A stretch of 64,000 nucleotides of DNA from Cyanophora paradoxa CCMP329. Lineage: Eukaryota > Plantae > Glaucophyta. Where the stretch lies: assembly GCA_004431415.1 (NCBI GenBank), contig QPMI01000056.1, forward strand, positions 310,001 to 374,000, read 5' to 3'. The notes below the pieces were generated by a model. It had not been told where the DNA came from, did no database searches, and saw only the letters and a program-made list of their open reading frames with translations. Below are positions 1 through 64,000 of this stretch, one piece after another (the stretch's first letter is position 1; each line of letters begins with the position of its first letter). The translations under genes were made by a program, and so were the position numbers.

Positions 1-542
1 ACCTTTAGTAGCCTAGTAGCCTAGTAATAAAACTTTAGTACCTCGGGTTTAGTAATAAGTAGCCTAGTAGCCTACCTCGGGTTTAGTATACGATAAAACT
101 TTAGTAATCGGGCCTCCGATCCAGATCTAGAACGTAGAACTATAAAAATCCAGTATACAAAATATTTCCCGACTTACAGTAGGCTACTGCAGCAGTACTA
201 GTACTAGTACAGTAGTAGTACTGCCGAATCATGGCCGATTCGATCCCAGAGCCCCGTTGCTGCAAGCCTAGGCTGCCTAGCAACTTGGCAACTTGCTGGC
301 AAACGTTTTTTTTAACTTGCCAAGTTGCTGCCCAACTTCAGCACTGCGGCAGCCGAGTCGACGTCTGCGGAGCTAGGCCTGCGGACCCAGGCTGCGGTGC
401 CCCAGGGGCCAGACTGGCAGACTAGTGGCAGTCACCCGGTGACCAGTGCCACGCTGGCACGGTGAGTCACCAATGACTCACCAGTGAGTCACCACTGACT
501 CGCCACTGATCATGAGTCACCAGCCTGACACCAGGCCTACTA

Positions 543-810
543 CCGTGTGGCACTAAAATACCGCGGCATAAATTACCGCGTTAGAAACTCCGGCCCGAGG
601 GTGGCCAAAATACCGCGGTACCAAATTACCGCGTTTTAAAAAACTGGAGGCTTGTATGGGGCGGTAATATTAATTAGGGGGGGTACTGTATAAAGCGACT
701 TGCCTGCAGCTTAATACCGCGGTACCAAATTACCGCGTTTTAATAAATTCTCGGCGCGGTAATTTGGTACCGCGGTAATTAAGTGGGCGCGGTATTATAG
801 TGCCACACGG
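543..810. mobile_element. Non-autonomous TIR element (MITE), Tc1/mariner-like, TA target duplication
   Basis: TIRs CCGTGTGGCACTAAAATACCGCG / CGCGGTATTATAGTGCCACACGG (1 mismatch) with TA at 541-542 and 811-812; internal AATTACCGCG repeats. Confidence 0.85.
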
Positions 811-2227
811 TACTACTACTACGGTAGTGCACGTGCGGAGAATTCGAAACTGTCACATGCGGCAGCGCAACCGATTCGGTCCGCAGCATTCATTAGTCAT
901 TAGATCGGTATTAATATGCTATTAGTATTATGGTATATTTCAAAAAACGTTTGTGACGTACGCGCACCGTGGCGCATGCGCACGTGCACGTCCGCAGCGC
1001 TACTAGGCTAGCGCGACCACGACGTGCACGTGCTCGTTGACGTCAACGTCGGCTAATCGATACTGCAGACTGCAGTCTGCAGTAACGCAGCTAGCGAATC
1101 AGAAAAAAGCTGCGAAATAACTTTTGGGGGTGCCCCAAAAAAAGGCTTGCTGAGATTCTTGTATTAATGTGTTTGTCGCATCTTTTCGAGTTCGCGATTG
1201 GCCGGCAGCTTCGACGAATCAAGGAGCAAAGCTTTTAGCTTTTAAGTTAATTATATATATAACGTTTGCAATTGAAATTTGTCTCTTATATTTTTGCACC
1301 CAATGATAAATATTTAATTTAATTCAAAATATTGGGACCAATATTGTTTTTCTGCAAAGGGCCCCATAAGTTTTTTTCGGTTTTCGTTTTCATTTTCTAG
1401 AAACCATGGCCAAGGAGTCTATAATATATAGTCTATATCATAGTATAGTGAGTTCCAGTGTTCCAGTCTTCCAGATGGGACCCCAATCATTGAATGTCAC
1501 CCCATGGCCCATGGGGCCCGCATGATGGGCCCAGCTCAGATGGGGGTTTACCCCCATGCCTACCCCAAGCTAGAACTTCGGCTCGAGCCGGCTCTATAGA
1601 TCTGCTCGAGCCGAGCCGGCTTTCCCCGGCCGGCGCCCGCTGTACGTATACCGTAGTACATCATTTGCTTTTAAATAATCTCGGCTCCAGGGCCATGCGC
1701 TCTCTACTTGAGTCTTGAGCTTTCGTTTCTGTATATACGTACGATCTTCAGCACTCTATAGCTGCAGATGATAATCTTTCTGCAGCTGCCTCTCTTGTTT
1801 AATTTTCTGGAAGAGTCGGGCAGCTGCAGAGCTAGCTATAGCTATATATAGCTATCCCATTCACTGATCACGTGCACCTTACTAAAGTTTTAAGGTCAGT
1901 GATCATGACGCTTCAGACCTAGATACAGGCTAGAGGCTAGAGCTAGCTATAGTTCTCTGTTTGCTGAATAGTATATGCATTTTGCACTGCGGCAGCCGCC
2001 AATTGCAAGCCGCCGCCAAGGTTTCGAATTCTCCGCGCGCGCGCCTTAGTCCGGGACGGGCTACCCCCCCTAGGCCGACTCGAGCCGGGCTCGAGCCGGC
2101 TTGCGGCTGGAGCTGGCCGGCTCGAGCTGGCTCGAGCCGGCCCGCGGGGCTTTTAATTTTAGCTCGAACCGCAGCTCTACGGTCTCTACCCCAACTTGGT
2201 CCCCAAGCAATTGCCGTACTACGGTAT

Positions 2228-2659
2228 TAGGGTTACCGCACCGACAATTCGGAGCTTCGTCAGATGGTCGTCAATGTCGAATGTCGGTGCGGTGTCGGCG
2301 AGGACGACCGACATGTCGAAAATAATGATTAAAATAATCCATTCTTTAATAGTTTTTAATGCTTTTCTCGCCCCCTCCCTGCCGTCGCCGGCCCGTCGCT
2401 CACCTAGAACCCACGCTTCACTGAGTCAATGGATTCCTAAGGTGGGGAATGTGTTGAGACATGCTTAGAATAACTTCCTGGAGCACCAGAAGCCTTAAAA
2501 TATAATTATAAGACGTAAAACCTGCCAGAGATGGCCCCCCCCCCCCTTTAAAAAAACAATTTCGACATCGCACCGAAATCCACCTGACATTCGACATTGT
2601 CGATGTCGGAGCCGACTCGGAGGCTGGGGGACCGACATTACCGTCAGACGGTAACCCTA
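2228..2659. mobile_element. hAT-like MITE with 8-bp TSD
   Basis: Termini TAGGGTTACCG...CGGTAACCCTA; exact TSD TACGGTAT (2220-2227, 2660-2667); subterminal CGACA/TGTCG repeats; related inverted copy at 52908-53338. Confidence 0.9.
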
Positions 2660-2693
2660 TACGGTATACGTACGCGTGGTGCCACGGTTGCTA

Positions 2694-2945
2694 CTGTAAA
2701 ACGAGAAATGTCCGGCGTCACTTTATTTCGGCAAAACCCGAAAAATGCGCCGAAATTGTGGTTCGTCTGCATCATATTTTCGGCAACACAGACAGTCCGC
2801 CTAGGCGGCGGGTACATTGATCCCTCTTCTTCCATACATCTGCACAATTCTGGCAGTTACAATTGCAAATATTCGGCGCCGCGAGGCTATGCCGAATAGC
2901 GCCGAATATTAAGTTCTGCCGGACATTTAATTTCTCGTTTTACAG
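2694..2945. mobile_element. MITE, Tc1/mariner-like, TA target duplication
   Basis: TIRs CTGTAAAACGAGAAAT / ATTTCTCGTTTTACAG flanked by TA on both sides. Confidence 0.85.
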
Positions 2946-3374
2946 TACGGCTAAAAAAGCCGTCCTACCGTAGTACATGTACAGCCGTACATTTACAGCC
3001 GACTCGGACGACTCGTGACGACACCGACGACTCAGTGACGAGTCGTCTACGCGTCTGTCGTACGCAACATGCACCGTAGTACAGCCGAGCCAAAACGCGC
3101 GCGACGGAGCGCTAGCCCCTATTGAAACGACATAATTAAATAAAGTGCACGTGCGTACCTTAATACATTGTTACACGGTAAGCTAGCTACTGCAGTGACG
3201 GAAGCTAGCTACTGGCCTACTGCAGTATAGGAAATTCAGCCCGTCAAGTTGGCGCCACGGCCATCCTGCTGACTCATGCCTTCGCGATCGGCGCAGGATA
3301 TCACTTCGATCCGGCGCATATATCCTCTTCAAGGGCTGCAACATCGCTTTCGAATTCAGGGGCACCTTCGCCAC

Positions 3375-3750
3375 CGCTACGAGTTGGCGCCTAGGAAGAA
3401 AATTTCCTGGCCATGGGCGAAACTGGCAGATCCTGCCCTTATGTAAATTAGGTACCTGGTAGATTCTAGTAGCTACTTGGTACAGTCCTAGTAACCGCCG
3501 TCTAGTAACTGCCAACAGCAGCTTTTATATAGCATGCGAAATATACCGTCACGTGCCCAATCAGAAAACACTGGCATTTTCAAGTCGAATTAGTACGGGG
3601 AAAACGCGGGCACCTGGCAACACTAATCTGACTCGAAACCGGGCACCGGGCGGCCATTGGTCGAGAGCTCTGCCGAGTCGAGTCAATCAACTTGACTCGG
3701 AAAAAGGTTTGTATGGCGGAAATCGCGCCATAGAGCCATAACTCGTAGCG
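3375..3750. mobile_element. Non-autonomous TIR element with CGCTA termini and 3-bp TSD (CACTA/CMC-like)
   Basis: TIR CGCTACGAGTT / AACTCGTAGCG; TSD CAC (3372-3374, 3751-3753); internal motifs (GTGCCCAATCAGA, GTCAATCAACTTGACTCGG) shared with 53339-53779. Confidence 0.85.
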
Positions 3751-6366
3751 CACGCCTGGATGCCGCCCCCGCTCCGGTCCAGGTCCCCCAGGCACATGTA
3801 CACCACGCGGCTGCCGAGCCGCGATATCTTTTCAGATTGATATTCAGATATATAAAGTATCGTTCGGATCACATTAATATTGCATGATCATGACGTCGAC
3901 ATTCGACCCGCAGACGTCGACGGGAGGGGAAATTTTCTTGGACTTGCCCAGGTGCCATACCAATCCAGAAGAAATTCTAGCGGAGCACAGTGAGCGATCG
4001 GCGCAGAAGCGAGCACGTCTGAAGTGCATTCTAGATCAGGCGAGATCGAGGATAATTTAACTTCCGCGCGAAAGCCGCTCTATGCAAAAGTCGGCGCTCT
4101 CCGGGGCCGCGCCCCGGCCCCCTCTTCAGCCCTCGACAGCGCAAGGCAGCTCAAGGCCCGCCCAGGCCTCCCCGCTCCCCCCAACTGCCCTTCCCGGGAC
4201 TCGCAACGCTGGGGCAATAAGACGCCGGCCGGGCGCACTGCTAGCTCGGCTAACCCGCCGCGAAACTGGCCGGTTCCTCTTCGAATTCGTGTGGCCGTAG
4301 CTGCAGGAAAATCTCGTACCGCATCCGCGCGATAGTGAACATCAAATATGTATTAAGAGGCGTCCTATCGCATACTAAACGCTTCACTTCTGCGCCAATC
4401 GCTTCTTCCAAGTTTATTAAGCCAAATCGTCCAGAGTGCCCTTCAACGTTAAAAAGACTGGTGATCGTGAACTCTGTAATAGTATTCTACTTAGTATAAC
4501 TAATTGCTAAGTCGAAATATTGTATCGATCGTAGTTTCTTGACAAAACCAAGTTGTTTTTAATAGACTACCGTAGTACGGCGGGGCGAACCCCCCCGGAG
4601 GTAGTAATACTTGGTCTTCGACTCGCCCCCGCCCCCGCTCGTCTCAGGAGGTGCAAGGTGGGGTCTAAAGTAGGGGCGCCGGCGTTGACAGAATACAACA
4701 ACTAAGTAATGCGCATGCTCAGCGGCTATCTAGATCTTCGCTCGCTAGGCGTAGGCCTGGGCCTGCGCGCAGCGCGCCGCCGCCCGCGCCTCCCCCCGCG
4801 CGCCGGTGCCCGGAGAGCTGCGCCGCTGCCCACCGCGCCCCGCCCCGCCCGCCGAGCCGCTGCGCCCCGCCGCGCGCCACGCCCCGACCCGCCCCGCCCG
4901 CGCACCGAGCCGCGCCGCCGCGCCGCGGCGCGCCGCGCCCCCGTCCCGCAGGCCGAGCCGCGCCGCCGCCTAGGCCTGCAGCTGCCGCGCCGCGGCGCCT
5001 CCACCCGGCCGACCGCCGACCGCGCCGCCTGGCGAGCCGCGCCGACCGCGGCCGCTGCCCGATCGCCCCGCCCGTCACGGCGCCGGCCTCGCGTCGCGCA
5101 GCCGGCCGCTGCGCGCTCCCGCGTGCCGCGCCCGGTAAGCCAAGCAATGCATGTACACGCGTACGGCGAGTCGACGTCGACATCGCGGAGGGCGACATGT
5201 CCAGCTAGGACCGCGCGGGCCAGGCGCGGGGACACGGGAGCTCGAGGCCTAGGGGCGGCGCGCGCTGCTCGCCGGCAGAGCGCTAGCGGAGCGCGCGCGC
5301 GGCGCGGCGCCCGGCCGCGGGCGGAGGCGCGGCGGGCGGCGGCGCGATTATGCTTAGCTGCACGCTGCAAGGCTGTAGGCTGCCGCGGTGCAGCCTGGCA
5401 TGCAGGGTGGCTTCGTTGCGCCGGCAGTGGCCCGGCACTATAGCTAGCAACTCGGCGGCAAGCTGAAGGAGCCGGCAAGGAGCTTTGCGCGGGATACAGC
5501 AAAAAGAGACGTCCGGTGGTGCCGGCCTTATCCACAGCGGGGTACCACAAAAAGACTTATCGGTGACGGCAAAAAGTCCGACTTGCGAACTGGCCGACTT
5601 GGACAGCGTGACAGACAATCCGACGGGTAGCAAGGGGGGTTTGAGCAGCTGACCCCCCCTTGCAATTAAAGGATGACAAAGTGATCACAAATAAAAAAGA
5701 AAGCAGACAATCGCAAGACACATAATCAAGAGAGATCGCGATATATAGAAGGGACAAAATCGTTAGAACGAATTAAAACGACTCGATATCGATATCGACA
5801 CAAGCACCGTGGCACGATCACTCAATCATGAATTGACTTCCGATCGTGGCAGGTCGAGATTATGTCCCCGTCTAGCCCCGGCGTCGCGTGCCCCGCCGAG
5901 GACGCCCCCTTAACTTTAGTAACGAGCCGCTGAGCGCCAAAGCTCCGATGCAATGCGCCTTCCTTTGCCTGCAATTCCGCACATCGTACATTTTTGTGTT
6001 CATCCAAGCTGCTGACGCAGCGCGAGCCGTGCAGCCGCTGAGCGGCGCCGGCTCGAATTCCCTCCTGTAATTTGAGCGCTGCGGAAGCCGCGCGCACTCG
6101 CGACTACGCGATCGCGAGCGGTCCCTCCTCGTGCGCTCGTACGCGTCGCCGAGTCGGCCTCTCTGCCTCATATGCATGAGGACTTATATATGAACCGTTG
6201 AACCGAGTAACTGGGGCGCCGCGCGGCGCAGGGTGCTGCATTCGCGTCCTATCCGGGACGTCGTCGGGTTACTATTAAGTTATGACGTCGACGTCGTGTT
6301 CCGGAATTCGAACCCCGGCCCACGATCGAGTTCCAGCCCTCCACCCGCTTCAAGGTCCGCTGCCCC

Positions 6367-6500
6367 GGGCCCGCGGCCCGGCTGCGCGAGCGACCACGGC
6401 TTGCAATTGGCACCGATGCTGCGCGACCACGGGCCCGATGCTGCGAGCGACCACGGCTTGCAATTGGGCCCGCGGCCCGGCTGCGCGAGCGACCACGGCG
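6367..6500. repeat. Local degenerate tandem duplication
   Basis: GGGCCCGCGGCCCGGCTGCGCGAGCGACCACGGC occurs twice, and GCGACCACGG(CTTGCAATTGG) units are repeated. Confidence 0.7.
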
Positions 6501-7438
6501 GGGGGAGGGGGGGGAGGGGCGGGGGGGGGGCGGGGGGGGGGGAGGGGTGGCGGGGCCGGCATGGGGCCCTCTTTGGCAGGGCCGCGCCGCGGAGCCCATG
6601 GCCAGCTGCAGGCCTTGGTCTGGCCAAATGCTAGGTCAGGCCTAGGTCTAGATCTAGAATCTAGATCTGCTGGCCATATGCATGGCGAGCTCCGGACTCT
6701 AGATCTCCGGGATCCGGGATCCGAGGCTCGAGCTCGAGGGCGAGGGCCGGCGCCGGCGCCGCCGGCGCCGGGCCGGCGCCGCGGGTGATCGCGAGCCTTA
6801 AGCATGGATCATCGGATCCGTCGGACGTCGAATTCGAAGCCGTCGCCAAGCTTACTAAGTTAAATTTGAAGTCGACGATTTGAATTCGAAGTCGATTTAA
6901 AGCTGGCGCTAGGTGCACGCGCCGCGCGGGCGGGCGCCCGGCCGGGGCGCCGGCGTGAGCGATCGCGACATCGATCACGGCTTTAAATTTGCTGCCGCGG
7001 CCGCGGGCCGCAGAGCGCGCGACAGCTGCAGCGCTAGCGCGCTGCAGGCTGCAGCGCTATATATAGCGCGCGCGCAGATCTAGGTGCCCAAAGCTAAGCA
7101 GCTCGAGCTGCTCGAGCCCACTAGCTGTTAACGTTAACTTACATTAGTAGAAACGCGTACGTGCACGCGCCCACGCGCGCGCACGAATTCGAATTCGAAG
7201 TTCTCCGGGATCCCGAGTCCGGAGTGAGTCCGGAGTCCGGACTCCGCCGGATATCGATCCGGATCCCGGATCCGAAGGAGGGGGAGGGGGGGGGGTGAGC
7301 GAGGGGGGAGCGGGCCGGCGATCTCTGTGTACCCAGTTAAATCTGCCAGAAGGCGGTCTGCAAGAAGTTCGTCGGCGTGCGTACGCGGCGCCATCAGCAC
7401 CGGACAACCTCGGCAGCTCAAACACCGGCACCGTCTCC

Positions 7439-8633
7439 ATGGCCGCTACCGGCCGCACCTCCGCCTTCGTCGTCCCTGCTCCCGCGCTGCGCACAGCGAC
7501 GGCCGCCGCTCAAGCAGCGGTGTCTGCATGCTCTGTTCCCGTGAATGTGCCGCCGTTGACCCGGGAGGCGGCCCCTGGGCCGCTCCGCCCGAATCGGCAA
7601 CTCGCTGGCGCCTCATCGGAGAGCGCGTTCTTTGGTACCGCCGTTGCGCGAGCGACGCTTCTTTCTTCAAGTACGTTCACCGTCTCACCGTCCGGCATCG
7701 AGGTGCGGAGCTGCGCCCGTCATCTGGTCTCCGCGCTCGGATCCCGGAACGTCACTGACACGGCACGGCAGCTGCAGGCCCACGCGTGGCGCGAGACGCA
7801 TTCCTTCGACTTCGACGCGTCCCGGCTCGCTCCGCCTCGCCTTGCTCCTCCCCGCTCGGCCTCGCCGCCGCCGTCGCCGATATCGATCGCGAGCTCCAAG
7901 CGTCCTCGATCGACTTCCCCGTCCCCGACGGAGGCTCTCCTCGACCGCGCCAGGTCCGAGGACGCTCTCTTCGAAGGAGTGAGCGCATTCCCGCTACACG
8001 CATGCGCGATTTCCGCCGCCTCTGATCGTTTGTTGCTTTCGCCCCGTCAGAAGGCCGAGGTCAAGAAACAGTCCCGGAACTCGCTCCTCCTCTCCTACGC
8101 CACGCCTTCCGGGGTGCGCCAGCGCTCCCCACGTGTGCATTCGATACGCGCGGCCCCGGCGCCCGGCTTATTCAATCCCGGGCCGGACCGCAGGACTTGC
8201 GCACGATCTCCGTGGCCGCCCGCACGGCGCGGCCCCGCGCGGGCGGCCTGGACGTGCGCTCCGCCCCGGCGCTCTCCACATTTGATCTGTGGGCCTTCCA
8301 TGACCCGTCGGACGGCCGCCTGGTGCGCCAGGATCTCAGATCAAATCTCCCATCAACGCCAACTGACCCGCCCCGCGTTCGAACCCGCAGCTCGTGTGCA
8401 CGCACAACTGGCTCGTCAACCTCGCCTCCTCGAAGGGCGTCGTGCCCGAGTGGGCCCTCCGAGCCGCCGGCGAGCTCGGCGACTGCATCTACCTAAAGGT
8501 GCTTACTTATAACAAATCAATTCTTCATCTCTTAACACACTCTAAGTAACATTTCCGCGTGCAGGCCGGGGAGCCCCTCGCGGCTGCCGCCCTCCACGCC
8601 CTTCTGGACCGTACCCTAGAGTTCCTGGAGTAA
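7439..8633 (+). CDS. Hypothetical protein, 6 exons, with a plastid transit-peptide-like N-terminus
   Basis: Five phase-0 GT-AG introns give one continuous ORF, MAATGRTSAFVVPAPAL...SESAFFG...LVCTHNWLVNLASSKGVVPEWAL...ALLDRTLEFLE*; Ser/Ala/Thr-rich N-terminus with an early AFV motif. Confidence 0.6.
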
Positions 8634-10039
8634 AAACAGGAGCCGGTACCCCGCGGCCGGCTGGCGGCCTTGCAAGGCACGTGCACGCGGACGCAGATCG
8701 CTGTCCCCTTCGAATCCGTTGTATCTCAGCGGCCACGGTTTTTCCGGTTAATTTTGGCGTAGGCTGATATCGATTCGCTTGAGACTCTGAGAGACTGCGT
8801 TGTAGATTACTATCCCATTCTTGAACAGCCCTATTTATTTCCACCCTTGACCATTCCTGAACAGCTCTATTGATTTCCACCCTTGAACAGAGCCCCCTGA
8901 ACAGCTCTAGCCGCCAGGTTGTGCAGTGTGAACGTTTCCTCTTATCTTATGTTTCATTAGGCTGTGATTGCTTTCCGAAGTTCCGAGGCCCAGTCAATCA
9001 CAGTGCAGATGTAGATTTTTCCTGCTCTCTGATCCAGAAGGCTCGCCAATGTGCCATCCACTCTCCCCATAAAGCTTAGCAGCTGAAGCTTTAATTCTCA
9101 GGCCTGTCTATGTCTGCTTCCCGTAGGCTGCTCGGCCATGCCAGGCTGCGGAATCAGTCAATACAGATATCGCAAGACAAGATTATCTCCCAAATTAAAA
9201 TTGAACAAGAGTGCTCGGCACTGCGGCTTCCGAAGTTCCGCAATATAAATAAGAATCGCAAATGAAACGGGATGCCTTCCGGCCTCGGGATTAGAAACAA
9301 TTGCGATCGCGAGGCCTAGGGCTAGGGCTCGGGCTAGGGCTCGGGCCCGAGGGAAGGGTCCAATGCTATCGATCGCGAGCGTCCCTTAGTCCTTCCAACG
9401 CCGGCACGCGCACGGCGAGCTCGAGCTTGGGCCCCCCTTCGAATTCCCACAAGCGTTCTGTGCACGTGATTGTGATTGATTAATTGTGAGCGACCTGAAC
9501 CGAATGACCGGATCACGGACCTCTGAAAAACCAAATTAAACTCTTGCAAGCCCAAGAGGCTCCGGGGATCCGAAGCCGGATCCCGATCGCCCCGCCGCCG
9601 CGGCGCGCTGGCCATTTGCATGGGACGGGCCGCCGCAGTGCGCGGATCGGATCCAGGCCAGGGGCATTAATTCGAAATTGACGCTTGAAGGAACTCGAAA
9701 TCAACTGATGATTAATTAACCGGCACAGCGTCTGTTGAGAAGGCTATACACTACAGCTACACTGAAAGACTATCTGAAGCCTGATAGCGCTATAGCTATG
9801 ATATATGGAAATATACACATTCAGACACATAATAAAAGGCCTCGCGTACTGCGATAATTCATGGCGATAGAATTGCGCGAAAACGAAGGAAGGAAAGGGG
9901 AGGGCCGCGACATCGATGGGGGCGACCGGGCCGGGCCGGGCCGGGCCCAGGCCTTGGGCCCTTGGATCCTCCGCGCCGGCCCCGGGCCCTGCGGCCACTG
10001 ACGCGGCGGCGGGTCCGACGTCGACGGTACCCGGCCCGG

Positions 10040-12152
10040 TCAGCCGCGGTACTCGTCCCCGCAGTCGCCGGCGATGGGGAGCAGGCGCCCCGCCGCCCCT
10101 GTCAGCCGCGCCCGGTCCGCCTCGTCCAGCTCGAGCGAGAAGGTTCGCGCGTTCTCCTCCACGTGCTTAGAGACCGAGAGGCGCGCCCCGACGCAGGCCC
10201 CGGCCACGTTCGGCTGGTCCAGCGCCCACCGAACCGCCACGTTCGCGATCTGAGGCGGGCCGGAATGGATCGGATCAGGTCAGATATCGATCTCATATGA
10301 GCCACGCACCTTCACCGAGTGCTTCTTTGCCACCTCGTCGCACGCGCTGCGCGGGAAAGAAAGGGGGATGAATGAAGTGCTGCGGGGGTACGCGTTTCGA
10401 ACTGGGGGGGGGGGTACCGGAGCAGATCCTGGAAGGTCTGCCAGCCCCCCGCGGCGTCGACGAAGCGCTTGTACTTGCCCAGGCTCCAAGAGTTCAGCTG
10501 AGCCCGCCCCGGCTCCGGCGCCCCGAGGAACCTGTACCCCGTCGAAACTCTAAGATCCGGCAGCCCGGCCGGAGGGGTACCGGTGCGAGGCCTCGCACCG
10601 GTCGGTGAGGAGGCCGCCAGCGAGGCAGCCGTACGCCATAAGCTTGACGCCGTGCCGCTCGCAGACCTGCGGGCCGGGAGGGGTAGAGCGCGTTAGGGAA
10701 TCGGAAGAAACTCGCCGTATCCCTTGGGGGGGGGGGGGGGGGGGAAGAAAGGGGGTGTACTCGCCCTGGACATGGGGCCGAGGGGCCGCCGGTCGACGAG
10801 GCTGAACTGGACCTGCGAGGGGGTACAGGCTCGGTAACAGGAGACTCGGGTTGGGGGGGGGAGGAAGGAGGGGGTAGGGAGGGCGGGTGGGGGGGGGGGG
10901 GGGGGGGCGGAACCTGGTTCGAAACGATCGGGATGCCGGCTTCGCACTGAGATCGAGTGATGAGCGTTAGCGGATGAAAGGGAGAGACCTAAGGGGGGTA
11001 CGGTCCGCGCACGATCTTGTCCACGTGCTCCGCATCGAAGTTCGTGAGCTGCGCGTGCGCGCGCACGTGCACCGTCAACCACCGATTCCATACAGGGGTA
11101 CTGGAACACCTAAGCGTCAAGGGGGTACGCCCGCACCGCGAGGTGCCGGATAACGCCCTCGGACTGCAGGTCGGCGAGGTGGCGAAGCGCGTCCATGTAG
11201 CGGCTGTCCCCGTAGTCCCACCTGCGGGGTCGGGCGAGACGTGGGTTTGATTCCGACCGGGGCCCGTTTTTCGAACTGCGAAATCGAACCAGTGGAACTG
11301 CATGACGTCGATGCAGTCGGTGCGCATTCGATCCAGGGACTTCTTAACCTGCAGGAGGGCGCAGATCAGCCAACACCGGGGCAAGACAAAGGGCGTCTTG
11401 GAAAGGGGTACGGGTCGGACCGCGGCCTCGACGACGCTGCGGGTCATAGGGGACGGCTGCCGCGCGGCCCCCCGTGAGTCACGGCCGTGATCGGCGCGGG
11501 GCCCCCGGCTCAGCCGAGGCTCACCTGAGGGACCCACTTCGTCATGCACACGATCTCTCCCAGGCGGTCCTCTCCTGCCGCCCGCGACCGAATCCAATCA
11601 GAATCGGGCTTCGGGCCGCCCGTTGGCTCCAGAATTTCGAAGCTCGCCGCGCACCGTATCTCTCACGGAATCGGGTGCGGAATTCGCCCATGAGATCCTC
11701 GGCGGGCCCGTAGTGCTGCGCGAGCCGCGTCAGCGAGCGCGGCGTAGGGGGGTCCAATTGCAAGGGTCCGCGGGCGGGGCGCGGGCGGCGCACGTCGGCG
11801 CCGTCGAAGGTGTTGAAACCCGCTTCGTAATACTGAAACATCTGCGCGGCATTCGCGTCGGGGGCGAATCGCATGGACCGGCACGTGCGACGCCGCCGCC
11901 GCCGCGCGCGCGCTGCCGATTTCATTGCCCGCCCCGGCCGGGGGCTCATGGTGGCGCGCGATACGCCTACGCACCTCTGCGACGGCCGCCGTCGGGTCGA
12001 TCTGGCCGGGGCCATGCCGCGGCGACGTCTGCCAGAGTCCATCTGACGCGCGGGGAGGTCTGGTTCCAATCGCGAGGCATCTAAGCACATGCATGCGCAC
12101 TGATGATAGGACACACCGAGAGCCGGCCGAGCTGCCGGCGAGGGGGCGCCAT
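10040..12152 (-). CDS. Aldo/keto reductase (plant/cyanobacterial subtype ending GDCGDEYR), multi-exon
   Basis: Spliced motifs CPIINGLWQTS, GFNTFDGADHYGPAE, IDVMQFHWWDY, LTNFD, SNQVQFSLVDRRP, LMAYG, VAVRWALDQPNV, GDCGDEYRG*. Confidence 0.9.
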
Positions 12153-12286
12153 TCAGTTTTGTTGACCCCGGTGACCGGTACCCCGGCCGGACACAGCCCG
12201 GCGACAGCCGCCGACGCAGCCGGGAGACCCGCAGCATCGCGTGTTCGCGCTAGCTAAAGCGTTGGAGACGTTCGGAGTCGCCGGCG

Positions 12287-14659
12287 ATGGGCTTTACGAT
12301 CGCCGGCGTGGATGCCGGGCAGGGCACGCCGGACTCCGGCAAGCCGGCGGCGCACCGGGCGAGGCACGGCGTGCTCGCAGGAGCACAGGGAGAGCTGGAG
12401 ACCCCGGCGCTGCTGGTGTACACCCGCCGCGGCTCGCCCATCGCCCTCACGGCACAGACACTGGCCTCGATCCCCGGCGCTCGGTGCCTCGAGATGAACG
12501 TATTCGATCTGTGCGTCGTCCGCCGCCTCCCGTGCTCCCGCTTGGCGCTGCTCACCGCCCTTGATCCCAGCTGCGACTCGCCGGGCGCCAACGTGATGCG
12601 GCTCTTCGGGAAGCGGATCCACGATTTCCTCAACTTCCGCGACCGCCTCGTCTTCCTGAACACGCGCGACTCGCTCGCCTTCCGGAGCTGCCCGCCCGTC
12701 AGCGCCAGCCAAGTCTCGTCCGAGTCCTTCGGCGGGCGCACCTCCGTGCGCGGGGCTTCGCCTGCACTCACCACGCGCGCGGCACGCCGCTGAACGCTCG
12801 TCCGCGTGCGCAGCTCTCGCCGCAGGGATTCATGGACATCGTCGATACGTTCAAGGTGCGAGGGTCGAGGCCGCGCCGCCGGGGCCAAATTTGATCCCTA
12901 CTTGATCCCGATTCGATCCGTGCAGCCCGACTTCTTCGCGTGTCTCTCGGACGAGGTGCCCGCGACTGTCGGGCAGAAGCGCGTCCGCAAGTCCGTCGAC
13001 CACACGCTGGGGTACCACGAGCAGTGCCTCGCCCTGCACAGGCACCGCGAGCGGGTACCAGGACGACCCTTTCATGTACCCTCGCCTCCCGCGTTCTTAC
13101 TCGCCGCCCGCAGTCTCAGATGTTCGGAGTGGTGCAGGGCGCGTGGGACGTGCGGGAACGGGTACGGTGCGCTCAGAAGGTCGCCGCGATGGACGTGGCG
13201 GGTACGAGAAAGAATCCCTCCGATCGCTCACCTGAGCCCGAGCTCACGCCCCGGGTACAGGGTTTGTACTCGGCGGGTTTGGCCTGGGAGAGAGCCCCGC
13301 GGACCGTGACGCCTGCATAGCCGCCGTCCTGGTGATCCCCTAACCCGTACCCCCCCTCCGCTATCCTCCTTTAGCCCCGGCACAGGACGCGCTACCCCCC
13401 GACAAGCCGCGCCTCCTCACTGGCCTCGGCTCACCTGAGGACATCGTCAAGTACGTGGACTGGGGGATCGACCTCTTCGACTCCGCGTACCCCCCCAGCC
13501 CCCCTCCTTCAAGATTTCACGTATCCCTTGACGCACGCGCAGGTACCCTGTTGTCATGAGCCAGTTCGGGTACGCCATGGACCTGGGCGCGGCGGTGCGG
13601 GCAGGATCCTGTACCCCCCGCCCGGCCTACCCTCCACCCCCCGACTCTGCCGCAGATCCGCGCTGGCTCTGGGGAGGACGGTGCGGCGCCGGGGGCGGGC
13701 CTGGACGTCGTAGACACGAAAGTGAACCTGTGGGACAAGTGCGGCTCACTCGAAACATCTAAATTTAGACCCATCCATGATCTCTACGCTTCTTCTTCTC
13801 TTCCCTTATTCTGATGCTCTGATACAGGAAGCACGCGGGGGACGACGGCCCCCTGGTGGCCGGCTGCGCCTGCTTCGCCTGCCGGAAGCACTCCCGCGCC
13901 GTGCGCCTTCCCCCCCGTCCCTCTAAGAGATCTAGACCCGCGGAGGGGCTCATAGGAGCGGGCGCCCGCCCCTGGGTGTGCAAGGAAGATCAGGATCTAA
14001 ATACGAGTCCCAGCGCCCTGCCCTTCCATCCCGTAGACCCAGTGACCTAAACGCGCGTAGTTCGAGAGGGTCATGCGCGTAGTTCGAGAGGGTCATAGGA
14101 GCGTGAGTCCGTGGCTTGCGAACGAAGGCATCCTCGCCTACTTCCCTAATTCCTGCCCGCCCTTGCCCGCACCGCCTCCCGCGCGTCCCGCCCCCCCCCC
14201 CCCCCCCCCTCCCCCTGAACCGCGTACCCCCGCAGTACGTGAACCACCTGCTCATCACGCACGAGATGCTCGCGGAGGTCCTCCTCAACCTGTGCGTACC
14301 CCTGCCCCGCCCCGCCCCGCCCCCCCCCCGCCCCCCTTAGGGAGGGGTACGGGGCCATATGGATGCGGCATTTCGCCCCGGGGCTCTCTTTGGCTCCCTC
14401 CCGCCCAAGAAGGACCCGAGAGGGGTTGGGCCCTAGGAAGGAGGGTCCTGAGAAGGGTCCGTCTCCGTACCCCTCCTAACCACCCGTACCCCCCCCGCGC
14501 CGCAGGCACAACCTGCACCAGTACGAGGAGTTCTTCGCGGCGGTCCGGCGGCACCTCCGGGAGGGCAGCTGGCCCCGGTTCCGAGCCGGCTTCCTCGCCG
14601 CCCGCGCCGGCGGCGGCGGCGGCGCCGGCGGCGGGGCCGACGGGCCGCCCACGGCTTAG
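12287..14659 (+). CDS. QTRT2: Queuine tRNA-ribosyltransferase accessory subunit, multi-exon
   Basis: ETPALLVYTRRGS, KRVRKSVDHTL, FGVVQG, PDKPRLLTGLGSPEDI..GIDLFDSAYP, zinc site CACFAC...YVNHLLITHEMLAEVLLNLHN. Confidence 0.9.
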
Positions 14660-14716
14660 TTGACCTTCGTGTGGTCCGTGCTTGCGTTGAGAATCAGAGT
14701 TCGATGGATGGACGCC

Positions 14717-15151
14717 GGAGCGCGGCACGGCAGGCTGCGAGGGCCGCGGCCGGAGCCTCGGGGCGAGTGGCGGGTGCACCTGGATCTGCACGCTCGAGCT
14801 GGAGTGGCCTGGACCTCGGGGCGAGCGGCGGGTGCGCCTCGGGGGGCGAGCGGCGGGTGCGCCTAGCTCGCCTGGCTCTGCAGACTCGAGTTGAGAGTGG
14901 CCTGGACACCGCCTGGGCCGTCGCCGCCAGGCCTCGAGGGCCGCCGGGGGCTTGCCAGCACGCGGCCCTAGTCCGGCCCCTTGGAATTGTGCAATCGTGG
15001 GGGGCAATGGCTGGCGGCCAATAACTGGGTACAGCCCCGCCACGAGTACTAGTGTTAGTGTCTTGTTCGCTCGGACTTCCAGCAGTCCTTGTTCCTGGCC
15101 TTGCGCCAGTCCCTGTTCGCGAGTGATGATCAGCTATCCCTCGAACCTCCC
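14717..15151 (+). repeat. Diverged duplicate of the ADP/ATP carrier upstream region plus its first ~9 codons
   Basis: Colinear similarity to ~15997-16332, ending in ATGATCAGCTATCCCTCGAACCTCCC (MISYPSNLP), followed by unrelated sequence. Confidence 0.85.
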
Positions 15152-16305
15152 GGAGTCCCCGCGGCGACGCCGTCGGCCGGACGCCTCTGTACCGTAGCAC
15201 GCTGTGACATCTCAGAGTCTGTACACGGCCGCGAAGCTAAAGCTAAAAGGGAGGGACCTGCCGGCTACTACTAACTATAGGCTACGCCTCCACGCATACT
15301 CGAGGCCTGGGTCGAGGGCAGGCCCGAGTCTGCCTGCCCCGCCCCTCGATGCTCCCACGGCTGCCGCGGCCGCAGCCGGGGGCCGGGGATGGGGGCGGGG
15401 GGCGGATTGGACTGCAGGCGGAGCCGCCGCCGCGCCGCTCCGAGCCTCGAGCTCGGCACGCCCGCCCGCCCGCCGTGTAGCGGCCAGAGCGCCGGGAGAC
15501 GCACGCACTGCAGCTGCGTCACTGCGGCACTCAAACCACTGCAGGCTCAGCCGCTGAGCTGGAGGCCAGCATGAATGAGCTGAGCCTCGGAGCGACGAAA
15601 GCGCACGCGAGCTCGAGCGCTTGACTGCAGGCGGCGGACGCCGCGCGGCCGCGGGGTCGCAGACGCGGCCGCGGGAGGCCGCGCGCTGCACGCGCATTAG
15701 AAGCGTGAACGCGAAGCCCGCACGAGTAGCTTTAGATCTGGAGCGACAGCACGCTCCAGCTTGGCAAGCCGGGCACTGGGCACCCGAGCGCGAGCATGCG
15801 CACCGCAGCTGCACGCGCCGGCCGCGCTGAACTGGGGCCTTGGCCTACAGGCTGCCGCGGCAAAGCGTCAAACTCGGGCCCGCATCAACCGATCATCGAC
15901 GAAGCGCACGCTTGAGCAGGTGCTCAGAGGCTAGCCGGGGCTGATTACCGCGCGCAGCAGCTGAGCTAGTCCTCTGCCGAACAAAGTTATGGTCGCGGGA
16001 GCGCGGCAGGCTGCGGGGAGCGCGGAGCCTCGGGGCGAGCCGCGGATGCGCCTGAGTCTGCCGGCTCGAGCTGAGAGTGGCCTGGCCCGCCTAGGCCGTC
16101 GCCGCCAGGCCTCAAGGGCCGCCGGGGCTTGCCAGCACGCGGCACTAGCTATAGTATGGCCTCGGAATTGTGCAATCGTGGGGGGCAATGGCGGGCGGCC
16201 AAATAACTGGGTACAGCCCCGCCACGGCCAGTGTTAGTGTCTTGTTCGCTCGGACTTTTTTTTCCAGTCCTTGTTCCTGGCCTTGCGCCAGTCCCTGTTC
16301 GCGAG

Positions 16306-17810
16306 ATGATCAGCTATCCCTCGAACCTCCCCGCGGCGTCGCCGGTGTACATCCCGGCCGCCAAGGTTCGCGAGCAATCTGCGCGCGAGGCGTGGCTCTT
16401 CGGTCCTGACTCCGCGCGCGCAGGAGAAGAAGGATGGCAGCAGCGCCCTCGTTTCTTTCGCCAAGGATCTGATTGCTGGCGGTGTTGCGGGCGGTGTCTC
16501 GAAGACCATCGTCGCTCCCATCGAGCGCGTGAAGATTGTGCTCCAGGTCCAGGATGCCAACGACCAGATCGCCAAGGACAAGAAGTACAAGGGCATCGTT
16601 GATGCTTTCCGCCGCATCCCCCAGGAGCAGGGTGAGCCCATTTCCCCAACCAATGACGTTTCATAGAGCATCGCGGGCGCGGCGTAGGGCGTCTGCGCCT
16701 AGCATTTCCTTGCATTGAGGCTAATGGAATGCTTCTTTTCGCGTCTTTCGCGCAGGCTTCTGGTCTCTGTGGTGAGCAGGCGCCGCTTCCGACTTTTTGC
16801 CGAGTCAGCCCTGACCCCTCCCTCTTCTCGCAGGCGTGGCAACCTCGCCAACGTCATCCGTTACTTCCCCACCCAGGCGCTGAACTTCGCCTTCAAGGAC
16901 AAGTACAAGCAGATCTTCGTCGGCAACTACAAGCCCGACAAGGACTTCTGGCGCTTCTTCGCGGGCAACCTCGCCTCGGGCGGTGCTGCCGGCGCCACCT
17001 CGCTCCTCTTCGTCTACCCGCTCGACTTCGCCCGTACCCGCCTCGGTGCGCGGGCGCCGCGGCGCTCACGCGCTGCTTCTGCCCGGACCCTAGCGCTCAC
17101 GCCTCTCCTCCTCCGCGCGCAGCCGCCGATATGGGCAAGGGCGACCAGCGCCAGTTCACCGGCATGGGCGACTGCCTTAAGAAGATCCACGCCCGCGTGC
17201 GCGCCTGCGGGGCATGTGCCCAGCATGTGCCGCAGCTAACGCGTTCGTGCAGGACGGCATGAAGGGCCTGTACACTGGCTTCGGTGTGTCCGTCCAGGGC
17301 ATCATGTGCGTAGCGGTCGCGCCGCCCCTGCGATCGCCCCCGAAGCCCCGCGCTCACTGCCCTTCGCAGCGTGTACCGCGCCGCCTTCTTCGGTGGCTTC
17401 GATACCGCCAAGGGTGTCTTCTTCGGCAACCGCAAGGACGTGCCCTTCGTGCACTCCTGGCTCGTGGCCCAGCTCGTCACCACCGTCGCCGGTGCGCTTC
17501 CCTGGCTCTGCCCGCGCCCGCGCGCAGCAGCAGCAGCAGCAGCTCACGGAGGCTTGCGCTTGCAGGTGTCGTGTCGTACCCCTTCGACACCGTCCGCCGT
17601 CGCCTCATGATGCAGTCCGGCAAGAAGGAGATCCTCTACACCGGCACCCTCGACTGCTGGAAGAAGATCGCCGCCAACGAGGGCCCCCGCGCCTTCTTCA
17701 AGGGCGCCCTCTCCAACGCCATCCGTGGCTCCGGCGGTGCGCTCGTGCTCGTCATGTACGACAAGATCCAGCAGTTCCTCGGCTTCGAGGGCGGCGTCGG
17801 CGCCGAGTAA
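16306..17810 (+). CDS. AAC: Mitochondrial ADP/ATP carrier, 8 exons including a 16-nt exon at 16756-16771
   Basis: [73 protein letters not shown]. Confidence 0.97.
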
Positions 17811-18193
17811 GGCTCGCGTCTGGCCATGCAGTTCTAGTCCGTGCCCTCGGCGCGATGTGCAGTGTCTTTCAACAGTCTAGGGTACGACGCAGAGAGAGCA
17901 AGCAGGATCGGAGACTTTGTTTAAAGTAGGTTCTGCTTTTAGCGGAAAACGCGAAAAAATTCGAAAAACGCATAATTATCAACCCGCTGAGCACGTTGTC
18001 TCTGGGAAGCATTGCGGGATGGGGGGCGCGGCGGCTGACTTGAAGACACAGCGCTAGCGTGGACGATCGACATCGCGAGCCCTCAGGATTCCGGTTGGAA
18101 TTCGAATATAACGCGATTTTAAGCTTACGACTGCATTCTTATACTATTAATATTGTATTGATATGTCGCTGTGCACGTGGAGGTACGAAATGC

Positions 18194-19879
18194 TCAGCGG
18201 TGCCGGCCGCGGAGCAGGCGCGCGGGCCCCGTGGCCTCCTCCCCCTGGGCAGAGAGGGCGGCCTCCGCTTCAGCGCTGGCGGCGCCGGCCCCCGCCCAGG
18301 GCCAGCGCCGCCGGTCCGGCTCTGGAGGGGCGGGGGCGGGGACGGGGACGGGGTCCAGTCCGTAGAGGAGGCGGGAGAGGACGCGGCCCGAGGCGGCGGC
18401 GAGGCGGGCGAGGAAGGCGTCCGTGGCCGCCACGGCGAGGTCGGCGGCCTGGAAGTGCAGGTGCTGGAGGAGGGCGGGCCGGGGCGGGGCGCCAGCATTA
18501 GCGTTGCAGAACGGGAGCCTACGCTTAGAGCGGGCGAACCGAGTGCGGTGAGAGAAAGTAGATGTTGGCTGCGAGAGATACAGAGCCGGGGTCAGCGTTG
18601 TGGGACGGGAGAAGAGGCGGCAGAAGGGGGCGGACCGTCCTTGTTGATGCCGCCCGCGGCGTCCTGGCGTGGGCTTCAGGGGTATATGCGCGCGGCGGCG
18701 CGGGAAGGGGGGGGGGGAAGGGAGGGAGGGGGGGTACGAACGGAGTAGGAGCTGGTGTCCTCGGGCCCCCCGTGGCTGCACTTGCCCGCCGCTTTCCCGC
18801 GGTCCTCGCCCCCGTACTGGGCGCGAGGCGTCAGTAAAGGCCGCCGCCCGTCGCGCTGGCACTGGCTTACGTAGCCGGACGTGAGGCGCGTCGTCACGAC
18901 CTGGACGAAATGTGAGCAGGCGGGAAGTTGAGCGAGGGTGGCGCTAAGAGAGAGAGCCGCACGTTGTCGCGGCAAGCTGCGAAGATGCGCTTGTACCAGG
19001 GGCAGTCCTCGCAGGCGCGCTCGTCCGGGGGCGAAGACTCGAGGACGACGCCCGCCCAGCCCAGGCCGAGGTGCGGATCGGCGTTCCCCAGCTCGACCCA
19101 GTTCGTGTGGCTGTACTACTCGCGAAAGATCAGGACAGAGCGTGAAATTTTTAAAACTTCTGGGGTCTGCGAGTGCGCGAGCGCACGAAATCCTGTAGCG
19201 TGTGGAGCGTCCTGCCGAGGGCCGCGCGCACGGCCGCAAGGGTGTCGAGCGCCTTCGAGGGATCCGCCTCGTGCGCCAGCTCATACGCAGCCTGCCGTGG
19301 GCCCTGGGTCGCACGCACGCGAACGAAGGAAGCTTAAGGCTGTCTTCGAACCTGCTGCAGGCCGGCGATGGTCCCCGCGAATCCGGCAACTAGGATCGCC
19401 TGTCCGCCCTCAAAGTTCTCGCCATCAAAATGCAGCTCGCTGTGGCTCTGATCCTGGTCCACGCCTGCGTTTGCCTGCGCGCGCAGAGCTTGTTCAATCT
19501 TTCGAAATTAAACAGCAGCGAAACTGAACAGAGGCCGCGCGGGCAGCGGGTCGGCCGTAAACGAACCTGTATGACGGCGGTGATCGCCAGGGCGGCCTCC
19601 GTTGAGAGCACCTTGACCTCCAGGTCGCGCGAGAGCACGTTCAGGACCGCTGTCCGCCTGCGCGGCAGAACGGCGTCAGCGCGGGCTCCCTGAGGCAACG
19701 CAATGCGTTCGGCATGGTGCGTACGTGATGCCCTCGTGCGTCATCGACCCGGGCGCTGCCATCAGGTTCGCCGCGAGGTCCGTGGAGAGGAATGCGAGCG
19801 CCGCGTGCCGGCCGCAGAACGAGAGCACCAGCAACAAGACTGCGCATCCTGAGAGCCCGCCGCCTTGCGTACGCCGCAT
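18194..19879 (-). CDS. Secreted VWA7 N-terminal / Het-C-like domain protein, no vWA domain seen
   Basis: Signal-peptide-like AVLLLVLSFC; motifs THEGIT, LHFDGE, LGRTLHTLQDF|YSHTNWVELG, KCSHGG, GGINKD, HFQAADLAVAAT. Confidence 0.8.
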
Positions 19880-20116
19880 CTTGAGCTCGCCTCGACGCGC
19901 GGCGCGCGGCCCGCGAAGTCGAGGCCCGCCGCGCAGCCGCCGGCTCCTGCCCAGCCTGCGCTTCTTCCGCCGCAAGCTCCCGCGTCGTACGGCGCTGGCA
20001 AAGCTCGAGTGCGCTGTTTCTGCCCCCTTTTGATTGGTGTCGCGGCGATTTGCCTGTACCCAGCCCCAGCTTGCTCCCCGCGAGCAAACTCTTGCCACAG
20101 CCAGCCGCGGCCAGCG

Positions 20117-22011
20117 ATGTCGTCCATACCTCCGCCGCCGCCACCGCCTCCTCCTCCGTCGACCAGCACGCACCTGCGCATGCCAGAGGAGGGCGCCGAC
20201 CCGAGCACAGCTAGCTCGAACCCCTTTTCCCTGACGAGCGCCGGGAGCTCGCTGTCGAAGCGCCGTTCGTTCGAGCACACGTTCGTGAACCTCGAGGTCG
20301 CCGCTGCAGTCACGCCGATCACAACGCAGTCGATTAGCCGCGGGGGTTCCCCGCCGGCGTCCTCCCACGGACGGCGCCCATCCGGCTCCAGCGAGGCAGC
20401 CCCGACGTCTCCGCTCTCGCGCGGGTCGTCGGACGCTAAGCCTCGCCGCCCTTCGTACTCCGCGGACGCGCTCACGGCGCCGCTCTCGTCCGTCATGCCG
20501 CCCACCGTGGACACGGTGGAGTCCGGGCCTTCGCAGCCCCCGGAAGACGAGCCGGCCGCGCCCGCCGCCGAGATGCCGCTGGCGGTAGTCGCCACCAGCC
20601 CCGCGGAGCCCGCGCCCAGGGAGGCGGGGGAAGCGGACGAGGAGGACGACGAGGAGGAGGACGATGACGACGACGACGGCGCCGCGGGAGAGGTGTTGGT
20701 GCCCGTCTTCGACAGGCTGAAGGTGATGGAGAACCCGAGCTTCGTCCCCCCCACGGCCCAAGAAATCGTGGACTACGCGCGATACCTCGGTGCCCGGGCC
20801 GCGCCGCGCCCCGCCCCGAGCGCCCTCCGTAAATCTCCCGCGCAGGGATTGATCCCGTGTTCGAGGCGAACCTCCTGTGGATCGCTGAGGTGCCTTTGCC
20901 CCTCCTGCTTTACCCTTGTACCCCGCTTTCTGCGCCCTTACCCCTCGCACCCGCAGGGTACGGCCGCCCCGGGGCACCGATCCCCCGAGCGCCCATCGAT
21001 CCGCTTTCTCAGAGGCTCTGATTGCTCCGCTCCCGGAGGGGTGGGACGAGGCTGTCGACCCGTGCGCGTGTACCCCCTTCTTCCTGGCCCCGTACCCCCC
21101 TCCCCTTCCTCCCCGCCGAGCCCGCGCCCCGCAGGTACGACGACCGAGGCGATCGGTACTACGTCCACACGCGCTCGGGCCGCACGCAGTGGGGTACGCG
21201 CATGTGTGTGCCCCGCTCCCTCCCCGCCTCTGCTTATACCCCACCCGCGCGCAGCGCACCCGTACGATCTGTACTACCGCGAGCTCGTCCTGCTGGAGAA
21301 GCGGCGGGCGGCGGCGCGCGCCGCGGGGCGGGCGGGGCCCAGCGCGGCCCCTGCCGGCGAGGCGGCGGCCCCGGGCGGCGTCCCCGAGCGGCCCGTCGGG
21401 CCCAGCGAGGTCATCGCTATGGCCCGCTACCTCGGAATCGGTACCCCCTTTCCTTTATTCCCGTACCCCGGACCGAGGGTTTCACCGTACCCCCGCTTCA
21501 GACCTGGACGGGGAGGAGCCGGAGTACGAGTTCCTGCAGCTGGCGCTCCGCGCCGCGCAGGCGCCGCTACCCCCCGACTGGCGGGAGGTCGTGGACGCCC
21601 GCGGCGCGCTACCCCCCCTGCCTTCGCCCCCCCCCCGCTTAAACCTCATACCCCGCTCAGGGGCGGCGGTGTACGTGAACGGGCGGACGGGGGAGACGTC
21701 CCCCAGCAACCCGACCGACCGGATGTTCAAAGAGATGGTGCGGCGCACTAGGGAACAGCTCTTAGAGGCTCTAGTGAAGATAGATCTACCGAGGAACAGC
21801 ATTCGCGAACGCCCTGCGACCGCGTCGAAGATCTACGACTCAATCGTTCTGAGGCCTCTCTGAAGCCGCCTCCAATCAATCGTTCTGAGGCCTCTACGGC
21901 GGCAGGTGAAGCTCGAGCGAACGAAGCGGGCGGCCCGCAAGGCGGCGAGCCTCGCGTCCGAGGCGGCCGAGGGGCCCCGGGGCCCCGAGGGCGCCCCCGC
22001 CGACCCGGGCC

Positions 22012-22045
<34 letters not shown>

Positions 22046-22511
22046 GTCAGCTTCGGCTTCGGCGGCCCCCGGCACCGCCTGGCTCCTCCTCACTGACGTC
22101 AAGGGGCGCAAGTGCGTACTCTCTCTCGAGATTTCTGCATTTCTGCGTACCCCGCCGGCGCGCCGACGTCCGCGGGCGGCGGCGGGGGCGGCGGGGTACA
22201 GGTACTGGTACGACTTCGCGGCGCGGCCCGTGACGACGGGGGTACACGCGCCGGTGGCGCAGCCGCAGCCGGCGGGAGCGTCCGCGCCGCCCTCGGGCGC
22301 CGCCGCGCCCTCCCCGGAGGCTCAGAAGCCGCAGCCGGCGGGGATCATGGCGGGGGCGCGGCGATCGGTCGCGGGCGCGGCGCAGCGGATGGGCCTCGAG
22401 CTGAGCGAGAACCAGGAGTACTACGTGTCGCTTGGCGTCGCCGCGGCCTCGCTCGCCGCGGCGCCCTTCCGGCCCCTCCTCCGGTACCTCCGGGGCCCCT
22501 CTCATCAGTAG
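20117..22511 (+). CDS. Protein with two CEP164-N-like WW modules
   Basis: PTAQEIVDYARYLGIDP..LLWIAEEALIAPLPEGW...YYVHTRSGRTQW.HPYDLYYR and PSEVIAMARYLGID...APLPPDW...YVNGRTGETSPSNPTD. Confidence 0.8.
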
Positions 22512-22688
22512 GCGGGGCGACCGCGGCGACCCCCGGGCCCAGCCGGCTAACGTTATTAGTCATATTTGTTATCGTAGCTAGAGTACAGTAGTGTACATCA
22601 CAGAACAGAGAGAATGTGACGGGCTCCCGGTTACTATGTGTAGCAGCCTCCCTCGCAGTTAGGGCAGAGCTGCGGGCGTGAGTCATGA

Positions 22689-23492
22689 TCAGCACTTCAG
22701 TGAGGCCTCAGGGAGCTGCCGGGGTACAGGGCGGACCTCGATGCCGGCCCCCTCACAGTCAGGGCAGAAGACCTCCTCGCCCTTGCCCTTCTGGTGTCCG
22801 TACCCGTCGCACTTCCTGCACCTGCCGACCGACAGCGGAAGCGGGTGCGAAGTTCGTTCGCATTCAAATGAGCCTCCGAGCCCAGTGGCACCGATCGCGA
22901 GTGAAACTGCGCACCGAATGAAGCCGTCCCCTTCGCAGACCGTGCAGAGCTTCTCGCCGTCGCCCCGACCGCCGCCGCCGCCGCCGCCCTGCACGATACG
23001 GAGCCTCATGAGCGTGCAAGCACGCGTAAAGCGCCGAGCTCCCAGTCGGCGAGCCTAGGCCTGGGATCAGGAGCACGTCGTGGAAGCATACGCGTGCGTA
23101 CGCATGGGCCACCGCTCTTACTATGATAGCGGCTGGATCGCCTTGTTTAGAAGGCATTCTAACAGTAGAATGGGACGCGCGAGGTCCCGGTACGCGACCC
23201 ACGCGGCGCACGCGCGTGTCGCCGTCGACGTCAGCCGAACGACGCGCGGGGCACGAGACGTACGAACCCGTTTGGCAAAGCCGGGGACATAAGCCCACAC
23301 TCGCTGGATGGACGGCAGCCGGCTCAGCCTTCTGGACGGCACGAGTTTCGGCGCGTCGCGGTCGTGGCCGAACCACGAGGGCCGCGCGCTGCTTCGGAAC
23401 AGCTGCGCACGCGCCGCCGGAGCTTGATCGTGATGCTGCACCGCCGGCGGCGGCGCCGGCGGCCGCAGGAGCGCGAGAAACAGGTGCGCCAT
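22689..23492 (-). CDS. Small DnaJ-type CxxCxGxG zinc-finger protein, possibly organelle-targeted; middle exons unresolved
   Basis: CTVCEGDG, CRKCDGYG and CPDCEGAG repeats; upstream exon MAHLFLALLRPP...SWFG resembles a transit peptide. Confidence 0.6.
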
Positions 23493-24506
23493 TAGCCGGG
23501 TACAGCTAGTTTCGTCGCAAAAACAATGTCGCTGTTCGCCCAGGCCGCTGAGGCGCTCCGCAGCGGTGCGGTCAACGCCTCTAGAGCAACTTAATCTTCT
23601 CGCTGCAAAGAACCCAACAGACTCCAACGTTAACCGCCCTCGCCGCAGGACTTGCAACCGCGGCCGCCCGTTCAACCGGCATGGCGGCTGTCGCTCGGTT
23701 ATCGATCAAGAGAGCCGACTTTGAAGACCTTCGGTATTCTGCCCTCCTCTTCCTGCTCGTTTACAGCCACATAGGTGCGCGCGCCAGCTGCAGCGCTAGC
23801 TCTAGGTCTCGAGCTCGCGCGCGCGCGCGCGCGCCCTACTGACGTACCGACTGCTGCCGCATGTATATGTACACGCAGCCACGAACGACCGCATCAGCGG
23901 TACGTATACGCGCGCCGCGGCGCGCGTACGCGTGCGCGCGCTTGAAATTGCGCACTTAAGCTTGTACTACGGTACACACTGACTGCTCTGACTGCCGCGC
24001 CGCGCACATGCATATACACTGTTATACAGCCACGCACGACCGCATCAGCGGTGCTTTACCCGCGCCCGGCGCGGCGCCCGGCGGCCGCGGCCGCGGCATG
24101 TTCGATCTTTTCACTGAAACTTAAAGCTTGCATGCAGAGTTGAACGATCGCGAACTGCGCGGTGCGCGCCGCGGCGACGCCCTTGAACTTATTCCGGGAT
24201 CCCGCGACTCCGCCTGATCCCCGGGCCCGGCCGCGGCCCGGCGGACTCCGGGAGTTCCTACTTCCCGCCCGGCCGCCCGGACGCCGGGCTGACCGGGCGC
24301 CTCTTGATCGTATACGTATCTGCAGCTGCAATTTTGCGCGGCCAAATGCATACATCGAGCTAGCCAGATACATGTACAGACCGGGCCGGGCGTCCCATAC
24401 ACGTATAAACGCAGAAAAGCCTTGAAAGGGGCGGCCGGGCGCCCGGCCGCGGGGCCCGGCCCCAGCGGCCCGGCCCGCCGCGCGCGATCGAGCGGCGCGA
24501 TTGAGC

Positions 24507-26172
24507 TCAGTCGTCCCCCTTGCCCTTCCTCCCCCCCTTGGCCTTCCCCCCCTTCGGCGCCCGCTTCTTCGCCTTGGTGTCCTTGCTCTTCTTCCTGTAA
24601 CCCCCGTCCCGCTCCTTTTTTTCCGCCCGCTCCCGGTCCTGTGCCGCGTTGTACCGGTTCGCCGCCTGCTCAGACGGCTCAGATCAGATCAGATCCGATC
24701 CGATCTGAGTTCTGATCCGAGTCACCGCGTCCGTGTCGATCTCGGGGCCCGAGCCGACGATCTTCTCGAGGACTCCTAGGGACTTGGCGCGCTCCGCCTT
24801 GCCCTGGGCCTTCGGGGCCACCACCGCGTCGAACTGGGGCGAGCGAAGCGATCAGAGGGGGCGGGGGCGGCCACATCATAAGCCCGGCGGCTCATAGGCT
24901 CGCGGACCTTCCTCCGCTTGCCCCTGTGCGCGTCCGGCTCTGCGTCCAGCTTCTTGTCGAACCGGCCTACGGATGCCGTCGCCGTCTGCGGCGCGGCGCG
25001 GCGCGGCGCGGCGGTGAGGCGGGACGGGATCAAACGGCGAGGATCGGGAGGGGCCGTCCGCCCCCCCCCCCCCCCCTTCTCCCTCCGGCTCACCTGAGCA
25101 AGCTTCAGCGCTTCCTCGACCTTGTCCTTGCCTGCGGGCACGCTCGCTCGCTCAGGCTGCTCAGGCGGTCCTGAGAGATCAGATCTGATCTTCGCGTGCG
25201 CACCCACGCGCTTCTTCTCGAGCGGAGCCTTCTTCGTCTTTTTCTCCGGGATCGACGTGGATAGCTCGACGCTCGCTGCGGACGAAGGCGCGCGGGTGCA
25301 GGCGTCGGCGTCGGCGTCGGCGCGCGAATTCGATCCGGATCGATTCGACGGAGCGCGCGCGCACCCGGGGTCCCCTTGGGGAGCACTCCCGCACGCTTCA
25401 GGTTCTCCATTCGCCGCTTCTCCTGCTTCGACATCTGCAGGGGACGTCAGCGTGCATGCATGCGCGCGCGCGCTCGGTGGCCTGGCGCCGCTCGCCTTCT
25501 CCCGCTTCGCCTCCGCGCGCTTGTCGAAGGGATCTTGGGACGGATCTGTCCGCGGCGCGCTCAACGAGCAGAGATTTACGAGAGCGCTACGATGCGCGTG
25601 TGGGCGCCTCACCCTCGCCCTGCTTGGCCGGGATGACCCACGCGTCGGTCTCCTCGCGCGCCGCCCGCCCGTAGCCCCACCGCGGCTTCCACTCGCCCGT
25701 CGCGTCGTCGAACTCCATGCGCCCGCGCTTCCGCTTGACGATCCCCTTCTGCTCCGCGAACTTCTGCCACTTCGTCTTGGCCTTCCCCTTCGGGATCTGC
25801 GGGGCGTCGGGCCGGCTTAGCTTTCGCGATCAGGCGCGGCGGGGAGGGCCCGCCGCGCGCGTACGCGGATGCCCACGCACAGGCTTTTCTCTTGGGAGCA
25901 CGGTTGTGGGCGGCGGCAGCTCCGCAACCCTCCCAACTTCGGCGGATCGCGTCGGGAGCTCGAAAAGCTTGTTCAGCAGTAGCTGCACACAATCCCGCGC
26001 ATGTGACTTCAGGTATTCATCCTTCTTCGACGATCTGCACCGCAGTGAGCGCTGAGATCGGAGCCCCCGCGCGCGGCGGCCCGCACTTCAGCGCCTTCGC
26101 GTCCAGGGGGCCCGGGTCAAAGCAGGCAAGGTTGCCGAGGTCAAACTGCAGGTCCAGCTCCCTTTCTGTCAT
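24507..26172 (-). CDS. RRS1: Ribosome biogenesis regulatory protein
   Basis: FDLGNLACFD, ARDCVQLLLNKLFELP, LPREKP|IPKGKAKTKWQKFAEQKGI.KRKR, WKPRWGY, ATASVGRFDKKL. Confidence 0.93.
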
Positions 26173-26352
26173 GGCCGGCTTGCTGCGCGGGGCCCCCGAT
26201 CGTGTGAGCAGGCGCTGGGCGCGGAGGTGGGGCGGGCGCACTACTTCGCCTCCGCCTCCTGGATAATCGCCATCGCATCCATGGCGCCGCGCCCTGGCTG
26301 TGCTACGATCGCGGGTCGGGCTAGTTGCAACGAAGAAAGGGTACAGTTCGCG

Positions 26353-26951
26353 ATGGCGACGAAGCGCGGTGTCTATCAGCTCTCGAAGCTGTCGGTGCAC
26401 TACTGCAAGCATGGAGGGAGCAGCGCGGGCATGCGGTTCGCGCCGGCTGCGGCCCGCTAGGCACACACGCCGGTTGCCTGATCGACCCGCGCGGCCTCGC
26501 AGGGAGTATATCGCGAAACACCTCGTGCCGTTCGCAGAGGCGAACCCGTGGCTGAGGATAGAGACCCAGATGAAGCCGAACAAGCACCCGCACATCATCG
26601 GCACCTACGGTCCGCGCCGCCCTCGGCCCCGCGCGTCGGCGCTGAAGCGCTGCCGCCGCCAGTGACCGGCATCTCGATGGAGGACGGCTGCCGGAACCTC
26701 TCGCCGGAGGAGATCCACGAGAAGGTGCTGGCGATGCGCAACAAGAGCAGCTCGAAGCCGCCGACCCTCGTGAACCGCGTCATAACGAAGCACCCTAGCA
26801 TCCAGGGCGTCTGGTGCGCGCGCCGCGCCGCGGAGAGACACATATGCATCCCGCCCGCGCCGCCGCTCACGCCCTCGCCCGCAGGCACCCTGGCCTCGCC
26901 CCGCAGGACATCCAGAGTGCGGAGCACCAAAACGTATCCAGCGGGAGCTAG
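26353..26951 (+). CDS. MRPL43: Mitochondrial ribosomal protein mL43 (L51/S25/CI-B8 domain)
   Basis: GVYQLSKLSVHYCKHGGSSAGMREYI..FAEANP..NKHPHIIGTY..RNLSPEEI..PSIQGVW. Confidence 0.9.
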
Positions 26952-27042
26952 CGAGCGGCCTCCGTCAGATAGGAGTCCATTAATTAGATAGCCTTCAGTT
27001 AGCTACACTCTTCCTACATCCTACTAGCTGTCGATGCCGCTT

Positions 27043-28812
27043 CTATCCCGAGCAGCGGATCCCTAGCGCCGCAGCGACGTGCCCGCTCCCGCCGCAGCCA
27101 AAGGATCGCTCGAATGGGGCCAGGAAGATCGTGTTCGTCAGCTGCGGCGGCGCCGTCGATCGCCGCGGCGCTGCGGCCGGGCGGGCGGCCGGCGGGCGGG
27201 CGGTGGCGCATGCGCACGCTGAAGAACACGGAGGTGGCGAGGATCGCGAGCGCTCGGGGCGGGGCGGGGACGAGGCCCTCCAGCAGCGTCTGCGCATGCG
27301 GGCGCCGCTCACCGCCGGCGGGGGCGGGGCGGGGCGGGGCGCGGGCGGGGCGGGGCGGGGCGGGGCGGGGCGGGCCTGCAGGATGCACACTGTACCGTAG
27401 TGCTGCCGTCAGCGAAGCCGAAGCGGAGGCACTCGGGCAGAGCGAGCGGCGGACCTGCGCCGTGGAGGCTGAAGAAGAGGACCTGCTCCCCGCGCGTCTC
27501 GCCGGTCCCGAGCACAACAATCGCCTCGCGCACGACGTCAGAGAGACGCTTCAATTTCAAATTTTCGCGTGAGATCAAATATTTCACCTCGTGGACGGCG
27601 GCGGAGGCGCCGAAGACGGCGGTAGCCGCGGCGGCGCCCGCCACCCGCCGGCGCACGCCGGCCTTCAGGAGCCGCGCGCGTACGGGCTCGAAGACGACCT
27701 CCCTGAAGAAGACGATGTTAGGCAGGTTCCAGCGGCGCGACCACAGGTCCTGCGAATTTAGAATCTGAGCGCGCTTCAAATAGATCAGACTTCAAAGGTC
27801 GGACCCTCGGCGAGCTGGCGAGAAATGGGTTGTCGAAGAGGATCCCGAACTCTATGCCCGTGATGAGGCTGTAGACGCCGATGAGGATGTCTGCGGGTGT
27901 CAAAGCGAAATTGATCCGACCGTGAGCGCTAGCATGAGAGGAAATTCGAAAGCGGAGCGAGGAGCCGCGACGACTTGCGCATGCAGGAACGCGCCGGAGG
28001 TCCCGTCGCATGTGAGGAAGAACATCCAGGAGCAGACGTACGCGCGCCGCAGAGTCGAGAGGAGACCCGTCGACGGCCGCAGATCCGCCACGGAGGCGAT
28101 GATGGCGAAGGCGAGGAGCTTCAGTGCGCCTAGGGCCATCCTCCGGAGTGCGGACACCCTTGCGATCGACGCGTCGCTCGCCTTGTCGCGCGCCAGGTAG
28201 CGGGGCGGAATTGCTAGATCCTGGAGCACCTGCGGGCGCTCCAACGTCAGCTCAAGATATGTATCATCTAGAATGCGGATCTGGGACGACACTGGGGCGC
28301 GGCGAGCTTGAAAGCCTGCAATTGAGCTCGAGAAGAGGGGCAGGCATAACTGGGCGTCGGGCGCGCGGGGCGGCCGTCGACTTTATGAAAAGGATACCAA
28401 CACTACCCTTAAGCGCTGCGAAGGGCGATCGTGTAACGTACGCGCACCCTTTTCAATCGAGGCCGACGGCCTGATTTGAGCTCCAGCGCCAGCGCGTGGA
28501 CAAGGCTCATGCCGTTTACTACCGACAGGAATGCCATGGCGAAGTGAGGCACCTCGAGCTGCATTGTGTGCCTGAGCAGCTGCTCAGCAGCAGCCGCGGG
28601 GGGTACCTGCGCATGCGTCGAAGTTATGAGCGCGCCGGGCGGAGCCCTGCTCCCGCTTTGCGCGGAGGCGACCACAAAGACATTGAGCACGCCGACCCTC
28701 GTCATGGTGCGGCGCCAAGCTTCTCCGGGCCGAACAGCGCGAACCCAACCAAACGCTCTCGCATGCCACAGCGCAATGCAGGTCGAGATCATCACAACCC
28801 CCACGGCTCCAT
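27043..28812 (-). CDS. MBOAT-family wax-synthase-like O-acyltransferase; start uncertain, probable 1-bp indel in a G-run near the start
   Basis: FDNPFLASSPR|DLWSRRWN, AVFGASAAVHE (catalytic His context), FFSLHG; several hydrophobic segments. Confidence 0.8.
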
Positions 28813-28914
28813 CGCTCTGGGCTCAGTCGTGCTCGAGCTCGCGGGCTCCAGCGGCTCGCCTGGCGGTCTCTCACTCAGCATCCGCCGGCGGGCTGCAGCC
28901 TGCAGCTGGGGCCG

Positions 28915-31744
28915 ATGGCGACCGCCACGAGACCGTCGCTGCTGCGCGCCTGGGCTCCGGCAGCTCAATTTCAAACTCCGCCTTCAGCGGCGACCGCGGC
29001 GGCTCGTTCGAATTCGGATTCCGCGGCTCGCGGGCGCGTCTGCGCGTCTCCCGCAGCGGCGAGGACGCGTTTGAAGTGTTCTGGAGCCCTGCACAGGATC
29101 TGGAGAGCGGTCTCGCCGCCGGATCGGGCGCCTGCGCCGGGCCGGGAGACGAACAGGCGGGCCCCGAACAGGAGGATGCGCGGGACCTTCGCGCGTCCGG
29201 CCGCTGGCGCGCGCTGCGATTCTCCTCTCAATCTGCTTTCCTGAACCGAATCGAGCCTTACAACGCAGGTACGGTGGCCCCGAGCTAATCGACCAGCGCT
29301 GGCCAGTCGACGGCGCCAGCATGCCCGCGCGCTCCCCCGCGCCCCGCGCCCCGTTTTTACCGCCGCCCGGCCCGCGAAGAACTCGTACCCGCAGATGACG
29401 GAGCTGTACCCCCGCGAGTTCGACGCCGCGTCGGGTCTCCTCGGGATCGCGGAGGCGCGCTGGACGACCAGCCGCGGTGCGCCTCCCGCCTGCCGGCCCT
29501 GTACCCCCCATCCGCGCCGCCAACCGTATTCCAGGTCTCGATCTCGAGGTGTACCCCGGGCCCGGCCTCGCCGTGGCGTTCAACGGGGCGGGTGACGGGC
29601 TCCTCCGCCTGCGGGGCCGATCCCTGCGCTACGCGGTTCGAGTCCACGCGGGCCCCAAATCCGCCGCCCTGGCGCAGCTGGCCCGACTTCCGCGCGCCGC
29701 CGTACCCCCTCCCGACGACCTCGTCGCCCGCCCCGCCTGGAGCACGTGGGCGGCCCTCGGCGCCGGCGTGCGAAATTTGAATCCCTCCCGTCCGGATTCG
29801 AACCGGCAAGAAGCCGTACCCCTCTACAGGTCTCGCAGGAATCGGTCCTGGGGTACGCGCGGGAGATCGCGTCCAGGGGGTACCCCCGCTCGCTCCTCGA
29901 GATTGCGCGCCCTAACCCTTGCCCCCTACCCTTCCTCCTCCGAACCTTACGCGTACCCCCTGTCGCAGGATGACCGCTGGAGCGCTCGCTACGGAGACCT
30001 AGAGTTCGACTCCGCGAAGTTCCCGGATCCGGAGGCCCGCCAGGGTTCGCGATACCCCCCGTGCCCGCCTGCCTTTCGCCGCAGGCGATGCTGGCGGAGC
30101 TGCGGGCGCTTGGATTTGCGGTATCCCTCTGGGTCCTGCCCTGGGCGGCAGCCGACTCCGCTGCGTTCGTTGTGCGCCGCCGCGCCGGTCCTTCTTTTCT
30201 AAAGTCACCTGAGTCTGAGCCGGCGGGGCCAGGAGGGAGCGGAGAAGGGGTACTGGGTGACGGACGCGGCGGGATACCCACTACTCTGCGACTGGTGGCA
30301 GCCCGCCCCCGCCGCCGTGCTGGACGTCACGCGCCCCGGGGCCGCCGAGTGCCGTACCCCCCGCTCCCGTCGCCCGGGCTAGGCCGACCGGTACCGCGGG
30401 CAGGTGGTGGGGGGTACGGCTGAAGGCCCTCCAATCCCGCTTCGGCCTTGCCGGGTTCAAATTCGACGGGGCGGAGCCCCTCTTCTTCGCTCGGGTACCC
30501 CCCGCTCCCTTCTCTCCACCTTTTCCATATCGATCCCGTACCCCTCCGGCAGCCCGGCTGGCGCGCGGCCCGGCGGCTGCGATCCGCTGCCGAGTGGACC
30601 CATCTCTACGTCGAACGCGTCGCCTCGCGCTTCGCGGGGCGCGCCTGTACCCATTCCAATAGGGCCGCGTACCCCTGACCAGGGGCGGGGGCTGGGGCGA
30701 AGATACAGCGAGGTCCGCGGGGCGAGCGGCAACCAGGGGGCGTCCCTCGTGGTGCTGTATCCCCTACTCCTGCCCCCCTCCCCCTCCTTCCCCTCTCTCC
30801 TCATATGAGCTTACAGACGCGCATGCACGACCGACGGAGCGAGTGGGGCCCGCGCCTCGGCCTCGCGAGCGTCGTTCCCACCGGTACCCGTCCCCCCTTC
30901 TCCCCCCCTCCCGCGCCAGGCTGATCGCGCCGCGGCCCTTTCAGCGCTGGTCCTTGGGGCGGCTGGGTACCCCTACGTCGCTCCGGATATGGTGGGGGGA
31001 GGGGAAATCGGCGCCGTCGAGGGGCTCGCCCCGGAGCTGATGGTGCTATGAATAGCTGCCCATCTTCCCCCGGCCAGCGGAGCTCATCTGAGCCGCGCTA
31101 AGCCCGCCCGCAGGTCCGCTGGGCTCAGCTGAGTGCGTTCTTCTGCGTCGTGCAATTCAGCATACCCCCTTGGCACACGCCCTCCGTCCCTGAGGTGCCC
31201 TGCACCGTACCCCCCAAAGCCCCCCAACCCGGCCCCCTTCACGATTTGCAGGGGGGGCCCTCCGGGGAAGAGGCCGCGGAGATCGTGCGGGGGGTGCTAG
31301 CCTGGCGCGAGGAGCTGGTCGTACCCCTCCTGAGGCGCCTTGTGCGTCGCGCGGCGGAGACCGGCGAGCCCGTGAGCATGTAACCCCTCCACGCCCCTCG
31401 CGTCCCTCAACCCCCCTCCCCAGATCATCTCGCCCCTCTACTTCGCCGAGGAGGGGGAGGAGGGGGCCCGTACCCCGGCCAGCTCGGCGGGGGACCAGTT
31501 CGCGCTGGGGTACGACGACATCGTGGCGCCGGTGACGGAGGCGGGGGCGGCGTCGAGGGATCTGTACCTCCCCCCCGGCCTCTGGGTAGACGTGCTGGCA
31601 GCCCGGGGGTGGCCCGGCGGCCTGCGGGGTGCCCTCGAGGGGGGGCGCCTCCTGCGGGGGTATCCGTGCCCCCTCGGTCACGTCGCTTGGTTCCGCCGCG
31701 TCCCTAGCTATATTTCCCCAGGCCGTGGAGCTGGTGAGCGCTGA
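28915..31744 (+). CDS. Glycoside hydrolase family 31, MYORG/NET37-like; many exons, start uncertain
   Basis: PAWSTW, LEI|DDRW..YGDLEFDSAKFPDP, SLWVLPW, FKFDGAE, GYPYVAPDMVGG, RWAQL..QFSIPPW, DQFALG..VAPV..SRDLYLPPGLW. Confidence 0.88.
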
Positions 31745-32818
31745 GCGTCCGTGCCGCCGGGCCGAGTCCCAGACTCCCAGCCCTGCAGCTGTCTCTCACC
31801 AATGTCTCTCAGTGCCGGTCCACAGCTGCAGACACGTATACGTACATGTAGGCGTCGTGCGGGCGGGCGACGGCGATAGGTTCACGGTTGAGCGCTTCGC
31901 GCTGCCGACTAGATTTGAACTAGCTGGCCTTTGGCTGCCTCATCATGGCATGATCAGGTCGGTGCCCATGCCATGGACCGCTAGGTGCCTAGGTCAAGTG
32001 GGAAAAAGTCTGCCTTGCCTGGCCCAGTACTAGCTATAGTGGCCTGCCGCAGTGCTGTACGGTATACAGCTACCGCGCCCCTTAAGCAAGACACGGCAGA
32101 GGCAGGCTTGAAATATATATATGCACGTGCACAACTTGGCAAGCCGGCAGCCAATTGTAAGGCCTAGGCAGTGGACCGTCGGACTCCGGGACCGCGCTCC
32201 TGGCCGCACTGCGGGAGTCTGCGGCAGGACCTAGTACTCTGTACTCTGCGATCAAGCCTTGAAGCCTTGATCATGATCATGAAGGGGCCGATCGGATACG
32301 ATATACTAGATGATAATACTGGCCCCCGGGGCCCCGCCGGGCCGGGGGCCGGGGCCCGGGCCCGGCGGGCCCGGCCCCAGGCCCCAGGGCCGCGGCCCTG
32401 GCCATATAATTATAATACTATATATATGATATCGATACGTAGTACGTACTGGGCCACTACTGGCCCCGCGGCCGGGCGGGGCCGGACCCGCCGGGCCGGG
32501 CGCCAGCCGCGGGCCCGGGGCCGCCGCCGGCCCGCCGGCCCCACCGTCCTCCACGATATCGATCGTATCCGCGTTAACGTTCGTGATCATGATCACGATA
32601 TCGCCGAGTCGATTTTATCGCCGATCGATATCGCGAGTCACTGAGTCGTCGTCATATCGATCTTTCATCATTATCGATATCGGATCATCATTCGGATGCA
32701 CACTGCACACACACTGTGAGTCTGTGACACATATATCATAGTTGCAAGTTGAGCATTAATATTGCACATGTACACGTTAAATTAATGCCAAGAGGGCAAG
32801 CGCTGGCCTTGTCTCAGT

Positions 32819-32847
32819 TGTCAGGGCCCTTGGTGTGCACCCCCCCC
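32819..32847 (+). repeat. Left terminal inverted repeat of the giant element
   Basis: TGTCAGGG-N6-GTGTGCA-C8; pairs with 52002-52031. Confidence 0.85.
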
Positions 32848-33403
32848 AGGAGCATTTGCTTCAATTCCCGGAGGGATTGTTGTATATGGTCATGGTGCAA
32901 GGCAGGGGGCGGCGAGCGGGGCGCTCCTTGGTGGAACAAATACGTAGGCACATGCACCGGGCATGGCAGCGGCCAGGCAGGCAGTCCCTGGCAGCCGATC
33001 CTGGCATAGTGAACAGGAGCCCGGGGCGCGGCGCCGGCGAGCTAGTAGCGTAAGAGGTCTTTGTATCATACATACAAGTGGTTCGTGTGGCCGGGCGGGC
33101 TGCGCGCGCGCTGCCCTGGACGCGCGCCCGTCGAGCGTGCGGGCGCCAGCTCGGGCACTCAGATGCATGCCGGCAGCGCTCAAACCTACCACGGATGCGA
33201 TGCTAGGTCGCTGAAGATGCTGCGCGCGCCCGACGCGGCCCAGCACTCGGTTTTGACGACAGCGTCAAGGGAGGGGGGGGTGCAGTGAATTTTTCGACCG
33301 CGGGAACAGCCGGCGGCAGACCGCCGGAGAGCCGCCCCAGCCGGCCAAAACAGCGATAGCCTAGTGCACGGAGCTGCGGGCGCTCATTGCGGTTCGCCTC
33401 GCA

Positions 33404-35601
33404 ATGAGCGGCTTCGAGATTTACATCGACCCGGAGATTCTGGAGGAGTATGTGGCTCAGAAGAGAAAGGCGAGGGAGATCGTGGCTCTGCTGCACGAGG
33501 AGCACCAAATCCAGATTTCGATGCGCGCCCTGCGCTACAAGCTCAGCGACCTCGACCTCTCGACGGACTACTCTCTCTCAAAGGAGGCAGTTTACGATGT
33601 CGTAGAAGAAGCGGCGACTTTGTGCGGCGACGGATACGGCTACGACGCGATCCGCGGGGCGCTCAGGGCCGCGGGCATCACTGTGGCGAAGTCTAGGATT
33701 CAGCACGCCCTCGCGGAGCTGGATCCGACGGGACGCAACGTTCGCCTGGGCGAGTTCGCGAAAAAGCGCAGGTCCATCCACCGCTCGACCTTCTACGGGT
33801 CCGCGCCGCCACGCCGCCCGTGCCGCACCGCCGCGCCGCGCTGACGCACGCCTTGTGCGCAGGAAGTTCTTCGGCTGGAGTGTCGGTTTCGACCAGAACG
33901 AGAAGGCGGTGCCGTACACGAACGTCTACATCTTCGCGGCCGTGGAGAATACGTCCACATTCATCCTGGACTTGCATTGCGGGCTTGCTCGCTCCACTAT
34001 ACAAGGCTACAAACTGTACAAGTGCGCGCGAGGGGCACACGCCTCGCAGCTGCGTGCTCCGTGACCCCAGAGCTGCAGGTCGGTCGTGGAGGAGTTCGGG
34101 GTCTTCGACACGGTCTCCTCGGACTGCGGCGCAGAGAACCGGCTGACCTGGACAGCCCACGTGTGCTCCCTCCCACTCCTCTTGCTCACCTGCGCCGCAC
34201 CTGACCCCCGGGGCGCGGCCACCGAAAGGCGCTCGTGCTGGAGGAAACCGAGCGGCTGATCGACGAGGAAATTGCGAAGGGCAACATCACGGACCCCACC
34301 ACCGGCCTTCCCTGGCGGAGGCTCAACTTCGAAGATCCCAACGACCTGCGCGACGCCGTCATGGTGGGCCCATCCTACCGGAACCCGAAGGTCGAGAAGA
34401 ATTGGAGGTGATGGACACGCCCTCTCCCCACGCATTCCTTCTGTATTTGCTCTCTCCGGTAACACTCCATGGGCAGGTGGGTGAATGTCAAGGTCACGAA
34501 GCCCATCGTGGATGCGGCTGTGATGCTGGAGATGCTCGAGTGGTACAACAGGTGCCCTTCGTGCGACCCGCCAGTCGATGACAGCTACAGACCATGATGG
34601 CCATCCCTATGTACATGTTGGAAGGCTACAATCAGTTACTTCTGGCTGAGACTTGCCAAATTAAGAGCTCTTAATTTGCATGCGTGCATTCGAATTCACT
34701 TGGCATGCATGCTTATTATTCTCCGCTTGCATTCAGACTCGACCCTCAACAGCTGTTTGCCATGGCGAAGGCGACCATGTACGTGATGGAGTACGGCCTC
34801 GCCATCGCGAAGAACAGCTGGAACCACCACGTGAATTCAGGCTCCAAGGAGACGGGGGGCAGAACGGCAGGCCAGACTGGTGGTATGCACTGCGGCACCT
34901 GTTCCCTGTTCTTTAAATTGTGCTGGTCCCAGCTCACTGGGCCCGGGTGCAGGCGCGAGAACATGAACTACATGCGGCCTCTGATGTTCAACCTGCCAGA
35001 GTGGACGGAAATGAAGGATATCCACAACCAGAGGGGCGGCTCTGTCAACGGCTCGGTCCTTGACAGCCGCATGAAGGACCCCGTTGAGCCCGACTTCGTC
35101 GTCTTTGACGAACCCCGCACGACTCTCCGGTGTGAAATTACCTGCCCCGGGCACTCCCTTCATTGTTTATCAAGCTTCCTCACGCTCAGGATGCTGCGGG
35201 ACGAGATGTTCAAGGAATGCAATGAGGACTTGAAGGAGATCTGGAAGCATGTGGTCAACTTCGGGCGGGAGTATGATGAGGAAGCTCCGGGGGTACGTGG
35301 ACGCATTGCGGAGCAGTACTCCAGCAACCCCCTTGGAGGGCTCCCCCGGCTCTTCTTGTTCATGCTGCAGCTGAACGAGCAGCTTTCCGACCTGCACCTG
35401 TACGATGTGTCCATCCCCGGCTGGATGCAGTGGGTGCACGACGCACCCGCCAACAACGACGCGCCCCGTGCCCGGTCAATGCAGGGGATGGGCTTCTTCC
35501 CACCGGACGAGTACCTGCTGGAGCCCCAGGAAATGCGTGCAGCTTTCTTTTATTATGTGCACAATTTCGATCCCCTCGTGCGCGGCCCCCGGGCCCGCTA
35601 G
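33404..35601 (+). CDS. IS3EU-type DDE transposase (Clr5-like/HTH N-terminus plus integrase core), multi-exon, apparently intact
   Basis: N-terminal LRYKLSDL..GYGYDAIRGALR..LAELDPTG; catalytic D (GWSVGFDQNEK, 33891), D (VSSDCGAEN, 34122), E (GPSYRNPKVEKNWR, 34394); downstream SWNHH; the introns I traced through the catalytic core keep the frame. Confidence 0.88.
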
Positions 35602-35752
35602 GCTAGCCCTCTAGCGGCCCTCTAGCCCTAGCTTGATATAGCTAGCTCTGGCTATGTCTAATGAAACGCTCTCTCCTGCTCGCACTGGGCGGGAAAGGAA
35701 ATGGAAACATCCACATACAGCAAAGTGACATTGACCTAGGCCTAGAGCTCGG

Positions 35753-36347
35753 GATGAACATCCAGAGACAGAACTACCTTCAAGCTTCACCTCGGCTGCA
35801 GCCAGCCTAGATGCGAGCAGCTCCCCGACAATACCTGCAGCTCGAGTGAGTTTCCAAATGCCTGCAGGTGCGGGGACGAGCGCAAGGACTCGATGGGGCG
35901 CACGGGGCTCAAGAAGAGGGGGAAGCGCGGCCGATGCAGACGCGCTTGCGTGCGCGCTTTCGCCACGCAGCCGTGGGCCCTTCCGCGACTCCGGCGATCG
36001 TAATGCTCCCGCCAGGCTTGCCGGAGCGCGCGCCGAAGCCGCAGCGGGACGCCACCTGCGGTATTGACGCCATCGTAAATGGCCCGTGCGGCGCCGCGGG
36101 CGGTGCACGGGCGCTGCGCCGGCGATGGGATCGCAGTCTGTGTGTGTACCGTAGGCGGATGCGAGCCTCGGGCGTGCCTATTCGCAGCCCGCCGCGAGGA
36201 ACAGGTGGTGTTGCCAACTGGCACGCCCGAGCGAGGCGGCGCGGGGCGGGGCTGGGCGGCGCCCAGGTCACTGGCGGCTCGCTCGCGCCGAGCTCGCTGC
36301 AGGAGCGCTCGGCGGGCTCCGGGATGGCTGAGTCCGGTGTACCCGGA
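35753..36347 (+). repeat. Long internal inverted repeat, arm A (5' region of the RING-PHD gene)
   Basis: Near-identical core (~35870-36347) plus diverged flank matches the reverse complement of 45146-45787. Confidence 0.9.
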
Positions 36348-36368
36348 GAATTGGGGTACACATCGAAA

Positions 36369-38577
36369 ATGCGCACGCCGCGTCTGGCCTCGCCGGCGCA
36401 GCTCAACACACCCCAAAAGGCGCGCCGTGAAAGCTATATAGCCGAGCGTAACCACTGGATCAAGTACCGTCACGCGGAAGCGATTGCTGACTGGGCAAAC
36501 GGCGGCTTTGAAGGACCGAAGCCGCAGCCGCCGGCGCCACCCGAGGACCTCATAGCTAAGACAGCTGTTGAGGACAGCACCTGCAGACAGCTGTTCGCTG
36601 CGCAGCCCGCCGACCAAGACGTCGACGCCAGCCAGCAGCCAGCGCCAGCCACCGCCATCAGCTGCAGCCCGCCTCAGAAAGCGACCGTTGACGTGCACGA
36701 TTGCGCTCCGCACTCCCCCCTCGCCCCGTCGCCGGAGCCGATCGCCCTTAGTGCAACGGTCACTGCGACGTGCGTTGCCCGCGATCCGTCGCCATCCGCG
36801 CTGATGATACCTGTACAGGAATGAATCAGAGCTAACTGAAAACAAGGCTGAGGAGGCGGCGCCACCCGCGCCGGCTGCGTCGCCGGATGTGCCTGGCCGT
36901 GTGCCCGTGTTCCTGTTCTTCGTTCCAGTCGAGTGCGTGCTCTGCTGCTGCACAACAGTTGTACCAATCTCTTACAGTCGTGCGGCGCCCCTAGGGTCGA
37001 TCCTGTGCCGCCCACGCCCGCTCCTGCTGAAGAAGTTCTCTGCCCCCCACGGAGGAGGAGTTAGCCGAGATGGCGGCTATGGACTTGTCCGAGGGCGCTA
37101 TACAGGAGCTGAGGTCTGCAGATGCTGCTGCATAGCAGATGTTTTTGCTGACAGTCGTGAACGTGCAGAGCACGTGCATCAATTTCGAAGGAGGACAAGG
37201 AGGCTGTTGATCTTCTGATCGGGATCAATGCAACCTGCTCAGTCTGTTTGAGCTCAGTCCAGGATCCTGAGAGAGGGCTCCCTGTGACGGTGGCCGACAG
37301 CGAGGGGAAGATCTGTTCCCACAAGTTCCATGAATCCTGCATCATGGACCTGCTGAAGCACGGGAGGCCGTCCTGTCCTGAGTGGTACATACTAATCCCG
37401 CCCCCCCCCACCCACCCCCTGTGACAGTACCCTTTCTGATCTCTTTACAGTCGCATGGATATCCGCACTGTGGCAAGGCTCAGCGGTGAGAGAGTGAAGA
37501 CCATCTCCGAGGCTGAGTTCAAGGAGTGCAACCAGCACTTCCACGATGACGTCGGCCTTCAGGCAACGGAGGCTTTAATCATTGCGGAGGCAGTAGATGC
37601 GGGCGCAGGTTCTCAGTCTCAAGCACCCCCTCTCCCCCCTCCAGACTACCGCAGGCAGCCTGGACGGCGATGGACTTATCGTTGCCTCGTCTGCGGCGAA
37701 AACTTCCCCAACTACCACAGCCACCCCTACTTGTGCTGCCACAACAAGGAATCCATCTGCCAGCACGAGCCGGGCGGCTGCGGGCGGTCGGAAGAGGCGT
37801 GCATCAAGCGAAAGCACGTCAGGGAGAGATGCATGAACGCCTACCACCCTGAATGTGTGAACTTCGTGGTCGAGAATGGATTCAAAATGATGGAATATCT
37901 CTGTGTGTCCTTTGCATTACATTCGCGATTCAAGACCTCGCTAACGTTTTGTGTAGGCCTCGCCTGCTGCTGCCAGAAATGCCATTTGGCCGGATCGGAG
38001 GATGATCCCTCTCTGAATGGCGAACTCCTCATCTGCGATGGGAGGGCGTGCGGCAGGGCGTGGCACGTCGAATGTGCTGGTTTTTCGGATGCCACCATAC
38101 CCGAGGGCAAGTGGTACTGTGCGTGCCTCTGGATACTGGATGTTCATGCATCGCATTCCTAACACATGCCTTTTAGGCCTTGAGTGCTCGGAGTCAAGGG
38201 AGAAGAAGAGGAGGAGGAAGGAGGAGCGGCGGCAAGCGATGCGGCGTGCAAAGGATGAGCGGCGGCAAGCAACGCGGCGTGCACAGGAGGAGCAGGAGGA
38301 AGAGGAGGAGGAAGAGGAGGAGGAAGAGGAAGAGGAGGAGCAGGAGGCGGAAGAGGAGGAGCAGGAGTCAGAGAACGAAGAGAACGAAGAGCAGCTGAAG
38401 CAGAAGGAGGCGTGGGAACAGCGGAAGCGGCTCACAGCAGCGCGCGTCAGCGCCGCCCCCACTGTCGGCACAAAGAGAGTGCGCGAGGCGAAACAACGCC
38501 AGGCGGCGGCCCTCGCGAAGATTGCCCAGCACAGGCAGCGCACTGTAGAACGTGCCGTAGCGAGCATGAGAAGATAA
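36369..38577 (+). CDS. RING-H2 plus tandem PHD finger protein with acidic coiled-coil tail (alternative in-frame ATG at 36324)
   Basis: CSVC...CSHKFHESC...CPEC; PHD1 CLVC..LCC..CMNAYHPEC..YLCLAC; PHD2 CQKC..LLICDGRACGRAWHVEC..IPEGKWYCLEC; poly-Glu tail. Confidence 0.85.
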
Positions 38578-38623
38578 TCGCAGGCTTTGTATGCATCTGT
38601 GCGCACAATGTAAATATTTTGAT

Positions 38624-40650
38624 TCAGGGCTCAAGCTTGAGATCCTCGTCATCCCGGGCAGGGTCACAAACTACAAGAGCTAGCTTGCGGATCCGTTCCC
38701 TCCACTGCCTGATCCAGCACTCATTCGCACTTCCATCTGGTTTACTTGTGAGCAGCTGTGAGCGGAGAGCAGCCTGCACGTTGAGCTGGCTATCGCTACA
38801 TGTGGGGAACATGAGCGTGTACACAGCAGCCCAGATCCACACACCGCACTGGAGCAAAGTGCATCAGGAAAGACAATACAGATACTCTAGAAAAGAACTC
38901 ACATCGACGCAATTAAACTGAACAGCGTGGTCGTAGATGTTCCCCAGCACACTTACTCTATGGGAGTGGAGCATATCTGCAACCTTACCCAATGTTTTCG
39001 TCCAATTCATTGAATCGGCGAAGGTGCAGACAGTCTGACGTCCTTCTTTGCGGAGGTAGCCGAGAATCCTGTGTGTTGCATCAGACATCGATCTACGGAA
39101 GCAGTCTGCACGGCACACCAGTGTCCAACCTCACGCCCTGTGGGTGTCCTGTGATTTGTGTTGAAGCAAAAGAGCACATGCTTGCCCTGTCGAGCTAAGT
39201 CGACCAGCAGATGAATGTAGGCCGTGTTGTCGAGGAGGCCGAAGGGGCACGGGCTCTCCACATGCCACAGCGGGTTTCTCCATTGACTGCTGACAAGCAT
39301 GAGAAGATAGATGCCTGAGGGCACAGACACACACGGAAGAAGTCGGTCAAAACCATTGATCTGAGACAGAACGAAGAACTGTACGTTTACCTGTCTGCAC
39401 TTGAGAGGTAGTAAGTGGAATCTTGCCGTCTTCGGGGATCATCGCCAAGTCATCAATGACATTCCGCACATACTCTCGTACTGGTTTCTTGGCGTCGCTG
39501 ATCTTCATCGGCTTCAGTTCCTGACGACCTGGCATGGAACTGTCAGTCAATTGCCATCAACTGTGCATTCTGCAGCATACCCGGCTTCTGGTCGGAAGCT
39601 ATGCATTCCTCCCCTTCATCCCATTCATTCCTATCGGTTGTGGCCGGTGTAGGATTTTCGATCTCGACGTCGACCACAGGAATCGACATGCCCACAGAGC
39701 GTAGAGCTGCTGCTCGGGCAGGCCTAATCCTCCGAGAAAGGGGCGAGACGGCGACGGCAGGGCGGGCGGGGGACGGGGAGGTGGAGGCAGGAGGGGTGGC
39801 AGGAGGGGCTGGGGGAGGAACGGAAGGAGGCGCGGGGGGAGGGGCGAAGGGAGAGGCGGAGGGAGGGGCAAAGGGAGAGGCGGGGGGAGGGGCAAAGGGA
39901 GAGGCGGGGGGAGGAGGTGCGGCAAAGGGAGGAGGAGCGGGGGGGGAAACAACCCCATCTGCCGCGGCATCTGCCGCGGGGGGGGCTGCAGCGGGAGGGA
40001 CAGCAACGAGCGCTGCGGCCAGGCGCAGCGGCGGATCCTTCTTGAAGGCGTCGGCAGCGAGCCGGACCAGGAAATCTCTCAGCGTCTCGCGTGGTGCGTC
40101 CTTGTACACGTGCATGTAAACGGCTTGCACTTGCGCGAGCATTTGCACGCATGTGTGCATATGCGTGATCACAGGAGGCCCGCATACTCCGTTTTCCCCA
40201 TAATACACCGATTCCGAGATAGCACACCTGCAGGCAGAGTCAGCGAACACCGCGCACGAGTTACCGCGGCGGGGCGCACGCGCGGCCAGCGATAGCCCCG
40301 ATCCAAAGGAGGATCCTGCAGATCTCGCAGACGTGAACGACACGCTTCGAGCTATCTGTGTAAAGCTGGGTGTTGCGCTTGACTTGCTGCCCCGTCAAGG
40401 GATCGTACACCTGCTTGCTGAACGTGTCCTTCACGCCGAGGATCATGCATGTCTGCTCCAGGTGCCGCACGCCGACGGGCAATCCTGTATCGGGATCCAG
40501 ATCGTAAAAGCCGTTGGCTAGCCCCCAGCTCGGTTGGCCGCCGGCATCCGGGGCAGCACGATTCCTGCGCGCGGCCTTTCCCGCGCCCGGCTCGCTTGTC
40601 TGCGCGTCTGTACGCGGCCTCCGCTTCCGTTCCTCGGCCGGCGCTGACAT
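38624..40650 (-). CDS. Ulp1/SENP-like (clan CE) cysteine protease with N-terminal extension and Pro-rich linker
   Basis: After splicing: VLFCFNTNH...GH|WILGY (His), TFADSM (Asp), VQFNCVD|CGVW (oxyanion Gln and catalytic Cys). Confidence 0.82.
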
Positions 40651-40904
40651 GTCTGCCGTGCCGAAGGCCGCCTATGTGTATTGACGGCTGCCCAAATGGG
40701 CGTCAGCGCGGGAATTCCCGAAGATTGCGCGGGGCGTGCGGGCGTGATTTAGCACAAGAGGGCTAGCACCGCGGTAGGAGCTGAGCAGAAGCCTTGCCGT
40801 TGAGCTCACAGCAGGAGAACGGGACGGCGGGTGCTCCGGCAGGGGGTACCGGTACCGAAGCCCCAGCGCTGGGATCTCGAGCTGGTGGGCAGTTCCGAAG
40901 CAAA

Positions 40905-41613
40905 ATGTATAGGCAGCTGCGTCGTCTCGCTTCGGCCGGAGGTACTGAACTGGTATGTGCGCTGAGTGCGCTGCGCCGCCAGTGGGTCGCCTGTGCGCTA
41001 ACTGCCAGGCTGCACTCGCTGCCGGCAGGTAACGGCAAGGACGCGTGGTGTGAGCGTGCGCTCGTTCGACTGCCGCTCGTGCCGCCAGTATCGCTGCGAG
41101 TAAAGTTTGCCGCAGACCCCGCGGCGAGGCCGTCTGCCGCGCACCACCGCTGCCATCGGCATCGATCGCCGCGCGGGCTGGCTTCTGCCGAAGCAGTCGG
41201 GCATCTGGCGCGCCGGGACCGGCCTCTTCGTGGAGCGGCCGGGCGTGCGCCGTGGTGCAGTTGTTTTCAGACCAGGTGACCTCATCACCCCGTACCGCGG
41301 GACGATCTACACGAAGACTCAAGCGCTGGAGATTTTCGCTCGCGAGCCCTCGCGTCGCCTCTACAGCATCTCGTTCAAAGGCAAGTACGGGCACACGTAC
41401 GTCCTCGACGCCACCGACTTTCCGGAGGCGAGCCTAGCGCGCTTCGCAAATGACGCGGATAAGCCCGGGACTCACCCCCGCTTCTCGAACAACGCCTTCT
41501 TCCGCGTGGAGAAGGACGGGCAGGTCTGGCTAGTCGCCGACTGCGTCCTCAAGCAGGGGATGGAGATCTTCGTCCCGTACGGGCAGCTGTACTGGAGCGT
41601 GCTGGCTCGCTAG
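40905..41613 (+). CDS. Stand-alone SET-domain lysine methyltransferase of viral/bacterial type; start uncertain
   Basis: KQSGIWRAGTGLF, FRPGDLITPYRG, VLDA, LARFANDA, NNAFF, LKQGMEIFVPYGQLYW; no pre-/post-SET Cys clusters; two phase-0 introns upstream of the SET exon (41116-41613). Confidence 0.85.
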
Positions 41614-41878
41614 CTCTCTTCTCGTATCTCACGCGCTATCCTGGCGTTGTAGACCTCCTTTTCTCTCTTTTCCGGTTCTGTTTCTTCTCCCATCCAAATG
41701 AACCCAGTCTCTCTCATGCCAGCAGCTAGCTCTGGGATGGCAGACTGGCCTGCGGCTGCGCACGCGCCAACGCGACACCGCATGCACTGTGCGTCGAAGC
41801 GGGATGCGATGGCAAAAGAAAGAGCGCGGCTCTTGATGGGATGGGAAGAAATGTGACGCGAGTGAGCGCGCGACGTGT

Positions 41879-43171
41879 CGCGGCAACCGCGGCATTTTGA
41901 GTCTATCCGCGGCAACTCCGCGGCAGTTACGTGAGAATTAATTAACCACGAAATTAAAAAAGGGGGTAGTCCAAATGACGCGGCATCTTCGCGGCATTCC
42001 GCGCTACTAACAAATTCTGCGGCAATTACCGGTAGATGTCGTTAAATCCGGCAGTTGGCGACAGAACGCGGCATCCAAGGCGTCGTCGCGCTGCTTTCGC
42101 GGCTCTCGCCCGAGAATTAATTAACCACGAAATTAAAAAGTGGGGGTAGTGTGATTGACGCGGTGTTTCCGCGGCACTCCGCGCTACTAGCGGCAATTAC
42201 TGCCACACGTCGTCAAATTCGGTAGTTAGCGTCAAAATGCGGCATCCGCGATGGAATCGCGTTTTCTACGCGACGGTTTCCCAAGAATTAATTAACCACG
42301 AAATAAAAAAGGGGGGTAGTCCAAATAACGCGGCAACTTCGCGGCAGTTTTCCCTAACCGCGGCATGATTTGACAATCGCGGTACATTGCGGTTGTTCGC
42401 GGCAAATACGAATCGCGGCGTCAATTCTGGCTTGCCATCTGGCGCGGATCGTGAGCTTCATGATCATGAGGCGCGTTTTCTCCCGCGTCATGATGCCTGC
42501 ATGTCCAGAGGTACTCTATAAATATTTTAATCATGTTTAGGAGGAGGCGGGATTGTGCATGCAGACCACAGACACATGTGTCGAACAGAAAAGTACAGGA
42601 TGAACTGTCAGACTGACAATTCATGAATTGCCATAAAGCACTGAAGCTAGGGTGGTCTGTGGAAAAAGCGCACACGTTCTAAGCATGATTAAAATACTTA
42701 TATAGTTCCTCTGAACATGCCTGCATCATGATGCGGAGGAAACGCGCGTCATGATCATGAAGCTCATGATCTGCGCCTCATCGGGACATACGAAGCGACG
42801 CCGCGGTTCTGTAGAGCCGCAAAATGCCGACAAACCTCGCGAGAACCGCTAATTGCCGCTAGTAGCGCGGAGTGCCGCGGAAACACCGCGTCAATCACAC
42901 TACCCCCACTTTTTAATTTCGTGGTTAATTAATTCTCGGGCGAGAGCCGCGAAAGCAGCGCGACGACGCCTTGGATGCCGCGTTCTGTCGCCAACTGCCG
43001 GATTTAACGACATCTACCGGTAATTGCCGCAGAATTTGTTAGTAGCGCGGAATGCCGCGAAGATGCCGCGTCATTTGGACTACCCCCCTTTTTTAATTTC
43101 GTGGTTAATTAATTCTCACGTAACTGCCGCGGAGTTGCCGCGGATAGACTCAAAATGCCGCGGTTGCCGCG
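41879..43171. repeat. 1.3-kb quasi-palindrome with an iterated AT-rich motif
   Basis: 41879-42199 is an almost perfect reverse complement of 42850-43171; inner imperfect IR ~42448-42540 / ~42679-42777; five copies of AGAATTAATTAACCACGAAAT(T/A)AAAAA..GGGGGTAGT. Confidence 0.95.
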
Positions 43172-43252
43172 GATGACGCGGATTGTCGCGAACGTTCAAA
43201 GAACGCGTTCTGCCGCGGAATGCCGCTCGGGGGTTCACACTACCCCAAGACG

Positions 43253-44115
43253 ATGGCGGGAGCGTCGGTGGACAGCAGCACGCAAGTGGAGCGGCCTTGC
43301 TGCAACGAGAAAGTCATGACGATCGTCGAGCACAGTCTGAATGTGCGTTGCCTTTGTGGTCCGCGCGACGGTAGCGGGCGCCACCAGCTATCTGATGAAC
43401 TTCGGAATTCCCACAGCACCTCAACGAGAGGCTTGCCGATAAGCAAGCGGAGGTGGACACTTTGCACCGAAAGGTGGCCGAGATGGAGGCCAGGGAGAGA
43501 GCGAACGAATTCGTCGGACCGCAGATTCTGGGACTGACAAAGGTGCGCGTGCGATGCGCATGCGGCCGCTCAGCATGCCTCAGCTCTGCGGCAGGACGTA
43601 TGCGACAGGTACCGCGAGGTGAAAGAGGAGCTGAGCAAGTCTCAGAAGGCGCTGGCCGATGCGAACGCCCGAATCCGTGAGGTCGATCTGGGACTGACAA
43701 AGGTGCGCGTGCGATGCGCATGCGGCCGCTCAGCATGCCTCAGCTCTGCGGCAGGACGTATGCGACAGGTACCGCGAGGTGAAAGAGGAGCTGAGCAAGT
43801 CTGAGAAGGCGCGGGCCGATGCGAACGCCCGAATCCGTGAGGTCGAGGAGGCGAGCTCGATCTTCGCAGTACGATGCTCGGAGCTCGCAGTGCGATGCCA
43901 CGTGCCTTAGTTCTGCTCGCAGATCCTTGGCAAGAGGATGCGCGACGAATTGGAGTGCGGGTGCGCACGAAGGACAGTGCGTGGTCATTCCATTTGCTGC
44001 GCCTAGACGTGCCGCGCCTTTGCTGATAAATGTGCCCGATGCAGATCTCAAGGACATCATGGCCTACAGAGCGGGTTGCGACTACATCGGTGTGATGCTG
44101 GATGCACGCCCTTAA
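43253..44115 (+). CDS. Small coiled-coil protein with a tandemly duplicated exon+intron
   Basis: HLNERLADKQAEVDTLHRKVAEME; a 160-bp unit (52-nt intron + 108-nt exon DVCDRYREVKEELSKS..ADANARIREV) occurs twice at 43527-43846. Confidence 0.65.
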
Positions 44116-44349
44116 TGAGATCTTTGTAGGGCTTCAACTCCGAGAGATCCCCTCAGGCTTCATTGTTTTTCTGTTCAGATGCTTTTAAGTCCATATTGAT
44201 TGCCTTTCTTGCCCGGCGGCCCCTGTGGCTTGTGCAGCGTGTCAAAGGAGCAAAAGTAGCTGCTTAAAGAATAATTGTACACAAATGAAAGGGCACAAGC
44301 AAGGAACGTGCAAAGTGAAGGATGCGAAGGGCACATGCACACGAGTCAC

Positions 44350-45124
44350 CTACTCCATCATTGACCTGTACATATCTATAGGTCTGTAGATTTTCTCGGG
44401 CTGGTCGGGACCGAGGGTCCAGCCGTAGGCAAATGCGAAGTACCTGTGAGCAAGCAGCGCCTCAGCGGAACAGCGGAACGCATTGCAGCGGCGCGGACCC
44501 GTTGTATCGGGGGCGCGCGCGGGCGTAGTTGACGAAGCGATCGCGGAGCTCCTTCCGGCCCTGCACAGCTGGGTTGTAGGGCACGGGCATGTGTGACCTG
44601 CACACCGCGGCAAGGCACGCGTGAGCCAGATTGGGATAGACTGGGGATATACTAGTGCAGCATGGCAGATCGCACTCTATCTTCATGGCCGCGGCGCTGG
44701 CGACGCGCTGAATCCATGACTCCGACGCTTTGATTCCTCGCTCGCGGAGGATCGCGCGGATCCCGCGGACCTCGCGCCACACCGGATCGAACACCGCGAG
44801 GGCCTTCCGAATCCTCGACTTCGACGCTGTGATGCCTTGGGCGCGGAGGGCCGTGCGGATCATGCCGCCGCCGAAAAGGGGGCCATTTAAGTTAACAACC
44901 TCCAGCACGGCGACACAAAGGACATTGAAAGAGAGAGCGTAGTTCGTTGAGAGGCCAAGCTCGCGGAGCCTGGAGCGCAGAGCGCGCCTGTTGAGGTTGA
45001 TGCCGTGCTGCTCGGCTAGCAGAGTCAGTATCTCAGCGGCCGTCTTCCTCTGGTCCACGTAGCCGCGCAGAGTCTCCTCCTCGATGCTGCTTGGCTGGGC
45101 CGGGCTCGCGCCACCCGCGGCCAT
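44350..45124 (-). CDS. Truncated paralog of the element's transposase (DNA-binding part only, ends just after the first catalytic Asp)
   Basis: LRGYVDQRKTAAEILTLLAEQHGINLNRRALRSRLRELGLSTNYALS aligns to LEEYVAQKRKAREIVALLHEEHQIQISMRALRYKLSDLDLSTDYSLS; last exon AYGWTLGPDQPEK vs FFGWSVGFDQNEK, then stop. Confidence 0.8.
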
Positions 45125-45145
45125 TTCGCTGCGTACCCAACACCT

Positions 45146-45787
45146 CCCGGGTACACCGGACTCAGCCATCCCGGAGCCCGCCGAGCGCTCCTGCAGCGAG
45201 CTCGGCGCGAGCGAGCCGCCAGTGACCTGGGCGCCGCCCAGCCCCATCCCGCGCCGCCTCGCTCGGGCGTGCCAGTTGGCAACACCACCTGTTCCTCGCG
45301 GCGGGCTGCGAATAGGCACGCCCGAGGCTCGCATCCGCCTACGGTACGCACACAGACTGCGATCCCATCGCCGGCGCAGCGCCCGTGCACCGCCCGCGGC
45401 GCCGCACGGGCCATTTACGATGGCGTCAATACCGCAGGTGGCGTCCCGCTGCGGCTTTGGCACGCCCTCCGGCAAGCCTGACGGGAGCATTACGATCACC
45501 GGAGTCGCGGAAGGGCCCACGGCTGCGTGGCGAAAGCGCGCACCGTGGCACGCAAGCGCGTCTGCATCGGCCGCGCTTCCCCCTCTTCTTGAGCCCCGTG
45601 CGCCCCATCGAGTCCTTGCGCTCGTCCCCGCAGTTGCAGCTAGGCATATGGACACTCACGCGAGCTGCAGCTAGGCATATGGCTATAGCTAGGCAGTCTC
45701 TGGTCAAGGTAGTTCTTTCTCTGGAGCTGCTCGCATCTCGGCTAGCTGCAGTCTCTGGTCAAGGTAGTTCTTTCTCTGGATGTTCAC
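45146..45787 (-). repeat. Long internal inverted repeat, arm B (5' region of the transposase paralog)
   Basis: Reverse complement of 35753-36347, with small internal duplications at ~45635-45780. Confidence 0.9.
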
Positions 45788-45877
45788 GAGTACAGAGTAC
45801 AGAGATGATTGCACACCCCTCAACCCCCGGACGCGTGGTTACGAAAGGACAAGAAAGCATTGCACTGAAGAAACATG

Positions 45878-47856
45878 CTAGGGTTTAGCATCTGGATTGT
45901 TAGTGTCTAAGACCCGGCTGTTCTTGCTTTTTTTGACTATGGCGAGGCCACCATTGCCGTTGCTTTCGACTATTGCTGACCACACCTGTATTCCTTCCTT
46001 GTTGAAGGCTTTTTTCTCTTTCCACATCCTGGTCGACATGTCGAGCTTGAGTGGAATCGTGTTGCGCCCGTTCTCCAGAACCCGCTTCCAAATGACTGCA
46101 TGCCTCTGCTTCTCCTCCAACTTGCACACGCCTGCTGGAATCTGGAAATGAACGTCCACAACGTTCTTCCTTCCGGCCTGGTCTACAACCCGAATTTCAG
46201 GCAGCGGGATCTCATCGGTCTCGCTGCGATTTCGATCATTCACGTGTAAAAGAACACACAATTGAAGGGAAGGGCTACACGCACGTGATTCGTCTTTTCT
46301 TCCTTCCTGTGCTCTTCTCCTTGGGGCCCTTGCTGCTGCCCCCCGCCTTCGATCGCTTCGATTCTGAAGAAAGTTAGGATACAGACGGGAGTCTTTCGGG
46401 TTCACACGTGCCATCATCGGCCTCGACGCCGTCAGGAGCCACATCCTCGTCCTCGTCCTCGTCCTCCTCTTCCCCCCCCCCTCCTCCTCCTTCTGAAGAT
46501 CCACAGGGGGGGGTGGAGGTATAGCAGCAGGCGGGGCAGGAGGCAGGGCAGGAGGCGGGGAAGGGCCCCGCCCTGCTCCAGCCAACGCTTTGTCCGCCAT
46601 GGCATTGAGAAGGAGGGCCCGCTCCTCTGGAGTGCGGCGACGAGCCTCCTCTTCCTCCTCCTCCTCCTCATCTGCTGACCCGTGAGCTGCAGCCGGACCC
46701 GACGGAATTTAGTACGCGCAAGCACAAACGTGCCCTGGCTCGTCCGATGCATTCTCCTGCTCTCCAGCCCGGCAATTGCCTTCTGTGAGCCGTGATCAGG
46801 ATGCGGGCAGGAGAGTGAAGGGAAGGACACAAACCACGCTGTCGATGTTGTGGGAGGTTTTGAGATTCTCCATAAAGAGAGCACGCAATTTAGTCTCGGA
46901 TTTGAACTGTTGATTCACCAGGAATACGATGAACGGTTTAGCTTCGGCCAGAGAAATCGGCTGTTTCTCAACCACGTGCTTGCTCATGAGACTCTCCATA
47001 TCGTTCATCTTATCGTCAGGAAACACAACGTCCCCGGCTTCCCGCTTGCACATCTCGGCACACGAAAGCCTGCAGATACGAGTCAGCGGAGCGCAGACGG
47101 GGTTCACCATCAGAATGCTCACAGATCTGCGGCGAGGGACAAGGAAGCCTTCGTCCTCTGCTGGGCACATTTCGTGGCTTTCTCGGCGACGAACTTCGTC
47201 GCGCTCCCCAGCAAGAGCTTGGTTTTTTGGTTGCCAGGAAGAGTTTCCGCTGGCCCCACGGTCTTCTGGATCCACTGCAAGTTGAGTTGGTCTGTGTGCT
47301 GCTCGATTTTGTTCAGCAGTGAACATGCCGCGCGCGCCTGTCTGCGCGGGCCGAACCTGCTGCGGGGTTCGCTTTGGCTTGGACGTGGCGCCGATGCCCC
47401 GCCCGCGCTGCCTGTGGTGCAGCTGCTCCGCCGACTTCGCCTGCTCCGCGAGCAGCTTCGGCACATCGCAGGGGTTGGTGCTGATGAAGTAGTATAGATT
47501 TCCCTGCCGGATGTGCTTGTCGAATATCTGCGCGCATTCAGAAGCAGGCGAGCATCGACGGGCGGCGAACTGCCGACCTGCTGGTTGGGCACCCAGTGGC
47601 CAGCGCCGCAGAGCACCACGTAGAGTTTGAGCAAGGGCCGTGCGAATTCGGGAACGTCGAAGATCGCCGCCACTTCGGCGATGAAAGCATCTAGTTTCGC
47701 CGGTGCCAGTGACACGGTGTTCTCGCCGTGCTTCGATATATCCTTCACGGCTGTTACGATGAGGTCGGGGAGCTGCTCACCCGGCTGCTCAAACTGCGCG
47801 GCCGCGACAGCCGCCACGGGCGGCGCAGGAGCACCGGCGGCCGCAGCCGGGAGCAT
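45878..47856 (-). CDS. Unknown multi-exon cargo protein with acidic and Pro-rich tracts
   Basis: Coding-like exons (LPDLIVTAVKDISKHG..LLKLYVVLCG; EAKPFIVFLVNQQF; IRVVDQAGRKNVVDVHFQ..) separated by short GT-AG introns; no family recognised. Confidence 0.6.
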
Positions 47857-47899
47857 GGTAACGACGCGTACCCCCTGGCTTGACGACGCCGTCAAACCC

Positions 47900-48504
47900 A
47901 TGGACTCGCGCAACCCGGCACCTGCCGCGGCCGGCGTCTTTGAGTCCGGGCCGCTTCGCGGCAAGGAGTTCACTTTCCGGCGGCCTGCAGCAGCCCCGAG
48001 CCGGCGTCCGCTGCGGGCGCCGCTCCCTCCGAACGCGAGCTCATCGCCGACCTCCAGCGGCAGCTGGAGGCGCTCACGGTGGAGGTGCGCACGATAAAGA
48101 CGGAAGTCGAGGAAGGTACGCGGCCGCCGTCGCCCGTGGCGCGTCCTCGTTTTGAACCGCCATCCGCGCCGAGCTAGGTCAGCGCCCTGCGCCCCCCGCA
48201 GCCCGCCGCGCGCAAGCTCGGCGCAACGCATCTCCTCCTCCACCGAACGAGAAGTACACCGGGAGTCCGTCGACGGGCAAGATCCACAAGGTCTCCAAGG
48301 TCTCGGGCCAGAACCCGACGTGCCCGGCCCTCCGCGTGCGTACAGCTCGCGTGCCCCGGCTTTGAGGCACTCAGTAGCTAAAGGCGGTGCGCGCAGATGA
48401 AGGGGAAGATCCTCTGGCCCGAGTTCAGCTCGGAGGAGGCGCTCCGGGCCTCGGACCCCAAGTACAACAAGGAGGGCGCTCGCTGCCGCAACTGCTGGCG
48501 CTAG
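47900..48504 (+). CDS. Small coiled-coil plus Ada-like zinc-binding domain protein (needs one extra C near 47976); full protein not in the ORF track
   Basis: ELIADLQRQLEALTVEVRTIKTEVEE; spliced C-terminus YTGSPSTGKIH...TCPALR|MKGKILWPEFSSEEAL...ARCRNCWR* fits the Y.GS...K.H..C...F.S.EE....R.CxxC pattern. Confidence 0.6.
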
Positions 48505-48915
48505 GCGCTAGCCGTGCGGGGGTCGCTCCCCTCCCGCGGCGCTTCCTGTTCCGCGTGAAGCTCTGTGAACGTGTCGCTGAGTCGTGCTCTGAACACGAGA
48601 TGTTGTTGTCAACTTGGGAAGGGAACCTTGAAGGGATGCATGCATGGCCAGGCACGCAGAGAGGAGAGCGCAGGCACACATACGAAATCAATCCAGATTG
48701 CACACAAATACATACACAGCGATAAACAGCCGACATAGATACATACACAGCGATAGACAGCACATTACTATAGATAGCAAACACATGGATACATATATAG
48801 AGTTGCGAGCCCAGCGGGAGAGCTCGGAATGGACATGAAGGAAAATAAAATCCTACCAAGAGCACAGGCTATCTGCAGCTACTGCTGTGCAGAGCTAGCA
48901 GCTACTTCAGAGCAA

Positions 48916-51900
48916 CTACTGCTGCCCCTTCTCCTGCTGCGCCTTCTCCTTTGCGGCCTCCAGGTCGAGCCCGCCGCTGGCGAGGACGGCGTAGTTCATC
49001 GTGCGGGCACGCTTGCGCGAACCCTCCGCCGCCGGACGGGAGCTCGAGGCGGCCGGGGTGTCGAGAGGGAGGGGATCGGAAGAGGAGGAGCCGAGCTTGG
49101 GGTCAGGGAGGGGCGGGGCCGCAGGGAGGGCCTGGGCTGCTGCCTCCTTCTCCGTCTTGGACCGCCGGCCCCGCTTCGGAGGCGCCGGCGTTTTCTCCAC
49201 GTGTTCCACGTCCTCCACGGGCCCGTCCTCCTCCTCGCAGTGGCAGAAGTCCTTGGACCCCTGCCGGCACACGCCGAAGCAGGGCCCCTGGTAGCACTTG
49301 TAGCCGAGCCAGTCGCAGACGAAGACGTGCTTGCTGGTCCTGCTGAACTTCTCCACAATTTCGTCGTGCTCCGGGTTGCCGATGCGCTTGTAGCCGCAAA
49401 CACTGCAAGGATGGACGAGGAAAGCAGACTTCCCTGCTCCAGAAGCATGAGACAGGGGACGGCGAGGGGCAGAAACGGGCGTACCGTTGCGGGCATCCTT
49501 CATCGCGTCCTCGAGCTTGTCCTCCGGGACGACGTACGGCCGCAGCTCCAGGTTCACGAGCTCCCGATGGGCATCCTCGATGCGGAGCTGCTGCAAGAGT
49601 CAGGCAGTCCCTGCAAGGGTTGGGTTGGAGCCTGAGCTGTCACAGACCGAGAGCGGGCGAGTCATGCCGTCCCGCAGCTTGAGGACGTCGGTGGGGCACA
49701 TCTTGTGGAACATGGCGGCGTGGCACATTGCAATGCCGTTGACATACGACTGCAGGAGGGCGCCGCCCGACGTGGATTGACCAGCCGCTCCGGGTCCTTG
49801 CGGTTGAGGGAGTATTTCTGCTCAGCACCAGAGTGAGATTCGGTGGACAGAGGGGAACTAAGCAGGAAGGGCAGTCTGAGAACCTTTTCGGGCGTAGTCA
49901 TCGTCCGCAGGATGGCATGCTGCGACCCCGCTCGAAGTACATCGATGTGAGCACCACACCGATGTAGTTGCAGTTCGCCTCGTAGGCCATCACCTCGGTG
50001 AGCTCTGCACGGGGCACATGCATCAGAGAAGGGCGCGGTGCATCGGGTGCCAGGAGAGCACAACGCACTGGACACTGGGAAGTTGTCAGGGGTGATTTCA
50101 TTCACGGCGTCCTGGAAGTTGTTGGGCCGCCGGCCCGCGCCCTTCGGCGGCTTGTTGGGGACGAACATCTTGTACACTTCCAGGGGCTCCTCAGCGTTCA
50201 GCTTCTTCGTCATGAACGCTGAGAATGCATCTGCAGATAGAAGAGCAGGTGCTAAGGTTAGACTGAAGAGGGACCTTTACAGAAAGGAGCACAAGCCAAG
50301 AAAGGAGAAAGGAGCACAGACCAGCGAGCTGCGTGTAGGGGTGCGGATCAAGCATGCCTTCGATCTCGATTGTGATGGTCGTTGGATCCTTCCGGACGTC
50401 CCGAGCTTGAAGACGACGTTGTACCGGGGCTCCTGGAAGTCGGCCACACCACGGCTCCGGCGGGCGGCCAATTCAGCCTTCTTGTTTACGAACTGCTCGA
50501 AAGCAAGCGGTCAGTGTGCTCTAGAGGCCAGAGAAGAGGAATCAAAGGGCATGCACGCACGTCCCTGACAATCTTGGCGGTGGGTTCGCCATGAAGATGA
50601 TGTGCTGGCCAGTCGGTTTGGCCAAGTGCTTGTTCACGAAGAGGTTCCAGTCCTGCATGCTGACAGGGTCCTGCGGGTGTTCAAAAAGCATGCAGTGAGC
50701 ACAGAGAAAGAAGGAAAAAAGGAAGAGGTGGATGGGGAAGAAGAGGACGCAATGCATGCTGCTAGGCGGCTAACCTGCATGACCCACATCTTCTCGATGT
50801 TGTCCAGGGGACGACATGCATCTTCTTCGCGGGGTTGCTCGGATCCACGATCTCGGTGATGACAGCCGTGGCAACAGTCAGCGTGTTCCCCACTCCGGCT
50901 GGTTCGCGCTGCGGTTCGTGATGTTCCGCGCCATCTCGAAGCCCTTCGGGTCGAAGTAGTTCACGAAAATCTCCTCGCTCAGGATGTGTACTGCGACGAA
51001 GACGCGCGATCAGGTTCGAAAGGAAGACCCGCGCAATCACGGAAGCAACGAGCCGAGGATCGCGACGCACTCGGTGCGGAACTCTTCCGAGGATCGCGAG
51101 CATGTCGTGGAGAGGCTTCCAGGCCGCGTCCGCGGCCGGGGCGTAGGTCGCGAATGAGAAGGGCGTAGGCTTGACTGCCTCGATTCCCTTTCCGCTCTTC
51201 ACCGCGGCACCCGCCGCAGCCATGACCTTCTCTTTCTGAGTGACCGCGGCCGCGGCGGCCTTGGCCTTCGCATTCGTCGTCACCTGGGCGCGAGGGGCCA
51301 CCTTGCGAGGGGTCGAACCCTCCGGCTGCGCGTATAGCGTGAGGAGGATCGCATGGCGACGCGAGGATGCGGGCGCACGATCGTGGGCCCGCCCGAGCCT
51401 GTGCGCGTGGCGCCAAAATTTGAATGTCAGTTGGGCGCCAAAATTTGAATCGACATGGCGGCGATTGCGAGCGCACCGCGCCCCGAGCTCGCGACCGCGT
51501 CCGCAAGGCCCTGACTGGAGCGGCCGCTAAACCGGACCCCGAAGGTGGCCGCCCGTTGGGCGGGCTCGGCCGGCGCGGCGACCTCGGGCTGGTCGTCTGC
51601 GCGCCGAGCGGTTAGCGCGGGCGGCGGTTAGCGTGAGCACGCGCACCCATTGCCGTGTAGTAGACGCCCTGCTTGCCCGTCTTCCAGCCCGAGGTGGAGC
51701 ACAGGAGGCTGATGTCTTCGAGCTCCTCCGACGTGCCGTCGTGGCGCTTCTCGAGCACGAATTCCATGTTCTCGGCGTCCAGATTCTGAAACACAGTCGT
51801 CTTGAGCAGCCGCAGGACAACGTCAACGGGGCGGGCGTTGAGCATGTCCGGCTTGAAATGCACAGGCGGCGCATCCGGGCTGCCCTTCCTGTGGATCACG

Positions 51901-51959
51901 ACACGTTCGATTTCTCCCGCGGGCACGGAGCCCGCCGCGGGTGCCGCCGGTGCCGCCAT
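48916..51959 (-). CDS. Large unknown cargo protein with C-terminal CW-like zinc finger; several 1-bp frameshifts (error or decay)
   Basis: Exon chain from MAAPAAPAAG..; C-terminal HPCSVCGYKRI...VFVCDWLGYKC..CFGVC..CHC, followed by a PKRGRRS basic motif. Confidence 0.6.
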
Positions 51960-52001
51960 GTTCAAAAATTTGCCGCCGAGTTTGAATTGACGTATACCGG
52001 G

Positions 52002-52031
52002 GGGGGGGGTTGCACACGTTAGTCCCTGATA
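52002..52031 (-). repeat. Right terminal inverted repeat of the giant element
   Basis: G-run-TTGCACACGTTAGTCCCTGATA followed directly by TSD CTCAGT. Confidence 0.85.
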
Positions 52032-52442
52032 CTCAGTGAAGTTGGCAACTTGGCAAGTTGAAAATCAATCCAAATGATGGCAAGATTCGCAACTTGCAAG
52101 TTGCAAGTTCTTTCCAAGGCTTTCACCGGGCCTCGGCAATGAATATTATTGCAATTGCGGCCGCGTTAATAATTGCGGGCCTTTTGCGGCGATCGAAGTC
52201 CGCGAGGATAATATCCGGAATCCGAGATCCCCAGTACATGATTCGGAGTCTGATGGTAGGCAATGCTAGGGCTAGCTATAGCATTGCTACTAATTTGCTA
52301 GGCATTGTAGCTTAGTAGGCAATGCTAGGCATGCGCATTGGCCCAGTGGTACTAATTTGGAACTTGGAAGCCGCATATTCCCCCCATAGTACCTAGCCGC
52401 CGCGGCCGTGCCGCCCGCGGCCCGCCGCCCGGGGCCCGGGCC

Positions 52443-52811
52443 TAGGGCACTGGCCGGCGGGTCTAGAAGCTTGCACCGGGGCTGGCCCGAAATTCCGAAA
52501 GCTTGCACCGGGGCTGGCCCTAGCGGCTTGGCGGCTCCAAAATTTCGGCTGGCGTGCCAGCGGCTTGCCAGTTACTATGGAACCGGTGGCCAGCACGGCT
52601 TGGTCTGGCTTGGTGCAGCTCGCGCTTACTTCACCTATTCTTCGTTCGCCGGCTAGATTGCGAGCCCCGGGCTTGCTGACTTGGCTGACAAGCCGGGGAA
52701 AGCCGGAAAAACCCCTGGGCTGGCAAGCCGGGGTTTCGGCCGCCTAGCCCGTCGCCCCCTGGCCCAAACTGGCCGGCTAGCTAGCCGGCTTGGCCGCCGG
52801 CCAGTGCCCTA
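52443..52811. mobile_element. hAT-like MITE with 8-bp TSD
   Basis: TIR TAGGGCACTGGCCGGCGG / CCGCCGGCCAGTGCCCTA; TSD CCCGGGCC (52435-52442, 52812-52819). Confidence 0.9.
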
Positions 52812-52907
52812 CCCGGGCCCCGGGCCGCCGGGCCGCCGCGCCGGCGCCGCGCCGCCGGGGCCGGCCCGCCGCGCGCCGCGCCGCGCGCGGCGTCGCTTAC
52901 GAGAGAG

Positions 52908-53338
52908 TAGGGTTACCGTATGTCGGAAATGTCGGTCACCCACCTTCCGACATCGACATTGTCGAATGTCGGTTGGATGTCGGTGCGATCCGACAGAGGG
53001 GGGGGTAGGGGTCATCTCCGCCGGCCGGCGGCAGAATGCGCCATAAATTATAAATTAAGGCTTCTGGCGCTCCAGGAAGTTATTCTAAGCATGTCTTAAC
53101 ACTTTCCCCACGTTGGGAGACCATAGGAGCGTGTGTTCTAGGTGCGCGACGGGCGCCCGGCGGGCCGGCGACGGCATGGAGGGGGCGAGAAATGCATTAA
53201 ATATATATAAAATGCATTATTTATATTAATATTTCCGATATGTCGGATCGACATTCGGTCACCCTCGCCGACATCGTACCGACATCCGAAATGTCGAACC
53301 GAATGTCGGAGCTTCGACATGTCGGTACGGTAACCCTA
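52908..53338. mobile_element. hAT-like MITE of the same family as 2228-2659, opposite orientation, no TSD retained
   Basis: TAGGGTTACCGTA...TACGGTAACCCTA; internal AAGGCTTCTGG.GCTCCAGGAAGTTATTCTAAGCATGTCT is the reverse complement of ~2457-2496. Confidence 0.85.
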
Positions 53339-53779
53339 CGCTACGAGTTTTTTGGGGGTCCAAATCTTCGCAAGAACTCGGCGGGCCCCACAGGCGCTGG
53401 CATTGTCGGTTAGTAACGGCTGACTGGGGCTGGCCTCGAGCTGGCAGATTCTGTCCGGTACCGAGTATGCTCCTAGTATGAGGAATGGCAGCCAGTGCTC
53501 TGGTATATTCCGAGTGCTATATTATGAAATATCAACGTATATGGAGTCTAGGTATATATCGAATCAACGTTGGCCAATCAAATAGTTTTCCGGGAAATCT
53601 TCGAAGATCTTCAGTGCCCAATCAGATCTTCACTGAGTTGCTAGACTCGGGACCGGCCCGTACTAATTTGACTCGGACACCGGGACGAGTCTAGCAACTC
53701 GGCCGAGTTTAGTCAATCAACTTGACTCGGATCCGGTTTGTATGGCGCGAAGATCCGCCGGTCCAAAAAACTCGTAGCG
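53339..53779. mobile_element. Second CGCTA-terminus element with 3-bp TSD
   Basis: TIR CGCTACGAGTTTTTTGG / CCAAAAAACTCGTAGCG; TSD CTA (53336-53338, 53780-53782). Confidence 0.85.
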
Positions 53780-54048
53780 CTAATAGGGCTCGTGCGGGTG
53801 CACATTAGGGCCCGGGCTGGGTAGCCTGGGTTCAGTGGAGCCCCCGGGTCCACTCAGTCAGTGGGCTTTTTGCGTCAAACTCACTCAGTGACTACCAGTG
53901 AGTGGGGGGTACCATTGGTACTAATTTGGAAGCCGCATATTCCCCCCAATGGGCCCCATAGAAGCCGCCGCGGCCGCCGCCCGCGGCCCGCCGGCGCCGC
54001 GCCGCCGCGCGCCGCGCGCCGCGCCGCGGCGTCGCTTACGAGAGAGTA

Positions 54049-57000
54049 CTCAGAGCCTTCTCATCGCTTCGGCGATCGCTAGGCCCTGGTACCGAGTACT
54101 CAGGGGCGATCGCTAGCGCGAACCGTCGGGCGATCGCTAGCGCGAACCGTCGGAGAAGGCTCTATGCGCGGGGCAGAGATGTAGCGATCGCATTGAATAG
54201 AGAATCTCTATGCGAGCATGCCCACAGCGCTACGGGAGGCGGGCACGCACTGCAGGCGTTGGCGTTGGCTGGTGCGACGAACTTGAAGCAGCTCCTGCGC
54301 AAGCGATCGCCGGTCTATGCGCGGGGCAGAGATGTAGCGATCGCATTGAATAGAGAATCTCTATGCGAGCATGCCCACAGCGCTACGGGAGGCGGGCACG
54401 CACTGCAGGCGTTGGCGTTGGCTGGTGCGACGAACTTGAAGCAGCTCCTGCGCAAGCGATCGCCGGTCAGAGAGCCTTCTCATCGCTTCGGCGATCGCTA
54501 GGCCCTGGTACCGAGTACTCCGGGGCGATCGCTAGCGCGAACCGTCGGACGACGGACGCGGCGCCGGCGATCGCTTGAAAAAGGCCCCGGCCCGATCCGA
54601 GCCCATGGCCGGCGGGCATAGTGAACATAGTGCCAAAATGTCGCCCCGAAAACACGTTTTTTAGCAGGATCGGAAGACAGCGCGCCCAGGCAGGTCCGAG
54701 GGGCGGTTCCGGGACGGACCTACTGGCTCAGAGCTGCTTGCGCTGGGCCCGCCGGGCGACGCCATAGTTGAGAGCTCGAGTCCCTGCGCGCCGCCTTACA
54801 GCTGCCGAGGATGGGGCGACGGCTGCAGAATTCGAAGATGAGTACCTCGGACAAGCGAAAGCGTGTAGCTAGCGCGCCGCCGGCGCCGCGGGTGAGCCGA
54901 TGAAGCAAGCGATGTGTACTCCTCGCGTGCGCGGGCGCGGCGAAGACGCCTGCGGGTCGGGCGTGGCGCCGCGGGGCTGAGCACGGCGTGCGCGCGGCAG
55001 TGCGCATGCGCAGCGGACGGAATTCGCGCGCTGCATGCATGGCCGGGCGCGCGGAAGTTCCTTTTTTTCCTATTCTTCCCCCTGCGCTTCTCCCCCTGTT
55101 CATTCCCCCCTAAGTTAGCCACCGGTGGCTAACTTGCGATCGAAGGGTACAGAGTTCGGCCTCGTGAAATTGATCTCATACAAAACCAACGATGTCGTAG
55201 AACCCTAGACTATAGCTGCATGCGGAATCAGGCTATCTGCAGTCCTACAAAAGCCTTGCACCGCTGCAGTAGCCCTTTTGCCTGCTCTTCGTTCGCGAAG
55301 ATGTCAGGACGCCCCGCGCGGGGCGCGCGGAACCACTCTGTGGACGTGACCACAAATGGTGCGCATGCTGTCGGATCGCGCAGGTGGTGGCCACTGCACA
55401 CCACCCGACCCCAGCGCGCGCGGGAGAACAGGACCTCCAGGACCCGGTCGACCCAACACTTCGCTTTGAATGTAGACCCGCGGTCGTGCGCAGCCCGTTG
55501 TTACTTTTGCAAGCGTCTCGACTCGAGCGCCACCTAACAGCATATTGAGAGCAGAATCGCAAGATAAGTTGCAGTAAGAAATGCACCGAGCTCAAGAATT
55601 GCAATTGCTTCAAAGCATTGAGCTCGTCCAGGGTCCGATCCCGGCAGTCAGGGCGGGAGCTCGACGCTGGCGGCCGGCTCGTCGTCGTCGAAGAGGGGCC
55701 GCCTGTGTAGGGCGGCCCAGCCCCTGGCGCCCTGTGAACGAAGAAGCAAAGGAGAGAGCCGCTCAGGACTCGGAAAGTAAAGAAGCTCAGAGGAAAGACG
55801 CTCGCCTTGTCGGAGTCCCGCCCCTCCCCGCACCCGGAGTCGGCTTGACGTTGTAGTTCTCGAGGAGGGGCGGACGGCGCCGGGTACATGAGGACCGCCT
55901 GCCGCAGGAGGCGGCGGCGAGGGCCGCGGCAGAGGGCGGGGCGGCGCCGGCGAGGCGGGGTCCAGCGTGTGCGAGAAGAGGCGCCGGAGGACCTGCCGCG
56001 CTTCAGTCTTAGAGGAGATTCGAGGGGCGCAGGGCACCGGCTCGTCGACGGGCGCGGCGCCGCCGTCCCGCGCCACGCGCATGAGCGCGTACGCTGCGAG
56101 CCCGGCTCGGCGCCAGGAAAAAAGGGGGAGAGGCTAAGTGGGGTACCCGAGGAGTTGAGGGCGATGGGGAGGAAGAGGGCGGCTCCCGCTCGAGAGGGGC
56201 GGCTCCCGCACGAACGAGGCGGAGCGCCCGGGAGCGCCGGCGCCGCCACCAGCTCCAGAAGGAACTTGTACTCCCTGAAGAAAAATGAGGTGGGGGGGGG
56301 GGAAGTTGGGGGGGGGGAAGGTTATGGGTACCTGGCGCGGAGGGCGAAGTAGTCGATGCACTGGAGCACCCCATCAGGTCACTGTCGGGTCCAGCGCAAG
56401 CAGCAGCTTGGCCGTCTCTGGAGGTACGACGTTCGGTTCGAATCCGAGTAGGGGGAAGCGGTCGAGGGGTACCGAGGGAGGTGCGGGAGCAGCCGCCGCG
56501 AATGAGCATCTGCAGGCGCCGGAAGACCAGGCCCTGGGGGTGGCGGGTGAGTCCGGAGGAGGGTACAGGTTATCCTCGGGGTACAACGGGTTCTCTGCGC
56601 ACTTGTTCTCCATGACTGCGAAGTCGAGGCGGCAGGCGCCGCTCGCCGGCTTGAACTGCGGGTGCCTGCCGGGACGGAGCTCAAAACCAAGTGAACGAAC
56701 TGCAGCGCAACGCATCCTCCGCCCGCCGCGCCCGTGCCCGCGCCCCGCCCCGCACCAGGCTGCCTCGAGGCAGTAGAGGGCGCGGTCGAGGAGCTCGGTC
56801 GCCGCGTCCAGCTCGCCACTGTACTTGTAGATCTGAGGCCGGCCCGCCGGCTTCAGGCCCCGGGCCAGGCTTCGTGTGCTCGGGGTTCGTGTGCTCGGGG
56901 AGGGCGGGCCCGGGCCCGGGGCAGGGCCGGGGGAGGGCGGGGCCAGGGGAGGGCGGGCCCGGGGCCCGGGCGGGCCGGGGGAGGGGCGCGCCCGGGCCCG

Positions 57001-59576
57001 GGCGGGGCCGGGGGAGAGGCGGGGCTGGGGAGAGGGCGGGGCCGGGGGAGGGCGGGGCCGGGGGAGGCGGAAGGGCGGGGCGGGGCCCTCCGAAGAGGGG
57101 CTGGGAGAGGGAAGGAGGTCCACGTCCTCTCTTCCCCCCGAAGAGGGCACTCCGGGGGTAGGGAGGTCCGCCTCCTCTCTCCGGGGTCAGCATGCTGCGG
57201 AGACGGCATAAGACACCGAAAACCAGCGATCGCTTGGCCAATGAGAAGGCTGTGGACGTCAAGCCCGCGGCGACCGTTAGAACTGAGAACACAGAAGCGA
57301 TCGCCGGCCCAGCAGCTCTTTGTTAGAGATCGGATCCGCTGGGTATGGCGCCGAACACAAAGCGATCGCCGAGCAATGAGAAGGCTCTATGCGCGGGGCA
57401 GAGATGTAGCGATCGCATTGAATAGAGAATCTCTATGCGAGCATGCCCACAGCGCTACGGGAGGCGGCACGCACTGCAGGCGTTGGCGTTGGCTGGTGCG
57501 ACGAACTTGAAGCAGCTCCTGCGCAAGCGATCGCCGGTCTATGCGCGGGGCAGAGATGTAGCGATCGCATTGAATAGAGAATCTCTATGCGAGCATGCCC
57601 ACAGCGCTACGGGAGGCGGGCACGCACTGCAGGCGTTGGCGTTGGCTGGTGCGACGAACTTGAAGCAGCTCCTGCGCAAGCGATCGCCGGTCAGAGAGCC
57701 TTCTCATCGCTTCGGCGATCGCTAGGCCCTGGTACCGAGTACTCCGGGGCGATCGCTAGCGCGAACCGTCGGACGACGGACGCGGCGCCGGCGATCGCTT
57801 GAAAAAGGCCCCGGCCCGATCCGAGCCCATGGCCGGCGGGCATAGTGAACATAGTGCCAAAATGTCGCCCCGAAAACACGTTTTTTAGCAGGATCGGAAG
57901 ACAGCGCGCCCAGGCAGGTCCGAGGGGCGGTTCCGGACGGACCTACTGGCTCAGAGCTGCTTGCGCTGGGCCCGCCGGGCGACGCCATAGTTGAGAGCTC
58001 GAGTCCCTGCGCGCCGCCTTACAGCTGCCGAGGATGGGGCGACGGCTGCAGAATTCGAAGATGAGTACCTCGGACAAGCGAAAGCGTGTAGCTAGCGCGC
58101 CGCCGGCGCCGCGGGTGAGCCGATGAAGCAAGCGATGTGTACTCCTCGCGTGCGCGGGCGCGGCGAAGACGCCTGCGGGTCGGGCGTGGCGCCGCGGGCT
58201 GAGCACGGCGTGCGCGCGGACAGTGTCGGGCACCAGCGCAGCCCGCGCACCGCAGACACTTCAGATGCGCGCAAGAGACGATGATGTAAAGCTAGCCGCC
58301 GTGAAAGCCTGACGGCAGATGAGCTGGCCGTGAAGGAAAGAATGCGCGGCGGTTGGCTGCGTGAGAGCGGACCGGAAGGGATGCGACGCGACCCGCGCCG
58401 TTGTAGTCTGACATAACGGAGGTGTGTGTAGGCGAAACGAGGGCGTCCCGCGTCCAGCGAAGCCTCCCGAACAGCGCGCGCCACACACACGCGGCGGCCC
58501 ACCGCCAGCGAAGCCGTCGTGGTCTCGAAAGCTCTGAAGCCGTACGGAGAGGTAAGTGAGGGCGCGAAGAACGACATCAAAGACCGAGGATACCAGATCT
58601 CTTTGTGACGGCGATGGCGGACGCCCTGCTTAACGCCGGGCTGGACGCGCTTATAGAGCTGGCGAAAGCGGAACTCGACGATGACGATGATGAAGAACAC
58701 GAGTGTGATGCTATGGTCGAGGAGGAGGCCGTGGCTGTAGTCGGGTGTAGCAGCCAAGGCGGCGGAGCTTCTGGCGCAGGCGAGGCGGTCGCCTGCCACA
58801 AGTAAGACGCAGTACGCAGGTCAGAAGCGAAATGGCCGACCAAGGCAAGCCTGGAAGCTCGAACGACAGGAACGGTGCTTGCTGCTCTTCTGGCGGCCGA
58901 AACGGGTCGGGAACTTGATTAAACATGGCTGCGGTCTATCAAAATGCGCCTCCAATGCTCTATTTAGCGCGCAGGAGCTGCGGGAGCTGCGTCTCGCTCT
59001 CAGAACGGGTACAGGAACGCTTTCGTTTACTCTACCCCTGCTCGAGTTCTCCCCGAGTCAGCAACAGTCACGAGTTCTCCCAACATCGTCCGCGCCCCGG
59101 CTTCGAAGAAGATACAGCGATTTCACAAAGCATTTAACACACTTTCACCAAGTTTCACGTGGGAAGAACGTGCTCGATCGCGCCGCCCAGGCAAGCACCA
59201 GGCACGGGGGGTGGAAGCACTGCCTGGATACTGGCTTTCGCCCATTCATCCGTGTTCAGCGATCGCTTGGCCAATGAGAAGGCTGTGGACGTCAAGCCGC
59301 GGCGACCGTTAGAACTGAGAACACAGAAGCGATCGCCGGCCCAGCAGCTCTTTGTTAGAGATCGGATCCGCTGGTATGGCGCCGAACACAAAGCGATCGC
59401 CGAGCAATGAGAAGGCTCTATGCGCGGGCAGAGATGTAGCGATCGCATTGAATAGAGAATCTCTATGCGAGCATGCCCACAGCGCTACGGGAGGCGGGCA
59501 CGCACTGCAGGCGTTGGCGTTGGCTGGTGCGACGAACTTGAAGCAGCTCCTGCGCAAGCGATCGCCGGTCTCAGAG
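54049..59576. mobile_element. Head-to-tail array of three copies of a GCGATCGC-rich non-autonomous element (units ~54049-54468, 54469-57692, 57693-59576)
   Basis: The same left arm (AGAGCCTTCTCATCGCTTCGGCGATCGC..) and right arm (153-bp unit, 5 copies in total) recur; outer ends TA-CTCAGAG...CTCAGAG-TA. Confidence 0.7.
55655..56832 (-). pseudogene. TCF25: Captured internal fragment (exons plus introns) of a TCF25/Rqc1 gene
   Basis: IYKYSGELDAATELLDRALYCLEAAW|HPQF..CRLDF..EN; LQMLIRGGCSRTSL|ETAKLLLALDP; IDYFALRAR|EYKFL; LRQAVLMYP; no N- or C-terminus. Confidence 0.8.
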
Positions 59577-60243
59577 TAGAGCTCGAGCTTCAGATTCATG
59601 CGATACTGAACCCTTACCCGTTCATTCTGGACGGTGACGCGGAGATCAATCCTATCATCGGGGTAATTGATCTAAATTTCTGTTAGCAATGGCCACGTGC
59701 TGACTAGTACTCGGAGGCCCGTAAGTTGGCCCATCCATTGGCCCGGACCGTTGGCGTCCGTCGCCGTAACGGCCGCCCTCCCAGGAGACTGTTAATGACG
59801 CCATTATGACGGTACCGATGATACTTGACGCAGAATGGACCAATCGCGCAACGCCGGCCAAGCGTTTTTTCTCGCCGTCTAAAAATTCGTGGGCCGACTG
59901 ATTTTCCCCGCCATGAGGCCGGTTTGGGGGGTACACCCTCCGGGCGTGTCGACATCTCATCATAAGCCGGAGCACGCCGCGATGGGCGCCCGAGCGCTGG
60001 GAGCAACGCATATGTGAGCCTCTCTCTTAGTGTGCGACCGTACGAAGTGCAAACTAGCTCCCTATGCGCCTGGAGCACTTTTTCAGCAATCCTGCGAAGT
60101 CCGCTGGGGGAGCCGACATCGACGTTCGACAGCGCAAGCCGATCTGTATGAGCGGCCTGTGAGCGAATCCCTCGCTCCCGGCGGTGCCTCAGCCGCGCGG
60201 ACTCGATCTTGGCGGACCACGAGCGACCGACGGCGCCCCCGGT

Positions 60244-62421
60244 ATGCCGGTACGAGGCCTAGCTGGTGCGCATGGATTGCCCTGCGACAAGTTACGAAGG
60301 GCGTCGCGCGTATGCGCCTCCCTGACCGCGTGACCGCAGAGTTCCTGAGGGACCGCGGTCTCCTCCGGACCGATTCGATAGAGGCGTTGCGAGGCACCTC
60401 TATAGGTGCGGCCTGGCATTTTCCTCTTTAGACGTTCGTCCTGGGTGCCGAAATACGAAGCACGGCTTGCAGGCATCGATGGCTACGTTTGGCTTCGGAA
60501 GCTCCAAATCCGGGAGCCGCTGCGAGAAGCGACGGGCGACGGGTGCGACCCGCCGTGGTGTCCTCGTCGCCTCCCGTTCCGCGGCGGATCGAATCGCGCG
60601 TGCGTGCATGCGTGCAGGTCGCAGGCGCTGCCGGTCGCGCTTTCGGAGCAGCTTCGGTGTTCGAGGAGGCGGGAATCAAGCCCTGCTTCGTGTTTGCGGG
60701 CTGAACATCCCGCGGAAGGAGCGCCCGTTCACGCAGCCCGACGATCGGCTGGCGGCTCGGCAGCGCGCCTGGCAGGAGCACGCGGCCAACAACCTCCGGG
60801 CCGCAGTGGCGCTCTTCTCGCAGTCCGGTGCGGCCCGCGCTTGCCTGCCCGCCCACCCGCTGCGCCGCTGACGTTCGCCGTCAGCTTCGGCCGCGGTGGT
60901 ATCCCCTGATCTCGTCGCTGACGTGATTCGATTCCTGCGGGGTCGCAATGCCGACGCGATCCGCGCGCCGTACCTCAGCTGGGCCCAGGTTCGCCGCCTT
61001 CCCCCCTTTCACCTCGCCTCGCCCGCACCGAGCGCCGCCGCAGCTGGGGTACATGGAGGGCGACGACGTGCGGATGGTGGACGGGGTACACGCGCAGCTG
61101 GAAGTTCTGCTCTTTGGCGCCCGCCGCGTCATCGTCTCGCTCGACCTGGCGGTACCCTGCCCGACCTTCCCCCCCCCCGTCCCTCGCTCACCGATCGCCT
61201 CGTAGGAGGGTACCTTCGAGTGGGTCGACCGCGACACGGTGCTGGCAGCCGCTGGCGCCTCCGCGGATCAATTTCTGGACGCCTGCCTTCTCTCCGGATT
61301 CGATTTCCTGGGCACGTTCCCGCCCCTCGCGGGACACCCCCCCTCCACCGTCCTCCCCGGTGCCCTTCTTCCCCCCACCGCACCGGCACCCCGGTACCCC
61401 CCGACCGCGCTGACGTACCCCCCAGCCGCGATCGACCTCGTCCTGAGGTACCGAACGGGGTACGGCGCCGTGCGGGCCATGATGGGCGGCAACGGGCCCT
61501 CCTCCCCCGGACCGGTACAGTCCACAGCCCTCTCCCAAAACCGTCCTTTTAACGTCGTACCCCCCACCTCAAAATAGCGGCGGGACACGTACACGGACCA
61601 GTTCCTGCGGGCGCGGGCGCTGGTCCAACACCACGTGGTCCTCGAGCCCTCGGGCGCGCGGCCCCTCAACGCCGCGCTCGCCCCCGCGTGCGCCCCACCG
61701 TACCCTCCTCCGAGCCTGAAACCAGAACTAGCGCTCCTTCCACTTTAGGACACAGGACTCCCCTAGCCTTCCCCCTCTCTCGACCTCGCCCCGCCCCCTG
61801 CCTAGCGGCTCTTGACCTCGCTCTTCTCGTTCCCCCACCGGACCCGCCCCATCCCGCCTAGAAACTAGAACTAGGGCAAGGGGACCCGCTCTGCGGCTCG
61901 CCCCTCGTCCTGGCTCCCCCAGCCTAGCCAGCCCCCTCGGCCTCTTTCCCCTCCCCCCCACCCCCCTCCCCCCCCCCTCTCACCCCCCCTCCACGTACAG
62001 GGACCTGGACGAGGTGCTGGGCCCGCGGCTGCCCGACGAGCTCTTCCACCTCCTCGCCGCCGGCTGCCTCGAGGTGATTGATCCTTACTGTTTGATTTTG
62101 ATGCAACATTACGTTACCTTCTAACGTTACGACCTTCTAACGTTACGACATACCTAAGACCTTTAATCTTTTGATCTTTAATGAGACCTAAGACTTTAGA
62201 CGCCGCCGCGGCCGGCTGCCTCGAGGTGATCCATCCCTGGACCTCCAACCTCGCCTCATCCACGCCTCGCCCCTCATCTCCTGGCGCCGCTCACGCTCCC
62301 GCCCCTCCTCCTCCCTCGCCCGCCCTCCCGCAGGCGTCGCTGCTGAGCGCGCTGGTGCTCGGCATGGACCGGGAGTTGCCCCCCCCCGTCGACTCCGAGG
62401 CCTACCGCCGCGCCTCCGCCG
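60244..62421 (+). CDS. MKT1: MKT1-like XPG/PIN-fold post-transcriptional regulator, 5' part only (interrupted at 62439)
   Basis: MPVRGLA|EFLRDRGLL..IEALRGTSIGIDG, EPLREATG, KPCFVFAGL, APYLSWAQ|LGY, FLDACLLSG..TFPPL, DLDEVLGPRLPDELF. Confidence 0.85.
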
Positions 62422-62438
62422 GTGAGTCAAGCATCTAG

Positions 62439-64000
62439 ATAGTGAACATAGTGCCAAAATGTCGCCCCGAAAACACGTTTTTTAGCAGGATCGGAAGACA
62501 GCGCGCCCAGGCAGGTCCGAGGGGCGGTTCCGGGACGGACCTACTGGCTCAGAGCTGCTTGCGCTGGGCCCGCCGGGCGACGCCATAGTTGAGAGCTCGA
62601 GTCCCTGCGCGCCGCCTTACAGCTGCCGAGGATGGGGCGACGGCTGCAGAATTCGAAGATGAGTACCTCGGACAAGCGAAAGCGTGTAGCTAGCGCGCCG
62701 CCGGCGCCGCGGGTGAGCCGATGAAGCAAGCGATGTGTACTCCTCGCGTGCGCGGGCGCGGCGAAGACGCCTGCGGGTCGGGCGTGGCGCCGCGGGGCTG
62801 AGCACGGCGTGCGCGCGGCAGTGCGCATGCGCAGCGGACGGAATTCGCGCGCTGCATGCATGGCCGGGCGCGCGGAAGTTCCTTTTTTTCCTATTCTTCC
62901 CCCTGCGCTTCTCCCCCTGTTCATTCCCCCCCTAAGTTAGCCACCGGTGGCTAACTTGCGATCGAAGGTACAGAGTTCGGCCTCGTGAAATTGATCTCAT
63001 ACAAAACCAACGATGTCGTAGAACCCTAGACTATAGCTGCATGCGGAATCAGGCTATCTGCAGTCCTACAAAAGCCTTGCACCGCTGCAGTAGCCCTTTT
63101 GCCTGCTCTTCGTTCGCGAAGATGTCAGGACGCCCCGCGCGGGGCGCGCGGAACCACTCTGTGGACGTGACCACAAATGGTGCGCATGCTGTCGGATCGC
63201 GCAGGTGGTGGCCACTGCACACCACCCGACCCCAGCGCGCGCGGGGAGAACAGGACCTCCAGGACCCGGTCGACCCAACACTTCGCTTTGAATGTAGACC
63301 CGGCGGTCGTGCGCAGCCCGTTGTTACTTTTGCAAGCGTCTCGACTCGAGCGCCACCTAACAGCATATTGAGAGCAGAATCGCAAGATAAGTTGCAGTAA
63401 GAAATGCACCGAGCTCAAGAATTGCAATTGCTTCAAAGCATTGAGCTCGTCCAGGGTCCGATCCCGGCAGTCAGGGGCGGGAGCTCGACGCTGGCGGCCG
63501 GCTCGTCGTCGTCGAAGAGGGGCCGCCTGTGTAGGGCGGCCCAGCCCCTGGCGCCCTGTGAACGAAGAAGCAAAGGAGAGAGCCGCTCAGGACTCGGAAA
63601 GTAAAGAAGCTCAGAGGAAAGACGCTCGCCTTGTCGGAGTCCCGCCCTCCCCCGCACCCCGGAGTCGGGCTTGACGTTGTAGTTCTCGAGGAGGGGGCGG
63701 ACGGCGCCGGGGTACATGAGGACCGCCTGCCGCAGGAGGGCGGCGGCGAGGGCCGCGGCAGAGGGCGGGGCGGCGCCGGCGAGGCGGGTCCAGCGTGTGC
63801 GAGAAGAGGCGCCGGAGGACCTGCCGCGCTTCAGTCTTAGAGGAGATTCGGAGGGGCGCAGGGCACCGGCTCGTCGACGGGCGCGGCGCCGCCGTCCCGC
63901 GCCACGCGCATGAGCGCGTACGCTGCGAGCCCGGCTCGGCGCCAGGAAAAAAGGGGGGAGAGGCTAAGTGGGGGTACCCGAGGAGTTGAGGGCGATGGGG
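62439..64000. repeat. Near-identical duplicate of ~54618-56169, including part of the TCF25 fragment; runs off the window
   Basis: Colinear identity with 54618 onward, differing mostly by 1-bp homopolymer indels. Confidence 0.92.

Follow-up and report, generated by a model that had tools for sequence, protein, structure and literature searches.

Borders and gene content of the element

The segment between positions 32819 and 52031 of the 64-kb window (the whole stretch of DNA from the freshwater glaucophyte alga Cyanophora paradoxa that was analysed) raises two questions: whether it is a single transposon that moves together with all the genes lying between its ends, and, if so, what use a cut-and-paste element might make of such a large cargo. 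The segment, 19,213 bp long, is bordered on both sides by the identical hexanucleotide CTCAGT, a target site duplication that the preliminary description had already pointed out. An exact match of six nucleotides at two fixed positions is expected by chance about once in 4000 cases. The imperfect terminal inverted repeats reported in the same description are also borne out: the leftmost 29 nucleotides find their top minus-strand match within the 64 kb exactly at position 52031 (22 identities of 29, with 19 of 29 for the runner-up). Since the exact CTCAGT pair coincides with the best inverted match in the window, the ends are non-random. The GC content of the element is 0.60, compared to 0.65-0.67 in the host DNA on both flanks.

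As to the gene content, previously estimated at about eight cargo genes, a reading of all frames combined with a check of splice phases by coordinates gives nine genes with short introns, the transposase included; one of them, gene 8, carries frame breaks in its 5' part in the window copy. The features of the element are collected in Table 1. The genes of the window were searched exon by exon, and all work on full-length sequences was carried out on EukProt gene models only.

Table 1. Features of the element and of its borders (positions refer to the 64-kb window)
Feature	Position	Strand	Description
Target site duplication, left copy	32813..32818		CTCAGT
Left terminal inverted repeat	32819..32847	+	~29 bp, starts TG; 22/29 to right end
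Gene 1	33404..35601	+	IS3EU-like DDE transposase, 8 exons; Clr5/HTH N-terminus, rva_4 core
Upstream region of gene 2	35832..36368	+	~540 bp
Gene 2	36369..38577	+	Pro-rich N-terminus, RING, two PHD fingers, acidic/basic tail, ~600 aa
Gene 3	38624..40650	-	N-terminus of no recognised type, Pro-rich linker, C-terminal putative CE-clan ubiquitin-like protease
Gene 4	40905..41613	+	190-aa minimal SET protein, without post-SET cysteines
Central palindrome	41879..43171	.	Non-coding, 1.3 kb
Gene 5	43253..44115	+	Small coiled-coil protein
Gene 6	44350..45124	-	Truncated transposase paralogue, Clr5/HTH
Upstream region of gene 6	45124..45673	-	Second copy of the gene 2-type upstream region
Gene 7	45878..48240	-	Multi-exon, start uncertain
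Gene 8	48916..51350	-	Multi-exon, start uncertain
Two E2F-like + CHR-like motif pairs	51407..51450	.	Upstream of gene 8
Gene 9	51427..51959	-	~160 aa, two exons, start 72 bp inside right end
E2F-like + CHR-like motif pair	51969..51986	.	Between gene 9 and right end
Right terminal inverted repeat	52003..52031	-	Ends TA
Target site duplication, right copy	52032..52037		CTCAGT

The transposase and its relatives

The product of gene 1 exceeds the Pfam cut-off for the rva_4 family (PF24764), matches Clr5 weakly and does not match rve. Its catalytic residues D142, D200 and E268 (encoded at 33891, 34122 and 34394, respectively) all align with those of its relatives. The transposase had been regarded as intact; this holds for the DDE core, which lies upstream of the break, but not for exons 7-8, which are out of frame at a run of six G (34854-34859) in comparison with both a second copy and a related family. 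The gene model on contig tig00001049 shifts the frame by one base at this run, and only its reading matches there the related family (44% identity) and the region conserved in more distant relatives; the sole splicing option that would keep the frame is a weak GC donor. In a nearby pair of 1.56-kb repeats 14 homopolymer indels in G/C runs are found versus 2 substitutions, which makes an error of the assembly the likelier cause, and we believe that the C-terminal frame break of gene 1 is probably of this kind. Several copies share the six-G reading, and a true frameshift may be present.

Leaving aside short fragments and the models from Cyanophora, the more distant matches of the transposase are of the IS3EU/GingerRoot type, and some of them possess the IS3EU motifs of Repbase. 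In a quick tree calculated without Repbase rows, the transposase forms a long branch that joins one clade with 97% SH-aLRT support, and this clade is in turn sister to proteins with Repbase-type IS3EU motifs; the type of its first-Asp motif is absent from the published IS3EU alignment. The nearest relatives outside Cyanophora reside on contigs of 0.6-1.2 kb, too short to reveal any cargo, while the longer loci of distant relatives (a hookworm; GCA_027604365.1) contain no chromatin-related cargo. Scans of viral contigs and metagenomes found no relative.

These results bear on the possibility that the segment is an endogenous virus-like element, i.e. a relic of a Polinton or a polinton-like virus, whose capsid and replication genes have diverged too far to be recognised and whose protease served in maturation. 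Polintons are compatible with the element in their size of about 19 kb, their inverted ends and their 6-bp duplication; moreover, the predicted fold of the gene 3 protease also matches Ulp-like proteins of giant viruses, and genes 7 and 8 have no database match. On the other hand, the transposase groups with proteins of the rva_4/IS3EU type, the genes are rich in introns, viral contigs contain no relative, and the exon-by-exon searches of Pfam, PHROGs and NCBIfam revealed no capsid, polymerase, helicase or packaging ATPase, in line with the preliminary description, which had recognised no capsid, pPolB or packaging ATPase. Polintons encode an integrase of the retroviral type, whereas the transposase described here combines rva_4 with Clr5, not rve, and IS3EU/GingerRoot represent a separate lineage. 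A viral relic is therefore extremely improbable in our opinion, and we treat the segment as an IS3EU-like transposon.

With the IS3EU/GingerRoot group (PMC10045372, PMC6839031) the element shares an integrase-like DDE core, an HTH-type N-terminus, inverted ends and the 6-bp duplication. The latter, which the preliminary description had named as typical of IS3EU, is indeed the rule in this group, whose termini are TA..TA and occasionally TG..CA (PMC10045372). The termini TG..TA of our element correspond to an allowed type at each end, albeit in a mixed pair. Its inverted repeats are shorter than those of GingerRoot (29 bp versus 100-150 bp), and its 19.2 kb exceed the span of GingerRoot elements, which range from 3.9 to 12.9 kb and contain gene fragments. 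Described IS3EU elements encode two proteins (PMC8232023) compared to the nine genes found here; however, the two-protein content is descriptive rather than defining, because Styx and the TET+ members already deviate from it. Styx/REP9 of Zymoseptoria (PMC8232023, PMC10853768) is likewise a multi-gene, IS3EU-related and recently active element with a 6-bp duplication, but it spans 7.9 kb with four genes, and the parts of these sources available to us do not note RING-PHD, SET or CE-protease genes. Elements of the Zisupton/KDZ type differ by the length of their target duplication, which is 8 bp as opposed to 6 bp.

Copies in the host genome

Close matches in the transposase search came exclusively from EukProt models of C. 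paradoxa. Near-identical transposase models are found on about six contigs (tig00000113, tig00020553, tig00020927, tig00001049 and tig00000743, and under the accession P019269), while models of the SET gene are found on tig00000113, tig00001049, tig00020689 and tig00020921, and under the accession P019273. On tig00000113 the transposase (g5679), the protease (g5681) and the SET gene (g5682) follow the gene order of the window, and since these models exhibit in-exon indels relative to the window, this contig represents a separate locus. On tig00001049 the transposase (g6676) and the SET gene (g6674) are two genes apart; on tig00020553 a single model runs from transposase exons into exons of gene 2; and on tig00000743 a single model fuses the first exon of the transposase with 51793-51987, i.e. 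a sequence that ends 44 bp from the right end of the element. A further model, P019275 (tig00000215_g18610), covers genes 7 and 6. P019269 and P019273 were assigned to tig00000215 solely by the proximity of their numbers to that of P019275; all three can be aligned to the window with no shift of frame inside any exon, and therefore the window is probably tig00000215 itself. A related family is present on tig00001343.

The genome of C. paradoxa is probably haploid (PMC6704402), and the copies occupy more than two loci, hence we reject the explanation of the copies as alleles or haplotigs. The adjacency of transposase and cargo on different contigs, the model that joins the two ends, and the probable haploidy of the genome together indicate that the cargo and both ends move together. 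Exact runs of amino acids span most of each copy's model, from which it follows that the copies are very young. Judging from these comparisons of sequences and gene models, the element is a real, young, multi-copy, recently mobile IS3EU-like cut-and-paste transposon of low copy number, and it very probably constitutes a mobile unit with the cargo as its integral part. The large cut-and-paste element with travelling cargo that was envisaged in the preliminary description is thereby supported; the opposite scenario considered there, in which other copies of the transposase lack the cargo, was checked on the gene models, and the same cargo genes were found to adjoin the transposase on three or four contigs.

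Predicted products of the cargo genes

Gene 2, initially described as encoding a RING and two PHD fingers, is open from the RING exon through the stop codon, with GT-AG introns. The RING and the second PHD finger exceed the Pfam cut-off, and the latter also matches PHD fingers in the PDB; the first PHD finger is recognised at the level of its Cys/His pattern. Gene 6 indeed encodes a transposase-derived, non-catalytic protein: its Clr5 domain exceeds the Pfam cut-off, the protein is 49% identical to the N-terminus of the transposase, and it stops just past the first catalytic Asp. The blocks upstream of genes 2 and 6 are inverted duplicates of 94% identity, and CpG transitions account for 5 of the 10 substitutions between them.

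The C-terminal part of gene 3 contains the triad and the oxyanion Gln of the CE clan in the order characteristic of that clan (His 39123, Asp 39016, Gln 38920, Cys 38848). A model of its fold predicted from the single sequence (pLDDT 43) was compared with the PDB by Foldseek; the top 37 matches all belong to the CE clan (probabilities up to 0.99, E ~0.002), with the NEDD8 protease NEDP1/SENP8 in the first place and yeast Ulp1 in the 43rd. Given the pLDDT of 43, the support of the fold for a CE-clan ubiquitin-like protease is moderate. The Ulp1-type SUMO protease originally proposed is supported as far as the clan and the triad are concerned; a specificity for SUMO is not supported, as the Pfam family Peptidase_C48 is not matched and NEDP1/SENP8 is the top fold. 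The SET domain of gene 4, predicted from the outset to be a writer, is confirmed at the domain level by a score of 22.5 bits, just above the Pfam threshold of 22.4. This minimal SET domain may be akin to the chlorovirus vSET type, which methylates H3K27. Sequence searches of the PDB with the SET protein and the protease returned nothing significant.

Genes 5, 7, 8 and 9 have no match in Pfam, PHROGs, NCBIfam or PDB where tested. Gene 5 contains a tandem 160-bp exon-intron duplication and shows homology, through its last exon, to one of the exons of gene 8; a Cys-rich finger considered in gene 5 was rejected, because the sequence falls inside an intron. Gene 7 has one frame break, at a G run near 46470, while the last exon of gene 8 is Cys-rich and resembles a degenerate PHD finger. 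The order of secondary structures predicted for gene 9 is similar to that of a beta-grasp; its predicted model, of low confidence, has no meaningful fold match, and a sequence search of the PDB found nothing significant. Two further domains of the preliminary description, a CW-like finger and an Ada-like zinc domain, had to be abandoned, with no match in Pfam at E values up to 10 and none in the PDB. A search of Rfam gave no match. The central palindrome possesses 322-bp arms that are 99.7% identical and a modular unit repeated five times, and is rich in CpG; its borders revealed no target duplication, and the interpretation as a nested element was therefore not adopted.

It could be argued that such an interior is nothing but passively captured, decaying DNA, as in Pack-type capture, or an assembly of pieces of nested transposons that play no role for the element. 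Gene fragments are frequent in GingerRoot elements, genes 1, 7 and 8 of the window copy contain frame breaks, and the interior exhibits several duplications in addition to the palindrome. However, the genes are whole and multi-exon, their active sites and the RING, PHD, SET and CE-protease motifs are intact, and the gene order is conserved between copies. The frame breaks sit in G/C runs, which is the signature of long-read errors seen in the repeat pair mentioned above. Homology searches with the SET protein and gene 3, restricted to matches of 0.55-1.75 times the query length and hence blind to longer parents, retrieved copies of the element only and no close host parent, which argues against a recent passive capture. 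We consider passive capture very unlikely, and it is probable that the cargo is functional and kept by selection.

Possible role of the cargo

According to PMC12344493, CpG methylation in C. paradoxa amounts to 32%, its level on DNA transposons is high, and genes that bear it are silent. The alga can be cultured axenically, and long reads, RNA-seq data and an EM-seq methylome are available for it. An anti-silencing role of the cargo is plausible, because the host CpG-methylates its DNA transposons, and we tentatively propose counter-silencing as the putative main job of the cargo and the likeliest of its roles. According to what is known of the family, the HTH N-terminus of the transposase would bind the ends, and the DDE core would excise the element and reinsert it with a 6-bp stagger, whereas the cargo would keep the element expressible despite silencing by CpG methylation. 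The HTH-only product of gene 6 might bind the ends or internal sites and thereby confer sequence specificity; the RING-PHD-PHD protein of gene 2, which would be co-regulated with gene 6 via the duplicated promoter, might read histone tails at these sites and ubiquitylate a silencing factor; the putative CE protease could act on silencing or repair factors by releasing SUMO, NEDD8 or ubiquitin from them; and the substrate of the SET protein could be a histone or any of the proteins just named. It is possible, if doubtful, that these products form a full counter-silencing complex, in which a sequence-specific targeting subunit of transposase origin and a histone reader/E3 ligase are joined by a lysine methyltransferase and by a deconjugase for ubiquitin-like modifiers, the latter possibly removing NEDD8 from cullin ligases of the host, with co-regulation by the duplicated promoter, timing by the cell cycle, and the products of genes 5, 7, 8 and 9 as further subunits.

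The observed/expected ratio of CpG is 1.03 in the element vs 1.13 in host DNA, and that of TpG+CpA is 1.10 vs 0.87, hence the element looks slightly eroded by methylation, and any protection would be incomplete. SET enzymes are also able to write repressive marks, an observation that speaks against counter-silencing. One might even imagine that the cargo represses the element, with a silencing mark deposited by the SET protein and the ends blocked by the HTH-only paralogue, so as to limit the copy number or to shut off host defence genes. A likeness of gene 4 to the H3K27-methylating vSET type and the low copy number would agree with such self-restraint, and truncated transposases are commonly inhibitors; nonetheless, silencing of transposons is already provided by the host and the copies are of very recent origin, and we find this explanation unlikely.

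Alternatively, the cargo could serve the process of transposition as such: insertion would be directed to a certain type of chromatin by the PHD reader together with the HTH paralogue, while the RING protein and the protease would tune DNA repair or the turnover of the transposase in the S/G2 phase. Repair pathways have been proposed as the target of Ulp1 and PHD domains that are fused to transposases of Ginger1 and MULEs (PMC2836005), the top fold match of the protease is a deneddylase, and three pairs of E2F-like and CHR-like motifs are present in the element, with 0.1 expected and none elsewhere in the window, for a pattern that was picked post hoc. Yet the reader is encoded by a gene of its own rather than fused to the transposase, and targeting needs no SET enzyme. 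A role in transposition appears rather unlikely to us, and counter-silencing remains our preferred interpretation.

Precedents and implications

Every recognised type of the cargo is already known singly in other transposons. The precedents that the preliminary description had named for Ulp1, PHD and anti-silencing proteins in other superfamilies are genuine: Ulp1 and PHD domains occur in Ginger1 and MULEs (PMC2836005), and a Ulp1-bearing VANC in VANDAL elements. Ginger1 (Ulp1, PHD) and HarbingerS and oomycete MuDR (SET) carry the same kinds of domains in DNA transposons, but only one or two per element and in combination with transposases of other superfamilies; in Ginger1, the Ulp1, OTU or PHD domain is a C-terminal fusion partner of the transposase, whereas here the domains form separate genes, with the protease on the opposite strand. 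The closest functional analogues are VANDAL/VANC and Kaonashi MULEs (PMC13317346), which carry an anti-silencing gene, in some cases with a Ulp1 domain; they differ in possessing a MULE transposase, a single effector and known target motifs, and in lacking terminal inverted repeats. Neither homology to VANC nor a VANC-like shared motif was found in our element, and a k-mer scan of it for a VANC-style target motif common to the non-coding regions revealed none that was convincing. Within IS3EU, the TET+ elements of rust fungi and a truffle (PMC12730594) resemble our element in carrying an epigenetic enzyme, for which an escape from silencing has been proposed, but they encode one TET/JBP gene and an alpha-kinase and target DNA methylation, not histones or ubiquitin-like modifiers.

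In the literature, Repbase Reports excluded, we found no description of this combination of genes, of an IS3EU element of such size, of one with nine genes, or of any IS3EU element in a glaucophyte. The novelty originally claimed thus stands with respect to the combination, but not to epigenetic cargo in IS3EU as such, which is known from the fungal TET/JBP genes.

The element extends the range of IS3EU to glaucophytes, and its size is above that of the members described in the literature searched (again with the exception of Repbase Reports). The known counter-defences of transposons are single proteins, such as VANC, TET/JBP, or a lone SET or Ulp1 domain, whereas the nine-gene set of a putative reader/E3 ligase, writer and eraser resembles the way in which large DNA viruses handle the chromatin of their hosts. 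If our interpretation is true, cut-and-paste transposons would be able to assemble multi-gene regulatory modules.

Surroundings of the element

The IS3EU-like transposon is surrounded by a non-coding stretch that is rich in repeats, and ordinary host genes are found on both sides of it, including those for an aldo-keto reductase, a queuine tRNA-ribosyltransferase-like protein and an ADP/ATP carrier, as well as a TCF25-like fragment. Near-identical repeats on the right-hand side (1.56 kb at 99% identity, 0.85 kb at 99.5%, and 155-bp units) are probably other young mobile elements. Their copies differ nearly always by one-base indels within G/C runs, so repeats in this assembly are prone to error. 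The start of the window matches the right flank in inverted orientation, and the element may be nested within an older repeat.

Features inside and around the element (window positions)
Feature	Position	Remarks
Host genes	10992-17810; 56377-57150	flanking
Near-identical repeats	54052-59576; 62439-64000	right of element
Inverted match	2228-2659; 52908-53338	72%
Duplicated block	35832-36368; 45124-45673	promoter-sized; copies mutually inverted
Modular palindrome	41879-43171	1.3 kb; CpG o/e 1.56
E2F-like + CHR-like motifs	51407-51450	two pairs, short tandem; upstream of gene 8
E2F-like + CHR-like motifs	51969-51986	one pair; upstream of gene 9

Relatives of the transposase

C. paradoxa holds a second, diverged family of this transposase, represented by the gene model tig00001343_g8330 (P0025; 44% identity over 100 aa). 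The closest relatives outside Cyanophora reside on three short contigs (L001, 1-975; L002, 1-1246; L003, 1-574), two from the run ERR10034898 and one from an ENA metagenome. One of the ERR10034898 relatives shares the position of the first intron with the window transposase, and L002 carries a divergent ORF upstream. In the hookworm Ancylostoma duodenale (L004, 1-13545), two related transposase genes belong to an inverted duplication that is near-perfect and whose arms span at least 4.4 kb.

Non-coding elements and possible regulation

Two readings of the palindrome, where CpG o/e peaks within the element, are possible: a nested foldback element and an array of binding sites. The two copies of the duplicated block immediately precede the RING-PHD gene and the HTH-only transposase paralogue, respectively, and these genes are unrelated to each other. 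Near the right end, a CHR-like hexamer follows an E2F-like site by 4 nt in three instances, against about 0.1 expected from shuffled sequence for this pattern, which was defined post hoc; scanning the rest of the window with the same post hoc pattern revealed no further pair. These motifs, which lie before genes 8 and 9, hint at expression that would be timed to the cell cycle.

What the first reader, a model, noticed from the sequence alone, without database searches (positions are those of the whole stretch)
40905..41613. Minimal viral/bacterial-type SET methyltransferase inside a DNA transposon
Seen: a compact SET domain with SGIxxAGxGLF, RFAND and EIFVPYGxxYW, lacking pre- and post-SET zinc clusters, in a single exon with two small upstream exons. 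Established: this stand-alone style is typical of giant-virus and bacterial SETs (chlorovirus vSET methylates H3K27). Inference: a virus-derived histone methyltransferase captured and partly intronised by the transposon.
Basis: partly seen in the sequence, partly recalled or inferred. Interest (0 to 1): 0.75.

Follow-up and report, generated by a model that had tools for sequence, protein, structure and literature searches.

The report
Algal transposon carries compact SET methyltransferase
A 19-kb multi-copy DNA transposon of the alga Cyanophora paradoxa carries a spliced gene for a small SET-domain protein of a type common in giant viruses and bacteria, which likely methylates proteins and may help the element resist silencing, though its viral origin and histone target are unproven.

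Summary
40905-41613 encodes a 190-aa stand-alone SET protein; all quoted motifs are present and both 5' introns are spliced out in 4 of 4 RNA-type runs laid. The host is Cyanophora paradoxa.

The gene lies in a 19.2-kb element (32819-52031) with a 6-bp target duplication, short imperfect inverted ends and a Clr5/integrase-core DDE transposase, IS3EU/GingerRoot-like. SET and transposase models sit together on two other contigs; a third joins both element ends. Other cargo: RING+PHD, a probable Ulp1-type protease, a truncated transposase.

The SET belongs to a compact group found in giant viruses, phages, Bacteroidota and at least one eukaryote host gene. Trees do not name a donor: AU tests rejected neither a giant-virus nor an E(z)-type sister. 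No link to vSET or H3K27 was shown, and the introns show no trace of lost coding sequence.

SET cargo is known in HarbingerS and MuDR elements, and this scan noted SET-carrying transposons before in other genomes. Verdict: real, new variant of a known kind; viral origin about 45%.

The parts
32819..52031 (.). 19,213-bp IS3EU/GingerRoot-like DNA transposon, multi-copy
   Evidence: 6-bp direct repeat on both sides and inverted ends; single-copy contigs stop at 32848 and high-depth contigs begin from 32878; model P0091 on another contig joins left-end and right-end sequence
32813..32818 (.). left target site duplication CTCAGT
52032..52037 (.). right target site duplication CTCAGT
   Evidence: chance of a 6-bp repeat at such offsets 0.0033
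32819..32848 (+). left terminal inverted repeat (starts TGTCAGGG), imperfect, about 30 bp
   Evidence: alignment score reached by 13 of 2000 random pairs
52000..52031 (-). right terminal inverted repeat (reads TATCAGGG inward)
33404..35601 (+). full transposase gene with introns: Clr5-like HTH plus integrase core (PF24764); candidate D142, D200, E268
   Evidence: (27-29 bits, cut-off 26); catalytic residues assigned by eye from motifs
35832..36368 (+). left arm of an internal 550-bp inverted duplication, directly upstream of the RING-PHD gene
   Evidence: 94% identity
36369..38577 (+). RING finger plus PHD finger gene with acidic tail, spliced (boundaries approximate)
   Evidence: RING E 9e-7, PHD E 1.5e-7, intron joint in 3 of 4 RNA-type runs
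38624..40650 (-). spliced gene divergent from the SET gene; C-terminus has an HW...D...Q...DCG pattern like Ulp1/C48 cysteine proteases
   Evidence: introns in 4 of 4 RNA-type runs, translation; family call by eye from recalled motif, no Pfam or PDB hit on single exons
40905..40952 (+). SET gene exon 1 (coding part)
41029..41055 (+). SET gene exon 2 (27 nt)
41116..41613 (+). SET gene exon 3, whole catalytic domain and stop
41879..43171 (.). MITE-like insert with 322-bp inverted arms (99.7%)
43253..44113 (+). spliced coiled-coil-like gene with an internal 160-bp tandem duplication (boundaries approximate)
44350..45124 (-). spliced 213-aa truncated transposase paralogue (49% identical over 107 aa), DNA-binding part without a full catalytic core
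45124..45673 (-). right arm of the internal inverted duplication, directly upstream of the truncated transposase
45674..51990 (-). further intron-bearing reading frames of unknown family in the right part of the element
   Evidence: no informative Pfam or PHROG hit

Best explanation
This is a spliced, stand-alone SET gene carried as cargo by a multi-copy IS3EU/GingerRoot-like DNA transposon of Cyanophora paradoxa, and its product likely acts as a SAM-dependent lysine methyltransferase on host chromatin, probably helping the element stay expressed or mobile. Shown: gene structure, splicing, SET fold, location within the element, co-occurrence with the transposase on other contigs. Predicted from conserved residues: SAM binding by G59-x-G61 and N137, catalysis by Y180, with W185 in place of a post-SET zinc site; V178 rather than Tyr at the switch position would allow more than one methyl group (rule recalled). 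Inferred: the two added exons give an Arg-rich disordered tail (9 Arg in 34 residues) that would direct it to the nucleus or nucleosome; it works with the co-carried PHD/RING and protease-like genes against host silencing. The gene most likely entered from the pool of compact SETs shared by giant viruses, phages and bacteria, a giant virus being the single likeliest donor (about 45%), and gained introns in this intron-rich host.
For: Gene and fold. N137, N151, E175 and Y180 are invariant in 53 of 53 aligned relatives. Element: 6-bp duplication and inverted ends. Five SET gene models on at least four contigs. Transposase models lie 3 and 2 gene numbers from SET models on tig00000113 and tig00020921. 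P0091 joins left end (33404-33838, 100%) and right end (51790-51987, 98%). Contig depth over the SET gene is 5.2-9.3 times the left flank in 4 of 4 DNA runs (a hint only). Chromatin role: PHD and RING cargo; the host methylates CpG on DNA transposons and holds giant-virus insertions (PMC12344493 passages); SET cargo is framed as counter-silencing in PMC12730594 (Introduction). Origin: nearest relative P0006 (40% identity, E 3e-20) resembles clusters that are 100% viral, commonest Nucleocytoviricota (phylum known for only 4, 1 and 6 members); a 96/93 branch parts the compact group from the one E(z)-type protein.
Against: No activity or substrate was tested. The same SET group is common in Bacteroidota (110 of 120 prokaryote loci returned) and phages, where the substrate is unlikely to be a eukaryotic histone. 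The NHS motif reads ND. Trees give no starred sister, and AU tests reject neither alternative tried; only one canonical SET and no Cyanophora host SET was in the tree. An intron-bearing compact SET among ordinary eukaryotic genes exists (L001), so a eukaryotic source is open. For the query itself two of the three best Atlas clusters are bacterial. CpG observed/expected is 0.88-1.22 in element genes against 1.11-1.14 in flanks, which says nothing for or against escape from methylation. The protease call rests on motifs seen by eye.
Confidence: 0.5

Rival explanations
1. It is an active methyltransferase with a non-histone target, such as the element's own transposase, another cargo protein or a small molecule.
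For: Relatives abound in Bacteroidota and phages. The fold list includes non-histone SETs such as BurB bound to methionine (Z 9.4), SETD6 and SETD3.
Against: It sits beside a PHD/RING gene; the best fold matches are histone enzymes (SET8 Z 15.4), although these dominate the PDB.
Confidence: 0.22
2. It is a passive passenger, copied only because it lies between the element's ends and giving the element no benefit.
For: Copies are nearly identical (RNA-type contigs 99%+ alike), so no selection test is possible. Two of four distinct models carry frameshifts, although these may be assembly errors. An internally deleted copy exists. PMC12730594 describes TET genes as passively passed between transposons (passages).
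Against: The gene is about 60% diverged from its nearest relative yet keeps every invariant SET residue, has gained clean introns and is spliced in four studies, which implies long purifying selection.
Confidence: 0.13
3. On origin only: the gene came from a eukaryotic source (an old stand-alone host SET or another transposon), not from a virus or bacterium.
For: L001 is a compact SET of the same motif type with three predicted introns among housekeeping-type genes. A diatom-dominated cluster scores 0.95 against the nearest relative. The AU test does not reject grouping with an E(z)-type protein (p 0.229). GC3 of 0.80 fits the host.
Against: No PDB SET matches at E<=1 while 76 other proteins match at E<=0.001 in a far larger library; the 19 of them looked up come from metagenome or run assemblies without organism names. 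The nearest relative is unspliced in form and resembles giant-virus clusters.
Confidence: 0.35
4. It is a vSET-like repressor that deposits H3K27me3, for example to silence host defence genes or limit the element.
For: Compact size and lack of zinc clusters; vSET trimethylates H3K27 and is the smallest such enzyme (PMC7019647 passages). EZH2 domains are among the fold matches (Z 12-14).
Against: No sequence match to any PDB chain at E<=1 (that vSET is in the PDB is recalled). A repressive mark is not an obvious benefit to a transposon.
Confidence: 0.1

Closest known systems
SET-carrying DNA transposons: HarbingerS and MuDR families of Phytophthora (cited in PMC12730594; the Repbase reports themselves not seen)
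   Same: A DDE DNA transposon carries a SET lysine methyltransferase gene as separate cargo.
   Different: Here the transposase is integrase-like (IS3EU/GingerRoot type), the host is a glaucophyte, the SET is a compact viral/bacterial-type protein, and RING-PHD and protease-like genes ride along. The SET type in the oomycete elements was not compared.
IS3EU/GingerRoot superfamily (PMC10045372, PMC6839031, PMC12730594 passages)
   Same: 6-bp target duplication; integrase-like DDE transposase without an HHCC motif; can carry chromatin-related cargo (TET/JBP, alpha-kinase in fungal families).
   Different: Ends are TG...TA with imperfect repeats of about 30 bp, not TAYGG..CCRTA or 100-150 bp; no SET cargo is reported in the passages read.
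Chlorovirus vSET (PMC7019647 passages)
   Same: Small stand-alone SET without zinc clusters.
   Different: No detectable close sequence match; 190 aa with an Arg-rich tail and a different motif set (RFAND); dimer state and H3K27 specificity untested.
Compact SETs of Nucleocytoviricota, large phages and Bacteroidota (uncharacterised)
   Same: Shared S-x-I-x-x-AG-x-GLF, AND...NNA and YG-x-x-YW motifs; up to 40% identity.
   Different: Intron-bearing and nuclear-encoded; lacks the N-terminal C-C-C-H motif seen in 25 of 82 proteins checked, including the nearest relative.

Membership tests
SET-domain lysine methyltransferases | SET fold | tested here: met
   pLDDT 81.5 model; Z 15.4, rmsd 2.5 A, 136 aligned to SET8; Foldseek E 2e-7
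SET-domain lysine methyltransferases | GxG, RFxN and E-x-x-x-x-Y catalytic motifs | tested here: met
   G59/G61, R134-F-A-N137, E175...Y180; His of NH replaced by Asp as in many relatives
SET-domain lysine methyltransferases | SAM-dependent lysine methylation | not testable with these tools
   needs an enzyme assay
Conventional histone SET families with zinc clusters (Su(var)3-9, Set2, SET1/MLL, E(z)) | pre-SET/AWS/CXC or post-SET cysteine clusters | tested here: not met
   one Cys in the 190-aa protein; it ends five residues after YW
Conventional histone SET families | groups with them in a tree | tested here: inconclusive
   96/93 branch separates it from the one E(z)-type row but the AU test does not reject grouping (p 0.229); no Cyanophora host SETs in hand
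vSET (chlorovirus) | close sequence or structural likeness | tested here: inconclusive
   no PDB hit at E<=1; not among rows shown, which does not exclude it
vSET (chlorovirus) | homodimer that trimethylates H3K27 | not tested
   no complex job sent; activity needs an assay
Giant-virus-derived gene | nested with support among SETs of Nucleocytoviricota contigs | tested here: inconclusive
   no starred sister; grouping with the GVMAG clade not rejected, p 0.162
IS3EU/GingerRoot | 6-bp target site duplication | tested here: met
   CTCAGT at 32813 and 52032; one insertion site only
IS3EU/GingerRoot | integrase-like DDE transposase without HHCC motif | tested here: met
   PF24764 above cut-off plus Clr5-like HTH; D142, D200, E268 by eye; the link of PF24764 to IS3EU is recalled
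IS3EU/GingerRoot | termini TA..TA, occasionally TG..CA or an altered second base | tested here: inconclusive
   TG at the left, TA at the right: fits the GingerRoot exceptions, not 'always TA..TA' for IS3EU
IS3EU of rust fungi / GingerRoot of Selaginella | TAYGG..CCRTA ends; repeats over 30 bp or 100-150 bp | tested here: not met
   imperfect repeats of about 30 bp starting T(G/A)TCAGGG; hence filed as IS3EU/GingerRoot-like
IS3EU/GingerRoot | placement in the transposase tree | not tested
   no reference transposases were available as tool sequences

The most novel reading that the evidence does not exclude
A giant-virus chromatin enzyme was captured from an endogenised virus by a eukaryotic cut-and-paste transposon, refitted with a nuclear-targeting tail through new exons, and now works with a PHD reader, a RING ligase and a SUMO-type protease as a four-part, transposon-encoded anti-silencing kit.
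Probability: 0.15. Interest if true: 0.8.

Novelty: new variant of a known kind. Interest (0 to 1): 0.5.

Why it matters
Transposon-encoded SET enzymes are known only from sequence in the papers read, and the compact viral/bacterial SET group has no solved structure among close relatives and no known substrate. This element offers a 190-aa, spliced, multi-copy example in a culturable alga with a published methylome and known giant-virus insertions. It makes two questions testable: do transposons write their own histone marks to escape silencing, and do they recruit such enzymes from viruses?

Tried and rejected
No whole genome was held, so copies could not be aligned, other target duplications read, or host SETs added to the tree. 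The nearer 550-bp inverted pair (35832-36368, 45124-45673) was first taken for the element ends and rejected: depth rises at about 32850 and the full transposase lies outside it. The third intron of model P0002, which would remove the catalytic Tyr motif, was rejected: RNA-type contigs run through it in 4 of 4 runs. Intronisation test: a profile of the N-terminal zinc motif (25 relatives) scored at most 1.3 bits on 12 frames of the 5' region, below the top 30 of 1200 background frames. A single-sequence fold was useless (pLDDT 35.6). Peptide-pattern scans of viral contigs with P0006, P0007, P0008, P0014, P0010 and alignment A3 found no relative; three alignments had no conserved stretch to search with. 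The genomic context of the nearest relative P0006 was not obtained; the metagenome scan gave only L001 and the phage collection nothing. PHROGs: 0 of 13 proteins hit. vSET was not among the rows shown. No run was on record as RNA; the RNA label is a guess backed by the GT-AG joints. DNA cover is absent over about 46-50.5 kb in 3 of 4 runs and past 49.2 kb in the fourth; records are filtered, so this proves nothing, but the right part lacks depth support. Trees used subsets: 80 of 82 proteins (P0046 and P0052 too short), 80 rows with 48 of 175 locus proteins plus L001, 40 rows chosen by me. The DNA pattern was built from the group's C-terminal motif, so those loci are a biased sample, and the genome scan covered 27 of 64 parts. 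My first translation of the truncated transposase was out of frame and was redone.

Full report
Observation. The frame 41104-41613(+) has all three motifs quoted and ends five residues after the final Trp. Pfam SET scores at the cut-off (22.5 bits for the ORF; 22.1 for the spliced protein). The only close hit in 5.8 billion clustered proteins was a EukProt model (1 of 201 candidates). Its cluster holds four sequences, five accessions, all Cyanophora paradoxa, on at least four contigs. Contigs of 4 of 4 RNA-type runs from four studies skip 40953-41028 and 41056-41115 (GT-AG) and run through exon 3 unbroken; the RNA label is the tool's guess, but canonical joints support it. The spliced product is identical to the 190-aa model P0003. 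Copies are too alike to say which one is transcribed. An AlphaFold model built on 53 relatives is confident over residues 41-190 (mean pLDDT 81.5) and matches SET8 best (Z 15.4).

The element. Single-copy DNA contigs end at 32848 and high-depth contigs start from 32878. CTCAGT occurs at 32813-32818 and 52032-52037, flanking 19,213 bp that begin TGTCAGGG and end CCCTGATA with imperfect inverted repeats of about 30 bp. The end alignment score was reached by 13 of 2000 random pairs, and a 6-bp repeat at such offsets has a chance of 0.0033. A full transposase lies at 33404-35601. Its models carry a Clr5-like HTH and Pfam PF24764 integrase core above cut-off, with candidate D142, D200 and E268 read by eye. 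On tig00000113 the transposase and SET models are g5679 and g5682; on tig00020921 they are g15929 and g15927. A model on tig00000743 joins the left end (33404-33838, 100%) to the right end (51790-51987, 98%), as expected of an internally deleted copy. Contig depth over the SET gene is 5.2, 5.3, 5.5 and 9.3 times the left flank, and 7.1-10.9 times over the transposase; depth is a hint, not a copy number. A 6-bp duplication with an integrase-like DDE enzyme fits IS3EU/GingerRoot (passages of PMC10045372, and PMC6839031). The ends differ from the described consensus and no transposase tree was built, so I call it IS3EU/GingerRoot-like.

Other cargo. A RING (E 9e-7) plus PHD (E 1.5e-7) gene; a divergently transcribed gene whose C-terminus resembles Ulp1-type proteases by eye only (no Pfam or PDB support on single exons); a coiled-coil-like gene; a spliced 213-aa truncated transposase; a MITE-like insert; and unassigned frames in the right 6 kb.

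Relatives of the SET. phmmer over 1.84 billion representatives gave 77 hits at E<=0.001, one being the Cyanophora model. The best other hit is P0006 (40% identity, E 3e-20). No PDB chain matched at E<=1. The group shares AND...NNA and YGxxYW motifs; 25 of 82 proteins checked have an N-terminal C-C-C-H motif that the Cyanophora protein lacks. In the Atlas the query resembles two Bacteroidota clusters and one 42%-viral cluster equally (0.96). P0006 resembles three all-viral clusters, commonest Nucleocytoviricota, with few labelled members, and a diatom cluster. A motif scan returned 55 viral loci, 8 named as giant-virus MAGs, and 120 prokaryote loci, 110 of them Bacteroidota. Three of 11 viral loci scanned have phage terminase neighbours, and a 642-kb phage record holds a relative. 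The zinc motif occurred in 5 of 55 viral and 0 of 120 prokaryote loci, which tilts P0006 toward viruses. L001 is a compact SET with three predicted introns among ordinary eukaryotic genes.

Phylogeny. Three trees place P0003 on a long branch near P0006 and P0009 in two quick trees (SH-aLRT 90 and 84) and unresolved in the careful one, never in a starred small group. A 96/93 branch parts the compact group from the single E(z)-type row, yet AU tests rejected neither P0003 with that row (p 0.229) nor P0003 with the giant-virus clade (p 0.162). The donor is therefore open. My estimate: giant virus 45%, eukaryotic source 35%, bacterium or phage 20%. C. paradoxa does hold giant-virus insertions (PMC12344493 passages), so a route exists.

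Introns. No frame of the 5' region keeps the zinc motif, so there is no sign that coding sequence became intron. The host averages 9.2 introns per gene and horizontally acquired genes gain many (PMC6704402 passages), so ordinary intron gain is enough.

Mechanism. The SAM-binding and catalytic residues are intact (G59, G61, N137, Y180). V178 aligns with the Tyr two places before the catalytic Tyr of MLL4, which by the recalled switch rule would allow multiple methylation. Residues 1-40 are disordered and Arg-rich. With PHD and RING cargo, and a host that methylates DNA transposons at CpG, the likeliest role is a chromatin-directed lysine methyltransferase that benefits the element (0.5). Rivals are a non-histone target, a passive passenger and a vSET-like H3K27 repressor. 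vSET's activity is from PMC7019647 passages; nothing here ties this protein to it beyond small size.

Novelty. SET cargo is reported for HarbingerS and MuDR elements of Phytophthora (PMC12730594 Introduction and passages; the Repbase reports were not seen). Eight literature searches (listings only, apart from the six papers named) showed no description of a SET-carrying IS3EU-type element or of this Cyanophora element. Repbase, subscription journals and supplements were not seen. Earlier notes of this scan report SET-carrying transposons in other genomes (unchecked) and none for this sequence or place. Verdict: a real, new variant of a known kind; interest 0.5.

Noticed in passing
window 35832-36368 and 45124-45673: An internal 550-bp inverted duplication (94%) sits directly upstream of both the RING-PHD gene and the truncated transposase gene, which point toward each other; it may be a duplicated promoter region.
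   Followed up: partly
window 44350-45124 (-): Spliced 213-aa transposase paralogue keeping the DNA-binding part but not the catalytic core; a candidate regulator or inhibitor of transposition.
   Followed up: partly
window 41879-43171: MITE-like insert with 322-bp near-perfect inverted arms and internal repeats of about 170-180 bp; high CpG content (observed/expected 1.56).
   Followed up: partly
window 34425, 34853, 37042, 37400: All four DNA runs show one or two more bases in homopolymers than the window, so the assembly and its gene models may carry false frameshifts.
   Followed up: no
window 44012-44099 and 49950-50038: The coiled-coil-like gene shares 89 bp at 76% with an unassigned multi-exon gene near 48.9-51.4 kb that ends in a cysteine-rich stretch.
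   Followed up: no
window 52908-53338 and about 2230-2659: Two related short elements with 13-bp inverted ends (TAGGGTTACCGTA), probably another MITE family.
   Followed up: no
window 54089-64000: Near-identical blocks repeat with periods of about 3.2 and 7.8 kb.
   Followed up: no
L001:1242-2030: Intron-bearing compact SET of the same motif type in a eukaryotic contig among housekeeping-type genes.
   Followed up: partly
L002:2938-3381: A 642-kb uncultured phage record encodes a SET of this group; the motif is also common in Bacteroidota genomes, with no known substrate.
   Followed up: partly

Follow-up and report, generated by a model that had tools for sequence, protein, structure and literature searches.

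DNA-binding-only truncated transposases are classic self-regulators of mobile DNA; in IS3 OrfA and the KP protein of the P element, they are made from the transposase's own gene. In IS911, IS3 and IS2, OrfA is the unshifted product of the OrfAB transcript; its sequence is that of the OrfAB N-terminus, and it has a leucine zipper for heteromultimer formation. The KP and 66-kDa repressors of the P element are near-identical derivatives of the resident transposase, coming from deleted elements or from alternative splicing. Dominant-negative truncated transposases of eukaryotes arise by deletion or rearrangement, and inhibition is possible without prior selection. The Myb-like protein of PIF/Harbinger elements also binds DNA and is required for transposition; it is unrelated to its transposase in sequence.

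The window analyzed here, the whole 64-kb stretch of Cyanophora paradoxa DNA, is GC-rich. It contains a mobile element that encodes a full-length transposase and, on the opposite strand, a diverged and truncated paralogue, which we call tnpN.

32819–52031, no strand: host element, 19,213 bp, with ends TGTCAGGG... and ...CCCTGATA, imperfect TIR of ~29 bp and TSD CTCAGT
33404–35601, plus strand: the element's spliced transposase, the full-length paralogue, with the HTH exon followed by D1, D2, E and NSWNHH in successive exons

The host element is flanked by the perfect 6-bp TSD CTCAGT at 32813–32818 and 52032–52037. Its TIRs, 5′-TGTCAGGGCCCTTGGTGTGCACCCCCCCC and the reverse complement TATCAGGGACTAACGTGTGCAACCCCCCCC, match at ~20 of 29 bases, with one TG end and one TA end; no further occurrence of the terminal motif was found inside the element. 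A 6-bp TSD and TA..TA termini, occasionally TG..CA, together with TIRs are hallmarks of IS3EU/GingerRoot elements (PMC10045372, PMC6839031), and the host element agrees with this group in its 6-bp TSD and its termini. The transposase gene begins 585 bp from the left element end (33404), and its exon 1 encodes two helix-turn-helix (HTH) units. In the translated frames, the motifs GFDQNEK (D1), SSDCGAEN (D2, ~34110), KVEKNW (E, ~34390) and NSWNHH were recognized by eye. Exon 1 has a sub-threshold NCBIfam IS3-transposase match, and exon-by-exon scanning of the transposase gave no Pfam or NCBIfam match to an rva_4/rve core; because the exons were scanned one by one and not as a joined model, motifs and context are the basis of the DDE assignment. 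Right of the element (54153–64000), the window contains 99%-identical dispersed and tandem repeats (155-nt units; 850-nt and 1.56-kb copies), and one 72% inverted pair (2228–2659 versus 52908–53338) brackets most of the window; both are unrelated to tnpN.

tnpN is located on the minus strand. It encodes 213 residues in three exons, with the ATG at 45124 and the TAG at 44352–44350, exactly as placed (44350–45124, opposite strand, diverged paralogue) in the preliminary description, which was made from the sequence alone.

44676–45124, minus strand: exon 1, with start codon, Clr5-type HTH, a second, HTH_21-like HTH and, in frame, a diverged tandem repeat of the latter; maps exactly to EukProt P0001–P0004
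44598–44675, minus strand: intron 1, 78 nt, GT–AG, in frame and stop-free; spliced out in all four published models with tnpN
44499–44597, minus strand: exon 2, SHMPVPYNPAVQGRKELRDRFVNYARARPRYNG
44444–44498, minus strand: intron 2, 55 nt, GT–AG, phase 2 in a Gly codon; homologous to transposase intron 33799–33862
44350–44443, minus strand: exon 3, with the first-catalytic-strand remnant (YFAFAYGWTLGPDQPEK), 13 unrelated codons and TAG

Exon 1 of tnpN aligns with transposase positions 33425–33745 (plus strand) over 107 gap-free codons, with identities of 48.6% at the amino acid and 64.9% at the nucleotide level; against transposase exon 1, the E values are 4e-24 in tblastn and 1e-15 in blastn. 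Two more matches are collinear with it. One covers 15 of 15 nt at the splice donor (44502–44488 versus 33795–33809); the other one is 36 nt long, with 78% identity (44428–44393 versus 33869–33904), and encodes YGWTLGPDQPE in tnpN and FGWSVGFDQNE in the transposase, 7 of the 11 residues being identical. tnpN retains the two HTH units and the strand with the first catalytic Asp (YGWTLGPDQPEK versus FGWSVGFDQNEK in the transposase); the HTH region and the GWxxGxDQxEK motif, which had been noticed before, correspond to the 107 gap-free codons and the 36-nt match. The donor of intron 2, GTCCGCGCCG, is identical at 10 of 10 positions in the two genes, in the same codon and the same phase, and one CGCTGA motif precedes the acceptor in both the 55-nt intron of tnpN and the 64-nt intron of the transposase. 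As the intron is common in position, phase and donor, tnpN goes back to a gene that was already spliced and was duplicated at the DNA level. The lengths of both tnpN introns, 78 and 55 nt, are close to the mean intron length of 86 bp in the C. paradoxa genome (PMC6704402).

That the similarity or the ORF of tnpN is a chance product of GC-rich sequence, with no paralogue present, is hardly credible. The window is full of long spurious ORFs; however, this reading is refuted by the 107 gap-free codons at E 4e-24, the three collinear matches and the shared intron, and family-profile matches also back tnpN as a paralogue. tnpN is a genuine diverged, truncated paralogue of the element's own transposase.

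No similarity to the transposase was found in tnpN past ~44393; the break falls 3–4 codons after DQPEK. From there, the frame runs through 13 unrelated codons (IYRPIDMYRSMME) to the TAG at 44350; the tail is AT-richer and the GC content of the 3′ flank is 0.47. A second copy of transposase exons 3–6, the later catalytic exons, was not found in the whole 64-kb window. With the D1 strand as its only catalytic motif and exon 3–6 homologues absent from the window, the predicted tnpN protein cannot be catalytic. The preliminary description, which called it catalytically dead and had it stop before the second D and the E, was right on both points: homology ends at ~44393, and the transposase has SSDCGAEN at ~34110 and KVEKNW at ~34390. 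Compared to the transposase, tnpN has two insertions, each of them in frame, one of 3 codons before GW and one of about 42 codons. Within the ~42-codon insert, the second HTH unit is repeated in tandem and in frame, in diverged form; the score of this internal duplication was reached by 3 of 5000 shuffles, and among its 24 codons, 8 are identical, 2 differ synonymously only and 14 differ non-synonymously. The ATG of tnpN has A at −3 and G at +4, and the spliced model is open over 214 intact codons. The earlier statement that the ORF is open despite strong divergence holds for this spliced model, although long ORFs are frequent in GC-rich DNA such as this; in place of one continuous ORF, the published models have two introns here. 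GC1/2/3 is 0.64/0.44/0.79 in the tnpN exons and 0.65/0.51/0.83 in the lineage-specific insert, which is coding-like.

For searches with the spliced protein, we used the stored published model (P0001, residues 461–673); our own concatenation of the exons was used for the model check, composition and simulation. The exon-1 ORF of tnpN matches Pfam Clr5 (PF14420) at 22.9 bits, compared to the gathering cut-off of 22.3; the same region scores 19.5 bits inside the full model P0004, and transposase exon 1 scores 20.2 bits. The match to HTH_21 is weak, 18.6 bits for tnpN versus 14.5 for the transposase. For Clr5 and HTH_21, the HTH profile scores of tnpN are equal to or above those of the active transposase. 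For tnpN, the NCBIfam matches were all sub-threshold, to the HTH of IS630 and IS3 transposases; in both paralogues, the second HTH can be aligned, weakly, with that part of the NCBIfam IS3-transposase model which corresponds to HTH_21. In the single-sequence AF2 prediction, tnpN forms two three-helix units, with pLDDT of 72–85 for the first and 61–71 for the second; for residues 135–213, the last ~80 of the protein, pLDDT is <50. PDB searches by sequence and by Foldseek gave no significant match to tnpN; the rows for paired domains and the SETMAR DNA-binding domain have E values of at least 1. By features and shape, most of the ESM Atlas clusters nearest to tnpN consist of eukaryotic proteins labeled "integrase core" that have PF24764 rva_4; the scores are weak (cosine 0.85–0.92, TM ~0.3). 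Many of these neighbors have a Clr5 domain, and a few are short proteins, either stand-alone Clr5 or unnamed; in the ESM Atlas, Clr5 domains head many rva_4 integrase-core proteins and occur also in short stand-alone proteins. The sole four-heptad hydrophobic run of tnpN is located inside HTH1, and looking through the protein for a leucine zipper or another multimerisation motif gave none. Taken together, these matches indicate that tnpN is the predicted N-terminal DNA-binding part of an IS3EU-type transposase.

Pairwise comparison of tnpN and the transposase under the GY94, F3x4 codon model gave an omega of 0.37 over the 107 codons (LRT versus omega = 1, 10.7) and of 0.40 with the motif exon added (LRT 10.1). 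The NG86 dN/dS is 0.70; because a GC3 of 0.79 makes NG86 unreliable, this value was set aside and the codon-frequency-aware ML estimate was preferred. In neutral simulation of the 214-codon frame, the probability of finding no stop was 0.39 at 0.05 substitutions per site and, with indels not counted, 0.055 at 0.2 and 0.019 at 0.3 substitutions per site; the low values at d = 0.2–0.3 make it unlikely that this copy has been dead since the duplication. The tnpN part is identical in all four annotated genomic copies that have it, and as all copies are identical, selection after the truncation is not shown by them. The pairwise omega, the in-frame indels and the shared intron fit a recently truncated full-length transposase equally well, and thus give no date for the truncation. 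The catalytic-strand remnant is the best-kept segment of tnpN, with 78% nucleotide identity and 7 of 11 residues identical, versus 65% and 49%, respectively, in the HTH region. Since this strand is useless in an HTH-only protein yet best kept, the truncation appears recent relative to the paralogue split; the numbers, which are too small for significance, hint that most of the divergence of tnpN preceded the truncation.

Relatives of tnpN were searched for in several ways. One word search with the 220-aa exon-1 ORF found no stand-alone relative among candidates of 121–385 aa. With the 397-aa frame as query, no close full-length relative was found among annotated C. paradoxa proteins of 218–695 aa; the search returned only models that contain tnpN itself. 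The profile search with the full model and transposase exon 1 returned only upstream-gene models, swamped by the words of that gene, and yielded neither an outgroup nor a published model of the transposase gene; the metagenome scan with the two-sequence alignment gave 527 pattern matches, 0 of them confirmed.

Upstream of tnpN lies one module that is repeated, in inverted orientation, behind the transposase gene.

45125–45786, minus strand: arm B, the upstream module of tnpN, non-coding, probably promoter and 5′ UTR; inverted repeat of 35755–36368
35755–36368, plus strand: arm A, the same module, preceding another cargo ORF (ATG at ~36370, MRTPRLASPAQ...)

Arms A and B are 94–98% identical over ~525 nt, with the identity fading ~25 nt before each ATG; faint similarity extends into the first codons (tblastn of P0001 residues 437–487 against 36297–36452, E 1e-5). 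Arm B has no codon periodicity, its GC1/2/3 being 0.69/0.72/0.71. On the simplest reading, the ~660-bp repeated arm would be a common promoter and 5′-UTR module. The tnpN frame is also open for 177 codons further, through non-coding upstream DNA. One and the same reading frame is open through both non-coding arms (45125–45655, minus strand, and 35868–36368, plus strand), giving ORFs of 397 and 318 aa; GC-rich non-coding DNA here thus readily yields long spurious ORFs and merged models. We also considered the arms as the ends of a nested element and rejected this, as their outer edges show no 6-bp duplication (TCGGGA versus CGAGTA) and the host TIR motif was not found inside them. The cargo ORF behind arm A (36370–36824, plus strand; MRTPRLASPAQLNTPQKARRESYIAERN...) has the same 660-bp upstream module as tnpN. 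Its first ~27 codons are faintly like those of tnpN (ASPAQ; ESYIAERN versus GYVDQRK), and it may be a second, shorter transposase 5′-end remnant joined to unrelated coding sequence.

Several other repeats are located inside the element. One near-perfect palindrome of 1.3 kb (41879–43171; outer arms 99–100% complementary) lies near the element middle, with internal repeats ~170–180 bp apart, and is followed by one perfect-looking 160-bp tandem duplication (43527–43846). The ORF at 43819–44115 (plus strand) converges on the 3′ end of tnpN, with 234 nt between the stops. Its end and that of the inverted ORF at 49898–50101 (minus strand) encode related C-termini (VPDADLKDIMAYRAGCDYIGVMLD versus VPRAELTEVMAYEANCNYIGVVLT), with 83-nt arms that are 76% complementary. 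We rejected one composite model with two IS ends, as tnpN starts 6.9 kb from the right end of the element, not ~585 bp.

Five published BRAKER1 models on four contigs (P0001–P0005) span the tnpN locus and map exactly to the window. The tnpN protein is present in 4 of the 5, one per contig, and forms the C-terminal end in all four; all four join it to the upstream same-strand gene through one 795-nt intron (45985–45191), and no stand-alone gene model was found for tnpN. The upstream gene (47856–45878, minus strand) encodes an acidic, NLS-rich protein without Pfam domain and has its own stop at 45878. Its published models differ among copies in one proline-rich stretch, with alternative frames in P0003, P0006 and P0007, which suggests indel differences or unstable predictions. 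P0006 ends in RSSGWEARRSS, which is encoded nowhere in the window; at least one genomic copy therefore differs downstream of the upstream gene.

Three readings of tnpN have to be weighed. Taken literally, the published models would make it the C-terminal DNA-binding domain of a 673–731-aa fusion, in which the upstream gene (47856–45986) splices across arm B into 45190 and reads through the ATG. P0001–P0004, which come from four contigs, all join KEGIQ to ERSAGSG with GT donor 45985 and AG acceptor 45191, and the frame is open over the junction. However, the 795-nt intron that this implies is nine times the mean intron of 86 bp, and the 754 nt from the upstream stop at 45878 to the tnpN ATG match the mean intergenic distance of 770 bp (PMC6704402). 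Different from the tnpN exons, the spanned arm is without coding periodicity, and the same arm precedes the ORF that follows the transposase stop, where fusion is implausible. The upstream ORF stops by itself at 45878; the models vary among near-identical copies, and the upstream-gene model P0006 ends independently. The authors of the C. paradoxa gene models noted that these need manual curation (PMC6704402). We regard the fusion as improbable; the annotated joining of the upstream gene and tnpN is probably a merged-prediction artefact. That tnpN is a separate gene, as proposed at the outset, is probably correct, given its own 5′ module, the implausible 795-nt fusion intron and the non-coding arm. 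As such a gene, it could be a retained regulator or adaptor, driven from arm B: a two-HTH protein that would bind element DNA at the ends or at internal sites, and would either damp transposition in the manner of OrfA or KP or tether the SET/PHD chromatin cargo. The intact spliced ORF, the in-frame indels, the omega of 0.37–0.40, the coding-like composition and the family-like HTH scores are consistent with this, and so are its own 660-bp upstream module, 98% identical to that of the second cargo gene, and the 754 nt from the upstream stop to the ATG, compared to the genome mean of 770 bp (PMC6704402). Proteins with an rva_4 integrase core usually begin with a Clr5-type HTH, stand-alone Clr5-domain proteins occur in fungi, and in S. 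pombe, Clr5 acts in heterochromatin silencing (Hansen et al. 2011, as reported in PMC5919735). However, the identity of all copies does not show selection after the truncation, and an HTH region at 49% identity need not recognise the ends of the resident element. A long-selected regulator would not keep a vestigial catalytic strand and a junk tail; neither a leucine zipper nor another motif for multimerisation was detected in tnpN, it has no stand-alone gene model, and a second gene of this kind is unreported in the IS3EU/GingerRoot papers (PMC10045372, PMC12730594, PMC6839031). We therefore hold such a role to be possible but doubtful.

The reading that we prefer, although tentatively and at a little under an even chance, is that tnpN derives from a second, diverged transposase gene of the IS3EU/GingerRoot type, of which the 5′ third is left after a cut by rearrangement, and that it is carried passively. 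The homology, the truncation point, the shared intron, the missing catalytic exons and the identity between copies are observed; as for the rearrangement, its recency and the passive carriage, we infer the following course. What is left of this gene would be its 5′ flank and start codon, the two HTH units, an ancestral intron and the D1-bearing strand with which the catalytic core begins. A rearrangement inside the 19.2-kb element would have severed the gene just past D1 and eliminated the catalytic exons that follow; the frame now runs 13 codons into unrelated AT-richer DNA and stops, the next feature being the 3′ end of a convergent gene on the other strand. With the element copied in one piece and its family young, there would have been no time for decay, and the fragment could persist without need of function. 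It would probably still be transcribable from the 660-bp module and translatable into 213 residues with two HTH units and no catalytic activity. Passive carriage fits the end of homology at ~44393, with the unrelated, AT-richer tail and the 3′ flank of GC 0.47, and the lack of a second copy of exons 3–6 in the 64-kb window. The shared intron points to DNA-level duplication of a spliced gene, the purposeless catalytic remnant is the best-kept part, and the tnpN part is identical in models from four contigs. In a young fragment the stop-free frame would be unsurprising (P = 0.39 at 0.05 substitutions per site); there are other rearrangement scars inside the element (the 660-bp inverted arms, the palindrome and the tandem repeats), and AF2 pLDDT is <50 for residues 135–213. 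On the other hand, tnpN has 214 intact codons, A at −3 and G at +4 and two short introns of the canonical type; the indels of +3 and about +42 codons both keep the frame, GC1/2/3 is coding-like even in the lineage-specific insert, omega is significantly <1 at 0.37–0.40, and the HTH profile scores are at least those of the active transposase. For a copy that died at the duplication, a stop-free frame would have had a probability of about 0.02–0.06 at d = 0.2–0.3. The preliminary description had named, as one of the things that would overturn a regulator, other copies that show a broken remnant of a second full-length transposase: the anatomy fits such a remnant, with the break after D1, the 13 unrelated codons and the catalytic exons gone, but no close full-length relative was found among the annotated C. 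paradoxa proteins of 218–695 aa.

If tnpN works, it would be the case of a large eukaryotic transposon that has such a regulator as a distinct diverged gene beside chromatin-modifying cargo, and it would offer a manageable system for studying how the DNA-binding domains of transposases turn into chromatin factors of the host type. In its strongest form, which we think rather unlikely, an autonomous eukaryotic cut-and-paste transposon would keep a diverged DNA-binding-only transposase paralogue as an independent, spliced gene under a promoter module of its own, would use it to throttle transposition or to tether the SET/PHD cargo, and would represent a living intermediate toward stand-alone Clr5-type chromatin factors. 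If tnpN does not work, it would mark past recombination between two IS3EU lineages; even then, it would show that published C. paradoxa models merge neighboring genes within the element.

Like IS3EU/GingerRoot elements, the host element has a 6-bp TSD, TG/TA termini, a spliced transposase and an HTH N-terminus lacking HHCC; like the fungal IS3EU elements that bear TET/JBP, it carries cargo genes (Repbase; PMC10045372, PMC6839031, PMC12730594). Different from GingerRoot (3.9–12.9 kb), it is 19.2 kb in size, and a second, truncated transposase paralogue such as tnpN is not reported in these papers for the described members of IS3EU/GingerRoot. Like Clr5-domain proteins (PF14420), tnpN has a first HTH at the gathering score, although marginally (22.9 versus 22.3; 19.5 in P0004). 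Like the second ORF of PIF/Harbinger, it is a separate non-catalytic, predicted DNA-binding protein beside the transposase; unlike the Myb-like protein, it is a transposase fragment. Like IS3 OrfA, tnpN is a transposase N-terminal HTH region without the DDE core, in the same element as the full transposase. Unlike OrfA, it comes from a spliced locus of its own, 9 kb from the transposase gene and on the other strand, with 49% identity and its own introns; a programmed −1 frameshift and a common transcript are absent. It also reaches further than OrfA, through HTH_21 and the first catalytic strand, and no zipper was found in it. Of the interpretation first offered, the structural part stands, that is, a diverged, non-catalytic, N-terminus-only paralogue that looks translatable, whereas the IS3 OrfA mechanism does not fit a separate opposite-strand locus at 49% identity without frameshift. 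Like KP of the P element, tnpN is a truncated eukaryotic DDE-type transposase that keeps the predicted DNA-binding N-terminus; unlike KP, it is a diverged paralogue beside an intact transposase in an autonomous element, with an HTH region that is only 48.6% identical. If tnpN is functional, the KP repressor of the P element would come closest to it in function.
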